Shown: piece after piece, positions 1 to 64,000 of the stretch
How the letters are laid out: every line of letters begins with the position of its first letter
Numbering within the stretch: the first letter of the stretch is position 1
Source: a virus
Length of the DNA stretch: 64,000 bases
Direction: 5' to 3' (one strand)
IMG/VR virus record: IMGVR_UViG_3300013737_000003
Made by a program: the position numbers and the translations under genes
Notes under the pieces: generated by a model
Told to the model about the DNA's origin: nothing
Database searches by the model: none
The model's input: the letters and a program-made list of their open reading frames with translations, nothing else

Positions 1-1
1 G

Positions 2-1723
2 GTGACGTGCATGATTCCTGCTGTCATTGTCGAGGAGGGTATTGAGATGACATACAACCAACTGATCATACTGTGTGCCGCTCAGGCGATAGCGGCGATC
101 ATCGGCATCCTGTGGGGTGTCAAACGCATCCACAACATGGAGAAAGCAGCCCGTGATCTGATGCGTGGGTTCGACCAACTTAACACGTGGGACCTCATCG
201 GGCGAATGGAGCATTTAGAGCATAAACTCGGAGGCATGCGAGACAAAGCGTTCGCTCAGGCTACTAAGATCGGTGAGCTGGAGAACCGGCTGAGCGACCA
301 CATCAAGGTCTTTGACGGGCATGCCCGGAGTAATGATGAGTCCAATAATGTGTGGAGTGCGGTCACTCATGACTTGCGTCGGGATATAAAGGACATGTTA
401 GGAGAGAAAGAGGCTCTGCGGAAACTGACCGAAGGAACCAGCATTCGCATCACGCATGCGGAAGCGAAGCTGACCGCTGTCGCCGACGCTATTCGCGAAC
501 TCACGCCGAGTGTGAATGAGTTGACCGCGAAAGTGGCCACGCTTGAGACGCAGTATGATCAGCTCGATGTCAACTGCGAACACGTGCAAGGTCTCATAGG
601 CCGAGTCGGCCAACTCGAACTTGATGTGCCTCGTCTGCAGCAACAAGTCGAAGCAATCGACACGCACAAACTCCATGCCCACATCACCTCAGAGATTGCT
701 CGTATAGATGTGCGGGTCTCAGCAATCAACTCTAAGCAGAGCAGTCTGGAGAGTGATTTTTGCCGTGAGACCAAACTTCTCGATGAACGTATCTCAGGAG
801 CATACAAAGCCGCTCAGGAGGCCCATGTCGCAGCAGCCAGTGTCGGCAGCGAGGTGGAAAAGGTGCGTCGGATGGGGACCGTCAGCCCAGAAGTCGCCGA
901 TGGGTTCTCTCATCGGCTGTCCCGACTTGAGAACCAGATCGCAGCTCTGAAGCCAGATGGGTATCTGGCCACCAAGGAAGAAGTTCAGAAGATGGTACAA
1001 GAACTGTCTTACAACTTCGCAGGTGAGATGGAGGCAGGAAGGAAGAGGGACGAGAAGGCGATATGGGAAATTTTCAGCCGCCTGCGTAAGCTCGAACAGC
1101 CTTCCGCAACGCAGGTGCCTCTGAAGTCGCGACCGATTGATGATCTCGCCAAAGAGATGCTGAAACAGCAGCAGGACCAGTACATCGTGGTCCCTGCTGA
1201 CATGGGTCCTACGATAGAGAAGATGCTCTCGGGGCCTGATGTAACAGAGGCGATCGGGAAAGAACTTGGTTGGTCTTCCGACGAGTCTGTAGAATCGAAG
1301 ATGAACCTTCGAATCGCGGTCCTTGAAAAATTGGTGAAGAACGACGTCGCGAACCTCTATCAACTACAGAAGAAGGTCGACGACATCTGCAAGAACGTCC
1401 GGCACAAAGCTGACGAAGACACGCTGTTCGGCCACTTCGACAAGCGTATCATTGCCTTGTGTAACCGCGTAGCAAATATCGAGAAGCGACTTTTGGAAGC
1501 AGTCCCTCCACTACCGTCAGAGCCCCTCGTCGTATCGCCATCCGTTGATGAACGAAGGCAAAAGGACATATGGAGATCACTGGTCGAAATCAAGAAATTA
1601 GCCCGAGATACAAGAAACAATGAACGCCACCTCTCACGCAACAGCGAGGACCGGCTGGATCAGCTTATGGTTATCGCCGACTCGCTCCTCACTCGACTTG
1701 CCGGAGGGTCCAATGCTTCTTGA
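2..1723 (+). CDS. Long coiled-coil hypothetical protein (5' end at the window edge, start uncertain)
   Basis: 573-aa ORF, heptad-rich in L/E/K/R, one hydrophobic N-terminal segment. Confidence 0.6.
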   Translation: MTCMIPAVIVEEGIEMTYNQLIILCAAQAIAAIIGILWGVKRIHNMEKAARDLMRGFDQLNTWDLIGRMEHLEHKLGGMRDKAFAQATKIGELENRLSDHIKVFDGHARSNDESNNVWSAVTHDLRRDIKDMLGEKEALRKLTEGTSIRITHAEAKLTAVADAIRELTPSVNELTAKVATLETQYDQLDVNCEHVQGLIGRVGQLELDVPRLQQQVEAIDTHKLHAHITSEIARIDVRVSAINSKQSSLESDFCRETKLLDERISGAYKAAQEAHVAAASVGSEVEKVRRMGTVSPEVADGFSHRLSRLENQIAALKPDGYLATKEEVQKMVQELSYNFAGEMEAGRKRDEKAIWEIFSRLRKLEQPSATQVPLKSRPIDDLAKEMLKQQQDQYIVVPADMGPTIEKMLSGPDVTEAIGKELGWSSDESVESKMNLRIAVLEKLVKNDVANLYQLQKKVDDICKNVRHKADEDTLFGHFDKRIIALCNRVANIEKRLLEAVPPLPSEPLVVSPSVDERRQKDIWRSLVEIKKLARDTRNNERHLSRNSEDRLDQLMVIADSLLTRLAGGSNAS

Positions 1724-1994
1724 CCTCGGTATCATGCTGCTCGGCATCGCAGCAGTCATATTCTTCGGTGTGTTTGCAGAAGCCTTCGCATTCGGCTTCT
1801 GGATCACGCTGCTGGCCTACCGGGACTCGTGGGCTAAACTCCGCGAGTTCCACGGACTGAACCCTGTTGCGTGGTTCAAACAAATTCTGGTGTTCGCCCT
1901 GACGGTGCTTCACCAGATGTGGATGCGTATCGTTGACCCTGTTTACCAATCCCTGCCCTACCGTTCATGGAGAAGAGATCGTGACGAAGAGTAA
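1713..1994 (+). CDS. Small membrane protein
   Basis: GGAGG upstream of ATG 1713; two hydrophobic segments; start overlaps the previous gene's end. Confidence 0.6.
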   Translation: MLLDLGIMLLGIAAVIFFGVFAEAFAFGFWITLLAYRDSWAKLREFHGLNPVAWFKQILVFALTVLHQMWMRIVDPVYQSLPYRSWRRDRDEE

Positions 1995-3642
1995 CCCAAA
2001 CCTTGCTATTGGCCAGAAAGTCAGATTCGGTTGGTCTAAGCCGGACAAGCCGGATGCGAAGTGCTCATACGGCACCATCACAGGCATCTATGTCGACCCG
2101 GATGATGGTGTGAGTTACACCGTCAAGGAAGACTACAAACGAACCCGAAACACGATGGACACCGAGAAGTTGAAACTCGTGAGGGGGCCTATTACTCTGC
2201 ATGAATCCAAGGTGCGAGCCGACAACATCTATGTTGGTAAGCGAGTGGTGGCAAACTGGCCGGAGAAGAAGTGCTCTCGCATCGTCCGCGTCTACTGGTG
2301 GTACGACAACCATGTGCTGGTTGGGCCAGAGGACGTCGTCACAGACAAGCCACAAGCATACCAAATTGTCGATCGATCACAGCTCGAAGACCATAACCTC
2401 GTGTCGGTTCCTCCGGATCACCTCCTGTACGCCGGGATCATCTCCGCATTCGAGCTGATGTGCCAGTATGGTCTGGTCGGGTCAGAGAAGCTGGAGGACG
2501 TTGTTGAGGTTGTTAAAGCCTGTGGGACCAACGGTGCTCGTCGCGCCCTCAAGCAGTATGCTGCCAACAAAGGCTATGGTGCGTCACATACTCTGGCCGA
2601 AGCAATAAGGACAGAGCAGTGGGAGGCATCGAAGATACACACGATGGAAGTGCCGAACACGGCTGCTGAGAACGTGAAGCGATCCGGGGACATCGAGCAC
2701 GAAGCGACCAAGCAGCGGCCTGTACCTCTGCTGGGAGTATGTAACCTGCTCGGTGTTCCTGCCGGGATGTCTGGACTGACGACTCTTGAATTCAGGGTTG
2801 AGAACGGTCGGGTGCGTGAAGAAACTATCGACCTTTGCCACAAGCCTGATCCAATCAAACAGGGAGATGCCGTTGCGGTATCTCCTGATGGGAAGCCGCA
2901 TAAGATGAACCGAGATCGCGTTGAACAGGTCGCTAAAAAGATCGGTGTTCCTGTGGACGTTATCATAAACAGTGATGTAGTCACTATAATCAAGGAAAAC
3001 GTCGTCGTCTCTCAGACTACAGATCAGTTCATCTCTACCTTCGACTTCGAGACAAGACCTCCTTTGAACCCCTGCCAAGGGTACTCCAACATGACTGCGT
3101 CTGAGGCACAGGAGTTCATCAAAAGGAATGGAGGGGATACCTTCCCGGATGAGACCAAGGTCGCCTGTGGCGGTCCTCTTGTCTCTGCGAGTGTGGTGAA
3201 GGAGAAGGATGATCAGATCACTTGTTTAGTGTCTGTGATCCGAGCGAAGAATGAGCGGTTGGCCCAGCAGGGAGAGAAGATCAGTCGCCTCAACCGCGAA
3301 CTGAAAGCCGCAAAAGCACTCATCAACCCTTCGCCCGGCAGTGTTGTGACGACGGTCAACGAAGTCATCACTACTCACAACAAAATGATGCGGCTGCAAA
3401 CCGAGGTTGAACGACTGGAACATGTCGAGCGAAACAATCTGGCGTCGATTGATGCTGCTCACAAAAGAGAGAGTCGTGCTGTGGCCGAAGCAGACGCGGC
3501 GAGGAAGGAACTCCAGATTCACAAGAACCATGTCGCTCAGTTGAAAAAGGACCTTGCTGCAAAAGAGCAACAACTGACTGGTGTGCAGAGGCGACTCGAC
3601 ACGCTGGTCATGAACATCCAGAACCAGGTGAACAAGGACTGA
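1981..3642 (+). CDS. Hypothetical protein with C-terminal coiled coil
   Basis: Long ORF; GTG 1981 preceded by GGAGAAGAG; C-terminal heptads. Confidence 0.65.
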   Translation: MTKSNPNLAIGQKVRFGWSKPDKPDAKCSYGTITGIYVDPDDGVSYTVKEDYKRTRNTMDTEKLKLVRGPITLHESKVRADNIYVGKRVVANWPEKKCSRIVRVYWWYDNHVLVGPEDVVTDKPQAYQIVDRSQLEDHNLVSVPPDHLLYAGIISAFELMCQYGLVGSEKLEDVVEVVKACGTNGARRALKQYAANKGYGASHTLAEAIRTEQWEASKIHTMEVPNTAAENVKRSGDIEHEATKQRPVPLLGVCNLLGVPAGMSGLTTLEFRVENGRVREETIDLCHKPDPIKQGDAVAVSPDGKPHKMNRDRVEQVAKKIGVPVDVIINSDVVTIIKENVVVSQTTDQFISTFDFETRPPLNPCQGYSNMTASEAQEFIKRNGGDTFPDETKVACGGPLVSASVVKEKDDQITCLVSVIRAKNERLAQQGEKISRLNRELKAAKALINPSPGSVVTTVNEVITTHNKMMRLQTEVERLEHVERNNLASIDAAHKRESRAVAEADAARKELQIHKNHVAQLKKDLAAKEQQLTGVQRRLDTLVMNIQNQVNKD

Positions 3643-3646
3643 TACC

Positions 3647-4288
3647 GTGGTATCAAAGATACGAGTGTTGGTGGCGTGTGAATGCTCCGGCGTTGTTCGC
3701 CGGGCATTTAACCGGCATCCGGATGTAGACTGCTGGTCGAGCGATGTCAAACCGGCTGAAGACAACGACCCCCGTCATCTGAAGGGGGATGTGCGTCAGT
3801 GGCTGGACGATACTGCCTGGGACCTGATCATCGCCCATCCGGAGTGCCGGTTTCTCTGTTCGAGCGGTATCTTCCGTAACAAGAACGATCCAGCTCGGCA
3901 GGCGAAGACTGAGGAAGCCTACGAGTTCTTCATGACGTTCGCCCGGCTAAGATGCAGGTATTGCATCGAGAACCCGGTCGGGATCGTCAGCACCCGCTGG
4001 CGCAAGCCCGATCAAGTGATCCAGCCCTACCATTTCGGTGAGCCGGATTCGAAGAAGACCTGCCTGTGGTTGCAGGGCGTCCCTCTCCTGAGAGGGACGA
4101 AGTTCCATTTACCAGACCGCTGGATCGACGGGAAGCCCCGCTGGCGCAATCAGACGGACGCGGGGCAGAACAAGCTGCCCCCGGGCGTCGAACGCTCTGC
4201 AAAGCGTGCCAGAACGTATCCGGGCATCGCTGAGGCGATGGCCGACCAGTGGTTACCTGTCATTCGAAAAGAGAAAGGGATGATGTGA
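3647..4288 (+). CDS. Phage DNA cytosine methyltransferase-like protein
   Basis: N-terminal VLVACECSGVVRRAF, WDLIIAHPEC (catalytic P-x-C-like), IENPVG and KKTCLWL motifs typical of this small phage MTase family. Confidence 0.7.
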   Translation: MVSKIRVLVACECSGVVRRAFNRHPDVDCWSSDVKPAEDNDPRHLKGDVRQWLDDTAWDLIIAHPECRFLCSSGIFRNKNDPARQAKTEEAYEFFMTFARLRCRYCIENPVGIVSTRWRKPDQVIQPYHFGEPDSKKTCLWLQGVPLLRGTKFHLPDRWIDGKPRWRNQTDAGQNKLPPGVERSAKRARTYPGIAEAMADQWLPVIRKEKGMM

Positions 4289-4740
4289 TGAGTGTACGAG
4301 CGAAAATGAAAGTGACCAAAGTCGAACCGGCTGTCCACGAAGGAGATGGGCAGGGAGGGACTGTCTACCTGCATCCGGTGATCAGCGGTAGCCCCGAGAA
4401 TGAACAGTTCTACAAATACACGCCGGGAGGCAATCTCACGTTGAGCACCATCAACGGACGAGCGTTCGAACAGTTCCATGAAGGGGAGGAGTACTACATC
4501 GACATCTCGCGGGCCGGTGACTTCCCTTTGAGTGCTGCGGGATCAAGCGAGCGGATGTTGCAGTGGTTCAACTACGGACACCTGCCGTCGCATCTGCAGA
4601 AAGCATCCAAGCCGTTCTATGATCTGGCTCTGCATGTGATTGAAACGACTGATCCGGGACCAGAACGAACGGTCGCATTGCGAAAGTTGCTGGAGGCGAA
4701 AGACGCCGCTGTTCGGGCGAAGCTCAACCCCGGGTGTTGA
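4288..4740 (+). CDS. Two-domain phage protein; C-terminal HLPxHL...ERTVALRKLLEAKD helical hairpin (possible nucleotide sponge)
   Basis: ATGA overlap with the upstream gene; both halves resemble common small phage proteins. Confidence 0.7.
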   Translation: MSVRAKMKVTKVEPAVHEGDGQGGTVYLHPVISGSPENEQFYKYTPGGNLTLSTINGRAFEQFHEGEEYYIDISRAGDFPLSAAGSSERMLQWFNYGHLPSHLQKASKPFYDLALHVIETTDPGPERTVALRKLLEAKDAAVRAKLNPGC

Positions 4741-4768
4741 TACCGCACCTATTATTTTTTTTAACCGA

Positions 4769-4786
4769 AGAGAGAGAGAGAGAGAG
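4769..4786 (+). repeat. (AG)9 dinucleotide microsatellite, with a T8 run at 4755-4762 just upstream
   Basis: Directly visible; ends 7 nt before ATG 4794. Confidence 0.95.
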
Positions 4787-4793
4787 GGATGTT

Positions 4794-5264
4794 ATGAACA
4801 ACAAACAAGTGATATGGATGGACGGCGAGTACCGCATTGTGGACACGAGAAATATCCCGGTCCATCATGAAGTCACGGAGCACCGGCTCGGAGGAGGGGT
4901 GTGCAACACATTCACGACGATTCAGGCGATCGGTGCCCCAGGCACAGGCGGGGCCTGCGTGAGCTACCTGATCAGCTATCCGGAGAGGGAACCAATGATT
5001 CCCGGTGATGTTCCACGAACGTATCAGGTTCTGCAGTTCCAGAACGGCAACCCGGTCGAGGGGATCAATGGCATCACCAACGAGGCTCTGCTTGCGATCG
5101 TGATTGATCGTCTATCGATGTGGCAGGAGACCATGAATCGATCGCGAGAGAACGCTCTTGCGATCACTCACCTGCAGGAGGCGATGAACTGGCTGGCTCG
5201 CCGGACGATACTGCGATCCCGGGCAGGGGTCGAGGGTCAGCCAAACGTCCCGATGCCTTCATAG
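4794..5264 (+). CDS. tad1: Tad1-family (Acb2/Tad1) anti-defence cyclic-nucleotide sponge
   Basis: GAPGTGGA..SYLI, LQFQNG, NGITNEALLAIVIDRL, SRENALAITHLQEAMNWLARR..RAGVEG align with recalled Tad1 motifs (GPGGA, IKFQKG, LLEIVRDRL, SRENACALTHVEEALMW). Confidence 0.8.
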   Translation: MNNKQVIWMDGEYRIVDTRNIPVHHEVTEHRLGGGVCNTFTTIQAIGAPGTGGACVSYLISYPEREPMIPGDVPRTYQVLQFQNGNPVEGINGITNEALLAIVIDRLSMWQETMNRSRENALAITHLQEAMNWLARRTILRSRAGVEGQPNVPMPS

Positions 5265-6006
5265 CATCCAGAATCATCTGAGCGATATCATCGTCAGACC
5301 AATTGGGGTCGGCATCATTTGCCGACCTCATTGCATTGATATACTCATCCATCTGCTTCTTTGCGACAGCCGCGTGAGTACTGATGACTCTCAGTTCGGC
5401 GAGCGACCCGGCCAAATCTGGCCGGGCAACTCGTCGCGAGATTAGTTCAATCAACAGCCTCTTGCTCGGACTCACAGTCATTAGAGGGCTCCAGTTCTGC
5501 CTTCGCGAAAAGCCAGATGTTCTCGCAGATAGACGACTGCTCTCTGCCAGACAACATGTAGGGGCATTCACGCACACCAGAGGAGTGAACTCCACCCGGC
5601 AAGCGATTTTATCCTCTGTCATCGTCGTCTGCCACTCGGTCCCGTTCGAGTCTTCGACACAGAACTCGCGGTCCTTGGGTTCGTACTGGACGAACCTCTC
5701 ATGTTCAGACTTCTCATAACGGGCGTAGAACTCCATGTTCTCCATCAGTTCACGGATATGCTCCTCGTAACTTTTCTCAAGCGAGATCGGTGGTGCTATC
5801 GTGTAGTTGTTACCCACCGTGAGCGGAGACACCCAGACGTTGGCTGAGTACGAACCTTCAGCAGAACCCCAGTCGAACCCAACGGTCTCCGGCAAAGGCA
5901 AAGGCGGTGGCACTTGATAGATGTGCTTGGCGAACTGTTCGTCAAGTTTGACGCCGTACTTACGCATCAATTCGGCAGCACGACGACTTCGTTCTTCCAA
6001 GGTCAT
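5164..6006 (-). CDS. Hypothetical protein
   Basis: 280-aa ORF in a leftward gene string; 3' end overlaps tad1 by ~100 nt, so boundaries are uncertain. Confidence 0.4.
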   Translation of the reverse strand: MTLEERSRRAAELMRKYGVKLDEQFAKHIYQVPPPLPLPETVGFDWGSAEGSYSANVWVSPLTVGNNYTIAPPISLEKSYEEHIRELMENMEFYARYEKSEHERFVQYEPKDREFCVEDSNGTEWQTTMTEDKIACRVEFTPLVCVNAPTCCLAESSRLSARTSGFSRRQNWSPLMTVSPSKRLLIELISRRVARPDLAGSLAELRVISTHAAVAKKQMDEYINAMRSANDADPNWSDDDIAQMILDAMKASGRLADPRPLPGIAVSSGEPASSSPPAGE

Positions 6007-6015
6007 GGTCTTCTC

Positions 6016-6219
6016 CTACCAAGGCAGCTCACCGAGGTACTTGTGAACAATGTGGACAACTTTGAGAACGAAGTTCCAGTCAGACTCTGCTGGGTAGAGG
6101 CGAGAAGTAACGGTCCTGCCTCTGGACACAGTCACCAGATAGTCATCAGGCCCCGACTTCCTTACAACGCATTCGATGCCGCATTTACGCGCGGCTTCTT
6201 CAACTTGTTCCGGAGTCAC
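6016..6219 (-). CDS. Hypothetical protein
   Basis: GGAGG upstream; GTGA-type overlap with the neighbouring gene. Confidence 0.55.
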   Translation of the reverse strand: MTPEQVEEAARKCGIECVVRKSGPDDYLVTVSRGRTVTSRLYPAESDWNFVLKVVHIVHKYLGELPW

Positions 6220-6626
6220 TTCGGGCCTCCCGGCGGAGCAGCGTAAAGAGGAATCATCTTGCCTTTGCAGGTGCCGATGTCAACGCCTCGATAAGACACA
6301 TGCTCGGGCTGAGCTGTTTGCTCTTTGATGTCAGCGAAGTCGATCTTGCCGCATGTGCGGCACACCCATGCATACGGCGAGACTGGCTGCGTCTCCCGAG
6401 GGGTTTCAGCAAGGATTTGTTCAACCTGCTTAATGCAACCTCGCACTGTCAGCACGCTGTCTGCGTATACGTCCAAACCATCAAACCGTTTGCATTTGGC
6501 TTTCCAAAGATCGATCAGTTCCTGCAGCCTCTGTGATTGACTGACAGTAGAGTCTTGGATGCTCACTTCAACCTCTCCAACGCGGCTAGATAAGGAGCAG
6601 CGATGCGAGCGAGTTTTCGCTCGCAC
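6216..6626 (-). CDS. Hypothetical protein with CxxC
   Basis: ORF in the leftward string; WVCRTCG motif. Confidence 0.55.
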   Translation of the reverse strand: MRAKTRSHRCSLSSRVGEVEVSIQDSTVSQSQRLQELIDLWKAKCKRFDGLDVYADSVLTVRGCIKQVEQILAETPRETQPVSPYAWVCRTCGKIDFADIKEQTAQPEHVSYRGVDIGTCKGKMIPLYAAPPGGPK

Positions 6627-6820
6627 CGCCGCGAGATCAGGTACTCAAGGATTGTGTCGTGATGCAGGAAGTCGATCATGTCGTATCCGCACACCAACAC
6701 TGTCGAGACCGTCTCATTCGGGCTGATCTGGGTAGTCAATACTAATGAGACGTATCCCGACGACTCCTGGCATAGGGATGCTAAGATGTCCGACTTCTGC
6801 GACTCTCTGGAGTTGTTCAT
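6563..6820 (-). CDS. Hypothetical protein
   Basis: ORF only; overlaps both neighbours. Confidence 0.35.
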   Translation of the reverse strand: MNNSRESQKSDILASLCQESSGYVSLVLTTQISPNETVSTVLVCGYDMIDFLHHDTILEYLISRRCERKLARIAAPYLAALERLK

Positions 6821-7001
6821 CAGTCAGTTTCTCCGGGAACGACACAATCCCTAACGACTCATCTCTCTCATAGTCCGTTTGCATCTTGTCCGATGCCGGG
6901 GACAGGGTCTTGCGGAGCATCAGGTCGGCCAGCTTGCTGACCTCCCTCAGGCCCGCATGTCGGGCTACATTGATTCTGGCAATCAGTTCGTACTGGAACA
7001 T
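6714..7001 (-). CDS. Hypothetical protein
   Basis: ORF in the leftward string. Confidence 0.4.
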   Translation of the reverse strand: MFQYELIARINVARHAGLREVSKLADLMLRKTLSPASDKMQTDYERDESLGIVSFPEKLTDEQLQRVAEVGHLSIPMPGVVGIRLISIDYPDQPE

Positions 7002-7590
7002 CGGTCACGCCTTTCTCGCGTTCAAGCTGACTGTTGACGAGCCAGAGGATACTGTACCCTCCGAGATCGAGAACAGTCTCATCAATACTCTCTGCCACTT
7101 CAGCCCCGTTCTGACGGAGCTGACGAATGCGTCTCACCTTGTCACTCATGCGAGCGAGGATGCCGACAGAAGGAGATGCCGTTGGGTCGAGTTCAGGCGG
7201 CTCAAACACTGAGCTGCCGTAGTCTTTGTTCTTCTTCAGCAGAAGCTCAACCAGTCCGAGGCCGGTGTGGGCAATCCTGCACTGGATGTCACCGCGATCA
7301 CCGTCAAGGGCCTCCTCGATGATGTGTGAGACCGGCTTGTCGGCCAGACGGGTCGGAGGAGTCGATGGGTTGTATGGCACCTTGTCGACGAAGTCGGAGT
7401 AGATGTTGCGCGCTTCGTTGATGAGGTCGACGACGCGGTTATGGGCAGGACTCAACCCCCCTCCTTCCAGCGTCACATGCTGCATCACAGAGGTCATCCA
7501 TTTCTCGATCTCGACCTGTCGGTTGATATCTCGACGCCGTGACCAATCAATGTTGTTATTGCATCCCAGTCCCGTGCCCATGCTCTCCAA
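6868..7590 (-). CDS. Protein with DUF1599 (nucleotide-modification-associated domain 1)-like domain
   Basis: LLLKKNKDYGSS...GILARMSDKVRRI...ESIDETVLDLGGYSIL motif. Confidence 0.65.
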   Translation of the reverse strand: MESMGTGLGCNNNIDWSRRRDINRQVEIEKWMTSVMQHVTLEGGGLSPAHNRVVDLINEARNIYSDFVDKVPYNPSTPPTRLADKPVSHIIEEALDGDRGDIQCRIAHTGLGLVELLLKKNKDYGSSVFEPPELDPTASPSVGILARMSDKVRRIRQLRQNGAEVAESIDETVLDLGGYSILWLVNSQLEREKGVTDVPVRTDCQNQCSPTCGPEGGQQAGRPDAPQDPVPGIGQDANGL

Positions 7591-7769
7591 CTCCCGATAG
7601 AAATTCTTGATTCGATCCGATCCGGGTAACCCTCAACATGATAGATCACCCACTCACCTTCGCGCCGCAGCACACGTCGAGCGACTCCATTCGCATAAAG
7701 AACATCGCCCGCGACCGGGTCTGTCTGAGGTCTTCTCGGCTGCATCGTCCACCTCCGGGCGGGCATCAT
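7494..7769 (-). CDS. Hypothetical protein
   Basis: First ORF left of the operator at 7777; no motif. Confidence 0.35.
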   Translation of the reverse strand: MMPARRWTMQPRRPQTDPVAGDVLYANGVARRVLRREGEWVIYHVEGYPDRIESRISIGSWRAWARDWDAITTLIGHGVEISTDRSRSRNG

Positions 7770-7776
7770 CCCACAG

Positions 7777-7791
7777 TGACAGATTTTGTCA
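7777..7791. promoter_or_regulatory. 15-bp palindromic operator-like site, copy 1 (TGACAGATTTTGTCA)
   Basis: Matches four other intergenic sites; exact reverse complement of the copy at 8322. Confidence 0.75.
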
Positions 7792-7880
7792 ACACTGTTC
7801 TGTCAAGATCAGCCGTGAATTCGGACGGGGACTCGCGGGCAGGACCGGGCAGTCCGGGGCTGCCCGGGGAAGCCCGGGCA

Positions 7881-8224
7881 GGTGTCACAACACCCCGGCT
7901 ACCCCCGCCTCCCCTGTGACACCACCGTAAGTGACAACTCACGCTGCCGTGACACCTCTCACGATGTGAGGCTACCGAAGTGTGACACCATGCTGTTTGA
8001 AGGTGTCACGACAGCTCGACCCCCTGTGACAGCATAGAGCAGGCTTGACTGGTTTAGCAGCAGAATCCAGCGTGTCTTGCCAACCCTTCTCCTTATACCC
8101 CCTTTGGGGGTATAAGGATAAGGGTTTGACTGGCCACACCAGTTTCACCGACTATGCCAACCAAACCATAGCAAGAGAGAAAGGTGTCACGACATGACGG
8201 GGGTGGTGGCCCGGGGTGTGACAG
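7881..8224. repeat. Iteron-like GTGACA/TGTCAC cluster (putative replication origin)
   Basis: About nine GTGACA(CC) hexamers in both orientations (7883, 7916, 7931, 7949, 7982, 8004, 8026, 8185, 8218) in a gene-poor region upstream of the primase. Confidence 0.6.
8091..8117. other. Perfect 12-bp hairpin CCTTATACCCCC-TTT-GGGGGTATAAGG
   Basis: Directly visible; imperfectly extendable to 8082-8126. Confidence 0.85.
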
Positions 8225-8321
8225 CTTGTTTGGCACACCCGGTCATGTGCCCCGGGTGCCCGGGGCAATTCGATTGGTTTTTATTTTTGAAAAGCCTCCC
8301 TCCCGCAGCGGTGGCACCTTC

Positions 8322-8336
8322 TGACAAAATCTGTCA
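8322..8336. promoter_or_regulatory. 15-bp palindromic operator-like site, copy 2 (TGACAAAATCTGTCA)
   Basis: Upstream of the primase gene. Confidence 0.75.
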
Positions 8337-8410
8337 TCAATCTGTTGACAACCCTTTCGGTGCAAGTCATACTCCCGCCCCTCAACCCTCAACCCAGAAG
8401 AGATCGCAGA

Positions 8411-10699
8411 ATGCACACCGTGTTTTGGCAGACCGCGTGCATGCTTGCTTCGCTCGGGATCAAAGTCTTCCCTGTTGGATGGGCATCGAAGGCTCCATAT
8501 CACTCGACCGACTGGCGTACACTGGCAACGAATGATGTCAACAAACTGTCGCAGATTCTTCCGCAGGCATCGTACGGTCTCGCTGCCGTACTTGGACCCG
8601 GCTCTGGCATCATGGACGTGGAGTATGACTCCGAGTTCGGTGCCAACACCTGGCGAGAACTGCATCGCGAAGTACCTGAAGTTCGAACCGTCGCCTACCA
8701 GTCTCACCGAGGCATACACCGCTGGTTCCGATGGTCGCCCGAACTAGCGACACTCGGCAAGACGATCCCGAAGGTCAGAGGCATTGAAGTCCGACTCGGC
8801 TCGGACACCAAAGGCATCTACTCGGTAGTCCCGCCCAGCGCCCATCCATCAGGCGGGTGGTATCAATGGCTCCCCGGGTGCGCCCCGTGGGAAGTCGCTA
8901 TCGCTCCCTTGCCTCACCACCTTCTCGAAGCCTTCACCGCTGTTGTCCAGACTCATTCGAAGTCCTCCTGCGAAGTCACGCAGGAAGGCGATGACTGGGT
9001 GCCGGAGCCCGGCCAGAGACACCAGTACATGCTGAGACTGACTCATCTCCTTGCAGGCACTCTTCGCCTGCCTCGGGAGCTGGTCTATGAAATGATGGTG
9101 CCCTTCAGTCAGCACGTTGGCAAGTTCGACGATCTTGGTGATGATAAGGCCGAGCGAGAACTGAAAGACATGATCGGCACTGTCCAGAGACCGCAGGTTC
9201 CGGAAGCGATCCTCCGTGACGTTGACTTCGGAGCCATCTATGAGACAGCGAATACAATCCTGCAACAGCAGAAGGTTGAGCAGATGCAACTGCGTGAGCA
9301 GACATACCTGCCAACCAATGTGTTCCCATCCTGGCTTGAGCAATTGAGCCAGGTGGCGAGGCAGTGCCAAATGCCTCGCCACTTTATTCTGATGACTGCC
9401 CTGACGGTCGCGTCAGCAGCCATCGGCTGCGGAGCCCGAGTGAGGATGAGCATCGATCAGATGCCAACGGGTCTGCAGCTCTACACACTTGGCGTCGGTG
9501 AGAGTGGGAGCGGTAAGTCTCGTGCGTTGAACCGGATGACCGACATCTTCCGAACCAACCCGAACTTCGCTACCGACGCCACCACGGAAGCCCTGCGGAG
9601 TGCGTTGAATGTCAATCCTCGCGGTGTACTGCTGAAAGTGGTTGAGGGGAAGCAGTTCACCCGAATGCTGGGACGATATTCCGGCTCCGCAGGGCAAGCC
9701 CCTGACAACAGTCTTCTGCTCGAAGCATGGTCAGGTGACCCCATTGTTGTGATGCGACAGGATGCCAAGAAGAACCTGCGTATCGACAACCCGTTCCTCT
9801 CGGTGGCTGCAGCAATCCAGCCACACAACCTCGGTTCCTTCTCGGCAGATGACATCCTCGAAGGGTTGATGCAGCGCATGTGTGTCTATGCGGGAGACGA
9901 GGTGCCAAGCACGCTCGATCCGAAAGCAGGGACACAGTTTTGCAATGGGATGAAGACCTTCACCGATACGATCATGCGCCTGCAGACACTTCGCCCCTTC
10001 GTCTATAAGTCGGCGATGGACGCCGTGGTCGCATACACTGACTCACGACAGAGCCTTCAGCCGGTCGAACTGGTGCTGACAGATGACGCCCGAGGGCTGT
10101 GGGTCCAATACTCGCAGTGGAAGCGGAGTGATGCCTTGCAGAGCATGTGGGTTGAGGGACACCCATTCCGCAACGACCTTGTGAGACATGCGGAGATCGC
10201 TCTGCGGATTGCGGCGATCCTCATGCTGTGGGAGATGGCAGAGCATCCTCAGTTCGAGAACTGCTACCTGCATCATCACCCTTCAGCATGGGTCGACAGG
10301 AAATATCTTGAACGAGCGATTGTGCTGGTAGAATGGTTGTGGAGTGAGAAGCAAAGAATCATGCTTGATCTGGCCGATGATCGCTTTGCCCGAGCGATGC
10401 AGCGAGGCGGCATGATCAAAGTCGACACCTCACTTAAAGATATGCTGAAGCGTCTTGCTGAACGTCGTTGTAACCTCCTCACCAATCGGTTGAAAGGAAA
10501 GAAAGAATGGTCTTTAAGGGACTACTACCGACACCTCCGGATGAACGTCGACGAAGCGAACCAGGAAGTCGCCCTGTTCCTTCAGCACGGGCTCGTGAAG
10601 CAGTCAAACAGCCGGTCCCATGCCGTCAACAGCTTGATTACTACGCAATACGAGTTCGCAATGGAAATGATCCGACCGGCGAACCACGAGTCCCGCTGA
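8411..10699 (+). CDS. Bifunctional primase-polymerase (Prim-Pol) fused to a DUF3987-like P-loop domain
   Basis: N-terminal GIKVFPV, GIMDVEYD, QSHRGIHRWF, VVPPSAHPSG; C-terminal Walker A GESGSGKS and DATTEAL; ATG 8411 preferred over the 8345 track start. Confidence 0.85.
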   Translation: MHTVFWQTACMLASLGIKVFPVGWASKAPYHSTDWRTLATNDVNKLSQILPQASYGLAAVLGPGSGIMDVEYDSEFGANTWRELHREVPEVRTVAYQSHRGIHRWFRWSPELATLGKTIPKVRGIEVRLGSDTKGIYSVVPPSAHPSGGWYQWLPGCAPWEVAIAPLPHHLLEAFTAVVQTHSKSSCEVTQEGDDWVPEPGQRHQYMLRLTHLLAGTLRLPRELVYEMMVPFSQHVGKFDDLGDDKAERELKDMIGTVQRPQVPEAILRDVDFGAIYETANTILQQQKVEQMQLREQTYLPTNVFPSWLEQLSQVARQCQMPRHFILMTALTVASAAIGCGARVRMSIDQMPTGLQLYTLGVGESGSGKSRALNRMTDIFRTNPNFATDATTEALRSALNVNPRGVLLKVVEGKQFTRMLGRYSGSAGQAPDNSLLLEAWSGDPIVVMRQDAKKNLRIDNPFLSVAAAIQPHNLGSFSADDILEGLMQRMCVYAGDEVPSTLDPKAGTQFCNGMKTFTDTIMRLQTLRPFVYKSAMDAVVAYTDSRQSLQPVELVLTDDARGLWVQYSQWKRSDALQSMWVEGHPFRNDLVRHAEIALRIAAILMLWEMAEHPQFENCYLHHHPSAWVDRKYLERAIVLVEWLWSEKQRIMLDLADDRFARAMQRGGMIKVDTSLKDMLKRLAERRCNLLTNRLKGKKEWSLRDYYRHLRMNVDEANQEVALFLQHGLVKQSNSRSHAVNSLITTQYEFAMEMIRPANHESR

Positions 10700-12321
10700 C
10701 ACACATCTACGTTCGCGTATCGACTCGCGAGCAGGCATTCAAGGGCATCTCGATCGAGACGCAGACGGAGAAGTGTCTGCGGTATGCCAAGGCCCACGGT
10801 CTCCAACTCGGCACAGAAACCAACTGCGGAATACCGGGAGTATTCATCGACGGCGGCAAGTCTGCCACGAAGTACTCGGCACTGACTGATCGCCTTGGCG
10901 GGGCTGCATTTGTTGCCGCGATCCGTCCCGGAGATCATGTCATCTTCACCTCCCCACACCGAGCGTTTCGAAACCTGAGACAGGCAGAGAATCAGCTCTA
11001 CGAGTGGGAGCAGGAGAGAGTTACTGTCCACTTCACTGACCACGGCATCCGCACAGACACAGCGAACGGTCGCATGATCATGCAATTGCTGTTCGTTGTC
11101 GCTGAGTGGAAGTCGAGGATCATGGCGGCACGTATTGCCGAAGGTACAGCCCTCAAAAACAAGGAGCTGATCCCTGAAGCCAAACCTGAACCAGTAACGA
11201 CTACGGAGCGAGTCACTGCTGATGACACGCTCAGCCAAATCTGGCTGGACGAGTGGGAGAAGCGATACAACCCTCCGCCGCTGAAGGTGACTGGCAAGGT
11301 GCGAGCCTACGTGCGAGTGAGTAAAGCCAGTCAGAGCGTTGATGCTCAGAAGGAAGTGATTCGCCGATGGCATGAGACCAGCGAGTACAAGCATCTCGAT
11401 CTCCTTTTCTACATCGACCACGGGAAGTCAGCGTACTCCAGCGACTTCAAGAAACGCAGGGAAGGGAAACGACTGCTGACTCTCGCACAGGAAGGCGACA
11501 TCGTCGTCTCAGTACGAGCTGACCGCATGATTCGATCGGTGTCAAACATGGTCGACGTCATCAAGGACTTCGAAGCCAAGAAGGTCACCGTCATTCTTCT
11601 GGACATCAACCTGCGAACCGATACCCGCTTCGGAAAGATGCTGCTCGGCATGCTGGGGTTTGTGGCCGAACTGGAGTCTTACGAGATCGACATCAGCAGC
11701 AACTCGGCTGTGGCCACCTCCGTTCGAGCCAAGGGGTTGCCTGTCAGTAAGATTCCATCTTTGATGCTGAAGCCCAGTGCAATGCGAAAGGTGTCGTGGA
11801 TGAGGGCGTGTCTGCCCGAAGACCTCTGGATCGGTGCTGTGTGGAGGCACACTCAGAACATTGCTTCGGGAGTCAAGGTCAGCACATCCTGTCGAGCGGT
11901 CAACCGGTGGCTGTGCGATCAACTGCAAATCCCGCAGTACATGTTTCTCAACGGGAGTCAGTCATACAAACAGTACGGCAAGACTATCACGCCGCACCGA
12001 CTGCGAGACAAGACGCCCAGAGCAGGGCAGATCATTGCAGACATTGATGCCCAGCATGATCCGACGCCGGGGGCGATAGCCCTGCGAAACAAACTCCGGA
12101 AATTCAAGCAGGATAAACGTGTCTACGGATGGTTTGTTGAATACAACGGCAAAAAGGAGTTCAATCACTTCCAGCGATACTGGAAGCGGATTGTTGAAGA
12201 GAAAGACTCGTTGAAGATCAGCAAGGCAGTCACCATCATAGATGACCTGCTCAAGCTATATCACACGACCGGCACCTATTGCGTTGAAGAAGTTCCGGAC
12301 AGCCGAAGTGCTGAAGAATAG
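10507..12321 (+). CDS. Serine recombinase with two tandem resolvase catalytic domains (start uncertain)
   Basis: Two YVRVS motifs (IYVRVSTREQ; AYVRVSKASQ), each followed by D-x-G-x-S, R-x-x-R and T-x-x-G-R/K-M resolvase motifs. Confidence 0.85.
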   Translation: MVFKGLLPTPPDERRRSEPGSRPVPSARAREAVKQPVPCRQQLDYYAIRVRNGNDPTGEPRVPLTHIYVRVSTREQAFKGISIETQTEKCLRYAKAHGLQLGTETNCGIPGVFIDGGKSATKYSALTDRLGGAAFVAAIRPGDHVIFTSPHRAFRNLRQAENQLYEWEQERVTVHFTDHGIRTDTANGRMIMQLLFVVAEWKSRIMAARIAEGTALKNKELIPEAKPEPVTTTERVTADDTLSQIWLDEWEKRYNPPPLKVTGKVRAYVRVSKASQSVDAQKEVIRRWHETSEYKHLDLLFYIDHGKSAYSSDFKKRREGKRLLTLAQEGDIVVSVRADRMIRSVSNMVDVIKDFEAKKVTVILLDINLRTDTRFGKMLLGMLGFVAELESYEIDISSNSAVATSVRAKGLPVSKIPSLMLKPSAMRKVSWMRACLPEDLWIGAVWRHTQNIASGVKVSTSCRAVNRWLCDQLQIPQYMFLNGSQSYKQYGKTITPHRLRDKTPRAGQIIADIDAQHDPTPGAIALRNKLRKFKQDKRVYGWFVEYNGKKEFNHFQRYWKRIVEEKDSLKISKAVTIIDDLLKLYHTTGTYCVEEVPDSRSAEE

Positions 12322-12489
12322 TCGGCCACCGACTCTGACTCCCGAGAGCCGCACAAGCACTGTGCGGCTCTTTTTGTTGATACGCACTCCGCGCCGATAC
12401 CAGTTCCGGATGGTATCATCGGTGACTGCGTATCCTTGCTTTGCAAGCAGGCAGGCGATCTCTTTTGCCTGATACTTTCGTTCTCTCAT
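12256..12489 (-). CDS. DUF1580/excisionase-like HTH protein
   Basis: TIRNWYRRGVR...VRLSGVRVGGRLFFSTSAVRNF, MerR/Xis-like winged HTH; convergent with the recombinase. Confidence 0.7.
   Translation of the reverse strand: MRERKYQAKEIACLLAKQGYAVTDDTIRNWYRRGVRINKKSRTVLVRLSGVRVGGRLFFSTSAVRNFFNAIGAGRVI
12345..12375 (+). terminator. Rho-independent terminator after the recombinase
   Basis: GAGCCGCACA/TGTGCGGCTC stem followed by a T-tract. Confidence 0.75.
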
Positions 12490-12630
12490 AACCGGCTCCA
12501 ACCGACAAAACCGAAAAGCGTGAACAAACCGAAACTGTCCTCTTTGTAGCCACAACGGTCTTTTCACGCAAGCAGACATTTGGTGGTATGCACACGATAG
12601 TTCCCCCAGAACCAACGGAGCAGAGATCAG

Positions 12631-13920
12631 ATGTCGACAGTAATTACACCAGGAAGTTTTGCCTCCCTCTCACAGAGCGTATTCGGTGATGCCACCCCTG
12701 CGCAGCCGCAGGGTGGAATGCCAGGCACCGTTCCATCTGGGGGAACGATTCCACCAGCGGCTCCGGCCCAGCCGCCCGCTGGTGGTTTTCCTCCTCAGTA
12801 TCCGCAGTACCCACAATATCCGTCCCAGTACCAGCAACCTCCTGTGACACCTTCGGTTCCGAGCGTGACACCGGCGGTTGCACCCCCCGTGGACCCCCCC
12901 GTAAACCCCGGCGCCCCGTACCACCCCCCCGCAGCACCCGCCCCGCAACCCGTCCCGCCCCGAGCTGTCCCTCCTCCCTACCCGCCAAAACCCGTCACAC
13001 CCCCCCCCCCCCGCGGGACCCCTCCGGCTTATGCACCCCCGGTCGCCCCGCGCCCTCGGACAGTGCTTGATTCTTACGTGGCACGCGGAGCCCTTACGCG
13101 AGAGCAAGCCGATCAGATCGGTGACGACTTCCGCCTGTTCGAATACGTATTGCAGGAACCAGAACCACAGCAGCCAAATCTGTCACAGGGGCAGACCGGT
13201 GTGACTCCAACCACCCCGGTCGCCCCTGTGACACCTCCTGCAGCCCCTGCTGCCCCTGAGTCACAGATGCTGGCAACAGCCCGCACTTTGGTTCAGCAAG
13301 GGATTCTGATTGATCAGGGAGGATTCTTTGTTGCGAAGTCTGCAGAGATGCAGCCGCTCGCAGCAGCGGCCAACCAGGAACAATTCAAAGTGCTTCAGGC
13401 GGAAGCTGCCAAGCAGGCGCAAACCGCGTTCAATCCGGTAATTGAACAGATGAAGCAACAGATGGAACAACTGAAACAGCAGGTGCAGGCGGTCCAGCCG
13501 AAAGCCTACGACTCGTGGCTCCAGCAACACAGAGAGTATCTGTATGCCAAGGATGTCGCAGGCAACATCACGCAGACCCGTACTCCCGCTGGTGACGTTT
13601 ACTACCGAGCCTGGAACGAAGCTCAGTCTCGCGGTCTCAATGATGAGTCCGTGCTGCATGAGATCGCCAAGAGCAAGGTCGAAGGATTCTGGATGGCCAG
13701 TGGAGCTGCGGCACAGCAGCCAGCACAGCCACCTCAGACCTTCATGCAGGCAGCAGCCGCTGCTCCCTACTCTCCTAACCCAGGCTTCAACGCCCCGGGA
13801 ACTACGATCAGTCAACAGACACCAAATGGGTACAACATGCCGGGTGTGAATAATCAGGGGATGCCCGACTGGGATTACCTGATGAACCAGCATCTGGCCG
13901 GTAACCCGCAAATTCGATGA
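12631..13920 (+). CDS. Pro-rich protein, likely capsid scaffold
   Basis: Immediately precedes the capsid gene; disordered N-terminus and coiled-coil middle. Confidence 0.6.
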   Translation: MSTVITPGSFASLSQSVFGDATPAQPQGGMPGTVPSGGTIPPAAPAQPPAGGFPPQYPQYPQYPSQYQQPPVTPSVPSVTPAVAPPVDPPVNPGAPYHPPAAPAPQPVPPRAVPPPYPPKPVTPPPPRGTPPAYAPPVAPRPRTVLDSYVARGALTREQADQIGDDFRLFEYVLQEPEPQQPNLSQGQTGVTPTTPVAPVTPPAAPAAPESQMLATARTLVQQGILIDQGGFFVAKSAEMQPLAAAANQEQFKVLQAEAAKQAQTAFNPVIEQMKQQMEQLKQQVQAVQPKAYDSWLQQHREYLYAKDVAGNITQTRTPAGDVYYRAWNEAQSRGLNDESVLHEIAKSKVEGFWMASGAAAQQPAQPPQTFMQAAAAAPYSPNPGFNAPGTTISQQTPNGYNMPGVNNQGMPDWDYLMNQHLAGNPQIR

Positions 13921-13931
13921 AAGGTTGAAAC

Positions 13932-15125
13932 ATGCCTGGACAGTCGCTTGTCCCCGCAACGGTAGACGGTCACGTGAATCTCGCACGCGACCTTGCTCCC
14001 AAGTATTGGAAGATGGCTTCGGACCTGACCGTTCGAAACCATCTGACGTTCTATCTCCTGCGAAAGTACGGAACGTTGACCTTCAACGCCCGTTCGCATA
14101 CGCAGGTGTGGAACGCGAAGATTCGTCAGCCGCAGGTTCTCCCTCTCGCGGACAACGTTCCGCTGGAGTTTGTGAACCAGGATACCGACATCCAATTCTA
14201 CATTGGATTCAAAGGTATGGGTGCCGCTGACTTCATGCCTGAACTGGAATACCTGCTCGCGCAAGGTGCTCCGGAGCAGATCACTGATCGCTTCAAGCGG
14301 AAGTCTGTCGACATGGCAAACAGTGTCGACGAAGCACTGCAGAAGTCGTTCTACTCGGACGGCAACGACCCGTTGAATCTGTACAACTACGTGGGCATCA
14401 AAACCCCACTGGCGTACAACGCGGGTTCTGCGACCGTGTTCAACATCACCCACAAAATCGCTCAGCCCAACGGCTCCTATGCCGGTCAGAGCTGTGCTCT
14501 GGCTGCAAACGGTGGTACGTGGTCGGCAGCGATGGGTACGTTCCCGAACGGTAACCTGGCGAAGGACTGGCCGTTCGGCCAGGGTTCACCGGAGTACGAC
14601 GGAACGGCTCCGATGATCTGGAACTACCACAGCTCCGCGTTCGACACGGGCGTGACCAGTTCCACATCAGCAATGATGGCTTGGGAGACCAACGCGGTTC
14701 GCGTTATCTCTGAAGCAGCCATTGCGATGATGCACCGAGGTGGATACCGCAACAACGGTGGTGCTCCTCTCGTGTGTGTGATGGCATCTGAAATGTTCGT
14801 CGCTCTGAAGAACTCCTTCCGAGCACAGAATCGACACAGCATGCCGTGGCAGGACGGAGACTTCGGTTTCCCGAACCAGGATACTTTGATGGTCGATGGC
14901 GTGCTCTGCATGTCAGACTACAACGTGCCTGCAGGCGAAGCCTACATGTGGGCTCCACAGTACGTCGAGATGTTCAACATCCATCCGGACATCTACAAGG
15001 CATACGGTCCCGAGTACAGCATGCAGCAGCGCGGATACTTGTACATGAGCACTGCCTACGGCAACTTCAAGTACCAGCCCAAGTATCTGGCTCGCTTCGT
15101 GAGCCGTACAACTGCTGCTCCGTGA
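13932..15125 (+). CDS. Major capsid protein
   Basis: 397 aa; position scaffold-MCP-decoration-terminator; HK97-like features such as N-terminal helix, E-loop strands and C-terminal YGNFKY strand. Confidence 0.75.
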   Translation: MPGQSLVPATVDGHVNLARDLAPKYWKMASDLTVRNHLTFYLLRKYGTLTFNARSHTQVWNAKIRQPQVLPLADNVPLEFVNQDTDIQFYIGFKGMGAADFMPELEYLLAQGAPEQITDRFKRKSVDMANSVDEALQKSFYSDGNDPLNLYNYVGIKTPLAYNAGSATVFNITHKIAQPNGSYAGQSCALAANGGTWSAAMGTFPNGNLAKDWPFGQGSPEYDGTAPMIWNYHSSAFDTGVTSSTSAMMAWETNAVRVISEAAIAMMHRGGYRNNGGAPLVCVMASEMFVALKNSFRAQNRHSMPWQDGDFGFPNQDTLMVDGVLCMSDYNVPAGEAYMWAPQYVEMFNIHPDIYKAYGPEYSMQQRGYLYMSTAYGNFKYQPKYLARFVSRTTAAP

Positions 15126-15193
15126 TCTGATCTGACCACAGGTCGGCGTCACTCAGTTTTCTTTCATTCAACCTCCTCACAGGAGAAACATAG

Positions 15194-15721
15194 ATGTCAG
15201 GTATCGCAGGTATTGCACAAGCCCGCCTCGGAGCGAAGAACGTCCTCAAAGACGATTCTTACCTCGGGGCGGAGCGATCGTTCATGGATAAGGATCACAG
15301 CAATCCTGATTCCGTGGCCCCGTTGTCCTCTCGCATCATTCGTGCCCGATACGTTCTTAACGATTCGGGCGGCACATTGGACCCCGGCAAGGGCGTCGTC
15401 ATCAAATCCGGAGCACCGAACAAGATTGGCGGATACCACTCTGCCAACGGTCGTTGCGACGGCGTAGTCGACCCGTTCCTCGTCGGAGCAGTGGCTGTCA
15501 ATGATTACTTCTGGCTGATCGTCGATGGTCCGGTGGACGTCGAGATCGGTGCTGGTAATATCACAGCCAATGCGGTTGTTCAGACCATTGGTTCAGGTCT
15601 GTTCGCAGGTGGTACAGCAGGCACTAACACCGTTGGTCACAGCGGCATTGCGGAAGAAGCAGCCAACAGCGGAGCCCGAGCACGAGTTATTTTCAATAAC
15701 CCGTTCTCGGTTGCCCGATAA
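15194..15721 (+). CDS. Capsid decoration/cement-like protein
   Basis: G/A/V-rich beta protein after the MCP; YFWLIVDGP motif; strong RBS. Confidence 0.6.
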   Translation: MSGIAGIAQARLGAKNVLKDDSYLGAERSFMDKDHSNPDSVAPLSSRIIRARYVLNDSGGTLDPGKGVVIKSGAPNKIGGYHSANGRCDGVVDPFLVGAVAVNDYFWLIVDGPVDVEIGAGNITANAVVQTIGSGLFAGGTAGTNTVGHSGIAEEAANSGARARVIFNNPFSVAR

Positions 15722-15758
15722 TTGATCCACTCTTCATGCAGGGTGGCACTGACAGGGG

Positions 15759-15790
15759 ACCCCGGCCAGTTTCGGCTGGCCGGGGTTTTT
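15759..15790 (+). terminator. Rho-independent terminator
   Basis: 11-bp stem ACCCCGGCCAG/CTGGCCGGGGT followed by TTTT. Confidence 0.85.
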
Positions 15791-15927
15791 GAACACAGAA
15801 AGGCGGTGATCCTAAGATGGACGGGCGTCAAACACCTCCTGCCGGAATTCACAGTTCCGCACAGGCGATGAATGTGCAGGCAGGGAATCCAATCCAGATT
15901 CCTTTGAAGACTCCAAAGCGATAGGCG

Positions 15928-16674
15928 ATGAGCCCACTCGACAAGGTTGACTTAGCAGGAGGGGCTCCCAAGGCCCCTCCTGTTTTGGTTTTGAGCAGCG
16001 TATTCCCCGGCAAGGTATGCTGTAAGATGTGCGGACTGCCGGTTCCCCCGGAACAGATCAAGGACGTCAAGAGAGGACTGTGCTATATGTGTGCAGCAGA
16101 CGTTGCGCAGGTCGCAATCGCGATCGCCTCTGACGACAGGACAATCATTCAGCGTACGCCACCGATGTTCGACAAGGTCATCAAAGACCTGCGAGACACA
16201 TCAGGCCCGGCGATCGTCGGCACTGCAGAGGCTCTCCTGCAGGAACTCGGTGGCGAACAGCAGTTGGGTATCCGTATTGCTCAGGACCTCAAGCGAGCCC
16301 GACTCGAACATCTGAGCGAGGACGTCCGCAAGTTCCATGAGCCCGACCTGAAACTCGTAAAGCAGATGCACGAGCTGGTTGTTGGGATTCTTGAAAAGCG
16401 AGACGAGCGGCTCAAGGGACAGAACGAAGACCCGATGGGCGACATGGATGAAGAGTCTCTGATGGCTCTCATCACCCAGGCATCCGAACTTCGGCTTGCA
16501 TCTGACAGAGGTTTCCGCGAGCAGATGCTGCTCATGATCTATGACATGGATCGTGAGCTGTATGAGATCGTACAGGCACACAAGCTGACTGCCGGTATTG
16601 TTCCGCTGCCGTCACAAGCAGACCAGCCGACCGTGCTGGTAGTAGAGCCAGAACATGAGCACAGCCCAGCTTGA
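15928..16674 (+). CDS. Putative terminase small subunit (N-terminal Zn ribbon)
   Basis: Overlaps the start of TerL; CxxC...CxxC; helical C-terminus. Confidence 0.5.
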   Translation: MSPLDKVDLAGGAPKAPPVLVLSSVFPGKVCCKMCGLPVPPEQIKDVKRGLCYMCAADVAQVAIAIASDDRTIIQRTPPMFDKVIKDLRDTSGPAIVGTAEALLQELGGEQQLGIRIAQDLKRARLEHLSEDVRKFHEPDLKLVKQMHELVVGILEKRDERLKGQNEDPMGDMDEESLMALITQASELRLASDRGFREQMLLMIYDMDRELYEIVQAHKLTAGIVPLPSQADQPTVLVVEPEHEHSPA

Positions 16675-18457
16675 CCCCCGAGTCTCTTCGGTACTGTCTC
16701 GCCTGCAGAGCAGTTATCAGACACGAACTGTTCTGCAGGAAGGGGTGAAGGCTGCATCCAAAGTCTACGAACGCAGGATGCAAGCCCTCGAACTGTTTCG
16801 TCCGTTCACATACCAGGATCAGTTCCTGACATGTGATGCGACAGAAGTTCTTGTGCAGGGGGGTACGCGATCAGGGAAGTCCACGGTGATCGCTGCATGC
16901 ATTGCGGCATACGCACTGGACAAATCTGTCTACACATCATACGGGCTCCCGATCCCGATGAGACCTGTGCAGTTCCGTGGTGTGACCACCGGTGAAATCT
17001 GGGTGATCGGTAAACAATCGAATCACGCTTCCACGATCTATCGACTGCTGTTCAAGCCCGGACTGTTTACGATTATCCGAGACCCCGTAACCCGGCAATG
17101 GCGAGCACTGCGACCGGGCGTCATACCGGGAGACGATCAGATTCCCCGAAGCGAGTGGAAGCCTTCGCCTCCATTGATCTATGCCGGTCAATGTGAATTC
17201 GACTGGGAGTCGAAGAAGGCAGAAGAGTTCAAGAAGGCGATCCTGCCGAACGGGTGGAAGATTTGTTTCTATCCATCCAGTGGCCAACCCAAGCGAGGCG
17301 ACCCGGTCCATCGTATCTGGATTGACGAAGAGATCGAGGGCGAGGTCAACTACTACTCGGAACTCCAGTCACGTCTGTCTGACTATCAGGGACGCATCTG
17401 GTGGTCGAGCTGGCCGGACATTTCATGTGCTCCCCTCATGGCACTTCGCGATCGGTGTGATGCTGACCAGGCAAAAGTAGTTCGGGGCGAGAAGCCAAAG
17501 GCCGACTTCGTTCGAATGCGGTTTCGCGGAAGCGACAACCCGATGATCGATGAGAACCAGAAGCGGTTGCGTACTGAAGGGTGGGATGATGCGACACGCC
17601 GCGCTCGCGATGAGGGCGAGTTCGTCATCGACACGATCCAGACATATCCCGAGTTCAGTGCCGCACTGCATGCCGTCGACTACGGTCTGGACAACCCTCT
17701 CAATGACAAGATCACTGAGATACTGCGGATGCGAAACTGGGTCCCTCCCGCCGACTGGCGAGTCGACCTGATACTGGACCCGGGCACGCAGAGTCCCGGA
17801 ATTCTCTGGGGGGCAATCCCTCCGCCGGGGTTATGGCATCGTCCGGACAGTCCAGTCTACGTGATCTACCGGGAATTGACTGGACGATACAACGCCAAAC
17901 AGCTTGCTCTCATGGTCAAAACACTGGAGCCCGGCAGGCAATACTGTCAGTTTGTGATCGACGGAAAGGCCGGAGACCAGACGTCGATGGGGGCTGAACT
18001 GAGCGTGATGCAGTTGTATTCTGCCGCGTTCCGAGAGCAAGGATTGCGGTGCCAGCTTACTGCTGATATGTTTATGCCGGGATCACCGTCGTGGATTACC
18101 CGGTCGATGAAACTCCGGTCGTGGATGGCAACCAGTGCGGAAGGTCGTCCACAGCTACGTATTGTGACCCACATGTGCAGGGAATTGATTCGGCAGTTGT
18201 CCAATAACGTTCGCAAGGTCAGCAAAGAGGATATTCAGGATAAGCCAGCGCCCGGCCAGAAACAGGACTTGATGGTCTGTCTGGAGTATTGGGCGTCACT
18301 CGATCCCTCGTATGTAGCCCCTCCCGCAGGAGGGACCATACTGGAATCGCCTGCTTATCTCCGAGCGGTCGGTGAAGCGGATTGGTTCAACTCGTTGACA
18401 TCACGTCCACAGCAGCAGAAGGGCAGCAACCCTAAAGTCATTTGCGGCATTCCTTAA
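16655..18457 (+). CDS. terL: Terminase large subunit
   Basis: Walker A GGTRSGKS, Walker B RIWIDEE, C-terminal RNase H-like ILDPG motif. Confidence 0.9.
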   Translation: MSTAQLDPRVSSVLSRLQSSYQTRTVLQEGVKAASKVYERRMQALELFRPFTYQDQFLTCDATEVLVQGGTRSGKSTVIAACIAAYALDKSVYTSYGLPIPMRPVQFRGVTTGEIWVIGKQSNHASTIYRLLFKPGLFTIIRDPVTRQWRALRPGVIPGDDQIPRSEWKPSPPLIYAGQCEFDWESKKAEEFKKAILPNGWKICFYPSSGQPKRGDPVHRIWIDEEIEGEVNYYSELQSRLSDYQGRIWWSSWPDISCAPLMALRDRCDADQAKVVRGEKPKADFVRMRFRGSDNPMIDENQKRLRTEGWDDATRRARDEGEFVIDTIQTYPEFSAALHAVDYGLDNPLNDKITEILRMRNWVPPADWRVDLILDPGTQSPGILWGAIPPPGLWHRPDSPVYVIYRELTGRYNAKQLALMVKTLEPGRQYCQFVIDGKAGDQTSMGAELSVMQLYSAAFREQGLRCQLTADMFMPGSPSWITRSMKLRSWMATSAEGRPQLRIVTHMCRELIRQLSNNVRKVSKEDIQDKPAPGQKQDLMVCLEYWASLDPSYVAPPAGGTILESPAYLRAVGEADWFNSLTSRPQQQKGSNPKVICGIP

Positions 18458-18474
18458 CCCCCCAGGCGGAAACA

Positions 18475-18795
18475 ATGCAATCAAAACAATTTGCGATCGG
18501 TGATATTGACGGCGTTCGGTTCTACTACATTCTCGGAGACACAGTGTGGTTCTACGAGAACTGCGCTCTGGACTCCACCCCCTTCGTCGGGATCATCGTT
18601 GCAATCAACGAAGACAACATGGTTGACTTGCAACTCATGACTTCTCTTGGGCAGATCAAGACAGCCCGTCGAGGAGTCTGCCTGCAGGGAGATGATCGCC
18701 TCGCTCAGGCATCGTATAAAAACAAAGGGTGTTGGAGACCTCGACCGACTGTCGCCGAGGTGCACCAGTACTACAGTTCATTTACCGCAAAGTAA
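18475..18795 (+). CDS. Hypothetical protein
   Basis: ORF between TerL and portal. Confidence 0.65.
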   Translation: MQSKQFAIGDIDGVRFYYILGDTVWFYENCALDSTPFVGIIVAINEDNMVDLQLMTSLGQIKTARRGVCLQGDDRLAQASYKNKGCWRPRPTVAEVHQYYSSFTAK

Positions 18796-18802
18796 TTGAC
18801 AC

Positions 18803-20971
18803 ATGGACCTCGCACAACTGCAGCAGTACCTGCTCGGACCAATCTCCAGCGGATGGTGGAATCGTTGTCGCATGGCCGAGGAGTCGAAGCGGCGGTTCTC
18901 AACTATCGCGAAGTTGTGTCGACAGTTCTTCGGTTCGTCTGCGTCTGCAATGTGGCAGGACGACTTCCGCAAGGAGTTTTTCCCTACCGTTGAGACACCG
19001 ACGTTTCAGGTCAACCTGAACAAGTCGTTCGAATTGATCGCTGTGATTGGTCCGACATTGTACTGGAAGAATCCTTTGCGAGAGATGACCTCTCGCAAAA
19101 GGATTGATCAGGCCAGTCTTGCGATGCTATTCGGGATGGCCGACGAACAGGCTGCTCAGCAACTGCAGCAGCATGACCAGATGATCGCAATGCAGAAAGA
19201 GTTTCGTAATAAGATCGGCACTGAATACCTGAAGTACACGCAGGAGGAACAGACCAACACGCTCAAGAGCGACGTTCATCTCGCGATCATGGAGGCGATG
19301 CTCACAGGTCTCGGTTTGATGTGGACTGAGAAAGCAGGACCAATCACCCGGAACGTCTATGACTCAACAGACAACTTGTTGATTGATCCGGACGCACGTG
19401 ACCCTGAATGGCGTGACGCGAAGTGGATCGCGGTCAAGCATTGTGACCCTGTGTGGGTAGTTGAGCGGAAGTTTAACCTGCCTGCGGGATACTTGCATGG
19501 CCGGGGTACGAGAGTCAGCAATGAGCACGAAGCCATCCGCGAAGCATCACATACCAATCCGGGCGTATCTCGATATCAGGACATGATTGATTGGGTTGAG
19601 ATTTGGAGTACAGGCGGGGTTGGTGCCAGAGTCGGAGGAGTTGATCCGAAACTGTCTCAGTTTTTTGATGACACCCTCGGAGACAACGTGTATCTGTGCG
19701 TGACGCCGAATGTGCCCCACCCTCTGAACTTGCCTCCGGTTGCATTACAGACACAGCCAGTCGAACAGATCAGGGAAGCATTCCGTTGGCGTACGCGAGG
19801 TTACGGAGCGATCCATGAACCGTGGCTCGACAACCGCTGGCCGGTGCATCCATTGAAGTTCTATCGCGTTCCCGGATCACCCTGGCCGATGGCAGTACTC
19901 GGCCCGGGCCTTGGATACCTGATCTGCATGAACCTGATCATGACGACCAAGTTGCAGCAGTCATGGGATCGACGCCGGGACATCATCGTTGCCGCCGAGC
20001 ATATCAAAGGGTCGATGGAAGCAGCACTGCGCAGCGACCAAAGCCCCGCAGTGTTGAGTCTGCCGTCCGCGATCAACCAACCGATTGATCAGCTCATCCA
20101 ATACTTGCAGCGGCCAGCACCGAATGATGACTTGTTGATGTGGATGGAATGGCTGGGAGCAGAGTTCCAGAAAGCCACAGGTCTGCTCGATATCGCATAC
20201 GGGTTTACGAAGACTCAGGCTCGCGTGTCGAGCGACATTGAGTCCAAGAACCGAGCGGCCAACATTCGTCCTGAAGAGATGCAGTCCCATGTGGTCGAGT
20301 GGGTCAAGCAGTTCAGTGTCAGTGAGATAGTGCTCGCCGCTCAGCATATCTCAGGGCAGGAGTTGCAGCCCTTACTCGGTGAGTATGGCGCGTATGCCTG
20401 GGATGTATTCTTCCATCAGGTGCCGGTCGAGACGTTGTGGAAAGAATGTGAGTGCTCGATCGATGCGAAGGACTTGCAGCGACCAGACAAGCAACGAGAC
20501 CTCGAAGGGTTGCAGCAGGTTGCTCAGCCGTTCATGCAGTTCGCGATGCAGCATGCGCAGGTCAGCGGCAATACTGATGCGATCAACGGATTCATGCGAC
20601 GGTACTTTGCAGCACTGGACATGCGAGACTTCGATGATCTCATGTTCCCGCCGATGACACCTCAGACCGATCCTGCAATGGCACAGTTGCAGCAGCGAAT
20701 GGCCCAGCTTGAAGCCGACAAGATGGAAGCCGATGTCATGGAGACACAGGCAAAAGCTCACGGACGTATTGCTGATACGATGTTCAAACAGCACGGTATC
20801 ACTCAGCCTCAGTTGCAGCAGTTGACGTTCAATGCCGAGAAACATACTCAGGACTTGGTTCAGGACCAGATGAACCATATTCAGGAGATGCGTCAACTCG
20901 AAGAGAAGCACAAACTCGAACTCCAGAAGATTCGACAGACACCTAAACCTACAGCAGGAGCAAAGAAATGA
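18803..20971 (+). CDS. Portal protein
   Basis: 722 aa after TerL; LLIDPDA..W motif; Q-rich coiled C-terminal barrel as in P22/T7-like portals. Confidence 0.8.
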   Translation: MDLAQLQQYLLGPISSGWWNRCRMAEESKRRFSTIAKLCRQFFGSSASAMWQDDFRKEFFPTVETPTFQVNLNKSFELIAVIGPTLYWKNPLREMTSRKRIDQASLAMLFGMADEQAAQQLQQHDQMIAMQKEFRNKIGTEYLKYTQEEQTNTLKSDVHLAIMEAMLTGLGLMWTEKAGPITRNVYDSTDNLLIDPDARDPEWRDAKWIAVKHCDPVWVVERKFNLPAGYLHGRGTRVSNEHEAIREASHTNPGVSRYQDMIDWVEIWSTGGVGARVGGVDPKLSQFFDDTLGDNVYLCVTPNVPHPLNLPPVALQTQPVEQIREAFRWRTRGYGAIHEPWLDNRWPVHPLKFYRVPGSPWPMAVLGPGLGYLICMNLIMTTKLQQSWDRRRDIIVAAEHIKGSMEAALRSDQSPAVLSLPSAINQPIDQLIQYLQRPAPNDDLLMWMEWLGAEFQKATGLLDIAYGFTKTQARVSSDIESKNRAANIRPEEMQSHVVEWVKQFSVSEIVLAAQHISGQELQPLLGEYGAYAWDVFFHQVPVETLWKECECSIDAKDLQRPDKQRDLEGLQQVAQPFMQFAMQHAQVSGNTDAINGFMRRYFAALDMRDFDDLMFPPMTPQTDPAMAQLQQRMAQLEADKMEADVMETQAKAHGRIADTMFKQHGITQPQLQQLTFNAEKHTQDLVQDQMNHIQEMRQLEEKHKLELQKIRQTPKPTAGAKK

Positions 20972-21708
20972 CGTTGGAGAAACCAACGCTCGATGACGAG
21001 CTGCAGTATCAGGCGGTTAAAGCCAAAGGCCCGGTTGCCATCCACGAGTTTATTCGTATGGTCGAGAGCGGAGAGTCTGTGAGGATGGCGGCGATGCTCG
21101 CCACACAGTCCCCACCCACACTCGGTTTCAATGATCATGTGATCCACAAGAACGCCAAGCACTGGCGAGAAGGAATGACCCCGATCGTCGCCAATGAATG
21201 GAATCGGAGATATCGTGAGCAGACAGGGGAAAACATTCCCGACGATGCCGTCATTATGAGAGGGTTGTGCGATCGTATCGGCGACCCGAGCGTTGTGCTC
21301 ACAACCAAACATGGGTTCAAGGACATGGTTCGAGTGCTTGAACAGCGTGGGAAAAAAGTGGAATCGGACGACTTCGAAACCAAACCCGTCCAGCTTCCGC
21401 CGACACCACAAGTGGTACGAATGGACGAAGGTCTTGTGGAGATTTATCGCGAGGAGTATATTCAGGAGAACCCTGATCTTGCTCACGCTGATCAACGTGA
21501 ACTCCGTGAGAGGATCATCGACACGCACACGAAGGAAGTATCTGTCAATGACCTTAACCCCCACGGAGCAACGACTTTTTCGGACCTCGCCGGAGCGCTT
21601 CTTCAAGAACGAATCCGGCCAGTGGCAATTGAAACCAGTGGAGGAGACGACACCGGTGCTGGAACCCCAAGTAGTGGTGGAGCCGATTCCGGAACCGTCA
21701 GTGCCTGA
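20968..21708 (+). CDS. Hypothetical protein
   Basis: ATGA overlap with the portal stop. Confidence 0.65.
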   Translation: MTLEKPTLDDELQYQAVKAKGPVAIHEFIRMVESGESVRMAAMLATQSPPTLGFNDHVIHKNAKHWREGMTPIVANEWNRRYREQTGENIPDDAVIMRGLCDRIGDPSVVLTTKHGFKDMVRVLEQRGKKVESDDFETKPVQLPPTPQVVRMDEGLVEIYREEYIQENPDLAHADQRELRERIIDTHTKEVSVNDLNPHGATTFSDLAGALLQERIRPVAIETSGGDDTGAGTPSSGGADSGTVSA

Positions 21709-21877
21709 ACCCGAGCCGCCGACACCTGAACCAGAACCTGTTGTCCCGACTCCGATCCCAGAACCGACTCCGATCCCGGAGCCAACACCAGTCCCAGAAC
21801 CGACTCCAACTCCGGAGCCAACACCAGTCCCTGAACCGACTCCGATTCCGGAGCCAACACCAGTTGTTGAAGGCTAG
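21548..21877 (+). CDS. PEPTP-repeat protein
   Basis: In-frame P-E-P-T-P-x repeats; start uncertain, overlaps the upstream gene. Confidence 0.55.
   Translation: MTLTPTEQRLFRTSPERFFKNESGQWQLKPVEETTPVLEPQVVVEPIPEPSVPEPEPPTPEPEPVVPTPIPEPTPIPEPTPVPEPTPTPEPTPVPEPTPIPEPTPVVEG
21758..21865 (+). repeat. 6 x 18-nt tandem repeat (three 36-nt dimers) encoding PEPTPx
   Basis: CCAGAACCGACTCCGATC / CCGGAGCCAACACCAGTC alternation. Confidence 0.9.
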
Positions 21878-21879
21878 TC

Positions 21880-23034
21880 ATGCTCACCGTTGCCGATCTC
21901 GTGAACCATATTGGCGTGCAGGTAGGACAATGCCTTGTCACAACAGCATTGCAGAAGGCACGCCTCGCGGTCAGCAACGGATGGAGCCGCATGATGGACA
22001 TGTTTCGGTGGAGGTATTACTACCGGCATGCTTATCTGCAGATGGACGTTGCACAGACGACCGGGTCGATCCAGTTCGTTGAGTCGACCCGGTTGGTGAC
22101 ACTGACAGGCGCGACATGGCCTACCGATGTGACTAGCAAACACATCCGATTCGATAACGCCTGGTATCCAATCAAGACACGCACCTCCTCGACGGTGATC
22201 GAACTCTATCCGGAGAAGCACCCGGCCCAAGACATCGCTGCAGGTACTTCATACTCGCTGCAGAAAGTTCTGTACCCACTGCCATTCGAAGTCGGAGAGA
22301 TTGTGCAACTCATCAATCCTGCACATACGATGGCATTGCATCATGGGTCCCTGATTGACGTGCATGTGATGTCAGATACCTTCGGGCAGACTGCCCAGCC
22401 GACCACATTTACACTCGTTGCTGACGACAGACATCCGGGCCGATGGTGTTTGTGGTGCCCGGCTATCATCGTCAACGCAACAACCTTGAACTATCTCTAT
22501 ATTGCTCGACGCAATGAGAAATTGGTTGTCAGCGAGACACGAGGCACTGTGACGATCTCTGGAGGGATAGCCACATTCTCGGACGCGGTTGTCAATGACA
22601 ACTTCATCGGGGCTGTGCTTCGAGTTTCGAAGAACTCACTGCCCCCTTCCTCGAAGTATGGACGAATGGATCACGACATCAATGACCTCAACATGGATTG
22701 CAATGAGGTTATCATTGAGACGGTGACGAGTACGACACAATGCACAGTGAGAGACGCAAGTCTCTCTGCATCCGCCAAGTTGTATGAGGTCAGCAGTCTG
22801 ATCGATGTCAAAGAAGGATCGTCGATGGAGGTTTTGCTCCAGCGACTTGTCGAGGATGAATGGGGCGTTCGGCCAGTAGCCAACCACATGGAAGGACTGA
22901 CGAGCCAGCGCAAGATTCGTGAAGCCCTGCAGGAAGCCATGAGTGCTGACCAGATCGCATTCAGCGGAGCACATCCACTACTCCCGATCTGGTACAACTT
23001 GCGACTGAGCGACATCGCCGGGAGTGTGCGATGA
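21880..23034 (+). CDS. Putative head-tail adaptor
   Basis: Position; MLTVADLVNHI N-terminus; helical ends flanking a beta insert. Confidence 0.55.
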   Translation: MLTVADLVNHIGVQVGQCLVTTALQKARLAVSNGWSRMMDMFRWRYYYRHAYLQMDVAQTTGSIQFVESTRLVTLTGATWPTDVTSKHIRFDNAWYPIKTRTSSTVIELYPEKHPAQDIAAGTSYSLQKVLYPLPFEVGEIVQLINPAHTMALHHGSLIDVHVMSDTFGQTAQPTTFTLVADDRHPGRWCLWCPAIIVNATTLNYLYIARRNEKLVVSETRGTVTISGGIATFSDAVVNDNFIGAVLRVSKNSLPPSSKYGRMDHDINDLNMDCNEVIIETVTSTTQCTVRDASLSASAKLYEVSSLIDVKEGSSMEVLLQRLVEDEWGVRPVANHMEGLTSQRKIREALQEAMSADQIAFSGAHPLLPIWYNLRLSDIAGSVR

Positions 23035-23582
23035 CGACGGCAGTTGTCAATCCGGAATGGTGTATCCAGAACCGTACTGTCCTCACCCTTCGAGCGATGG
23101 CGGTTGAGGGCGAGTTCCGTCGCAGTGGCACAGAACCGGTGATGGCTGTTCATCCCAAAGCAATCATTCCCTGGATCACTCCGCAAGGACACACACAAAA
23201 TGCCAGCGATGGGATTGTCAACATCAACATGCCCGGCATGTTGGTGTCAACGAACTCGATCAAAGGAAGTACACAGGGAGTCAATTGTGCCGACGACGAG
23301 ATGATCGGTGTCATGGTTCAGATTGTTGACAACGCAGTCGGGCCACAGGCTTCAATGACTCCTTTGCGTACTTACGGTGACTGGATGAACCGCATTCGGC
23401 ATCGCATACTGGACAACCATACTTTGTTTCGCCAGGACATGGACCCGGCAATCGCCGATCCATTTGTTACTTTCGCTCGCGACCGCGTACCATCTGACCC
23501 CCAGAGACTGTTGGTACACGAACAGCGGGTAGCAGTATTTACATTCATGGTGGTGGTTCGCCATCATCGCAGGGGGTCATAA
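23031..23582 (+). CDS. Putative tail completion/terminator protein
   Basis: Position immediately before the tail tube gene. Confidence 0.5.
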   Translation: MTTAVVNPEWCIQNRTVLTLRAMAVEGEFRRSGTEPVMAVHPKAIIPWITPQGHTQNASDGIVNINMPGMLVSTNSIKGSTQGVNCADDEMIGVMVQIVDNAVGPQASMTPLRTYGDWMNRIRHRILDNHTLFRQDMDPAIADPFVTFARDRVPSDPQRLLVHEQRVAVFTFMVVVRHHRRGS

Positions 23583-23584
23583 GC

Positions 23585-24532
23585 ATGAGCGGTCAGCAAG
23601 GTACAGCACCAACGCCAGTGGATGCACGGGTCGCGATCAACGGCAAGAAATGGTGCTACGGTAAGTTCCTCGATCAGAGCACCACAGAGATCATCAGTGA
23701 CGACGAGGTCAACTGTGGCCACGTCGACCCCGAGGTTGAAGGTGAATTGAGTGGTCGAGAACTCAATCGCTTCTCGATCCTGCTCAATCCGACAATGCCG
23801 ATGCTGTTCGATCTGATCCCGTTCTGGGGTACAGACGGGCAGCAGGGGTCAGGATCAGGAGCTGTTTCTGGTCTGGCCGGATCGGGCGCAGGAACGTACA
23901 GCGGCATTCACTACGCGAGTCTCGATCTGAAGTCGGTCTCTGTGACTGTCGATAAGATTGGGGCGGTCCATCACTGGGAGCGAGCGTGGATCAATCGCGT
24001 CATACTGCGAGGACAGGGCGGTACGCAGCCTGTTCAGTTGGAGATGCAGTTCATCGCGATTGCTGAAACGCAAGGCACGTTCACTGCGGCTGAAGGGGAC
24101 ATGGATTGGATTTTCCCATTCCCCGGCAACACGTTGACGTACGGAGGGCAGGCATACGACATCGATCGATTTGCTTTTGTGATCGATCGAAACCTCGTGC
24201 CTGAGTTCGAAGGGTCGGTGTACATGACAGACATTGGTCGTGGCCACCGCGAGACGATGCTCGCCACCTCGCACCCTTATCGAGCGTCGGGCGGGTACAA
24301 AGACCTGTACTGGAACAACAAGCGAAACGACACTCCTGTGAATGTCTCTTTGAGACTGACTAATGGGTATCGAAACATTGATATCAACATCCCCAGAGCG
24401 AAGGCTCTTGTGAAGAGTCCGAGTATGGGTGAGTCGATCATGGAAACGATTCGATTGCCGCTGACATGGAGAGCAAGACGTGAACTCTCGTCAGGCAACG
24501 ACGCCTTTAACATCAGGTTGGCACACGTATGA
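23585..24532 (+). CDS. Putative tail tube protein
   Basis: Repeated beta halves (INRVILRG..QLEMQFIA; IDRFAFVIDRNL) reminiscent of phage tube folds; position. Confidence 0.6.
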   Translation: MSGQQGTAPTPVDARVAINGKKWCYGKFLDQSTTEIISDDEVNCGHVDPEVEGELSGRELNRFSILLNPTMPMLFDLIPFWGTDGQQGSGSGAVSGLAGSGAGTYSGIHYASLDLKSVSVTVDKIGAVHHWERAWINRVILRGQGGTQPVQLEMQFIAIAETQGTFTAAEGDMDWIFPFPGNTLTYGGQAYDIDRFAFVIDRNLVPEFEGSVYMTDIGRGHRETMLATSHPYRASGGYKDLYWNNKRNDTPVNVSLRLTNGYRNIDINIPRAKALVKSPSMGESIMETIRLPLTWRARRELSSGNDAFNIRLAHV

Positions 24533-25362
24533 TTCCAGTTGGATGGGACGACGGTTTCTCTGTCAATATCTCTGGCTGCATTACAGTGCGGCCAATGCTG
24601 CAGGAGCAACGTCGTCAGTGGAAGCAGTACATGGAGTGGATGGGGCACGCAGCAGGCAATCGCACCCTGTTGCGTGCACCAACCTTCTTCGGCCCAAAGC
24701 CGGAGATCATGATGACCGAAAAGTACAGGGATCAACTCAAGCAATGCCTGACGATTATCGCCGGGTATTCGGAAAAGCAGGAGCAGGAGGATATCGACGA
24801 AATCATCTCCGGATTGATCCTGCTTGTGGAGAAACCAAACTTCGCTGCTATCTCATGCAACGATTGTCGTAAGTGGGTGGTCAATGCAAAAGGGGAGATC
24901 ATGACCGACTCGGCTGGTAACCCTTCTCCCCGCCCACCGCTTCCAGTGCTGTGTGAAATGGGACCTCCCCATCAATGTCCGAAGGGACACCACAGTCATG
25001 AGAAGACAGTCACAGACCGCGTGATAAAAATATGGAATCATTTCTGGCAGTGGCAGACCAACACTCCCGTATGTCCGATCATCGCTCGAAACCATGCGAT
25101 AGTCAGGTGGGTGCTCAGTGGACGAAATACTCGCTCTTATCCAATCCTTAGCCGATCAAATCTCCGACGAGCCTTCAGAGGTCCTATCGGATCACCTGTT
25201 GCAGGCCGAGGTATCCCTCTCCCAGCGAGCGGAGGAACCGAAAGCCCCGACGCACCAGATAGTGGAATCAGCGATTCCGCTGGAGAACCAGAGGGTACTT
25301 GCGACACCGGCGGAGCTGATGCCGAAACCTCAAGACTCGAAGGAGTGGGCACAACCTCATGA
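24529..25362 (+). CDS. Putative tail assembly chaperone-like protein (Cys/His cluster)
   Basis: Follows the tube gene; CNDC...C...CPKGH; C-terminal ~80 aa overlap the next gene. Confidence 0.5.
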   Translation: MIPVGWDDGFSVNISGCITVRPMLQEQRRQWKQYMEWMGHAAGNRTLLRAPTFFGPKPEIMMTEKYRDQLKQCLTIIAGYSEKQEQEDIDEIISGLILLVEKPNFAAISCNDCRKWVVNAKGEIMTDSAGNPSPRPPLPVLCEMGPPHQCPKGHHSHEKTVTDRVIKIWNHFWQWQTNTPVCPIIARNHAIVRWVLSGRNTRSYPILSRSNLRRAFRGPIGSPVAGRGIPLPASGGTESPDAPDSGISDSAGEPEGTCDTGGADAETSRLEGVGTTS

Positions 25363-25795
25363 GCAACCCCGCGACGTCGGAGTACCAGTCGAAGTTCTGC
25401 AGCGACCCCTCTATCGCGGCGGCGATGCGATGGTTATCAGCCCTGATCGGGTTGTCGCTGCAACTGCCAATGTCTTCCTGAAAGAAGCCATTCAGGGGGA
25501 GCAGGCCCAACCGGAGGAACGGCCTCGTGTCTACACCCAGTCGATTGATCCCGAGCGAAAGGTGATGTACGTCATGCCGGGGACGGAAGAGGACATGGAC
25601 TTCGTCAATGCCTTTGCCGATTTCGATGCACGGATACAAATTCCTGCGATGGGCGGCGACAACGAGATCGCCCCTTCACTGCCTGAGTTAGGCGAGCCGG
25701 GACCCGAGCCAATCAGTTCAGAACAACTTGTTGCAGACAGCATGACCCGTGTGTTACAGTCTGACAACATGATGGATCGGATGGGTTACCTATGA
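25118..25795 (+). CDS. Acidic hypothetical tail-region protein
   Basis: ORF with ATGA coupling to the next gene. Confidence 0.55.
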   Translation: MDEILALIQSLADQISDEPSEVLSDHLLQAEVSLSQRAEEPKAPTHQIVESAIPLENQRVLATPAELMPKPQDSKEWAQPHEQPRDVGVPVEVLQRPLYRGGDAMVISPDRVVAATANVFLKEAIQGEQAQPEERPRVYTQSIDPERKVMYVMPGTEEDMDFVNAFADFDARIQIPAMGGDNEIAPSLPELGEPGPEPISSEQLVADSMTRVLQSDNMMDRMGYL

Positions 25796-26535
25796 GAGCA
25801 AAGTACGGCACATACTGGCACGACCGAAACGAACTGGCGGTACGAATGGAGTACCGTTCCAAGTTCGATACGTTCCAACGCCGCATGGGAGAAGACATTC
25901 GGGTCACGATCATCGGTCGAAAGAAAGCAAACTCACAAGCGGCACTCACGACCGCGTTGAACAATTTGTTCAACGCATACCAGTCGGACTATCTCGACTT
26001 CGTGCTGTACCTTGATGACGACACCACTCCAACCAATCGTATCCTGATCAACTCCGGCACGTTCGGTGGCGTCAAGGTAATCGCCGGGCCGAACATGCTG
26101 GACGGCAAAGGCATCTGGGGGCAGCGACCGGATTACGCTGGACAAGCCGCATACTACATCGTCCTCGGCGCGTCGACCCGCGTTGGTAGTGGTCAGTATG
26201 CATATCAGGAAAGACTGCTGATTAAAGGCACTGGAGCTGCGAAGTGGAGGTACTCCCCTCAGATCACAGGAGCCCCACAGAGTCAGACACTGCAGGACCA
26301 GACTTCCTTCTGGTACATCCAGGAAGGATCGGCGGTTGGCCGGGATGCATATCTGTCTCCGAATGCTCCCCTGTATCCAGGCATTGAACACGGCGACATG
26401 CGAGAGATCATCTACGAGTCTCCCCGAGACATCGTAGTCGGTGACCAGGAGTTGTTCACGACCCGCTGGAAGTACTTCATGGAAGCAACCACAGCACAAG
26501 GGTTCTCTGCTTTTAACATTCCTGTGGTGACTTAA
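25792..26535 (+). CDS. Putative distal tail/hub protein
   Basis: Beta-rich; tail module position. Confidence 0.55.
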   Translation: MRAKYGTYWHDRNELAVRMEYRSKFDTFQRRMGEDIRVTIIGRKKANSQAALTTALNNLFNAYQSDYLDFVLYLDDDTTPTNRILINSGTFGGVKVIAGPNMLDGKGIWGQRPDYAGQAAYYIVLGASTRVGSGQYAYQERLLIKGTGAAKWRYSPQITGAPQSQTLQDQTSFWYIQEGSAVGRDAYLSPNAPLYPGIEHGDMREIIYESPRDIVVGDQELFTTRWKYFMEATTAQGFSAFNIPVVT

Positions 26536-28199
26536 TGGGGTGGACTCTTCCCGGAATCTCATACCCGATTGAGTGTGTCTACACACAGACACTCGGCGTA
26601 CGTCCCGACGTCGCTGTGCTGACGAGCAACCCACAAGCTACTCCGTATCCTCGTCTTGCAACTCTCACATTGACGTGGGGAGCAGACACGATCACCCTGC
26701 CCAACTGCCAGCTTGATCTTGCCCGTATCACACTGGCTCCGGATGGGTTCCGGCTACGCATACCAGCTCTCGATCGTCGATGGCGATGGTCTCAGGTCGC
26801 ATCGATCAGCGGGCACTACAACATCGTACGGGCAGGGGCGTATGTCGCTGCGTACAAGAAGAACTTACGCCAGCTCGCGACTATCCTGTTGACCGCGATG
26901 GGCGAAGCCTCGGCAGATGTGTCTGCTCTGCCAACTAACGTTTACCCGGAAGTGCGGTGGGACTGGGTCGATCCTGATCAAGCCCTTGAAGAGTTGCTGG
27001 AGATGTATGGATACAGCGTTGCCCTTGGCTTCGGAGCCGAAGTAGTCAAAGTCGTTCAGCTTGGGACCGGAACAACTCTGCCCACGACCAACGTCTTTGT
27101 TCCATCAACAACGTTCGATCCAAAAGTAAGACCGAGGTGGGTTAAGTCATGCTTCGGTCCTTCAGTTGGCCAGTACCGTTTCCGGGCAAAGCCGATCGCT
27201 CTGGAGACAGACAATACATGGGTTGATCCTGCCGTCGTATCTTACAAACCTGCTGATGGGTGGGAGAAAGAAGACCCGGAAATTCTTCCTGTCGTTGCTA
27301 CGACGGGGACAGACGACATCTACAACCGCGCAATCGGTTCTGTGTACAGGGCATACCGGATCGAGAAGTTCGCTGATGACACTTTGAATGTTCCGACAGG
27401 TGGTTCAATCGGCGGCTCTGCACTGGCTTCCATTTCTGAGATTCTGCCGATCCAAAACCGTGGACTCACGGTCGAGTATGCTCGCAGTGAAGGATCGTAC
27501 AAGCCGATTCGCGTGTGGGCGAAGCACGACCGCAAAGTGCGAATCAAAGGCAATCCTGAAGCGGTACGAGACCAGGTCGATGTCAACTACGAGATCACTC
27601 GGTACGACTTTGTCTTCGACGGAGAGACCGGTGTCCTGATTTTCGATGAGCCTTTGTTCTTTGTGAATGACTCTGGATACCAGTTCGCGGAAGTGTATGT
27701 AGAGGCAGCGGTGTCCCGTGTCGACGCAACTACCAATGCGTTGAAGGCATATTCGAAAGACGTTTCTTTTGATACGGCAGGCACCGGATATGTCAACGTG
27801 AAGAACCCTGAACTTCGTGAAGAGGTCGTAGTCACCTATGGGACTAATCATGCGTTCGTCTCGTCGGCCAACAACCAGACTGCATTGGATACGACTGCTA
27901 CGGCGAATGCTGCGCAGCTTACAGCGTCGATGACTGATGCTGCAGGACAGGACATGATTTATTCCATTCCTAAACTTGCGATCCGCTGTGATGGTGCGAT
28001 CCGACAAGTGCAGCATGTAATGACGAACGGTGAGCAGGAACACGCAGTCAACCGAACGCGGGCATCTCGACACATCGAGTTCGACAGACACATCCACACG
28101 CGGGCACAGCGAATTGCAACTGCAAAGAACGTGATTGACAAGGTCAACGATCGGTGGCGTGAAGCCCTTGCAAAACGAAGGGACCGCACCGATGACTGA
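26535..28199 (+). CDS. Putative tail/baseplate hub protein
   Basis: 554 aa, TAATG coupling; N-terminal hub-like strands. Confidence 0.55.
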   Translation: MGWTLPGISYPIECVYTQTLGVRPDVAVLTSNPQATPYPRLATLTLTWGADTITLPNCQLDLARITLAPDGFRLRIPALDRRWRWSQVASISGHYNIVRAGAYVAAYKKNLRQLATILLTAMGEASADVSALPTNVYPEVRWDWVDPDQALEELLEMYGYSVALGFGAEVVKVVQLGTGTTLPTTNVFVPSTTFDPKVRPRWVKSCFGPSVGQYRFRAKPIALETDNTWVDPAVVSYKPADGWEKEDPEILPVVATTGTDDIYNRAIGSVYRAYRIEKFADDTLNVPTGGSIGGSALASISEILPIQNRGLTVEYARSEGSYKPIRVWAKHDRKVRIKGNPEAVRDQVDVNYEITRYDFVFDGETGVLIFDEPLFFVNDSGYQFAEVYVEAAVSRVDATTNALKAYSKDVSFDTAGTGYVNVKNPELREEVVVTYGTNHAFVSSANNQTALDTTATANAAQLTASMTDAAGQDMIYSIPKLAIRCDGAIRQVQHVMTNGEQEHAVNRTRASRHIEFDRHIHTRAQRIATAKNVIDKVNDRWREALAKRRDRTDD

Positions 28200-29163
28200 A
28201 CGACACCGGCAGGACTCGTCCCGGTTCAAGGCTGACTTGCAGGACTTCTTTGCCTTCCGCAATGACTCCGGAGAAGCAGTTCCGGCATATGGATGCATCA
28301 AGATTTTGTCCTACGATGCTGCCAGTGACATGTACACCATCGACAAGCCTGACGGGGCTGAAGGACTGTACTTTGTCAATGGTCCCGTACCTGTTGCTGC
28401 AGGCAAGAAGGGTCGCGGTACATTGTGGGCAAGAGCACAGATCGGTCTCGTCGACGATGGTGCGTTGGGGGATGAGGTCGGGCCGATCAACGACTCGTGG
28501 GAGATGGCGACCACATCATCCATCGGCGGGTTTCGGATATTCAATAACCCATCTGCGGGCAGAGCTGTTCTTCTGCAGGTGGGTGGTGGAGGCGGGGCAT
28601 CTGGCACAATCGACGTGATCGTTGGTTCCTGTATCGGGAATGGATACTACAACGCTACGATCGCGACATGGGCACCATCGATTCCGCCATCAGGAGGAGG
28701 AAGTACTTCCGGAGGTGGGTCTGGCAGTGGGTCTCAACCAGAAGGCTGTGATCCCTGTGCCGCATTGGATACGATTGCGAACTTCGAGTGCGGTGACACG
28801 GGGGCTCCAGATATCCCCCGCGACACTCCTTCAAGCACCGGCGTGTCATGCATCATCTACGACCCGTTCCCACTACCGCTTAAACAAGGCAAGCACGCCA
28901 TCTGTGCTTTGCCTGGAGTCCCCTATACCTCAGGGTCCGGATCAGGCTCGGGGGCCAGCAGTGGTCTTGTCTACAAGGTGCTGAACGGGACCTACAAAAC
29001 TGTGGTGATTCCACACGAGAAGTGGGAGTGCTGCACAGACCCGATCACCGGGACTCAAACAGTGCAGCGGGTTGGATGCACATCATTCATTACTCTTGGA
29101 GTGGCCTGCGAAGAACCGCCGACGCCGTGCTCCTCGGGAGGGACAGGATCGGGATCAGCATAA
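28192..29163 (+). CDS. Gly/Ser/Cys-rich virion-associated protein
   Basis: GGGSTSGGGSGSG linkers and Cys pairs. Confidence 0.6.
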   Translation: MTERHRQDSSRFKADLQDFFAFRNDSGEAVPAYGCIKILSYDAASDMYTIDKPDGAEGLYFVNGPVPVAAGKKGRGTLWARAQIGLVDDGALGDEVGPINDSWEMATTSSIGGFRIFNNPSAGRAVLLQVGGGGGASGTIDVIVGSCIGNGYYNATIATWAPSIPPSGGGSTSGGGSGSGSQPEGCDPCAALDTIANFECGDTGAPDIPRDTPSSTGVSCIIYDPFPLPLKQGKHAICALPGVPYTSGSGSGSGASSGLVYKVLNGTYKTVVIPHEKWECCTDPITGTQTVQRVGCTSFITLGVACEEPPTPCSSGGTGSGSA

Positions 29164-29822
29164 TGCCGGGGACACAGCAGAAAGCGTTGTTGGAGTGTTG
29201 TGAATGCGGATGCCAGGGGTGCTGCGTGCCGACCAATGAGGACGGCACACTCGCGGAGATTCCGTTTGAGATATCAGCCCCGAATTGTCCGGCCATCCAC
29301 GGGGCCACAGGAGTGTTCGCCCCGATTGATGCTATCGTACCGAAAGGTCCTTGCGGTGCTTGTCCGACTTACTGCGCCATTGCATCCATCATTATCCCGG
29401 GCAAAGCCGCGAGCGGATTCGGGTCGCCAAGCAATCCTGCAGTGTGTTTGTTTACAACATGTGCGACAACAGACTTATGCATCATGCTGACATGTGAGAG
29501 GGGCGGCTCGGGAGCAGTGGGTCTGGATGAGTGCTGCGGTCGTCTGCGGTTGTGGGTTGGTAATGCCACACAGTTGGAGGGTGACACCGGGGAGAATCCT
29601 CCCAACCAGGGTGGATGCGATGGGTTTTCTGATTGCACCTCGTGGCGAAAGTTTGCCCCCAATACCTGCAGTTGTGAAGGCACACTGTCGGCAGAGTTTG
29701 ACATTTCAAACCTGCAGTTTTATTGTGACCCCGCTGACGTCTGGACCTCGGGTCCATGTATCGGAGAGCGGAAGTGCTGTCAAGTAGGATGTGATCTGAC
29801 TGATGCAACCCTTGTTATCTGA
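29163..29822 (+). CDS. Cys-rich protein (25 Cys in 219 aa)
   Basis: TAATG coupling; Cys counted by hand from the ORF translation. Confidence 0.65.
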   Translation: MPGTQQKALLECCECGCQGCCVPTNEDGTLAEIPFEISAPNCPAIHGATGVFAPIDAIVPKGPCGACPTYCAIASIIIPGKAASGFGSPSNPAVCLFTTCATTDLCIMLTCERGGSGAVGLDECCGRLRLWVGNATQLEGDTGENPPNQGGCDGFSDCTSWRKFAPNTCSCEGTLSAEFDISNLQFYCDPADVWTSGPCIGERKCCQVGCDLTDATLVI

Positions 29823-31782
29823 CTGCCAGTGTGAAGTTGCTCAGTGGTGTGCTCGCCACGGGAGGAACATGACCAAGTTGCACCACGCCAAGTGTCAGGC
29901 TGGTCATGGTCAGGTGCTTGAGCGTATGTACAAGAACTGGGTCGAGTCCGAGCCGACAAGATCAGTATTCGCCCGGAGGTCCGGCCCTGGCACGCAGATC
30001 TATCGTTTGTTGCGAGACGGGTGGGGCATGGTCACCACGAGCTGCGCCTGTGCTGAGTGGATTGCAAGAATGAACAAGTGGGGCTACGACGAGTGTCGAG
30101 CCCGTATCGAAGAGATTGTTGATCACTTACTGAATGAAGCAAGGAATAATCCTATGGTGCCCAGAGCCATACGAGCAGCCCTGAACTTCCCCCTGATCGG
30201 AGAGTTGGCCGGTCGCATGCGACTTCGAACGCTGGTGCAAACCGCGATCGATAAAGTCCCTGAGAACGAATACGAAACGATTGAAGACCCGCTAGGCAAT
30301 CTACCGATTCTCAAAGGTCCGGCAGTGTCGTACCGGGACCAGCACTTAAATGCTCTGACCGAACTCGCGAAGAAGACGTGGCCTGTCCCTGACACCTTCA
30401 ACGGTGACGGAGTGCTGATTGTCGGAGGAGGCAAGTACTGGCCGGGCATTGTGGTCAGCATCCGGATGTTGCGCAAAGTCGGCTGCGACCTGCCTGTCCA
30501 GGTGTGGTATCGCGGCGAGCAGGAGCCGGTTGACATGGCCGATCTCGACGGGATCACTGGCGTGACATTGGTCAACACGATTGAGTACGCAGACAGGAAC
30601 GGTGGCTATCGCATGATGGGAGGATGGGAGTCGAAGCTGTACGCTCTGACGCACAGCAACTTCCGTCGAGTGCTTTACCTCGATGCTGATGCTTATGTTG
30701 TTGCAGACCCTACACCGATGATGCAGCGTCTCGACGAGGCCCCTTTCCTGTTCTGGCAGGACCTGCCGGGGAACAACGATAGCGTGAAGTGGCAGTGGGT
30801 GTGGCCCAGCTTGGATGCCGGTGTACCATGCATTCAGGGCGGTCAACTATTCATTGATCTATCTCGATGCTGGGATGTCGTGCAAGTGGCACACTGGATG
30901 AATCAGCATGCAGACTTCTACTATCAATACATGTACGGCGACCAGGACACGTGGCGAGTTGCTTTTGCTGCAGTCAACAAACCTGAGTTGTGGAAGAACC
31001 TCGGACAGGCCCCGTGGGTCAACGACGTATCGTTCCTGCTTCCTGACACAGACGGCAAGCCACTGATCGTCCATCGTTGTCGAGGCAAGTTGTTTCTCCC
31101 GCAGGATATCCCGGCACGCAATACTCAATACAGCAACCCTCGGTATGAGTTGCCATACGAATCAGAGGTTTTCACGATGCTGGCAGGAGTCAAGAGTCGA
31201 GCACTGCCGCCGCGTGAGACCTTTGATGCGATCTACTCAAAGCAACTGTGGGGTATTGGCAGCGGGGTAGGCAGCACTCCGCAAGAGTCAGCACCTTACA
31301 TTGACTATGTTTATCAGTTCATGCGAGAGAACAACCTGTCGAGCATCCTCGATCTTGGGTGCGGTGACGGGCGGGTGGCATCGAACTTCCAGTTCCCCTA
31401 CGTCGGAGTTGATGTGCATGAGTATCAGCTCATCAAGCTGCGACAGCGGTATCCGGAGAAGCAGTGGTTGTGCGCCGACATCCACACCGGCTTGGAGCAC
31501 CTGCCTGCGGCGGATGTATTGCTGTGTAAGGACGTATTGCATCACTGGCCGAATGCGATGATCAGGCACTTTCTCGATGAGATCATCCGGCTGAAACGCT
31601 GGAAGGCGGTCCTGCTGTGTCAGGACTACAACCAGGTACAGGATGGGGCTGACTGCCCGCTCGGTACGTATCGAGCCCTGAACCCGGTTATGCAGCCGCT
31701 GGCACCCTACAATCTGGAGTTGCGATACCGGTTTCTGCACAAAGCGATACTCTCTCTTCCGCTGGGAAACCTGAGCGGGTAA
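29803..31782 (+). CDS. Glycosyltransferase (GT-A, mannosyltransferase GT71-like) fused to a class I SAM methyltransferase
   Basis: GVLIVGGG, VLYLDADAY (DxD), YGDQDTWRVAF; C-terminal ILDLGCGDG and LLCKDVLHH. Confidence 0.8.
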   Translation: MQPLLSDCQCEVAQWCARHGRNMTKLHHAKCQAGHGQVLERMYKNWVESEPTRSVFARRSGPGTQIYRLLRDGWGMVTTSCACAEWIARMNKWGYDECRARIEEIVDHLLNEARNNPMVPRAIRAALNFPLIGELAGRMRLRTLVQTAIDKVPENEYETIEDPLGNLPILKGPAVSYRDQHLNALTELAKKTWPVPDTFNGDGVLIVGGGKYWPGIVVSIRMLRKVGCDLPVQVWYRGEQEPVDMADLDGITGVTLVNTIEYADRNGGYRMMGGWESKLYALTHSNFRRVLYLDADAYVVADPTPMMQRLDEAPFLFWQDLPGNNDSVKWQWVWPSLDAGVPCIQGGQLFIDLSRCWDVVQVAHWMNQHADFYYQYMYGDQDTWRVAFAAVNKPELWKNLGQAPWVNDVSFLLPDTDGKPLIVHRCRGKLFLPQDIPARNTQYSNPRYELPYESEVFTMLAGVKSRALPPRETFDAIYSKQLWGIGSGVGSTPQESAPYIDYVYQFMRENNLSSILDLGCGDGRVASNFQFPYVGVDVHEYQLIKLRQRYPEKQWLCADIHTGLEHLPAADVLLCKDVLHHWPNAMIRHFLDEIIRLKRWKAVLLCQDYNQVQDGADCPLGTYRALNPVMQPLAPYNLELRYRFLHKAILSLPLGNLSG

Positions 31783-31806
31783 TATTGGCGGGCAAAGGAG
31801 ATTCTT

Positions 31807-33615
31807 ATGGCTGGCAAGAAAAAAGTTGCAAACCCGATGGCGGCACCCCCGAGCCAGGCTCGTAACGGGTATGAGCGGATGGGTGAATGGCTCGCAAGCT
31901 GGATTCCGGGTGCTCGGTTCGACCCGAGCAAGACGAATTACAATACGGTTCCGCAGCAGTCGCGAATGAACTTCGAAGACAACATGGACTCGATGCGTAA
32001 GACATTCGGATTCTCACCGCTGCAGCAACGTAACGCTGTTGTGACATGGGAAGGTCAGCCTCCGGCAGCAGACCCAAACCTGAAGCGAAACCTTCCTGTC
32101 CAGTATGTTCCGGGCATGCCTCAGCCGACCCTCCAGGGCAGCATGATGCCTGCATCCAGCATGCCTGCTCAGCCTCCGATGTTTGCTGGACTCGTGGTTC
32201 CGCAAACCGGGCAGATGGGGTTGTCAAACGCTCCTCTGGCGGCACGAGCGAATGCCACTCCTCAGATACCCAACTATCCCGGACTTCGTGCCGAGAATCC
32301 GAACAATCCGATGTGGGCGCAGGCCAATGCGAACGTGCTGGCCGACGCGGACATCCGGTCTCGCATGACTACGGCAAGGGGTCAGATCACGGCAAACCTT
32401 CCGCCGAATCAGTACGCCCGCACAAGCAATCCGATGGATACTTCCCGGCAGTATGTCAATCAGCAGATGTCTGGTTTGGGGTATCAAGCCGGAGCAGGAA
32501 TCAATCCTGCCATTGCAGCTCAGCAGAACCGAGGCACCGACTTCCGCAACGGGGCAGGTGGAGCAATCGGTGCAGGCATGGCAAGTCGCTTCGGGGCGAT
32601 CGGAGCCATGAACCCAATGGGTCAGCCAGCGGGTACGTATGACATGCAGGTCGGCGGCTACGGCTCACCAGTTCAATACAACCCGATGCGTAACCCGACC
32701 GAGGTTCTTGGAGAGATGCGTCAGCGAGCGCTGGACAGCCTCAACGGCGATCGAAACTTCAAAGGGTCGTACGTCAACGAGAGGGGGGCTCTGACATCTC
32801 GGCAGAACTTCCTTCGTGAGCAGGCACGCGCAGCAGCAGCCGCAGGTGACAACCAGATGGCCGCGCAGTATGACAGTGATGCAGCGGCGATCGAAGCAAA
32901 CATGCAGGCGAAAGCCGCTGCTCAGAAGATTCGACAGCAGAAGTATCGAGACGAGAACGGAGGGGTGCGAGACTTCGTTGCTCGTCGAGAGAACCGTGCT
33001 CTGAAACGTCAGGCACAATGGCTGCGTCGGAACGGGATCGACCCCGGGTCGGCAGAAGCTGCGTCTCTTGCCCCTGCTGTGTATGCCGGTGTGCGGGCCT
33101 TGCGTGAACGCAAGCCGGGAGGTGCAAGCAACCCGATGCAAGCCCCTTTTGATCCGGGCGGGGCTCCACGGACCCCGAAGAATGAGCAGGCAGTTCTTCA
33201 GTATGATAACGAAGCTCTGAGTGGCGGAGTCGATGCACAGGGTAATCCGAAGCCGCCAGTGCCTTTGTACTCTGCTCTTGGGATCACTACCCCGGATGAA
33301 ATGACCGTTACAAATGCACACGCTGGCCTGCAGCGAATGCTGGATAACGGGCAGTCTCCTGACATTGCCGACTTGCAGGAACTCAGGAAGTTCGCCGCTT
33401 CGCGTAAACAGCGATGGGGCAAGGATATCACTATTGATAGCTGGGACATGAACGGGGAGACCCGTAAACAGTTTGAAGGGTTGTGGCAAGAGTTAGCAAA
33501 CTTACCCGCAGATGACCGGGCGTTGGCTGACTGGTTCAACCGGTATAGTGCGGCAAGACCCCAGCCCTTCCTCGGAGGGCAGGCGAACCCGGCGTGGCGT
33601 ATGGGACCAGGGTAA
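31807..33615 (+). CDS. Putative internal virion/ejection protein
   Basis: 602 aa, A/Q/M/N/G-rich low-complexity helical protein before a very large ORF. Confidence 0.5.
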   Translation: MAGKKKVANPMAAPPSQARNGYERMGEWLASWIPGARFDPSKTNYNTVPQQSRMNFEDNMDSMRKTFGFSPLQQRNAVVTWEGQPPAADPNLKRNLPVQYVPGMPQPTLQGSMMPASSMPAQPPMFAGLVVPQTGQMGLSNAPLAARANATPQIPNYPGLRAENPNNPMWAQANANVLADADIRSRMTTARGQITANLPPNQYARTSNPMDTSRQYVNQQMSGLGYQAGAGINPAIAAQQNRGTDFRNGAGGAIGAGMASRFGAIGAMNPMGQPAGTYDMQVGGYGSPVQYNPMRNPTEVLGEMRQRALDSLNGDRNFKGSYVNERGALTSRQNFLREQARAAAAAGDNQMAAQYDSDAAAIEANMQAKAAAQKIRQQKYRDENGGVRDFVARRENRALKRQAQWLRRNGIDPGSAEAASLAPAVYAGVRALRERKPGGASNPMQAPFDPGGAPRTPKNEQAVLQYDNEALSGGVDAQGNPKPPVPLYSALGITTPDEMTVTNAHAGLQRMLDNGQSPDIADLQELRKFAASRKQRWGKDITIDSWDMNGETRKQFEGLWQELANLPADDRALADWFNRYSAARPQPFLGGQANPAWRMGPG

Positions 33616-33621
33616 TCTTAA

Positions 33622-36600
33622 ATGGATCGGCAGACCGTACTGGCATCACTGAGACAAGCCCAGAACACAGGGCTGTCTCAGACTACACAATCGACTGACC
33701 CAGGGTTCTCTCCTGCAGAAACCCTGAAGGACGTCGGTGCGTACGGTATTGGTGCCGTTGCGGCTGTCGGCAACTTCCTCGATCTTCCCGGGTCTACTGT
33801 GCGAGACCTGATCGTCGGTAAAGGGCTGGCCGGATCATTTGACCAATGGCTTAGTCCATTCTCTTCTGAGAACCGCACCTCTGGTCGTGACTTGATCAGC
33901 AAGGTATTCGGTGTTCGCAAGAACCGCGAGACCGGCATGGGTGGGTGGCTTAAAGACCCGGGCGAGGGTGTTCGCGACCTCGCCGGGTTTGCTGCCGAGA
34001 TCATCCTCGATCCGTTTGGGCCTGCAGCCAAACCTCTAGGGGTCGGTGCCAAGCTGATGACAGGTCTTGGAAAAGCTGCAGGGATCACCGCGAAGGGTAT
34101 CGCCAAGATTCCCGGAGGTAGTTCCGTTCTTGCAGGTACAGATGCAGCTCGTGCTTTTGTCCGATCGAAGTTTGACCAGTTCGTTGGTGGTGCCAAGACA
34201 GTACAGCGGCAGACAGCGATTGCCAAAGCGATGCCCGACCTGCGGAAGTTCGAAGACGAAGTTGTCGGCCACATGGTTGACACACTGTCATTCATCAATG
34301 ACCAGAACCAACTCGTTGACGACCCCGAGTTTGTCAATCAGGTGATCCGACACATTGAAGGAACAGAGCAGACACGTCTAGACATGTTGTTGCCGAACGA
34401 CACGTTTGATGTTCATGACCTGACTGGTCAGCCGGTGCTGTCCGGATTGAAGGTCGAGGACATCATGACGCGACCTGACGGAGTGCAGGTCTACAACGCT
34501 GTGGATTCAAAAGGTGCCCGTGTCTCTGTGGCAAGCGACGTATTCCAGACAGTCAAGACAGCCACCGACCCGGACTTCAAGTTCATCGATCCGAAGTACC
34601 ACCCGATTCTGGAGAGATGGAAAGCAGGCGGTTATCTCGATCAGCGGATGCGAGCCATAATGGAAGACGCAGCTCACCGGACTCCCGATCTGGAGGACGT
34701 GACCGGGCTGAATTATCTCAATCGGCAAATGAGCGATCTGCTGAAGAAGACGATCCTTGACGAGAGCGGTCGCGTGCGTACCAATCTCGGACAGAACGGG
34801 TGGAACCTGGAAGCCGAACTCCATCGAGACTTCATCTTCAAAGACTTCTGGGGAGGCACCCCTGCAGTCAATGATGTGTTCAAAGATAATGAATGGAACG
34901 AACTCGTTGACACTATCAAAGCTGACAACGATCAGTACCTGTCACCAGACATGGCAGGACCGGTCAACATGTCAGACGTATTCGCTACTCCATCCCATCT
35001 CGATCTGTTTGCGGACAAGATGGGGATGTCGACAAGCGAGTTCTGGGAGGAACTCGGGTTTAAGATGACCAAGCCGTACGAAGAGACGGCGACAGTGATC
35101 GATGCGTTGAACAAGTACCGCTCTCAGTTACAGTCGAAGGTCGCCGCTGGCGGTACAGCCAACACAGTACCGCGACAGGTCTTCGGCAAACAGGTCTTCA
35201 CGAGTCTTGCAGACAGCAACGTTACGAAACTGGTCAATGTTGATAACGCAGGGACGTTCAACTTCCCGAACAGTCAGGCCGCAGGTATTGGCACGGTGAT
35301 GAACCACAACCTGCTCGACCCGAATGGGTACAAGACCTTCGTTGACTACCTCGAAGCCAAGGGGATGAAGCGAGCGGATGCTTTGAAGAAAGCAAACGGG
35401 ATGCTGTCCTCTGGCAAACAGGTGTTTTCGTGGGAGGTCGATATCGGTAAGTGGGTTCCGGAGCGACAGTACTTCACACCAGAACTGCAGTCCTCGTTCG
35501 ATGTGCGATACAACAGTAATCTGGCAGAGCTGCCGAATCGTATTACCAAGAACCCGGTTCGTGAGTCGGAAGTGATTGCGACTGCCCTGAGCAATCGTGT
35601 TCGCGAGAAGTACGGACACGTTGTCGAACGTGACATGCCGTATGTCAATCCCAACGGTAAGTTCGAGATCACCGACTCTCTTGGGCGAACACGTGAAGTA
35701 AACATCAGTGACTGGACGAAGATGAAGAAGGAAGACGAGGCGGCACGCGCCCTCGGATTCCCTCCCCCGAACAATCTGTACACAGAAGTCAAGTATCTCG
35801 GGACTGCCAAGCAGCGGATGGCCAGTCGATATGACGCCATCGGCGACCTGCTTGAGAAGCGGTCGAACATGCGAGACTACCAAATCTTCGGCGGCAATCC
35901 TGTCGTGCTCGCAGCAGACATGATGAAGTTCCGGGCTCGGGCTGCGTTTGTCGACAAGCGGTTCCGCGAACTCGTGCATGACATGGTCCTTGGAAACGCA
36001 CGAGATAACGGGGGAGTACTCAAGCCGGAAGTCATGCGGACTCGCAGCGGCCTGTTGAGCGATGCATACCCTGCGAGCGAGACGTTTGGTGAGACCGTCG
36101 ACACACTTCTGCAAGGTCGTCGCACAACAATCGACAAGCGACTGTTCCTTGACAAACTCAAGGGTGAGTTGCAGGACTCCGGACTCGACTTCGGTAAGTT
36201 GACCGACAAGGAGATCGACTACCAGCTACTCAACACGGTGATCGACCCTAAGCAGATGGAGGATGTCATCGGGCTGTGGAAGTACTTCGAGCGATCGCCG
36301 GACTCCGACATCGTCAAGTTGATCGACAACGCCAGTACGGTCATGAAGGGAAACCTGTTGGCAACCCCAGCAACGGTAACCCGCAACATCATGTCCGGGG
36401 TTGTGAACGCAGTTTTGACTGGAGACCTGAAACTGTTTCAGGGGGGTTTGCGATCTCTTCGTGACGGCATGATGCTGGCTTCCGGCAAGGTAGTGCAGGA
36501 CATCCCGCTGACGCCCGACCTTGAATCCTTCATGCGAGTGGCCGGACGGAACGTTGATGACCCGGCAGAACGCAGCGCTGCGTTCGTCGCCCGCTTCATC

Positions 36601-37875
36601 GGAGCAATGAACCGAACTACTGCCCACGTACAACTGGAGTCGTCCGACTTCGCGTCTTTGCTGAAGTCCGGCGGTGGCCAGAATGTGGTGGACGTGTTAC
36701 CCAAAACAATGCGTGCCAACATGCACGCTCTCGGTGAGTTCTGGAAGTCACAGTCTGTGTTCCAGCATCTCAACCCACTCAACGTCCCTGGTGTATTGAC
36801 AAGGGAGAACGGAGACTGGGTTGCCCGATCGACATCGAACTTGCCGGTTTACGTCTCGGCACAGATCAACGCTCTCGGCGATAACAGCGTGCGAATGAGT
36901 GCAGTGCTTGACCGCATGCGTCGGGGTGAGTCATTTGACGATGCATTCCGAACTGTCCAGTGGCATCAGGTCTCATACGACAGCAGGCAGTACACCGGCT
37001 TCGAGACCCGTGTCATGAAGCGGCTGTTCCCGTTCTATTCGTTCATGAGTCGCTCGATCGCAATGACTGCGTACGAACTCGCGACCAAGCCCGGAGGTGG
37101 GCTCGGCATGGCTTTGCGAGCACAGCGTATCGGCATGGGATCAGGAGAAGCATATGTCCCGTCAGACGTTCAGGACACGGCGGCGATCCCATTGGTACCG
37201 GGCAAAGACGGCGAGCTGCGATACCTCACCAACCTCGGGCTCATGCACGAAGACGCGGTGCGTTATCTCGCTCCAACCCAAGGTGTGCGAGGGGTGCTCC
37301 AGCAACTCCTCGGCAGCATCCACCCCGCAGTCAAGTGGGGCATCGAGTTCGGAACAAACACCTCGACCTTCTTCGAAGGCCCGATGGGCGGTCGCCGCCT
37401 CGACGACCTTGACCCTAAACTTGGACGAATCGTCTTCAACCTGCGCAAGCAGGCAGCCGCCGCAGGTATCGCAGAAGAACCCAAACTTGAACCTTCAGGA
37501 CGACCAGCTCCGGTCGGAGGAGCACTCGGAGAATCTTTGATTGCAAACTCTCCGATCTCGTCATACCTGAGATACGTGCATACTGCTATTGATCCACGAC
37601 GGTCAACTGCGGATAAATTAGTGAATCTGCTGACTGGCGTACGTACTCGCGAGTACAGCAACGAAGCCATGACCCGGGAAATCCGGGATCGCTTGAATGC
37701 GATCGAGGTGCAGATGGGAGCCCGACCACTGACAACAGTGATCGGGGCCAAAGGCATCGCCGAGAAACTTCGGGCGGATGGTCGAACGGAGGAAGCCGAC
37801 AGGATGGAAGCAATCCAGCAACTCCTCTCATACTACCGAAAACAGTCCTCTATTGCGGACAAAAAGACAAAGTGA
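33622..37875 (+). CDS. Large putative internal virion (ejectosome-like) protein
   Basis: 1417 aa; G/A-rich hydrophobic N-terminus and helical C-terminal region as in podophage-type core proteins. Confidence 0.55.
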   Translation: MDRQTVLASLRQAQNTGLSQTTQSTDPGFSPAETLKDVGAYGIGAVAAVGNFLDLPGSTVRDLIVGKGLAGSFDQWLSPFSSENRTSGRDLISKVFGVRKNRETGMGGWLKDPGEGVRDLAGFAAEIILDPFGPAAKPLGVGAKLMTGLGKAAGITAKGIAKIPGGSSVLAGTDAARAFVRSKFDQFVGGAKTVQRQTAIAKAMPDLRKFEDEVVGHMVDTLSFINDQNQLVDDPEFVNQVIRHIEGTEQTRLDMLLPNDTFDVHDLTGQPVLSGLKVEDIMTRPDGVQVYNAVDSKGARVSVASDVFQTVKTATDPDFKFIDPKYHPILERWKAGGYLDQRMRAIMEDAAHRTPDLEDVTGLNYLNRQMSDLLKKTILDESGRVRTNLGQNGWNLEAELHRDFIFKDFWGGTPAVNDVFKDNEWNELVDTIKADNDQYLSPDMAGPVNMSDVFATPSHLDLFADKMGMSTSEFWEELGFKMTKPYEETATVIDALNKYRSQLQSKVAAGGTANTVPRQVFGKQVFTSLADSNVTKLVNVDNAGTFNFPNSQAAGIGTVMNHNLLDPNGYKTFVDYLEAKGMKRADALKKANGMLSSGKQVFSWEVDIGKWVPERQYFTPELQSSFDVRYNSNLAELPNRITKNPVRESEVIATALSNRVREKYGHVVERDMPYVNPNGKFEITDSLGRTREVNISDWTKMKKEDEAARALGFPPPNNLYTEVKYLGTAKQRMASRYDAIGDLLEKRSNMRDYQIFGGNPVVLAADMMKFRARAAFVDKRFRELVHDMVLGNARDNGGVLKPEVMRTRSGLLSDAYPASETFGETVDTLLQGRRTTIDKRLFLDKLKGELQDSGLDFGKLTDKEIDYQLLNTVIDPKQMEDVIGLWKYFERSPDSDIVKLIDNASTVMKGNLLATPATVTRNIMSGVVNAVLTGDLKLFQGGLRSLRDGMMLASGKVVQDIPLTPDLESFMRVAGRNVDDPAERSAAFVARFIGAMNRTTAHVQLESSDFASLLKSGGGQNVVDVLPKTMRANMHALGEFWKSQSVFQHLNPLNVPGVLTRENGDWVARSTSNLPVYVSAQINALGDNSVRMSAVLDRMRRGESFDDAFRTVQWHQVSYDSRQYTGFETRVMKRLFPFYSFMSRSIAMTAYELATKPGGGLGMALRAQRIGMGSGEAYVPSDVQDTAAIPLVPGKDGELRYLTNLGLMHEDAVRYLAPTQGVRGVLQQLLGSIHPAVKWGIEFGTNTSTFFEGPMGGRRLDDLDPKLGRIVFNLRKQAAAAGIAEEPKLEPSGRPAPVGGALGESLIANSPISSYLRYVHTAIDPRRSTADKLVNLLTGVRTREYSNEAMTREIRDRLNAIEVQMGARPLTTVIGAKGIAEKLRADGRTEEADRMEAIQQLLSYYRKQSSIADKKTK

Positions 37876-37918
37876 TAGTGTCTTTGTCTAACAACATTCT
37901 TTTCGAGGAGAATTTGCT

Positions 37919-38392
37919 GTGTCTCAAGTCACGATTGATCAAAACAAACTGAACTACCCCGGCACTGAGAAGTCGTTTTTGCGATACTTGATCGGCGTCA
38001 TCAACACGATGCTGACTGCGCTGTTTCAGGACACGGTGGTTGTGTTCCCGGTCCCGACTCACGCATCAAAGACGATCTACAATATTCTTGTTGCCCGTCG
38101 TGCGTACACTGTCACAGCCATCGACTATGTGCCTGATGTCGCACAAGGTGCGGCGTTGACTGCCACCGTTGTGAAAGCGACGGGTACAGCGACTCCTGCA
38201 TCCGGTACGACACCGATGCACACAGCGAACGCGATCAACTGTAATGGTACTGCCCACACTGTGCAGAGCATTGCGTTGACATCTACCGTGGCCAACCTCG
38301 CGCTGGCTATCGGCGATCGAATTGGCTTCGTACTGTCAGGAGCCCTGTCGACTGGAAGTGGAACCGTCGTAATCCGCATGACGAAGTCGTGA
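37919..38392 (+). CDS. Small beta-rich structural-like protein
   Basis: T/A/V-rich composition; GAGGAG RBS. Confidence 0.55.
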   Translation: MSQVTIDQNKLNYPGTEKSFLRYLIGVINTMLTALFQDTVVVFPVPTHASKTIYNILVARRAYTVTAIDYVPDVAQGAALTATVVKATGTATPASGTTPMHTANAINCNGTAHTVQSIALTSTVANLALAIGDRIGFVLSGALSTGSGTVVIRMTKS

Positions 38393-38439
38393 TGCGTAAC
38401 CCTTCTGGCGACCCAGATTGACAGTCAGAGGTAGTGCAT

Positions 38440-38769
38440 ATGTCTGAGTTCAGTAAGCAGGACATGATCAAGCGAATCAATGAGGAGCTTGACATTCCGT
38501 TCGTGACCGATGGGATGGAAGTGATTGCCATCTCCTGGGTCGTAGACCGCATCTATCCAGCGATTCCGGATTGGGCCTTACCGATCCTGTACAACTCGCT
38601 GGACGGTGTCAACGACGAGGAGCTGAAGAATCTCGAAGACGTTCTTGTTCGAGAAGTCAACAAGCGCCTCGACATCCCGTATGTTCCAGAGTCTTTGGAA
38701 GCCCAACTGATTGGACCTGCAATCGGGGCTCTCCTTTCTTTCGCCGTCAAAGGCAAGTCTTTGTCCTGA
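38440..38769 (+). CDS. Hypothetical protein with internal duplication (INEELDIPFV / VNKRLDIPYV)
   Basis: Repeat visible in the translation. Confidence 0.65.
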   Translation: MSEFSKQDMIKRINEELDIPFVTDGMEVIAISWVVDRIYPAIPDWALPILYNSLDGVNDEELKNLEDVLVREVNKRLDIPYVPESLEAQLIGPAIGALLSFAVKGKSLS

Positions 38770-38785
38770 CCCCCAGAGGTGAACC

Positions 38786-39289
38786 ATGAACCTGGTAGTT
38801 GACCTGAATAACCATTGGCGATATTGGGCGATTGCCGCCGTCGTCGCCGTGTTCCTGTTTATGCACCGAGATCAGATCATCGGTGTGATCAAGCCTTTGT
38901 TCTTCAAAGCGAAAGGCTTGCTCGACAAGAACGGTCCTCGACCAGGTTGGGGTTGGATGCTGGTCATCGTCATGGCAGTGCTGGTTTGGCCGGGCAAGGG
39001 AGAGTCGCCCTTGCCCATCGGGCCGACACCGATTCCTGAGGTGAAGCAGGATGCCTGGGGCAAACAGACTGAGGTTCTGCGGTCCCTGATCGCAGAAGCC
39101 CTCGAACAACACTCGCAGAAGGATTTTGCTGGTGACGACGAAGCCACGAAGGATTTACAGGCTAGGATTCAGGCAGCGTCAGAAGGTGCTATGGGACCTG
39201 TCTGGGACAAAATGCTTGCGGCGGCTAAAGCAGGGCCGGAACGAGCGAATGAATTCGCCCGCAAGCTCAAAGCAGGAGAACTCGAATGA
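38786..39289 (+). CDS. Membrane protein (two TM segments)
   Basis: Hydrophobic segments followed by a soluble helical tail. Confidence 0.65.
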   Translation: MNLVVDLNNHWRYWAIAAVVAVFLFMHRDQIIGVIKPLFFKAKGLLDKNGPRPGWGWMLVIVMAVLVWPGKGESPLPIGPTPIPEVKQDAWGKQTEVLRSLIAEALEQHSQKDFAGDDEATKDLQARIQAASEGAMGPVWDKMLAAAKAGPERANEFARKLKAGELE

Positions 39290-40197
39290 GGCAGGTATCA
39301 CCTGACATCCCGTTCGGCTCGGCATACACCGAGATGGACTGGTGGTCCGGCTATGATCCGGAACTGGAAGATCGGGCCAATCTCGAAGCGACTGCTGCCG
39401 ATTATGACTGGGGGTCACTGGTCTGCGGCGACGACACTCCTGAGAAGTTCTCGATCGCCGACTGGTGGCCAGTGGAATTCCAAGGCCCGATCGGATCATG
39501 TGCGGGTCAGGCGGCATCCGGTGCTGCCGAGATCGAGCACTACAAACTGACCGGCCAGCCGATTGCGTTCAACGCCAACTTCACGTACATCGAAGGACAG
39601 CGATACTCGAAGTCCCTCTTCGGTCGAGACAACGGAGCCACCATCGACGGTGTGGTGCGATCGACCAAGGAGAAGGGATGTGCTCCGATGGACTGGGACA
39701 AGGACGGTCGCATCGACTATCCCTACCCTGCTCGGTACACGACCGCTATTCCGCAGCAGGCATATCAGTATGCCAGCAAGTACAAGGTCGGATATCACGC
39801 CGTCCTGAAGAACTGGGATGAAATCATCAAGTTCCTGAAGACTCAGGGCACAGTCGTGGTCGGTGGTGACTGGGGTCGATGGGGGCCAGACGCATCTGGT
39901 CTCTGTACTCGGTTCGTTTCAGGCGGTGGTGGCCATGCCTGGATCATCTGCGGATGGGATGAGACGAAGAAGACTTTTTCCGAGGATGTGCTTGAAGGGG
40001 TCAACAGCCACGGCAAGCGGTGGGCTCGCAAAGGCTTCCACTACATGACCCGCCGGTTCATCGATCAGTTCCTCGCCGCCCGCTGGACAGTCGCTATTGG
40101 CATCTCTCGCTTGTCTGTGCCGGGTCCGACCAAGTACAGTTTTGAGCAGTGGAAGAAAGCCGTACCAGTCAGCATCCTGCCTACATGGAGGGTATGA
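39286..40197 (+). CDS. Papain-like (C1) cysteine peptidase
   Basis: QGPIGSCAGQA (Gln/Cys), GGGHAW (His), VNSHGKRW..KGF (Asn) catalytic motifs. Confidence 0.85.
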   Translation: MRQVSPDIPFGSAYTEMDWWSGYDPELEDRANLEATAADYDWGSLVCGDDTPEKFSIADWWPVEFQGPIGSCAGQAASGAAEIEHYKLTGQPIAFNANFTYIEGQRYSKSLFGRDNGATIDGVVRSTKEKGCAPMDWDKDGRIDYPYPARYTTAIPQQAYQYASKYKVGYHAVLKNWDEIIKFLKTQGTVVVGGDWGRWGPDASGLCTRFVSGGGGHAWIICGWDETKKTFSEDVLEGVNSHGKRWARKGFHYMTRRFIDQFLAARWTVAIGISRLSVPGPTKYSFEQWKKAVPVSILPTWRV

Positions 40198-41249
40198 TGA
40201 ATCTCATTCATCTGTTGATCGCATTGTTATTTGCTCCTCCGACAGAGGTCGACCTCGCTGCAGCGCGTGCCCGTGCATCACAAGCACTTATACTGATGCA
40301 GCAGGAGAAGGAGATCGAGTTCGCTACAGAGGTGGTCGAACCCGAGCCTGAGGTGATTGACCCTCCTGAAGAACCGGCTGTGCGATCAGTCAATATTGAA
40401 TGGGAAGCCCCGGTCAAAGCTGAAGAGGTCGTCGAGGAGACCTTGTATCTCGTCAGTGAGAACTACTGCGGGGCTTGTCAGGTCAAAGCCAGAGAGTGGG
40501 CAAGACAAGGGATCAAGTTCACGAAGATCGATGTGGCGACCGCTCGGGCAATGGGTCAGCGGTTCTCCAGGATTCCCCACGACTTCACAGTTCGAACCCG
40601 GAAGACCATCGGAGAGGAGCGGCCCGCGACAGCGGTGGTGGACTCCGACACAATCCCTCTTGCACTGTCTCTGCTAGCCGATCATCTGGAGTCGCAGGTC
40701 GAGTCGCCGGACAAGGCGATGAAAGGTCTGCTGGACGTTGACGTCGACGCCCCGTCTTACCTCCCCGGGCTGATTAACGATCTGCTTATCGGTCAGCGGT
40801 ACTCAAATCCTGATCTGGGTTTGACTGCCGAGTGGAATGGTAAACGATCGATGACGGTCGAGAAGGGCAGGCTTGCCCTTTCGCCGCCGGTCAACATCAC
40901 CAAGACAGTCGGGATCATCACGGTCAAATGCACTCTCGATGCCGTTCGCATCTCTGAGCAGGGTCAGCAGATTGATCTCGAACTCGGAGGCAGTCCGGAC
41001 CTGACGATCCGGCTGAGAGGATACCAGGCCACAGCCCCGCCCTCACAGGAGTTCTTCTACCGCGAGAAAGCCTATGCGGAGTGGAGACCAGACGACGGCA
41101 AGGGCGCGTGGACGCATGAGTCACTGCTGTCCCATCTAAGAAATGGATCGCAGCACAAGGATAAAGCGTGGCAGAGCTGGCCGCTCGAACTCCTGACTTT
41201 CGGCCAGCTCATTGCTATTCACGATGATGACCATGAGGGAAAGATATGA
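40194..41249 (+). CDS. Secreted protein with a thioredoxin-like CxxC
   Basis: Signal-like N-terminus; LVSENYCGACQV; later RIPHDF in the cis-Pro position. Confidence 0.55.
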   Translation: MMNLIHLLIALLFAPPTEVDLAAARARASQALILMQQEKEIEFATEVVEPEPEVIDPPEEPAVRSVNIEWEAPVKAEEVVEETLYLVSENYCGACQVKAREWARQGIKFTKIDVATARAMGQRFSRIPHDFTVRTRKTIGEERPATAVVDSDTIPLALSLLADHLESQVESPDKAMKGLLDVDVDAPSYLPGLINDLLIGQRYSNPDLGLTAEWNGKRSMTVEKGRLALSPPVNITKTVGIITVKCTLDAVRISEQGQQIDLELGGSPDLTIRLRGYQATAPPSQEFFYREKAYAEWRPDDGKGAWTHESLLSHLRNGSQHKDKAWQSWPLELLTFGQLIAIHDDDHEGKI

Positions 41250-41632
41250 ACAAACTGCCTGACGTGAACGATGCTGTCAAAGCTGCCCAGAACGCTTACG
41301 AGGGGTTTGTCAAAGAACAGGGACTGGTCCGTGAATCCGGGTCTCCGGAATACGGACATGACAAGAATGGGATCAAAGCGGTCGCGAATGCTGTGCGGCA
41401 CTCGATCCGTAAGGGGTACATCACCCGAGACCAGTCGATCGACGAGCAGCATCGGGCAGCATACAGATTGCTCCCGGCGTGGGTTTTGGGTACAGTAGCC
41501 AAGGTCATCATCGAGTGGGCCATCCGGTGGCTCATTGATTACTACATGAAAGAACCAATCGGGGCAGCACCAGATGGACACGCCAATCTCGCAGAACCAG
41601 AATCAGCCGTGGTCGACCCTGACGCCCGGTAA
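41246..41632 (+). CDS. Hypothetical protein
   Basis: ATGA coupling; amphipathic C-terminal helix. Confidence 0.6.
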   Translation: MNKLPDVNDAVKAAQNAYEGFVKEQGLVRESGSPEYGHDKNGIKAVANAVRHSIRKGYITRDQSIDEQHRAAYRLLPAWVLGTVAKVIIEWAIRWLIDYYMKEPIGAAPDGHANLAEPESAVVDPDAR

Positions 41633-41939
41633 CACAGCATCTGAGGTTTCTAAAAAACCGGCTGTGATCTACACGATCGATGCGTTCAATGCGAACGCCG
41701 CTGCCCGGCATCTGAAGATTTACGATGTGGAGAGCAGTGCTCTTGCCACTGCTGCTGCCACACCCAAGTACCGAACCGGGTTGCCGCCCGGCTCAAAGAC
41801 AATAACGTTCCCGAAAGGGATGAAGTTCAACAGCGGTGTATTTATCCGGGTGGTTACAGAGATGGCTGACGCGGGCACCACGGACCCGACAGTGGGAGAG
41901 ACGAGTATCAGCATCGTCCTCAAATCATCCGGAGGGTAA
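41574..41939 (+). CDS. Small beta-rich protein
   Basis: ORF with structural-protein-like composition. Confidence 0.55.
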   Translation: MDTPISQNQNQPWSTLTPGNTASEVSKKPAVIYTIDAFNANAAARHLKIYDVESSALATAAATPKYRTGLPPGSKTITFPKGMKFNSGVFIRVVTEMADAGTTDPTVGETSISIVLKSSGG

Positions 41940-42040
41940 AGAGGAAAAGAGTCGGGGCTCCCCGTCATAGAAACCCCGGCCCTTTTGACAGACTGTCTGG
42001 TGTAGTAATCGCACTGGACCCTCAACACCGGACAGGAAAC

Positions 42041-42325
42041 ATGAGTGACGATAACGAAAAAGACCACTTTGAGATCAATGTTTGGTTCATGAATCTCAAA
42101 CTTAGCGGCACCACTTTGGACAAGTTCTTACCCTGGCTCGGATATGCTTTGATCATTCTGAGTCTGGGTATCACCATCGTGTGGATCATAAAATCATGGA
42201 GAGGCGAAGATGTTCAATTTATTCCTGACCCAGCATGCGTGGTTGATCTGGCTGTTGACGGGTGCGATGGCGGGGGTAGGAGTGCTGAGCACATTCCGTC
42301 TTTGGTACTATGTGCAACATCGTAA
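42041..42325 (+). CDS. Small membrane protein
   Basis: CAGGAAAC-ATG; one TM helix. Confidence 0.5.
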   Translation: MSDDNEKDHFEINVWFMNLKLSGTTLDKFLPWLGYALIILSLGITIVWIIKSWRGEDVQFIPDPACVVDLAVDGCDGGGRSAEHIPSLVLCATS

Positions 42326-42494
42326 CCTGCATGCTGTTAAGGTCTATTGCCGCCTCCTTGGTTGCTTGATTGCGGCCAGTGGATTATTCAATGGAGCAAT
42401 GCTGGCCGGAGTCAAGCTGGAGTGCAGTGAGCAGATCGAGCAGATCATGCAGTCCATCCCTGCTGATGGACTGACTTCGTTCCGAGGAGAGTAA
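42210..42494 (+). CDS. Holin-like membrane protein
   Basis: GGAGAGG upstream; two to three hydrophobic helices in 94 aa. Confidence 0.45.
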   Translation: MFNLFLTQHAWLIWLLTGAMAGVGVLSTFRLWYYVQHRNLHAVKVYCRLLGCLIAASGLFNGAMLAGVKLECSEQIEQIMQSIPADGLTSFRGE

Positions 42495-42500
42495 TCTGAC

Positions 42501-43010
42501 ATGGTTTTGGGCGTCGACAACAAGGGCAAATTCTACACAGCACCGCTAAATCAGCCGGTCGCCATCAGAGTCGGTGATCAGGTGCTGGTGGAAGGCTCCC
42601 AATTGGTTGTCGTCAGGGCTGGTCATGTGATTGCAACCAGAACGATCGGGGCCGCACAGGTCGCCAACACAGACGCAGAATTTAACGAAACAGTCTCATC
42701 AGTTGTTTTCTACAAGGGGAATCCAGTGGCCGGTCAATCAGTTGTCATGACAGGAATTTCGCAGAACCCGACAACAGGCGTAGTGATTGTCAGGTACAGC
42801 AACGGTAACCAGCGAGAGTTTGCGAGCTGGGAGGAAATCAACACGACGCTCGGTGAGATGGATCAGCAGCCTGATCTCGCGGAGAAAATTCTGGCTCTGA
42901 AAGCATATCGCAACAGTCCGGATGGGACCGACAAGACAACCATGCTGAATGTGAACTGCACAATCAACTTCGACGCTGGAACCCCAATCGCTTTGATCGA
43001 GCCTCAGTGA
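42501..43010 (+). CDS. Hypothetical protein
   Basis: GGAGAG RBS; ORF in the rightward string. Confidence 0.6.
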   Translation: MVLGVDNKGKFYTAPLNQPVAIRVGDQVLVEGSQLVVVRAGHVIATRTIGAAQVANTDAEFNETVSSVVFYKGNPVAGQSVVMTGISQNPTTGVVIVRYSNGNQREFASWEEINTTLGEMDQQPDLAEKILALKAYRNSPDGTDKTTMLNVNCTINFDAGTPIALIEPQ

Positions 43011-43282
43011 TGCCTAAACGTCAAATCAAATGCACAAACGTTCGCAACAAAGGCGGCGTGATCTACGCCAGATTTAGCGACAAGTCAGAACTGCCGTTTG
43101 AGTCACGGGCTGATATGCGGCAATGGATTCGTTCGCAGGTTACGCCGGACGTGCTGAAGGCTCTGGTGTTGTCAGCCGTGCTGGAAGATGCAGTCGACGG
43201 AACTCCGCTGAATCAATGCGATGGTAAGCGGATTGTTCTGGACTTCTCCGCTGCTCAGTTTTTGACAATCATCCAGGAGTGA
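43007..43282 (+). CDS. Hypothetical protein
   Basis: GTGA/ATG coupling. Confidence 0.6.
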   Translation: MMPKRQIKCTNVRNKGGVIYARFSDKSELPFESRADMRQWIRSQVTPDVLKALVLSAVLEDAVDGTPLNQCDGKRIVLDFSAAQFLTIIQE

Positions 43283-43286
43283 TTCG

Positions 43287-44381
43287 GTGGCAGACGCATT
43301 GTTGACAGGGAAGACAAACAACTACGGGTTTCAGACACTCTCCAGCCCCGTGAATCATGTGGTTGACGCCAGTAACGAAGGGGTTGCCTACGTATCTCAA
43401 TCAATGACGGATCAGGCGATTACTGGCGTGTTCATCCGTTATGGATCACGAGCTGGTGTTCCTCCGAGCTACATTGCCGCGATTGAAGGCGTTGACGGCT
43501 CCGGAAGTCCCGACGGTGTTGTGAAGGGCGGCGGAACTCCGGCCTCGGTGGTGTTTACTCCGCCTGCAGATACTTCATGGGACTCAGCAGGACGATGGTT
43601 CACGCTGGCTAATTCATACACTCCCACAATCGGGGAGCTACTGGCGATCACTATCAGGCACAGCTCTGGAACGATTGACGGAACAAACAACAGCAGTTTC
43701 TGCCGTACGATGTCCGGCGTCCGGCTCGCCCCTCAGTTCCCATACATTCTGACGAACAGTGGTGGCACATGGACTAAGTCCGCTTCACCATTGGCACCAT
43801 TCGGATACCGCACAGCGGCAAAGCGATTTGGTTTTTTGTGCAGCATTCCCTACACAACAACAGTTTCAACCGCAGGCAATCGATCCGCTTGTGCATTCAC
43901 ATTGCCGACGGCGTTCGGAAGTACATACAAGCCTCTCGGATTCACGTTCTATGGGCGTCTGGGTTCCGCCGGAAATACTACCAAGGTCGCCGTGTGGGAT
44001 TCCGCTGGGACTGAAATCGCCTCGGCAATCACAATTGACTCTGATGTTCAGTCCGGAGTCACAAACTTCGGCAATTGGCAGGTAATGTTCACAACGCCAC
44101 CCACATTGACCTGTGGCACGAAGTATTACTTCGGAGCGGAGTCGATTTCCGGGTCGATCGTAGGGATTGCGGGTCACACGCTCATCGAAGCAGATGACCG
44201 CCTTGCCTGGCCGCTCGGAGCGAATCGGGCGATTGCAACCTGGAACGGTTCTGCGTGGACTGAAACAAACACGGTTCTGCCCTTGGTAGATTTAATTTTG
44301 GACGACATTGCGGTTCCGTCCGGCGGTGGTCGCAGCGTGTTGATCGGTAACCAGTCACTGGTGCGAGGAGTTGTAATCTGA
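43287..44381 (+). CDS. Beta-rich fibre/receptor-binding-like protein
   Basis: T/G/S-rich with two repeated beta domains. Confidence 0.5.
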   Translation: MADALLTGKTNNYGFQTLSSPVNHVVDASNEGVAYVSQSMTDQAITGVFIRYGSRAGVPPSYIAAIEGVDGSGSPDGVVKGGGTPASVVFTPPADTSWDSAGRWFTLANSYTPTIGELLAITIRHSSGTIDGTNNSSFCRTMSGVRLAPQFPYILTNSGGTWTKSASPLAPFGYRTAAKRFGFLCSIPYTTTVSTAGNRSACAFTLPTAFGSTYKPLGFTFYGRLGSAGNTTKVAVWDSAGTEIASAITIDSDVQSGVTNFGNWQVMFTTPPTLTCGTKYYFGAESISGSIVGIAGHTLIEADDRLAWPLGANRAIATWNGSAWTETNTVLPLVDLILDDIAVPSGGGRSVLIGNQSLVRGVVI

Positions 44382-45625
44382 TGAGAGACCGATCACTGGG
44401 CTCAACTGTCCGTATTTACTTCACGACGCACAGCAGTACAGGTGTGGCGGTTGCTCCGTCGAGTGCGTTCGCGGCGTCTGACTTTCGCATTTACAAAGAC
44501 GGATCGGCAACCGAGAAAACAACCACGAACGGGATCACTGTTACAAGTCCGTTCGACTCGCTGACCGGCGCTCACCTGATCGAGATCGACACCAGCAACA
44601 ACACTGGAGACGCTGGGTTCTGGGCATCCGGATCAGCGTATCGAGTTGTTCTTTCAACGGCTAAGACGGTCGATTCAGTCAACCCGACTGGAATCTGCGT
44701 CGGCGAATTTTCGATCGAACTACAGACGGCAGACGTCCGCAAGTTCGGAGGAGCAGCAGGCACATTTTCAGCGGGCCGACCAGAAGTCAATGCTTCTCAT
44801 GCCGGAGGGACAGCGTGGGCCAGTGGAGCAATTGTTGCAGGTGCAATTGCTGCAGGTGCATTGAACGGGAAAGGTGATTGGTCAACCTCAGGTCAAGTAT
44901 CGGGCCTTGCAGTTAATACGCGAGCCAACCTGCAAATACCTATTGAGATTGAAACACCGGATGCAGGATCACAAGTTTGGAAAATCCGACTGCATCTATT
45001 CGATGTCGAAGGGAACATGGAAGCTCCTGACTCCACTCCGACTGTGTCTCTCACTAATGCTTCTGGTACAGACAGGTCATCTCGCCTATCTGTCGCGTCG
45101 AATCCTTCGACGGGCGTCTACACTTGGGACTACACGGCAACAGCAGGTGACGCCGAAGAACAATTGGTCTGGCTTTTTACGGTTGTGGAAGGCGGACTGA
45201 CCCGCACTTACCCCGCGACATCATACGTCGTTGAAGAGACGGCGTTTCGATTCAGTTCGTCAGACAGAGCTACGTTGAATGCTGCTGCGACAGCAGCGGC
45301 GTTGGCCGCGCTGTCAAACAAAATAGGAACTCCTGCTGGGGCATCCGTGTCTGCGGATATAGCCGCCGCGAAGGTTGTGCTTGATGCAGTTGTGGCCGAT
45401 ACAAATGAACTGCAGACAGATTGGGCGAACGGAGGCCGTCTCGATCTATTGATGGATGCCGCTTTGGCTGCAGCAGTGCTCGCCCGACAAATACTAGGGA
45501 ATAAACACACCGTAGTGAATAATGGGAACGGTACGTACACAATTAGTGTTCGTGACGACAGCGATACCACCACCGTACGAACTATTGTTTACACACCTGC
45601 AACCGGAGCGAGAACAGCCTCATGA
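44381..45625 (+). CDS. Fibre-like structural protein
   Basis: TGATG coupling; A/T/G-rich. Confidence 0.5.
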   Translation: MRDRSLGSTVRIYFTTHSSTGVAVAPSSAFAASDFRIYKDGSATEKTTTNGITVTSPFDSLTGAHLIEIDTSNNTGDAGFWASGSAYRVVLSTAKTVDSVNPTGICVGEFSIELQTADVRKFGGAAGTFSAGRPEVNASHAGGTAWASGAIVAGAIAAGALNGKGDWSTSGQVSGLAVNTRANLQIPIEIETPDAGSQVWKIRLHLFDVEGNMEAPDSTPTVSLTNASGTDRSSRLSVASNPSTGVYTWDYTATAGDAEEQLVWLFTVVEGGLTRTYPATSYVVEETAFRFSSSDRATLNAAATAAALAALSNKIGTPAGASVSADIAAAKVVLDAVVADTNELQTDWANGGRLDLLMDAALAAAVLARQILGNKHTVVNNGNGTYTISVRDDSDTTTVRTIVYTPATGARTAS

Positions 45626-46224
45626 TCCCCTTCGTCGCGATCGGCCCTGACCCGGACTACCCAGCAGTAGCCGACGTTGAACAGGGCGTGCAATATGATT
45701 TCGGGAACCTGACCGGCACACTTGTAGTAAGCGGAGGTGGTGGGGGCGGTGATGCTACTCTCGCCAATCAGGTTACCATACTTGCTAACCAAACCACGAT
45801 CATCAACTCGATCGCGGCTCTTGGTCTTATCGCGTTGGAGACATCTCCTGATGTTGTCACTGGTATGCCGTCATCCCTCATCATCGGTAACGACTATATC
45901 GATGACCTCAACGCTCACATTCCGATCTACATCCGCGACTCAGGTGGGACTCCGCTGACAGGACTCGGCAGCAAGCTGTTCTCAGATGCTGACTTCCGAC
46001 CTGCTGTAGTGTTTGATTGTGGCTCGCCTAATAACCGCGTCACTGCTGTCTGCTCGTGGGTGCCGCCTGTCGGCCCGACAGAAGGGTACATCAAGGTTGA
46101 AATCCCTTCTTCTCAGTCCACACGCGCAATTCCCGGTTCGAGCGTGATGCAACTCACGTTCAACTGGAACGGAATTACGTCGGTTCGCTCACGACAAAAC
46201 GTCGAGTGGGTGGAAATGTCATAA
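45622..46224 (+). CDS. Fibre-associated hypothetical protein
   Basis: ATGA coupling; last gene before the promoter at 46241. Confidence 0.5.
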   Translation: MIPFVAIGPDPDYPAVADVEQGVQYDFGNLTGTLVVSGGGGGGDATLANQVTILANQTTIINSIAALGLIALETSPDVVTGMPSSLIIGNDYIDDLNAHIPIYIRDSGGTPLTGLGSKLFSDADFRPAVVFDCGSPNNRVTAVCSWVPPVGPTEGYIKVEIPSSQSTRAIPGSSVMQLTFNWNGITSVRSRQNVEWVEMS

Positions 46225-46240
46225 TTTTGTAACCGAGGGG

Positions 46241-46269
46241 TTGACATTCACTGACAGAATCTGTCAAAT
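46241..46269 (+). promoter_or_regulatory. Sigma70-like promoter (TTGACA-N17-TCAAAT) overlapped by operator copy 3 (46252-46266, TGACAGAATCTGTCA)
   Basis: Perfect -35, weak -10; precedes the replication module. Confidence 0.65.
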
Positions 46270-46319
46270 GCCGCTTCGCTTTGACTGTCACTTTCTGTCA
46301 CAACCCATCGGAGCAAAAC

Positions 46320-47024
46320 ATGCAAACCGGGTATTGTCTCATTCTTTCTCTTGATGAGCTGCGGGCACTGAGCAGTGCAACGCAGCAGGAGTTGGCGATG
46401 CTGGACGCCGACTTCGCCAACATGATGGGGATTGCCACACCGGCCAATCCTCCTGCGGAACCAAAGGCGAAACGCTCTCGTGCCAAGAAAGGCACGGAGC
46501 AGACTGTCCTTCCCGAGACCGGCCAGATCAATCAGCAGACGGCGATCGATCCGAATCTGATGCTCCCTGGAGTTCCGCAGCCAAACATGGGAGCCCCCCA
46601 GATGCCGCAGGTGCCATCAGGCATGCCTCTGGTCTCCGGCATTCCCGGCATGCCACAGCAGCCAGGCCCGGTCTATGCACCGATGCCGCTGCCAACCATG
46701 CAGACGCCTCAGGCTTCTGCGGCGATGGCGCAGCAGTTCAATGGAATGGTTCCCCCTCCGCCGCAGCCGCTGCCACCAGTGCAGCCTCAGCCACAACCAC
46801 AGCAGCAGGCGGCAAGCAACATGCCAACTGCTCAGATGATTCGCAGTAATCTGATCCCTCAGATTGTGGCTCAAATTCCCGACAGCCACGGTAAGATCGC
46901 TGCTGCTGTGACTGAAGCCCGTAACCACGGGGTTCTGCCAACCGGGGATATCTCCGGCCTGACTGACGCTGGCGTCCCAACGTTTCTTCAGTGTCTGCGA
47001 AATCAGGGTCTGATCAGTGGCTAA
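46320..47024 (+). CDS. P/Q/M-rich disordered protein
   Basis: First gene of the replication module. Confidence 0.6.
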   Translation: MQTGYCLILSLDELRALSSATQQELAMLDADFANMMGIATPANPPAEPKAKRSRAKKGTEQTVLPETGQINQQTAIDPNLMLPGVPQPNMGAPQMPQVPSGMPLVSGIPGMPQQPGPVYAPMPLPTMQTPQASAAMAQQFNGMVPPPPQPLPPVQPQPQPQQQAASNMPTAQMIRSNLIPQIVAQIPDSHGKIAAAVTEARNHGVLPTGDISGLTDAGVPTFLQCLRNQGLISG

Positions 47025-48240
47025 GCACCATCTCCTTGGACCGAGCGGGTATGAACGATGGGGTGCGTGCCCCGGCAGTCTTATCGGACCCGCTATGCCG
47101 GACGACGCAGGGGATGCTGCCCGTGAAGGGACAGCATGTCATGCACTGGCCGAGTGGGCTCTCACCACCGGCCTCGACCCGGCACTAATGCTCGGTCGTT
47201 CTATGACGGACGACAAGAGATTTGTGGTCAATCAGGATATGGTCGACGGGGCTCGGCTTTACATCAACACTGTCCGATCGGCGTGCCTCGAACTGCAGAT
47301 TCCTTACGACAAGCTGCAGCTTGAGAAGTACATGTCGACGGAGTCGATCGCCGAAGAGTTATTCGGCGGCACAACTGACTGTTACGCAGTGCATGACGGC
47401 ACGCTGCTCGTTGTCGACTTCAAGTACGGGCGTAAGCCTGTGAAGGCGACGAGCGGGCAGCTCACATGCTATGCCCTGCTTGCGATCGCAAACCAGCAAC
47501 CGGATGATCCGCCAATCAAGCGGATCGTTCAGATTCTGGTTCAGCCCCGCAGCAAGGATGGTGAGACCGTCACGCGGCACGAGCCTACACATGACCAGTT
47601 GGTTGTGGTGTGGGACACGATCGTCAGAGCCGCTCAGATTTACCTGCAGTACCGACATCTGCCGGTGTCGCCGGATCAATTCCTGCAGACCGGCAAACAC
47701 TGCGAGTACTGCCGTCGTAAGACAACATGTCCGGCATTCCTCCGGGATGCCGCCGAGATATTCAGTCGAGCAGAGTTCCCTGTCAATGTGATCACCACGG
47801 ACGACGAGGTCTCCGCTGCTCTGTACTGGATCGAGCGGCAACCAGCGATCGAGGCATTCTTCAAAGAGTGCAAAGTGCGACTGCTGCAAGCCGCTCAGCA
47901 GGGGAAGAAAATCCCCGGCAAGAAACTGGTCGCAACCTACTCTCATCGGGAGTGGTGGAGCGAGCAGAAGGAACAGGTGCTTGCTGCTCTCGGGCAGTAC
48001 GGCATCCCTGCTGCACTGGCAACAACGACTGAGGTCGTGTCGCCTGCGCAGATCGAGAAGATTGTGAAAGAGCATGTCCAGGACCCAGACAAGCGTAAGG
48101 CTGTGATCTCGGACATCAATAACAGACTTGTCAAACGTCGGGTAACCGGGTCCACCCTCAAGGACGATACCGCCAAAGGGGATGCGATTACGCCCGATAT
48201 TTTGACAGCCCTTTTAGAACTGGAGAACGTGAGCGAATGA
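47017..48240 (+). CDS. DUF2800 Cas4-like PD-(D/E)XK exonuclease
   Basis: LGPSGYERWGACPGS, EGTACHALAE, GGTTDC, VVDFKYG, QLTCYA, CEYC..KTTCP. Confidence 0.85.
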   Translation: MAKHHLLGPSGYERWGACPGSLIGPAMPDDAGDAAREGTACHALAEWALTTGLDPALMLGRSMTDDKRFVVNQDMVDGARLYINTVRSACLELQIPYDKLQLEKYMSTESIAEELFGGTTDCYAVHDGTLLVVDFKYGRKPVKATSGQLTCYALLAIANQQPDDPPIKRIVQILVQPRSKDGETVTRHEPTHDQLVVVWDTIVRAAQIYLQYRHLPVSPDQFLQTGKHCEYCRRKTTCPAFLRDAAEIFSRAEFPVNVITTDDEVSAALYWIERQPAIEAFFKECKVRLLQAAQQGKKIPGKKLVATYSHREWWSEQKEQVLAALGQYGIPAALATTTEVVSPAQIEKIVKEHVQDPDKRKAVISDINNRLVKRRVTGSTLKDDTAKGDAITPDILTALLELENVSE

Positions 48241-49265
48241 GTACCGCAGCCCCTGTTGATGATGCCAAGCTCGGCTTGGTTGTCATCGGACCCGTCACAC
48301 TGAGTTACCCCAATCTGTTCGTTCCTCGCGTGAACAAAGACGAGCAGACCGGCGAAGAGAAGTCTTCATATGACATGGAGTTGATCATCTATGATGACAA
48401 CCCGCGAGTGAACGACATTGTCCAGAAAGCCTACGCCGCTGTGACCGCAGTTGCGCAGGCTGCATACGGGCAACATTGGCAGCATTATCTGAACCAGATG
48501 ATGCAGTCCGACAAGGCACCGATCCGTCGACTGAGTCGGGGCAAGAGTTTCAAACCCGGCGACAAGGACGGTTTCCGTATCAAAGCCAAGAGCGGACGCA
48601 CGATCCCGGTGACGAAGATCGATCCGAACTCGCCGCCGAACAATCGCACTCTGTTGCCGGTGAAGGATGCTGAAGAAGCATATGCTGGTGTGCAGGTGCT
48701 GGCTGAGATCAAAGCCCACAAGTACTCCCACCCACGAGGCGGTGACGGCATCTCGTGGTGGGCGCAGCAGATCGTTCTCGTTGCAGACGGCCCTCGTCTC
48801 GGACAATCCGGACGTCCACCGGAAGAAGCCTTTGCAGAGTTCAACCTCGCAGAGTTCTCAGGCCCGATGGGTGTTGCTGCTCAGAACGCTGATCAGATCG
48901 CTCGCCAGATGGGCGGGGGTATGATGATGCCAGGGATGCCCGGCCCGGTGGGTGTTCCCGGTATGTCAATGCCGTCTGCTGTGGTCACTCCTCCACAGCA
49001 GTTCGGGATGCCGCAGCAGACAATGCCACCCCAGATTGGCATGCCTGCTGCGGCACCGCCCCCTGTCATGAACATGCCGGGGGTAATGCCTCAGACTCAA
49101 CCACCCGGTACGATGCCGGGTGTACCAGGCATGATGCCTGGACAGGCACCGCAAGGGATGCCCATGATGGGTGGTGCTCCGGGCATGATGCCTCAAATGC
49201 CCGGCATGATGCCGACCGGCCAACCAGGAATTCAGATGCCGGGAATGCCAGGACAGCCGTACTGA
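48237..49265 (+). CDS. DUF2815 ssDNA-binding protein with a long M/P/G-rich tail
   Basis: VTLSYPNLFVPR, YAGVQV, GISWW..QIVLVADGPRL; canonical context next to DUF2800 and PolA. Confidence 0.8.
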   Translation: MSTAAPVDDAKLGLVVIGPVTLSYPNLFVPRVNKDEQTGEEKSSYDMELIIYDDNPRVNDIVQKAYAAVTAVAQAAYGQHWQHYLNQMMQSDKAPIRRLSRGKSFKPGDKDGFRIKAKSGRTIPVTKIDPNSPPNNRTLLPVKDAEEAYAGVQVLAEIKAHKYSHPRGGDGISWWAQQIVLVADGPRLGQSGRPPEEAFAEFNLAEFSGPMGVAAQNADQIARQMGGGMMMPGMPGPVGVPGMSMPSAVVTPPQQFGMPQQTMPPQIGMPAAAPPPVMNMPGVMPQTQPPGTMPGVPGMMPGQAPQGMPMMGGAPGMMPQMPGMMPTGQPGIQMPGMPGQPY

Positions 49266-49289
49266 TCTGACTGGACGTGATCAGTGGCG

Positions 49290-49320
49290 GGCGTGCCGGA
49301 TTGTCCGGCACGCCTTCTTT
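49290..49320 (+). terminator. Terminator-like hairpin between SSB and PolA
   Basis: 11-bp stem GGCGTGCCGGA/TCCGGCACGCC followed by TTCTTT. Confidence 0.7.
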
Positions 49321-49341
49321 GTTGTAGGAGTGCAACTAACC

Positions 49342-58092: not shown

Positions 58093-58333
58093 TGTCACTC
58101 CTCTGGGTGTTTGGGTAAGGAGGGTTCTCGAACGTCACCTCGTCATTGAGATAGACACGGATACGAGGACCACCATCATCTTCCGGTAAGTTCAAAGTAT
58201 CCACGTTTACAACCACTGTATGGTCGACAGGGCTTTTGCTTACCAGAATTTCGAGGTTTTGTTCGTCGCTCATTTCAATAGTGATGCTTACGAAACCATC
58301 TAGGTCATCAGGCAAAACCAATACTTGTCCCAC
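58079..58333 (-). CDS. Acidic hypothetical protein
   Basis: GAGGAG upstream. Confidence 0.6.
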   Translation of the reverse strand: MGQVLVLPDDLDGFVSITIEMSDEQNLEILVSKSPVDHTVVVNVDTLNLPEDDGGPRIRVYLNDEVTFENPPYPNTQRSDNADP

Positions 58334-58366
58334 GTAGTTACTCCTCTGTGTTACGGATAAGCCAAC

Positions 58367-58393
58367 GCTGCTCAGCCGGTGAGACTGAGCAGC
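58367..58393. other. Intergenic 9-bp hairpin GCTGCTCAG-N9-CTGAGCAGC
   Basis: Directly visible between genes. Confidence 0.7.
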
Positions 58394-58402
58394 CTTGGGT
58401 CA

Positions 58403-59179
58403 TCAGTAGTTCTGAACAAGATTGCTGAGGTGATCGATGTCGCTGGCGGACAGGAGTGATTTCAGCTTCTTGCCGATCTCGTCACACGCTCGATAGACCG
58501 CTTCGGCCTTGCGGCTGTCCGTGTCATACCCGAACTCAGCAGCCCAATCCTCGAAGGTTGTTTCTGCGGCACGAGCATCCATCAGCAAACAGGACAAAGC
58601 ATCGGCAGCGGACACGCCTTCGCCATACCCTTGACGAGACAGGAATTGGCGGGCGGCTTTCACTCCTTTCTCTTTGGCGATCGCTTCTGCAGTATTGACG
58701 CCGCTACGGTGGGATCGCGTGGCCAGTTCAGAGAAGTCGCTCACGTAGAGGAAGTCGTGCGTGAAATGGAACCCGGTGAGTTTCATCAGGTCACGACCGC
58801 CTTGCCGGGATCGATTGATCCACGCCAGCAACTTGTCAAAAGCCACCCCGTTCTTCCGAACGTTCTCAGCAGTGCCGTACATCCCCTGCGAGTAACACGT
58901 CCTCGGTGCGTAGGCAATGCCCTGCCCGTAAGACGTCTCGAACAGCACGCGGTCCTTGCGGGAGAACCGCAGGGTGAACTGGATCGGCATCCCCTCCTCT
59001 TCGGTGTCGTACGGTCGCTTCAGATTGTAAACGAGCGCTCGGTACAGTTGCTCGCCGTCCAGACCACTGGGGTTCTGCACATACGAGAACTCGATACCCT
59101 TCTCAGTCAGAAACTTGTCAACAGCAATCTCGATGTCAAGGCTGTCTGTCAGCTCGACGGGTTTTGTTTGTTTGGTCAT
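58403..59179 (-). CDS. Hypothetical protein
   Basis: C-terminal LSCLLMDA...TFEDWAAEFGYDTDSRKA motif common in phage early proteins. Confidence 0.7.
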   Translation of the reverse strand: MTKQTKPVELTDSLDIEIAVDKFLTEKGIEFSYVQNPSGLDGEQLYRALVYNLKRPYDTEEEGMPIQFTLRFSRKDRVLFETSYGQGIAYAPRTCYSQGMYGTAENVRKNGVAFDKLLAWINRSRQGGRDLMKLTGFHFTHDFLYVSDFSELATRSHRSGVNTAEAIAKEKGVKAARQFLSRQGYGEGVSAADALSCLLMDARAAETTFEDWAAEFGYDTDSRKAEAVYRACDEIGKKLKSLLSASDIDHLSNLVQNY

Positions 59180-59203
59180 GGACGTCACTCCTCAGGGTTT
59201 GTT

Positions 59204-59269
59204 GAAAGAACTCATTTGACGAGCCGGTCGACCCGACCCGTCTATCAATCCTCGCAAGCGACCTGCTTA
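59204..59269 (-). repeat. Conserved intergenic hairpin element, copy 2
   Basis: AAGCAGGTCGCTTGCGAGGATTGATAGACGGGTCGG-GTCGA-CCGGCTCGTCAAATGAGTTCTTTC. Confidence 0.9.
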
Positions 59270-59671
59270 TTACTCCTCTTCTGCATAGATAGGGGCTTCG
59301 TACTTGATTGACTTGAGACCCTGAAGAAGAATGCCCTTCTCCTGAATCGCTTTACACATCGCGAGGTACAGATCATTGGCGTCGACCGTCGCTCGAATGG
59401 TGTGACCATGCTCATTCGTGCCGACGACCTGCCAACTGTGTCCCACGATGAACAGCTTTCTCGGTGGCCAGTATCGGCGAGGCTGCACGACCTCGACGAT
59501 CTGCCATCCCGGCAGCTCCAGAACGTATTTCTCCTTCTTGGCTCGCATGTCGGCATCGTTGACCGCATAGTCGAGGTGAGTATGCCGACCGTTGTTGACG
59601 TTGGGGTGTCGCTTGAACAACTGGTACTTCTGGCCGGGGATCGGCCTGAGTTCTTTCTTTGGTGATGCCAT
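59270..59671 (-). CDS. Hypothetical protein
   Basis: GAGGAGTGAC-ATG start. Confidence 0.65.
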   Translation of the reverse strand: MASPKKELRPIPGQKYQLFKRHPNVNNGRHTHLDYAVNDADMRAKKEKYVLELPGWQIVEVVQPRRYWPPRKLFIVGHSWQVVGTNEHGHTIRATVDANDLYLAMCKAIQEKGILLQGLKSIKYEAPIYAEEE

Positions 59672-59689
59672 GTCACTCCTCCGGAAAAA

Positions 59690-59758
59690 CCAGTGAAACC
59701 AGACAGATACTATGCGAGGAGTGACAGACTCGCACAGCCACCTGTCTGGCTTCACTGG
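59690..59758 (-). promoter_or_regulatory. Long intergenic hairpin whose loop is complementary to the downstream RBS
   Basis: CCAGTGAA-CCAGACAG / CTGTCTGG-TTCACTGG outer stem; 59716-59726 is the exact complement of 59671-59681. Confidence 0.7.
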
Positions 59759-59806
59759 TGTTTCAGAAAGGGAGCAGACCCCCGCTGCTCATATCGGGTC
59801 GGCGTG

Positions 59807-60472
59807 TCAGCCGTAGAAGTAAACCTCTTTGACTCGCTTGCCGTCCTCATCTTCTTCCCACAAGACTTCCATATCCACGGTGCTGAAGGATTTGGAAATC
59901 TTGGTCAACTCATCGCCATGCTCCCAGTCACCATCCCAGAAACCAGCTCCCTGCCCCTGGCGAGTGAAGCAGAAGTCAGTCCCAGCTTCCTCCAGTCTCG
60001 CTTCGACCTCCTCAATCACTGCCTGTGGCTGCTGATCGAGCAGGTAGAAGAACCCTTCGATGTCCGACCAAATATGGAGCAGGTCGACGTCGGCAATAAC
60101 GTCTTCAATTTCTGCCCACACATCCCAGTTCTCATCGAAATCGCCAGAACACTCGAAGGCTGGTTCGTCGTAATCGCGTTCGAGGGTTCGGGCGATTTCC
60201 ACGATCGAATGGCCTGTGAACCCAAGGGCTTGAATATACCCTCGGAAGAACTTAGCGTTCGTACTACTCTTCATCTTGTCGATGTGGACACTACGCCCAG
60301 TGTGGCATGTCACCGACTCGATGGTACTCACAGGGCATCGCATCGTATCGACTGCCGTGTGTATGGCTCCTGAGACGTCAGAGGACCACACTTCGGTCGT
60401 GGTGCGTTGCTGGGTGACCCAGTCGAGGGACACCACACGCCAACGAAACATATCAGGTCTGTTCACTGTCAT
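59807..60472 (-). CDS. Acidic hypothetical protein
   Basis: GGAGAGTGACAG-ATG; DFCFTRQGQGAGFWDGDW motif. Confidence 0.7.
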   Translation of the reverse strand: MTVNRPDMFRWRVVSLDWVTQQRTTTEVWSSDVSGAIHTAVDTMRCPVSTIESVTCHTGRSVHIDKMKSSTNAKFFRGYIQALGFTGHSIVEIARTLERDYDEPAFECSGDFDENWDVWAEIEDVIADVDLLHIWSDIEGFFYLLDQQPQAVIEEVEARLEEAGTDFCFTRQGQGAGFWDGDWEHGDELTKISKSFSTVDMEVLWEEDEDGKRVKEVYFYG

Positions 60473-60475
60473 CTG

Positions 60476-60697
60476 TCACTCTCCTGTCATTTGATAGAAA
60501 ACAACCTTGGCTTGATCCTCGGGCAGTCCTCGCTTCCTGAGTTCATTCATCAAATCAGGGTTTCGATTTGATAAACTGAACATCCAACAACTCTCGCCGT
60601 CTCGCAGTTCGAACACATCAAATCGGTGGACCATTGGCTTTCTGGAAAATTCCGAGATCGCCTTGCGAGCGTAGTATGTGGGCTGTGTGTTGAGCAT
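60476..60697 (-). CDS. Hypothetical protein
   Basis: GAGGAGTGAC-ATG. Confidence 0.65.
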   Translation of the reverse strand: MLNTQPTYYARKAISEFSRKPMVHRFDVFELRDGESCWMFSLSNRNPDLMNELRKRGLPEDQAKVVFYQMTGE

Positions 60698-60698
60698 G

Positions 60699-61040
60699 TC
60701 ACTCCTCTTTCTCGAAGAACATCATGTCGATCACTACGCTGCAGATAGGGAACGCTTTCTTCCGATGACTCAGTTTGGACACGTAACCGCGTTCCGGGTC
60801 GTTGCTGGTCACCACCTCGAAACGGCGAGTTGCAAGAGCCGCATCGACATAGGGTCTGAACGGTTCACCTACTTCACTCAGCAGGGTGACTGCCGCCGAC
60901 CAATCAACATCCCAGTTCTCCACATCACCGACCATAAAGTCAGTCAGTGACTCGTAGTATGCGTAATACTCAGCATACTGGAACTTGGCAACTCCTTGTT
61001 CGTCTGTTGTGATTCGGACTCGAATGCACTTCATGTTCAT
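60699..61040 (-). CDS. Hypothetical protein
   Basis: GGAGAGTGAC-ATG. Confidence 0.65.
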   Translation of the reverse strand: MNMKCIRVRITTDEQGVAKFQYAEYYAYYESLTDFMVGDVENWDVDWSAAVTLLSEVGEPFRPYVDAALATRRFEVVTSNDPERGYVSKLSHRKKAFPICSVVIDMMFFEKEE

Positions 61041-61051
61041 GTCACTCTCCA

Positions 61052-61117
61052 GAAAGAAATCATTTGACGAGTCGGTTGACCCGGCTCGTCTATCATTTCT
61101 TGCCAGCGACCTGCTTA
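61052..61117 (-). repeat. Conserved intergenic hairpin element, copy 3
   Basis: Same flanks; stem GACGAGCCGG/CCGACTCGTC. Confidence 0.9.
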
Positions 61118-61771
61118 TTACTTCTCGCGATCCATAAACTCAGGGAACGGAATCTCTTTCTCAGTGAAGAAGAAAACCTGCCCTTCGTTGTGATCGACCA
61201 GTTCGAAGTCCCATTTCAGGTCACCACGTTTGATGCCGTAGTGCTTTGTGAGCCGTTCAAGCATCTTGCCGACTTTGGCAGGCAGAGCATTACCAGCAGG
61301 AACCCAGGCACCGTAGTACATCCACTTCAGCTTGATGTACATGGTGAATCGCTGATGGCCAGTGCCGTCGCATGAATTACAGGTGAAACTATGCTCGTCA
61401 CGCTGTCTGTCCGCCCATGCAGACCCCGGCTTGGTCAGCGCGGCTTTACACTCTTCGACTGACTCCTGTCGGATCGCAGCGACATCAGCATATGTCCGAT
61501 AGCCGACACCCTTGCACTGAGCACACAGCGGTTGCCAGTCTGGTGGCGGAACCACAGGAGTCCGATCAAACACACCGATCTCACTCAGTTCGATCGGCGT
61601 TGACTCAGGATACGCCCAATGAGGCGGTTTTGAATCGCCCGGTGTGAGCTGATCTGGCCGACCGGCTCCGATGTCGTGTGATTTCCACACTTTGACACCG
61701 CGACCATCCTTGACCCACGACAGGACTTTGTGTGCCTCACTGAGAGGCACGTGGAACTTGAACTCAGGCAT
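61118..61771 (-). CDS. Hypothetical protein with a DnaJ-type CxxCxGxG zinc finger
   Basis: CAQCKGVG and CNSCDGTG motifs. Confidence 0.7.
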   Translation of the reverse strand: MPEFKFHVPLSEAHKVLSWVKDGRGVKVWKSHDIGAGRPDQLTPGDSKPPHWAYPESTPIELSEIGVFDRTPVVPPPDWQPLCAQCKGVGYRTYADVAAIRQESVEECKAALTKPGSAWADRQRDEHSFTCNSCDGTGHQRFTMYIKLKWMYYGAWVPAGNALPAKVGKMLERLTKHYGIKRGDLKWDFELVDHNEGQVFFFTEKEIPFPEFMDREK

Positions 61772-61795
61772 TGGTTGTCACTCCAACAGGGTTTC

Positions 61796-61860
61796 GAAAG
61801 AACTCATTCGACGAGTCGGTTGACCCGGCTCGTCTATCAGTTCTCGCAAGCGACCTGCTT
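61796..61860 (-). repeat. Conserved intergenic hairpin element, copy 4
   Basis: Near-identical to copy 3. Confidence 0.9.
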
Positions 61861-61861
61861 G

Positions 61862-62506
61862 TTATCCCTTCGCTACCTTTCTTGTAACAACTTCGAACTC
61901 CTGCAACTCTTCTCGCTCATTATCCTCTTCAGTGGGAGGATAAAGTTGGTACAGGAATTCCCAAGCATCTTCGAACGTCTTGAATTCTTTGTCCGGCCAG
62001 GGCTTGTTACCAGCCCAGTCCTCAATGACATACACGTCGATAGTGTCGCCACCGTCAACCGTGTGCCCGCATGACTCGCAGATCGTGTCGTGCCAGTCTA
62101 CATCCTCAATGCGAGGGGTGAAATGACCACAGTAACCACACCGATGAGTATTTGTGTCCTCCTGATAGTCCAGTTCGGCCTCCTCCTGCCAGTCGCCCCA
62201 GCAACCGATGTGGAACTGCTCGGACTGGCCATCCCAGATGATTGTTGCGGCGTACGTGTCTCCCCCATTGAGATACATGCATGATCGATGATCGCGACTC
62301 ATGAAATCATTGTCGGGGATACTGTTGCCCTCAACACCGAATGTTCCGTTTTCGCCACGCTTGCGAAGGTACTCTTCGGCTTTCAGCAACGCATCACTGG
62401 CATGATGAGACGGGTGGAATGACCCGTAGACATCCTCACGCTTCAGGCGACGAAACTCCCGCCGCGCCACCTTGAGAGCCCGTTCCCAGATTTCTTCGCT
62501 GTTCAT
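61862..62506 (-). CDS. Hypothetical protein with a Zn ribbon
   Basis: CGYCG...CESCG motifs. Confidence 0.65.
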   Translation of the reverse strand: MNSEEIWERALKVARREFRRLKREDVYGSFHPSHHASDALLKAEEYLRKRGENGTFGVEGNSIPDNDFMSRDHRSCMYLNGGDTYAATIIWDGQSEQFHIGCWGDWQEEAELDYQEDTNTHRCGYCGHFTPRIEDVDWHDTICESCGHTVDGGDTIDVYVIEDWAGNKPWPDKEFKTFEDAWEFLYQLYPPTEEDNEREELQEFEVVTRKVAKG

Positions 62507-62774
62507 GATGTTTCTCCAGCATAAAAATAGTTTTCGCTCGTGCCTCTGTCTGATTCCAGATCGCACAGTTCTTCTTGATCCGTTTGGTGCGGCAAGAAAA
62601 ACGATGACTGACCTCCATGCTTGTCATCTTGCCTTCAGCATCCAGCCACGCTGAAGTCGTCCAGTTGTCTGTGGTGTAGCAATCGATTTTGTGGATGACA
62701 CATCCACCGTTCGGGAACCAGTGAAATTGGTAATGCTCCCGATTGCATGCTGCTCTGTTGATGGGCCTTTTCAT
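62436..62774 (-). CDS. Hypothetical protein
   Basis: AAGGAGTGACAA-ATG. Confidence 0.6.
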   Translation of the reverse strand: MKRPINRAACNREHYQFHWFPNGGCVIHKIDCYTTDNWTTSAWLDAEGKMTSMEVSHRFSCRTKRIKKNCAIWNQTEARAKTIFMLEKHHEQRRNLGTGSQGGAAGVSSPEA

Positions 62775-62786
62775 TTGTCACTCCTT

Positions 62787-62852
62787 GAAAGAACTCACTG
62801 GATGTGCCGGTGTGACCCGGCACATCTGTCAATCCTTGCAAGCGACCTGCTT
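62787..62852 (-). repeat. Conserved intergenic hairpin element, copy 5
   Basis: Same flanks; covaried stem GATGTGCCGG/CCGGCACATC. Confidence 0.9.
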
Positions 62853-63493
62853 TAGATTTGATAGTCTACTACTTTTGCGAGATGAGCAGCGATGGCTTTC
62901 GCCGTTCTAATAGCTTCCTGCTTGCAATACTCATCACCATAGAAGCCCCAGCAACTACCCAGCTCGTTGCCGTCTTTGTCTTCGATCACATAGCCCCACA
63001 CATCATGCGTGAGCCATTTATCATACACCTCGACTTCAGCGACCAACATCTTCTCGCACTGTTGGTACAGCGTGAGCCCTGTCGGTTCGTAGATGTCAGT
63101 CCAGTTCTCCAACCCATACTCTTTGCGGGCTTTCTCCAAAGAGACGCAGATGAACCCGACAGGGCCGGAATCCCATCTGCACCCGAATGAACCGGTGCTC
63201 ATCGAGAGACCACTGTGATCCATGAGGTACAACCGCATCTCACAGTAGTGCTTTTCTTTCCACTGCATGATGTTCTGGGCTGAGATGCTCTCCAGAACGT
63301 TTGGGTGCATCTCCTGCATCTTGTGCCACCACCATTCAACCGCTGTCTCCTTTGGTTGTTCATCACCAAGAGTGTACCTGCGATGCCAGCACACCATCGT
63401 CCCGAGGCTGTCACAATACTTGCGAGGATTGCAAGGGTCCGGATCAGGCTCAATCCGCACTGTCAGACCATCAACTTCGAACTCGTCGCTCAT
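62852..63493 (-). CDS. Hypothetical phage protein
   Basis: LYLMDHSGLSMST...WDSGPVGFI...SCWGFYG motifs seen in phage early genes. Confidence 0.7.
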   Translation of the reverse strand: MSDEFEVDGLTVRIEPDPDPCNPRKYCDSLGTMVCWHRRYTLGDEQPKETAVEWWWHKMQEMHPNVLESISAQNIMQWKEKHYCEMRLYLMDHSGLSMSTGSFGCRWDSGPVGFICVSLEKARKEYGLENWTDIYEPTGLTLYQQCEKMLVAEVEVYDKWLTHDVWGYVIEDKDGNELGSCWGFYGDEYCKQEAIRTAKAIAAHLAKVVDYQI

Positions 63494-63505
63494 TCTGTCA
63501 CTCCT

Positions 63506-63580
63506 GAAAAGACCTGTGTGAGATCAACGCAGCACACCGTTGCCAGTGTGCTGACTTGATACCACGCAGCGACCTGCTTA
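63506..63580 (-). repeat. Conserved intergenic hairpin element, copy 6 (divergent stem)
   Basis: TAAGCAGGTCGC leader and TCTTTTC tail with a different stem (CAGCACAC/GTGTGCTG). Confidence 0.75.
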
Positions 63581-63970
63581 TTACTTCACAACTCGGTACA
63601 CCTTGCGACGGTATCGAGCGGAAACCTCCCGCTTGGTCAGTGTCAGTGGGTAGTGGTCGAACTCACGCCATCCGTAATATGCGGCGACAGCTCGGTACGC
63701 TTCATACCGTTTGAGAGCATCATCACTGCAGAAGCACTCGATGATCTCTTTCACTTTCCAGTCAACGCACAAACAAATTTGATTCAGTTCGTTGGCATAC
63801 CACACTTGGTGATCAGGGTGGAACCGATTGGCGCTGAGAATGCCCTTGATGTACGTATGAGGCCCCAGCACAACGCGGTAGACGGTGTACGGCTCTTTCG
63901 AGTCGTCACTGTCAGGGCACTCCAGAATCTCGACCTCAGGAGGATAGACGCCCGTCTCATCGACGAACAC
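63581..63970 (-). CDS. Hypothetical protein (start uncertain, may lie near or beyond the window edge)
   Basis: ORF whose stop abuts element copy 6. Confidence 0.6.
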   Translation of the reverse strand: MFVDETGVYPPEVEILECPDSDDSKEPYTVYRVVLGPHTYIKGILSANRFHPDHQVWYANELNQICLCVDWKVKEIIECFCSDDALKRYEAYRAVAAYYGWREFDHYPLTLTKREVSARYRRKVYRVVK

Positions 63971-64000
63971 CCATGCACCACCATACTCTGTCGGGCTCGC

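Follow-up and report, generated by a model that had tools for sequence, protein, structure and literature searches.

A gene in a marine metagenomic tailed phage raises the question of whether a single polypeptide can carry two working serine-recombinase active sites and, if so, on which DNA such a protein acts. The gene lies in a 64,000-nucleotide stretch of viral DNA (IMG/VR record IMGVR_UViG_3300013737_000003), hereafter the window. In a normal serine recombinase, a dimer cuts both strands of a crossover site, and a tetramer then exchanges the strands by subunit rotation; four separate subunits take part, two of them rotating against the other two, and recombination proceeds by way of a covalent 5'-phosphoserine intermediate. 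Genome engineers try to build single-chain recombinases for asymmetric sites. In this study, conserved residues and predicted folds led us to lean towards the view that the gene encodes a working site-specific serine recombinase with two catalytically competent resolvase-type domains per polypeptide.

An uninterrupted gene that overlaps the primase gene

The tandem serine recombinase gene occupies 10507..12321 on the plus strand, stop codon included, and consists of 604 codons that are open throughout. It was delimited by its open reading frame, two PF00239 matches and homologues of the same architecture, and the coordinates given by the first-pass annotation were exact. The ATG at 10507 is the only in-frame ATG, GTG or TTG upstream of the first catalytic domain. 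The N-terminal extension that starts there (10507..10695, plus strand; 63 aa, basic, Pro-rich, with no family match in Pfam) is encoded within the 3' end of a Prim-Pol and DUF3987 primase/helicase gene (8345..10699, plus strand; Pfam PF09250 and PF13148) in a different frame, and the overlap of 193 nt runs to 10699. The primase/helicase gene likewise neighbours the recombinase gene in the relatives L001, L003 and L095. The N-terminal peptide MVF-x-G/R-(L/I)LP was conserved among relatives at 36-88% identity, and in the same relatives it was preceded by the ribosome-binding context GAAAGGAAA; the MVF..LLP.P start and the upstream GAAAGGAAA were conserved in L001, L094 and L095, and in part in L003. 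Synonymous divergence collapsed within the overlap, where dS was 0.11 in the recombinase frame and 0.05 in the primase frame, and it was about 0.7-1.1 in the flanking coding sequence. We therefore accepted the ATG at 10507 as the start, and for the same reasons we rejected the CTG at 10696, which shares the sequence CTGA with the primase stop and corresponds in alignment to Met1 of other clades. Because of the 193-nt overlap, the public gene call for the contig of the window is a protein of only 415 aa (P0003), which begins inside the first catalytic domain.

This short gene call might suggest that a frameshift or read-through in the assembly had fused two neighbouring recombinase genes, an outcome that the first-pass annotation had named as fatal to its proposal. 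The fusion reading is refuted by the data, since the same uninterrupted frame was found in independent assemblies from many samples and studies, the linker between the domains had a dN/dS of 0.17, and both domains were present in 147 of the best 150 of the 234 protein clusters (50% identity) recovered at E<=1e-30 in a profile search. In addition, a 66-kb coral-metagenome contig from the likely source run (Logan contigs) spanned positions 1-20000 of the window without joints, and the small joints in the contigs of relatives reflected divergence.

The tandem recombinase is a large family found only in metagenomes. Neither the 50,697 GenBank phage records nor the 72,556 plasmids searched yielded the two-domain architecture, and tblastn of both catalytic domains against cultured phages and plasmids gave single-domain hits only, with no place covering 80% of the query. 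Among 185,579 species genomes (one each), it occurred solely on one 3.5-kb MAG contig of approximately 1x coverage, and a profile of the C-terminal domain found this same contig in 1 of 401 Planctomycetota genomes. In the full-text literature that is accessible without subscription, we found no description of tandem resolvase domains.

Two conserved catalytic domains, a linker and a basic C-terminus

The first-pass annotation had described two complete resolvase-type domains, each with a YVRVS motif, and this description was borne out. The Resolvase family PF00239 matched the 604-aa protein twice (Pfam, whole-protein E 4.5e-47), PHROGs labelled residues 67-213 'integrase' and residues 262-394 'DNA invertase', and YVRVS was located at residues 68-72 and 268-272. 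Catalytic domain 1 comprises residues 64-215 (10696..11151, plus strand) and catalytic domain 2 comprises residues 263-405 (11293..11721, plus strand); the two share 30% identity (E 5e-13). Domain 1 was defined by Pfam, PHROGs, a residue table and a structure match, and domain 2 by its alignment with gamma-delta resolvase residues 5-137, a structure match and the residue table. The candidate nucleophiles are Ser72 (codon 10720-10722) and Ser272 (codon 11320-11322), respectively. Domain 2 carries the full D-R-x-x-R motif (D339, R340 and R343), and in domain 1 His151 occupies the position of Asp67 (catalytic positions are given here in gamma-delta resolvase numbering).

Studies have shown that Y6, R8, Ser10, D36, R68 and R71 are essential in Tn3 resolvase (PMC2794168). 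Each domain of the window protein has all six, and none of them varied in 34 relatives; R8, S10, Q14, Q19, D36, S39, R45, R68 and R71 were invariant in both domains wherever sequence was present in these close relatives. Among the 147 two-domain clusters from the best 150 of 234, 113 had R8, S10, R68 and R71 in both domains; of the 26 that failed in the first domain, 25 had been truncated N-terminally by gene callers. Both domains were under strong purifying selection, with dN/dS values of 0.049 and 0.043 for domains 1 and 2, respectively, at a dS of about 1.1. The earlier view that both catalytic domains are intact held across the family: in proteins with a complete N-terminus the Tn3-essential residues were nearly always retained in both, and the loss of catalytic residues from one domain in homologues, the other outcome that the first-pass annotation had named as fatal, was not borne out.

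The domains differ at three other positions. The Asp67 position was His in domain 1 of 33 of the 34 close relatives; the E118 position was E in 34/34 second domains and K or R in 32/34 first domains; and the R125 position was R in 34/34 first domains and mostly S, L or M in second domains. The departure of domain 1 from the consensus at D67 and E118, together with its lack of a DNA-binding domain of its own, would suit an arrangement in which one domain is non-catalytic, with a structural or regulatory role, and a single serine per chain cuts the DNA. We consider this very unlikely, because the serine and all Tn3-essential residues are kept in both domains in more than 110 clusters, domain 1 is constrained as strongly as domain 2, and D67 and E118 are dispensable for the chemistry in Tn3 resolvase, where E118 lies on the dimer interface (PMC2794168). 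Nevertheless, the His at the Asp67 position of domain 1 was counted against an active double recombinase. All second domains fell on one side of a split in the tree with a support of 0.94, so the doubling predates the family. The PDB profile scores of the two domains differed too little to favour separate origins, one integrase-type and one resolvase-type.

Structure models agreed with the sequence assignments. In an AF2 model, numbered for the full-length protein without its 63 N-terminal residues, each domain was predicted to have the resolvase core fold and a long helix E, with the two helices spanning model residues 125-155 and 311-346. Domain 1 (model residues 2-149) matched the Gin catalytic domain with a VIA-align Z of 15.4 and an rmsd of 2.0 over 124 residues, and domain 2 (model residues 200-329) matched the TP901-1 catalytic domain with a Z of 16.6. 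The arrangement of the domains was not confident (pTM 0.40), which also counted against the active double recombinase. A complex prediction of domain 1 with domain 2 scored 0.06, below the mark, and speaks neither for nor against pairing.

The linker had been estimated at about 50 aa and measured 47 aa (residues 216-262; 11152..11292, plus strand). The model gave it low confidence (pLDDT <50) over model residues 157-177 and then a single short helix (179-191). Its dN/dS, given above, indicates purifying selection, and in 127 proteins of the family its length was 34-75 aa with a median of 43, never below 34.

The C-terminal domain (11722..12318, plus strand) is presumed to bind DNA and belongs to no known family. 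It is basic, as had been noted for a segment put at about 190 aa, and was found to be 199 aa long with 34 K+R versus 20 D+E and a dN/dS of 0.065. The Recombinase (PF07508) and zinc-ribbon (PF13408) domains, which the first-pass annotation could not recognise, were sought with E allowed to reach 0.1 to 1; neither the window protein nor any of the 34 C-terminal sequences matched them, and no Pfam family of any kind was found in these 34 members. Their alignment held a single invariant residue, a Pro, and no conserved Cys pairs. Modelled alone, the domain was all-helical, with eight helices (AF2 pLDDT 76.8, pTM 0.74). Foldseek found nothing in the PDB at E<=0.001, a wide VIA-align search gave a best Z of 4.3 among weak matches to helix-turn-helix DNA binders, and the ESM Atlas gave TM values <=0.33 with no convincing fold. 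When shorter proteins with this domain were sought, none was found.

A fixed place at the border of the head operon

The recombinase gene holds a fixed place in tailed-phage genomes of 62-69 kb, and the order of recombinase gene, convergent Xis-like HTH gene with overlapping 3' end, short inverted repeat and head-gene operon was conserved in relatives. The convergent Xis-like HTH gene reported earlier proved to be a conserved Xis/HTH_17-type partner: it encodes 77 aa on the minus strand (12256..12489), its 3' end shares 66 nt with the recombinase gene, and homologous small convergent genes were found in six relatives (L001, L094, L003, L095, L004 and L092). The copy in L092 matched Pfam PF12728 (HTH_17), and the window copy had only a weak DUF1580 match. 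Its suggested function as a directionality factor is one of several possible roles. The start of the head operon (12631..15125, plus strand) comprises a 429-aa Pro/Gln-rich scaffold-like gene followed by a 397-aa major capsid gene; the assignment rests on a weak PHROG major head protein match and a gene order conserved in all related contigs. Because the recombinase is always encoded with a convergent HTH_17 gene at this border, we consider DNA of the phage itself, at a site near this border, to be its most probable substrate. We also weighed palindromes of the form TGACA-N5-TGTCA near the primase gene as recombination sites but set them aside: three further intergenic locations carry the motif, in the manner of an operator.

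The inverted repeat lies approximately 280 nt downstream of the recombinase gene. Its left arm (12597..12621; core TTCCCCCAGA at 12601-12610) lies 29 nt ahead of the scaffold-like ATG, within the 5' untranslated region, and its right arm (12725..12749; core TCTGGGGGAA at 12736-12745) lies inside codons 32-40 of the scaffold-like gene and is itself a 19-bp near-palindrome. The arms bracket the ribosome-binding site and the first ~36 codons of that gene. The core occurred once per strand in the 64 kb, and the CCCCCAG / CTGGGGG core was found with the same geometry in 11/11 family genomes examined (28-88% recombinase identity). In IMG/VR, 16 contigs likewise carried the repeat, and in each one whose locus extended far enough the tandem gene was upstream. 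Read from the alignment, the outer half-sites co-varied between clades (GTTCC/GGAAC, GCTCC/GGAGC and ACTCC/GGAGT) and the centre was invariant.

This geometry and the constant presence of the recombinase/HTH pair beside the repeat speak for an invertase or regulator that would flip or bind the 100-180 bp segment and thereby switch the late (head) operon off; the dyad symmetry of the right arm, with its co-varying outer half-sites and invariant centre, is what would be expected of a recombinase site. However, only one orientation was seen in the 16 IMG/VR contigs and at every locus examined, although contigs would hide rare variants. The predicted inverted junction had 58 matches in IMG/VR, 0 of them in family genomes, compared with the 16 native contigs. 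Inversion in silico yielded no alternative reading frame, arms 100-180 bp apart lie close together for synapsis, and the distant family members L090 and L092 lack the repeat sequence. Once transcribed, the two complementary arms would pair into a long-range mRNA stem that covers the ribosome-binding site (z-score only -1.6), and the conserved repeat could equally be mRNA structure; this, with the single orientation, was counted against the active double recombinase as well. We therefore regard the invertase or regulator as distinctly unlikely.

The alternative that the protein is a phage integrase, which integrates into a host attB and excises with the Xis-like HTH protein as directionality factor, with the second catalytic domain replacing the recombinase and zinc-ribbon domains, seems rather doubtful to us but less so. 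Domain 1 matched the PHROG 'integrase', the best solved relative of its profile was the catalytic domain of the TP901-1 integrase (E 1.2e-22), a conserved HTH_17/excisionase-type gene adjoins, and in size the protein is close to a serine integrase. Against this, no integrated copy was found among the 185,579 species genomes, whose coverage may miss the hosts, and the C-terminal profile gave just the 3.5-kb MAG contig in the 401 Planctomycetota genomes. Among the related contigs, lengths gather around 62-69 kb, a pattern expected of complete free genomes, the coral-metagenome contig crosses the region without interruption, the Recombinase and zinc-ribbon domains are absent, and no repressor was recognised among the genes scanned. 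As to the role itself, integration or excision is our tentative first choice; inversion or regulation at the adjacent repeat seems somewhat less probable, and the monomerisation or circularisation of replicated genomes is about as doubtful as inversion.

A proposed single-chain recombinase among known systems

Catalysis, pairing, stoichiometry, target site and biological role are things that we only infer. For the working recombinase with two competent domains, a domain 1:domain 2 pair would supply both serines for one site, and two chains would form a synaptic complex with four active sites. The divergence of the two domains is complementary. Domain 1 retains the helix-E Arg125, has Lys or Arg at the Glu118 position and lacks a DNA-binding domain of its own; domain 2 retains Asp67 and Glu118, has mostly lost Arg125 in the close family, and leads into the sole sizeable C-terminal domain, which presumably binds DNA. 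Because of this asymmetry, an asymmetric site should be read, as the first-pass annotation had suggested for a covalent pseudo-dimer that might serve integration, inversion or cassette shuffling. The linker, of at least 34 residues, would span the dimer or tether rotating halves. Slightly short of an even chance, in our judgement, is the fuller proposal of a natural single-chain 'double' recombinase, in which the two serines of one polypeptide would cut both strands of an asymmetric site and two chains would make up the synaptic complex. We know of no precedent for one presumed DNA-binding domain serving two catalytic domains, and this was counted against the active double recombinase, as was the consideration that both domains of one chain on the same site must rotate 180 degrees apart while tethered.

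If the single-chain proposal is true, the protein would add an architectural class to the small recombinases, the large integrases and the IS607-type transposases, and a linker that tethers halves rotating 180 degrees would either limit exchange to a single turn or force a subunit partition other than that of resolvase. Covalently joined catalytic pairs, with both sites conserved across hundreds of lineages, offer a ready-made test of the rotation mechanism: which pairs can be tethered, how far they can rotate, and by what means a pseudo-dimer that is asymmetric and has one DNA-binding domain recognises its site could all be studied on the tandem enzyme.

Small serine recombinases (gamma-delta/Tn3 resolvase, Gin/Hin and Sin) have one catalytic domain and a short C-terminal HTH of the HTH_7 type, with about 180-210 aa overall. 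The tandem protein of 604 aa has the same fold with a long helix E, and a helical C-terminal part follows it as the HTH does in resolvase. Its domain 2 aligns end to end with gamma-delta 5-137 with the catalytic residues kept, and the whole 183-residue gamma-delta chain could be superposed on model residues 200-494 (Z 16.1, rmsd 6.7). In contrast, its chain includes another complete catalytic domain, N-terminal to domain 2, and its C-terminus has 199 aa instead of ~45 aa, with no HTH_7 or other family match. Hin/Gin/Mpi invertase systems have a recombinase gene beside a segment that is flanked by inverted crossover sites and occurs in both orientations; at the tandem locus a conserved inverted repeat is close by, and the contigs, which would hide rare variants, gave 16 native and 0 inverted forms.

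Large serine integrases (TP901-1, Bxb1, PhiC31 and SPbeta) are likewise phage-encoded proteins of 500-600 aa with a small accessory gene adjoining; their catalytic domain is followed by a Recombinase domain and a zinc ribbon with a coiled coil, and their prophages are flanked by attL and attR. The tandem protein differs from them in the absence of the Recombinase domain, zinc ribbon and conserved Cys pairs and in its all-helical C-terminal model; no prophage or att sites were found for it in the two genome sets searched, in which its hosts may be unsampled. The structural searches, for their part, leave room for a remote relationship between its C-terminus and the domains of these integrases. 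The IS607 transposase TnpA combines a MerR/HTH_17-type module with a resolvase domain in an unconventional placement and multimer architecture (PMC6188088). The tandem locus shares the association of such a DNA-binding module with a resolvase catalytic domain, but TnpA has one catalytic domain with the HTH joined to its N-terminal side, whereas here the HTH is a separate convergent gene and there are two catalytic domains; the IS607 element is an insertion sequence, and the element here is a phage of 62-69 kb. The tandem gene marks a widespread group of such phages from marine, sludge and freshwater sources, in which automatic annotation often shortens the protein to a single-domain 'invertase'.

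Architecture of the tandem recombinase and its family

The ORF at 10507-12321 (+) has 604 open codons, and its product gave two matches to the PF00239 resolvase catalytic domain in Pfam (whole-protein E 4.5e-47). In PHROGs, residues 67-213 were assigned to an "integrase" family and residues 262-394 to a "DNA invertase" family. Each domain carries a YVRVS motif (residues 68-72 and 268-272), sequence identity between the domains is 30%, and gamma-delta resolvase residues 5-137 align with domain 2. The domains are joined by a linker of 47 residues, and the 199 residues past domain 2, with 34 K+R and 20 D+E, matched no Pfam family. The first-pass annotation, which had described two resolvase-type domains with YVRVS, a linker and a basic C-terminus, was therefore accurate. 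Among 127 family members, the linker measured 34-75 residues (median 43), and the minimum of 34 residues is compatible with a linker that spans a distance.

A word-indexed search returned 26 relatives of 497-547 aa, and further relatives were found on IMG/VR contigs of 64-68 kb. When 1.84 billion cluster representatives were searched exhaustively with a profile, 234 clusters passed a threshold of E<=1e-30, and two resolvase domains were present in 147 of the best 150 of them. Ten clusters sampled across the range of these best 150 all gave two PF00239 matches and no other family. The protein is thus not an artefact of a frameshift or read-through that fused two genes, a possibility raised by the same annotation. 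The window protein is a true member of a large family carrying two intact catalytic domains per chain. Members bear unspecific source names such as "DNA invertase Pin-like" and "recombinase family protein", and an NCBI accession was found for one of the 28 cluster members looked up, a partial MAG protein. A two-domain query found no place with 80% coverage in GenBank phages (50,697 records) or PLSDB plasmids (72,556 records). Full-text literature searches returned no description of the family, and this family of double-domain serine recombinases apparently has not been described previously.

The upstream neighbour of the recombinase gene, a Prim-Pol/DUF3987 primase-helicase gene (8345-10699, Pfam), overlaps its ORF by 193 nt. 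P0003, the public gene product of the contig, starts at Met190, which avoids the overlap and loses most of domain 1. Two other starts were compared: ATG 10507 is the sole in-frame ATG/GTG/TTG, and CTG 10696 aligns with Met1 of other clades. Between the window and its 88%-identical relative L001, the recombinase gene showed a dS of approximately 1.0-1.3 and the primase gene one of 0.72; within the overlap, dS collapsed to 0.11 (recombinase frame) and 0.05 (primase frame). Such a collapse is expected if both frames are translated and therefore favours ATG 10507. The related loci L094 and L095 (36-48% identity) have the same N-terminal extension, starting with MVF-x-G/R-(L/I)LP; they share the GAAAGGAAA-N5-ATG context before it with the window, and there too the extension overlaps the primase gene. 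Taken together, the drop in dS and the conserved extension favour a start at ATG 10507 over CTG 10696. The extension comprises 63 aa, is basic and Pro-rich, and is confined to the subclade of the window; other clades begin 4-5 codons before Y-x-R-V-S. Domain 1 is often lost from automatic gene calls (10507-11074 in the window), with approximately 25 of 147 cluster representatives lacking the first strand and the serine, so the double-domain architecture is under-reported in databases.

Active sites, domain asymmetry and predicted structure

Mutagenesis of Tn3 resolvase has shown that Y6, R8, S10, D36, R68 and R71 (gamma-delta numbering throughout) are essential and that Q14, Q19 and R45 are nearly essential (PMC2794168). 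Among 34 close relatives, all of these residues and S39 are invariant in both domains where present. R8, S10, R68 and R71 were found in both domains in 113 of the 147 two-domain clusters. The first-domain failures (n=26) comprised 25 N-terminal gaps from shortened gene calls and one Ser-to-Pro change, and the second-domain deviations (n=8) were mostly R71 to Gly. The alternative that one domain lacks the catalytic residues in homologues is thus not borne out. Domain 1 has His in place of D67 in 33 of the 34 close relatives; since D67 mutants of Tn3 resolvase, like E118 mutants, retain substantial cleavage and recombination (PMC2794168), this is no argument for a dead domain 1. Compared with L001 (dS approximately 1.1), dN/dS was 0.049 in domain 1, 0.043 in domain 2, 0.17 in the linker and 0.065 in the C-terminus.

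The two domains differ at three positions. At position 118, the second domains have Glu (34/34 close relatives, 144/147 in the wider set), and the first domains have Lys/Arg in 32 of the 34 close relatives and are variable in the wider set. At position 125, the first domains have Arg (34/34 and 145/147, respectively), and the second domains of the close family mostly have Ser, Leu or Met. At position 67, Asp is present in 144 of 147 second domains and the first domains are variable. Across the interface of the gamma-delta dimer, one E118 side chain touches the other, and R119 and R125 of Tn3 resolvase act in DNA binding and synapsis, not in chemistry (PMC2794168). Because Lys/Arg would lie opposite Glu, the alignment suggests that pairing of domain 1 with domain 2 would be favoured over pairing of like with like; in the window protein, the predicted contact would be between Lys202 and Glu390.

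When 284 domains were placed in a tree, a split with a support of 0.94 had every second domain on one side, which indicates an old doubling that took place once. The best solved match was the TP901-1 integrase catalytic domain for the domain 1 profile and gamma-delta resolvase for the domain 2 profile. These profile scores differ too little to support separate origins of the two domains.

The AF2 model from a 34-sequence alignment (mean pLDDT 72.7, pTM 0.40) contained two resolvase-like cores, whose long E helices occupy model residues 125-155 and 311-346. Between these helices, residues 157-177 were modelled with low confidence and residues 179-191 form a short helix; the relative placement of the domains was not confidently predicted. 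Model residues 2-149 matched the Gin catalytic domain (Z 15.4, rmsd 2.0, 124 aligned), and residues 200-329 matched TP901-1 (Z 16.6). Folded alone, the C-terminus was all-helical (pLDDT 76.8, pTM 0.74). Structural searches with this model gave no convincing relative; most of the weak matches (Z 3.4-4.3) were DNA binders of the helix-turn-helix type, the DNA-binding domain of Sin among them, and this predicted resemblance is suggestive only.

The inverted repeat and other candidate DNA sites

An inverted repeat with 25-nt arms (12597-12621 and 12725-12749, 80% complementary) lies 276 nt past the recombinase stop. Its core, TTCCCCCAGA / TCTGGGGGAA, occurs once per strand in 64 kb, and the arms, with the core CCCCCAGA / TCTGGGGG, enclose the ribosome-binding site together with roughly 36 codons at the start of the scaffold-like gene. 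The left arm falls within the 5' untranslated region, 29 nt ahead of the scaffold-like ATG, and the right arm spans P-S-G-G codons. The same geometry was observed in all 11 family genomes examined, with the left core 12-31 nt before the start codon and the right core 74-155 nt after it. Of 21 IMG/VR contigs with the exact 17-mer right arm, 16 had the repeat pair and five were unrelated sequence; in these 16, the tandem recombinase gene is upstream wherever the locus extends far enough.

The 9-bp centre of the repeat is invariant. The right arm forms a near-palindrome, and its outer half-sites co-vary between clades (GTTCC/GGAAC, GCTCC/GGAGC, ACTCC/GGAGT); because these changes go through different amino acids, selection on the nucleotides is indicated. 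This pattern fits a protein-binding DNA site, and just as well an mRNA hairpin or a long-range stem that covers the ribosome-binding site (z only -1.6). The predicted inverted junction was not found in any family contig, a single orientation being seen, and inversion of the segment in silico created no new reading frame. We list the repeat as part of the system, as a candidate site.

Two other elements were observed. A 750-bp non-coding region upstream of the primase (7590-8345) is 87% identical to L001 despite saturated neighbouring synonymous sites (dS ~0.7-1.1); six GTGTCAC/GTGACAC repeats, present in both orientations, and a 21-bp hairpin (8082-8126) are located in it, and it probably serves as an origin and/or operator. 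Copies of the 15-bp palindrome TGACA-N5-TGTCA were found at 7777, 8322, 46252, 56308 and 57693 (5 versus 0.09 expected from shuffles); the copies checked all lie between genes, and the motif resembles a phage regulator's operator.

Genome context and the question of integration

The window is most of one phage genome, with genes for replication and modification (a DNA methyltransferase, the Prim-Pol/DUF3987 primase-helicase, a DUF2800 nuclease, an Enc34-type ssDNA-binding protein, a family A DNA polymerase and an SNF2 helicase) and structural genes (a major capsid protein, as a weak match, and the large terminase). A 66-kb contig of a coral metagenome, the likely source run, spans window positions 1-20000 at depth 57 without a joint, and relatives were found in lagoon, sludge and aquatic runs. 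The gene order (tandem recombinase, convergent small gene, scaffold-like gene, capsid gene, a ~175-aa gene and, further on, terminase) is kept in L001, L003, L004/5, L092/93, L094 and L095/96. In L090, the recombinase likewise adjoins head genes, but divergently; the primase is the upstream neighbour in some genomes only. The convergent small genes (12256-12489 (-) in the window) are mutually homologous and share 22-104 nt with the 3' end of the recombinase gene, and their L092 representative matched PF12728 HTH_17. The convergent "Xis-like HTH" initially proposed is hence a real, conserved partner, and its product may be a directionality factor, a second DNA-binding subunit or a regulator.

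A pattern scan of 185,579 species, one genome each, found one tandem member, on a 3.5-kb contig of ~1x coverage in a Planctomycetaceae MAG. Applied to IMG/VR contigs as a positive control, such a scan found 11. With a profile of the C-terminal domain, the only match in 401 Planctomycetota genomes was the same MAG contig. These results and the clustering of related contigs at 62-69 kb speak against common lysogeny by integration, although the hosts may be unsampled. The host assignment, from the Planctomycetaceae MAG bin and faint DUF1580 and DUF1599 matches, is weak.

The window and the 66-kb contig are nearly identical and differ at 37 positions, all inside 135 nt (12885-13020) in the Pro/Gln-rich part of the scaffold-like gene; the differences may reflect a variable region or the way a repetitive stretch was assembled. 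At 21746-21864, at least five tandem 18-nt units encode a Pro/Thr/Glu-rich repeat (PTPIPEPTP...) in a structural-region ORF. A 355-aa ORF at 54509-55576 (-) matched Pfam Transposase_20 (IS110/IS116/IS902 family, E 4e-5) in a low-G+C stretch (53-55 kb) at a gene-orientation switch, and may be an insertion sequence inside the phage. Successive minus-strand genes at 57417-63587 are preceded by a directly repeated element of 40-75 nt, in three to five copies that are 85-90% identical; since BLASTP showed no similarity among the ORFs of this block, the repeats resemble promoters or leaders that the genes have in common.

Follow-up and report, generated by a model that had tools for sequence, protein, structure and literature searches.

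In the operators of E. coli rpsO and phage T4 gene 32, a hairpin loop base-pairs with single-stranded mRNA further downstream, in or close to the RBS. In the early region of phage T7, Dunn and Studier reportedly described RNase III hairpins between early genes, which extend over about two helical turns or more and contain an internal defect. The T7 gene 1.2 is said to be regulated through its processed 3′ end, as Saito and Richardson reportedly found in 1981, and processing can reportedly change the access to a nearby RBS. The c4 RNA of P1 and P7 carries loops whose sequences are complementary to the ribosome-binding region of a downstream gene encoded in the same operon, and it blocks translation (PMC12197685). 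In the icaR mRNA of S. aureus and the hbs mRNA of B. subtilis, an anti-SD sequence within a 3′ structure pairs over a long range with the SD and controls both translation and RNase attack (PMC3868564, PMC5737220). Intrinsic terminators typically have a stem of 7–9 bp and a loop of 3–5 nt, and a 15-bp stem already ranks as extraordinary; TerR of plasmid pLS20 owes its resistance to processive antitermination to its long stem (PMC10325885).

Here we describe a long hairpin in the leader of g9, a gene of an uncultured tailed phage, and compare it with these systems. Like c4, the leader is a structured RNA in the same operon as its putative target, with RBS-complementary sequence in its loop. However, c4 arises by processing, measures ~77 nt, and adopts a tRNA-like fold in which two loops are complementary to the target, whereas the element here is a single 30-bp rod, and the two have no sequence or Rfam relation. 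The likeness to icaR and hbs lies in the full 10-nt loop, which is complementary to the initiation region of g8, the gene upstream; unlike icaR and hbs, the leader stays with the downstream gene g9, and the close relative L002 does not keep the 10-nt match to g8. The T7 RNase III sites are likewise long intercistronic hairpins with an internal defect, but they are not known to have a loop complementary to an initiation region. The rpsO and T4 gene 32 stems are short and can be spanned by the connecting loops, in contrast to a 30-bp stem and a linker of 8–11 nt here. With TerR, the leader shares an unusually long stem flanked by an A-tract and a U-tract; the TerR stem is 15 bp and its loop 7 nt, versus 30 bp and 10 nt in the leader, where the U-tract is missing in the distant relatives L050 and L051. 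The leader would work most like the terminator, c4, icaR/hbs, and T7 cases, yet it is a member of none of them.

Phage early operons abound in intergenic hairpins, which tend to be dismissed as terminators, whereas the g9 leader is a distinct conserved RNA with strong covariation and without an Rfam family. If its loop pairs with initiation regions, the leader would provide a compact, RNA-only control of one gene or of a whole early-gene set. P1 c4 and P22 sar are among the few phage examples known so far, to which the leader would then be added, and it would offer a design for synthetic translational control. The repeated extended SD motif of the surrounding genes would in that case look like a regulatory address, beyond being a strong RBS.

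Genomic Context of the Leader

The 64,000-nucleotide stretch of DNA analysed here (the window) derives from an uncultured tailed phage and encodes a large terminase, PolA, and helicases. The best identity of its PolA to that of any cultured phage is 34%, and blastn detected no DNA match to the window among cultured phages. Small genes with unassigned functions are tightly packed on the minus strand between ~57.4 and 64 kb, and we refer to this array as the cluster. The hairpin sits between two of these genes:

60472–59807, minus strand: g8, 221 aa, the gene upstream of the hairpin
59671–59270, minus strand: g9, encoding a 133-aa protein of unassigned function, downstream of the hairpin

The g9 protein showed no Pfam match and one weak match to an unnamed PHROG. 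Its AlphaFold model is fairly confident (pLDDT 85), with no meaningful match in the PDB. For g8, the protein database holds a 155-aa version that starts at 60274; the start at 60472, which yields 221 aa, is favoured by the presence of the cluster RBS motif at this position and by a 220-aa homologue in L002.

Nearly every gap between the cluster genes contains a long hairpin, downstream of which lie a pyrimidine tract and a common RBS motif. The eight intergenic hairpins of the cluster comprise 17 G-U pairs on the sense strand versus 4 on the antisense strand, and this excess indicates that they are RNA structures of the sense transcript. A long sense-strand hairpin was also found in nearly every intergenic gap of the relatives L032 and L045–L048. 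Relatives encoding a g8-like protein have one long hairpin per gap as well, but their loops do not match their RBSs.

An extended RBS motif, GGAG(AG)TGAC, is present at 9 of the ~11 cluster genes (58093–63504, minus strand), while no real gene in the rest of the window carries it. As the motif stands anywhere from 0 to 5 nt ahead of the start codon, it is more than an SD plus a spacer. At the junctions 60697 and 58092, the TGA of the motif is the stop codon of the upstream gene.

Structure of the Hairpin and the Leader

On the minus-strand RNA, positions 59758–59690 form a 69-nt hairpin of 30 bp that contains a single bulge, four G-U pairs, and a loop of 10 nt. The elements of the leader between g8 and g9 are as follows, in the 5′ to 3′ direction:

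59809–59807, minus strand: UGA stop codon of g8, read from the sequence
59805–59797, minus strand: single-stranded leader motif ACGCCGACC, invariant in the window, L002, and L051, and present in L050
59790–59772, minus strand: small hairpin P1, in which GAGCAG (59790–59785) pairs with CUGCUC (59777–59772)
59784–59778, minus strand: G-rich loop of P1, CGGGGGU, with a conserved loop sequence
59779–59766, minus strand: upstream segment (GUCUGCUCC..UUC), overlapping the 3′ arm of P1 and acting as the pairing partner of the RBS in the MFE fold
59758–59739 with 59709–59690, minus strand: lower stem of P2, 20 bp, from fold prediction
G59738, minus strand: bulge of P2, from fold prediction
59737–59729 with 59718–59710, minus strand: upper stem of P2, 9 bp, from fold prediction
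59728–59719, minus strand: apical loop UCUGUCACUC, 10 nt, with a GUCAC core kept in all three lineages
59726–59716, minus strand: anti-RBS 11-mer UGUCACUCCUC, composed of 8 loop and 3 stem nucleotides
59689–59685, minus strand: U5 tract directly after the stem, in the window lineage only
59682–59669, minus strand: g9 initiation region, GGAGGAGUGAC plus AUG, identical in L001 and L002
59682–59676, minus strand: SD, GGAGGAG, read from the sequence
59671, minus strand: AUG of g9, read from the sequence

In a comparison with 200 shuffled sequences, the hairpin had a z score of −6.6 and none of the 200 folded as well. The fold is strand-specific, with −53.0 kcal/mol and four G-U pairs for the minus-strand RNA versus −40.6 kcal/mol and no G-U pair for the plus strand; on the opposite strand, the four G-U pairs would be A-C mismatches. 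The apical loop is predicted to be unpaired.

In the MFE fold of the window, the RBS is paired with the segment 59779–59766, which extends the rod to ~46 bp, and U5 is paired with GAAA (59764–59761) within it. The predicted P(unpaired) of the SD is accordingly low (0–0.02), and freeing the RBS would cost 6.9 kcal/mol. L050 and L051 do not share this RBS pairing: in the predictions, the SD is open in L050 and has another partner in L051.

Searches against Rfam gave no matches over the whole 64 kb at the gathering score, and none at the hairpin site when 57300–64000 was searched at E values up to 5. The possibility that the hairpin is a 5′ extension of g9 from a GUG at 59755 was rejected, as this codon has no upstream SD; the nucleotide conservation, which is uniform and lacks a three-base coding rhythm, also speaks against it.

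Conservation and Covariation

Among 5.8 billion proteins, only two close homologues of g9 were detected, both on short Logan contigs: L001, with 95% amino-acid identity, and L002, with 77%. IMG/VR contained no relatives of g8 or g9 and no leader motifs, and the GTDB genomes contained no relatives. The intergenic region is identical to that of L002 at 129 of 135 positions (95.6%), versus 77.0% and 78.4% for the flanking coding sequences. Three of the six changes fall at or beside the bulge (59738, 59710, and 59709), and the change at 59771 keeps the predicted pair. No variation was observed in the stems, loop, U5, or RBS, which indicates strong constraint but provides no covariation at the depth of close relatives.

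An exhaustive HMMER search identified two further g9 homologues, with 37% and 30% identities, on the contigs L050 and L051, respectively. Both contigs carry a homologous leader directly upstream of g9, while L052, which encodes a distant g9 fragment homologue, is without it. The g9 gene of L050 starts at a GUG inside the conserved GUGACA. A 45-aa ORF called at L050:425–562 overlaps the leader RNA; we judged it spurious and probably not a gene.

A covariance model, R1, was built from the window, L001, and L002. It matched L050 (48.7 bits, E 6e-10) and L051 (47.1 bits, E 1.6e-9) over the full model length. Over 107 kb including the rest of the window, R1 found nothing further apart from antisense self-matches of the palindrome, and the window holds one copy. 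In the R1 alignment, which is itself fitted to the structure, 36 of 37 pairs in L050 and 35 of 37 in L051 are canonical in register, as compared with 8–16 when the 3′ partner is slid by 1–3 columns, and 18 (L050) and 15 (L051) of 40 pairs are changed on both sides yet kept. In P1, one A-U pair of the window is replaced by G-C in L050 and L051, representing a compensatory change. The column identity was 65–67% for unpaired positions versus 41–52% for paired ones. An attempted MAFFT-based consensus fold misaligned the diverged stems and was replaced by the covariance-model alignment.

The leader has the same order in all lineages: the stop codon, ACGCCGACC, a 6-bp hairpin with a G-rich loop, a pyrimidine-rich linker, and the rod. 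The conserved rod comprises ~33–35 bp, with a 5′-side defect located 7–9 bp below the apex; this defect is a single G in the window, 6–7 nt in L050, and 10 nt in L051. The conserved loop of 9–10 nt is closed by GAG/CUC and contains GUCAC, and a strong SD follows 0–8 nt past the foot of the rod. The U-tract is present in the window, L001, and L002 and absent in L050 and L051. At the 5′ border of the element in L050 and L051, a GUGAC-like motif flanks it and overlaps the upstream stop codon. The genes upstream of the leader in L050 and L051 are 67% identical to each other and unrelated to g8, and this difference in the upstream gene indicates that the leader element belongs to g9.

Judged from its conservation and covariation, the hairpin is a real structure, around which a conserved and structured 5′ leader RNA of g9 is built. 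By the same comparative evidence, the leader is a new small RNA family without an Rfam match, represented by five copies (the window, L001, L002, L050, and L051) in three lineages.

Complementarity of the Loop to Initiation Regions

The initial annotation described a ~69-nt minus-strand hairpin followed by TTTTT, with an apex complementary to the RBS of the next gene, and both the sequence and the predicted folds agree with this description. The apical sequence UGUCACUCCUC (59726–59716) is the exact reverse complement of GAGGAGUGACA (59681–59671) over 11 nt. The annotation took the loop itself to be an exact 11-nt anti-RBS; the length of the match stands, but only 8 of the nucleotides belong to the unpaired loop, and the other 3 form the top of the 3′ arm.

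In a comparison of 25 hairpin-plus-RBS modules, drawn from this phage and from relatives, the window and L002 had the longest match of an apex to an initiation region, at 11 nt; the remaining modules had matches of 2–6 nt, with one of 8 nt. Analytically, the chance of an 11-mer match is ~2e-5 per module. When the loop nucleotides alone were scored by energy against shuffled or random loops, the values were less extreme (p ~0.01–0.045). A pyrimidine-rich loop pairs to some extent with any purine-rich SD.

We then scanned the window with the 10-nt loop against 302 SD-bearing candidate starts, and the nine best real genes were all located in the cluster. Nine cluster initiation regions match the loop over at least 8 nt, at −11 kcal/mol or better. 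The entire 10-nt loop is complementary to the starts at 60472 (g8) and 63493, at −16.2 kcal/mol; the 10-nt match to the g8 start is not kept in L002. For real genes elsewhere in the window, the loop pairing was −8.8 kcal/mol or weaker, with none reaching 8 nt. This distribution fits the earlier suggestion that the loop could pair in trans with other initiation regions. The 9-mer GGAGTGACA occurs at six gene starts, all within 58.1–63.5 kb, and once in the inverted orientation at the hairpin apex.

In L051, the loop CUUGUCACC has an exact 8-nt match to its own RBS, GGAGGUGACAAUG, at GGUGACAA. Relative to the window, both the loop and its RBS partner have changed, and the stems have fully diverged. 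The position beside the shared core is U:A in the window and C:G in L051, and an extra A in the RBS spacer of L051 faces an extra U in the loop. The loop-only duplexes had energies of −11.7 and −11.6 kcal/mol for the cognate combinations versus −8.4 to −9.7 kcal/mol for the non-cognate ones. The loop nucleotides alone were used because cross-pairing of the 17-nt apical segments, which was discarded, is uninformative: the stem nucleotides add spurious pairs.

The L050 loop is identical to the window loop over GUCACUCCUC. It matches its own g9 initiation region over only 6 nt, which cover the GUG start codon, and it pairs better with the window RBS than with its own g9 RBS. Matches of 9 and 10 nt were observed at two other initiation regions of the same contig. 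The local extended SD motif is GAGUGAC in the window and L050, and GGUGAC in L051; the loop of each genome thus appears to follow the extended SD motif used there. Complementarity extends to the RBS spacer ACA/ACAA, which the canonical 16S tail would not pair. The loops look like mRNA complements rather than rRNA mimics; the tail used for this comparison was the textbook sequence and may differ from that of the host.

The energy-based p values range from 0.003 to 0.045 per lineage, with the lineages not being independent. The complementarity looks selected, on evidence that is suggestive and short of conclusive. The loop–RBS link drawn in the earlier interpretation persists in L051 with changes on both partners, although the g9 protein of L051 is only 30% identical to that of the window. 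The case for selection is limited to three independent lineages and essentially one clean compensatory loop–RBS position.

Proposed Function and Alternative Explanations

From the structure, its conservation and covariation, the complementarity, and the link to g9, we infer the following functional steps. The loop would display an anti-initiation sequence with a GUCAC core, which tracks the extended SD motif of its own genome, and would base-pair with initiation regions and thereby repress translation. The targets would be the g9 initiation region itself and, probably, those of nearby genes of the cluster with the same GAGUGAC. Loop and target would pair between molecules, or over a long range within the polycistronic mRNA, and not in a compact pseudoknot. 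The rod has sufficient length to serve as a substrate of RNase III and as a 3′-end stabiliser, and U5, in the window lineage only, may add leaky intrinsic termination.

A functional pairing of the loop with initiation regions, most plausibly intermolecular or long-range, is moderately supported. The fuller proposal, in which the conserved g9 leader represses translation because its loop pairs with initiation regions between molecules or over a long range, is one that we advance tentatively, at somewhat less than an even chance. As expected for an anti-SD regulatory RNA, the loop is predicted to be unpaired and is complementary to RBSs, at nine regions. The repression reading is weakened by L050, where the region of g9 itself matches the loop at 6 nt only. 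The stoichiometry of one hairpin per transcript versus up to nine targets would also be unfavourable, unless the hairpin outlives the mRNA. An extended form of the proposal addresses the cluster as a whole: either RNase III, cutting in the lower stem, or termination at U5 would free the rod from the early polycistronic mRNA, and this very stable small hairpin RNA would titrate the initiation regions of ~nine early genes, acting as a timer of early-gene shut-off. The loop would then resemble the 16S anti-SD tail while fitting the extended SD motif of the phage, GAGUGACA, more closely, and the hairpin would accumulate and outlive the mRNA, turning early-gene translation off. We consider this timer improbable.

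The initial annotation instead envisaged an H-type pseudoknot or a conformational switch that couples termination with translation initiation, i.e., cis pairing of the loop with the adjacent RBS. The exact 11-nt complement lies 34 nt from its partner, is kept in L001 and L002, and recurs in a changed form in L051, so the downstream complementarity of an H-type pseudoknot is present. The connecting loop is too short, however. By a geometric argument from the coordinates, the linker of 8–11 nt reaches at most ~55–75 Å, while the stem of 27–30 bp that it must span measures ~76–84 Å. Melting of the basal 8–10 bp would cost 16.2–21.5 kcal/mol, more than the −11.5 kcal/mol gained by loop–RBS pairing; the full 11-pair duplex would yield −19.3 kcal/mol, but it needs the top of the stem to be melted as well. 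The switch is disfavoured by the alternative anti-RBS:RBS hairpin, which lies 25.6 kcal/mol above the MFE. The order of synthesis also speaks against the cis model, with the hairpin being complete before the RBS is transcribed. The coupling to termination is not supported either. The RBS lies 3′ of the U-tract and is transcribed after it, and therefore cannot affect termination, and the lack of the U-tract in L050 and L051 suggests that termination is not the conserved role. Moreover, the 30-bp stem and 10-nt loop fall outside the geometry of intrinsic terminators (5–14 bp stem, 3–8 nt loop), and a terminator consensus scan of the window did not list the hairpin site. A fold-back at the helix defect could, in principle, join the loop and the RBS in cis. 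The large defect in L050 and L051 might act as a hinge that folds the apical domain to the foot of the rod, which makes this more plausible there than in the window, where the hinge would be a single bulged G. On these energy and distance estimates, cis loop–RBS pairing is disfavoured, and we regard both the compact pseudoknot and the switch between a terminator hairpin and an anti-RBS:RBS hairpin as very unlikely.

Processing of the rod by RNase III could reasonably accompany the proposed repression or take its place. As the sole role, it would make the element a T7-early-like RNase III site or a 3′-end stabiliser, acting in the window lineage also as a leaky terminator, with a functionless loop match. 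The features of RNase III sites (~20 bp or more, an internal defect, and an intercistronic location) are seen here as 30 bp plus a bulge, with the defect at the same place in all lineages. The stem of 30–35 bp greatly exceeds the 7–9 bp norm of terminators (PMC10325885) and is long enough for RNase III. The long sense-strand hairpins in nearly every gap of the cluster and in L032 and L045–L048, as well as the U5 after the stem in the window, are also consistent with such a role. However, conservation is higher in the loop and the remaining unpaired parts than in the stems, which is not what a pure dsRNA substrate predicts. In addition, the loop follows the RBS motif of its lineage, and the 11-nt match is an outlier among the 25 modules. 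Processing or stability as the only function is thus, in our estimation, rather unlikely, although it retains an appreciable chance. A signal or by-product at the DNA level has a slim chance. In this case, the apex would be an inverted copy of GGAGTGACA generated by recombination or template switching, or a site for a dsDNA-binding protein. The six GGAGTGACA copies at cluster gene starts with one inverted at the apex are compatible with such an origin, as are the GUGAC-like motif over the upstream stop codon at the 5′ border of the element in L050 and L051, and the apical TGACAGA, a sequence that forms the half-site of five 15-bp palindromes at other places in the phage. Nevertheless, the G-U pairs make the stem strand-specific, suggesting that it acts at the RNA level; no full palindrome is present at or near the site; and the loop has diverged along with the RBS motif of its lineage, rather than being a frozen copy.

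Other Repeated Elements

The five 15-bp palindromes, TGACA-N5-TGTCA, are located at 7777, 8322, 46252, 56308, and 57693, versus 0.09 expected by chance. The half-site TGACAGA is found at the hairpin apex and also in the RBS at 63493. These palindromes are real, but none lies at the hairpin, and the idea of a DNA operator at this site was rejected. A 54-aa ORF at 57503–57667 on the minus strand lies downstream of a promoter-like site and the palindrome at 57693. Its product has a lysine-, alanine-, and proline-rich tail that resembles histone H1 or other nucleoid proteins.

A metagenome scan for the 11-mer inverted pair returned 10 loci, all of which are unrelated long palindromic repeats and not homologues of the leader. 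The inverted pair forms the inner ends of palindromic repeats in L037, L039, L041, and L044 (assembly JAABUQ01) and in L038, L042, and L043. The repeats of this set recur several times in two other metagenome assemblies and look MITE- or REP-like.

Six exact copies of AAGCAGGTCGCT are present on the minus strand of the window, each right after a stop codon, at 57490, 59268, 61116, 61860, 62852, and 63579. In five of the six, the motif is followed by a covarying hairpin and then GAGTTCTTTC (57423–63580). Homologous copies of this six-copy element, with AAGCAGGTCGG, were identified in L050 and L051. A 16-mer of the element had 29 single matches in IMG/VR, a number consistent with chance. The g9 hairpin is not a copy of this element, and the g9 leader lacks the 5′ motif AAGCAGGTCGCT.

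Two more long sense-strand hairpins of 22–23 bp occupy gaps on the minus strand, at 63514–63569 and 58352–58408, and belong to neither the six-copy family nor the g9 leader family. In L032, the loop CAAAGAUC of a hairpin at 3635–3712 is exactly complementary, over 8 nt, to the tract immediately before the next SD. This represents a second, independent loop-to-leader match, with a chance of ~3% across the modules examined.
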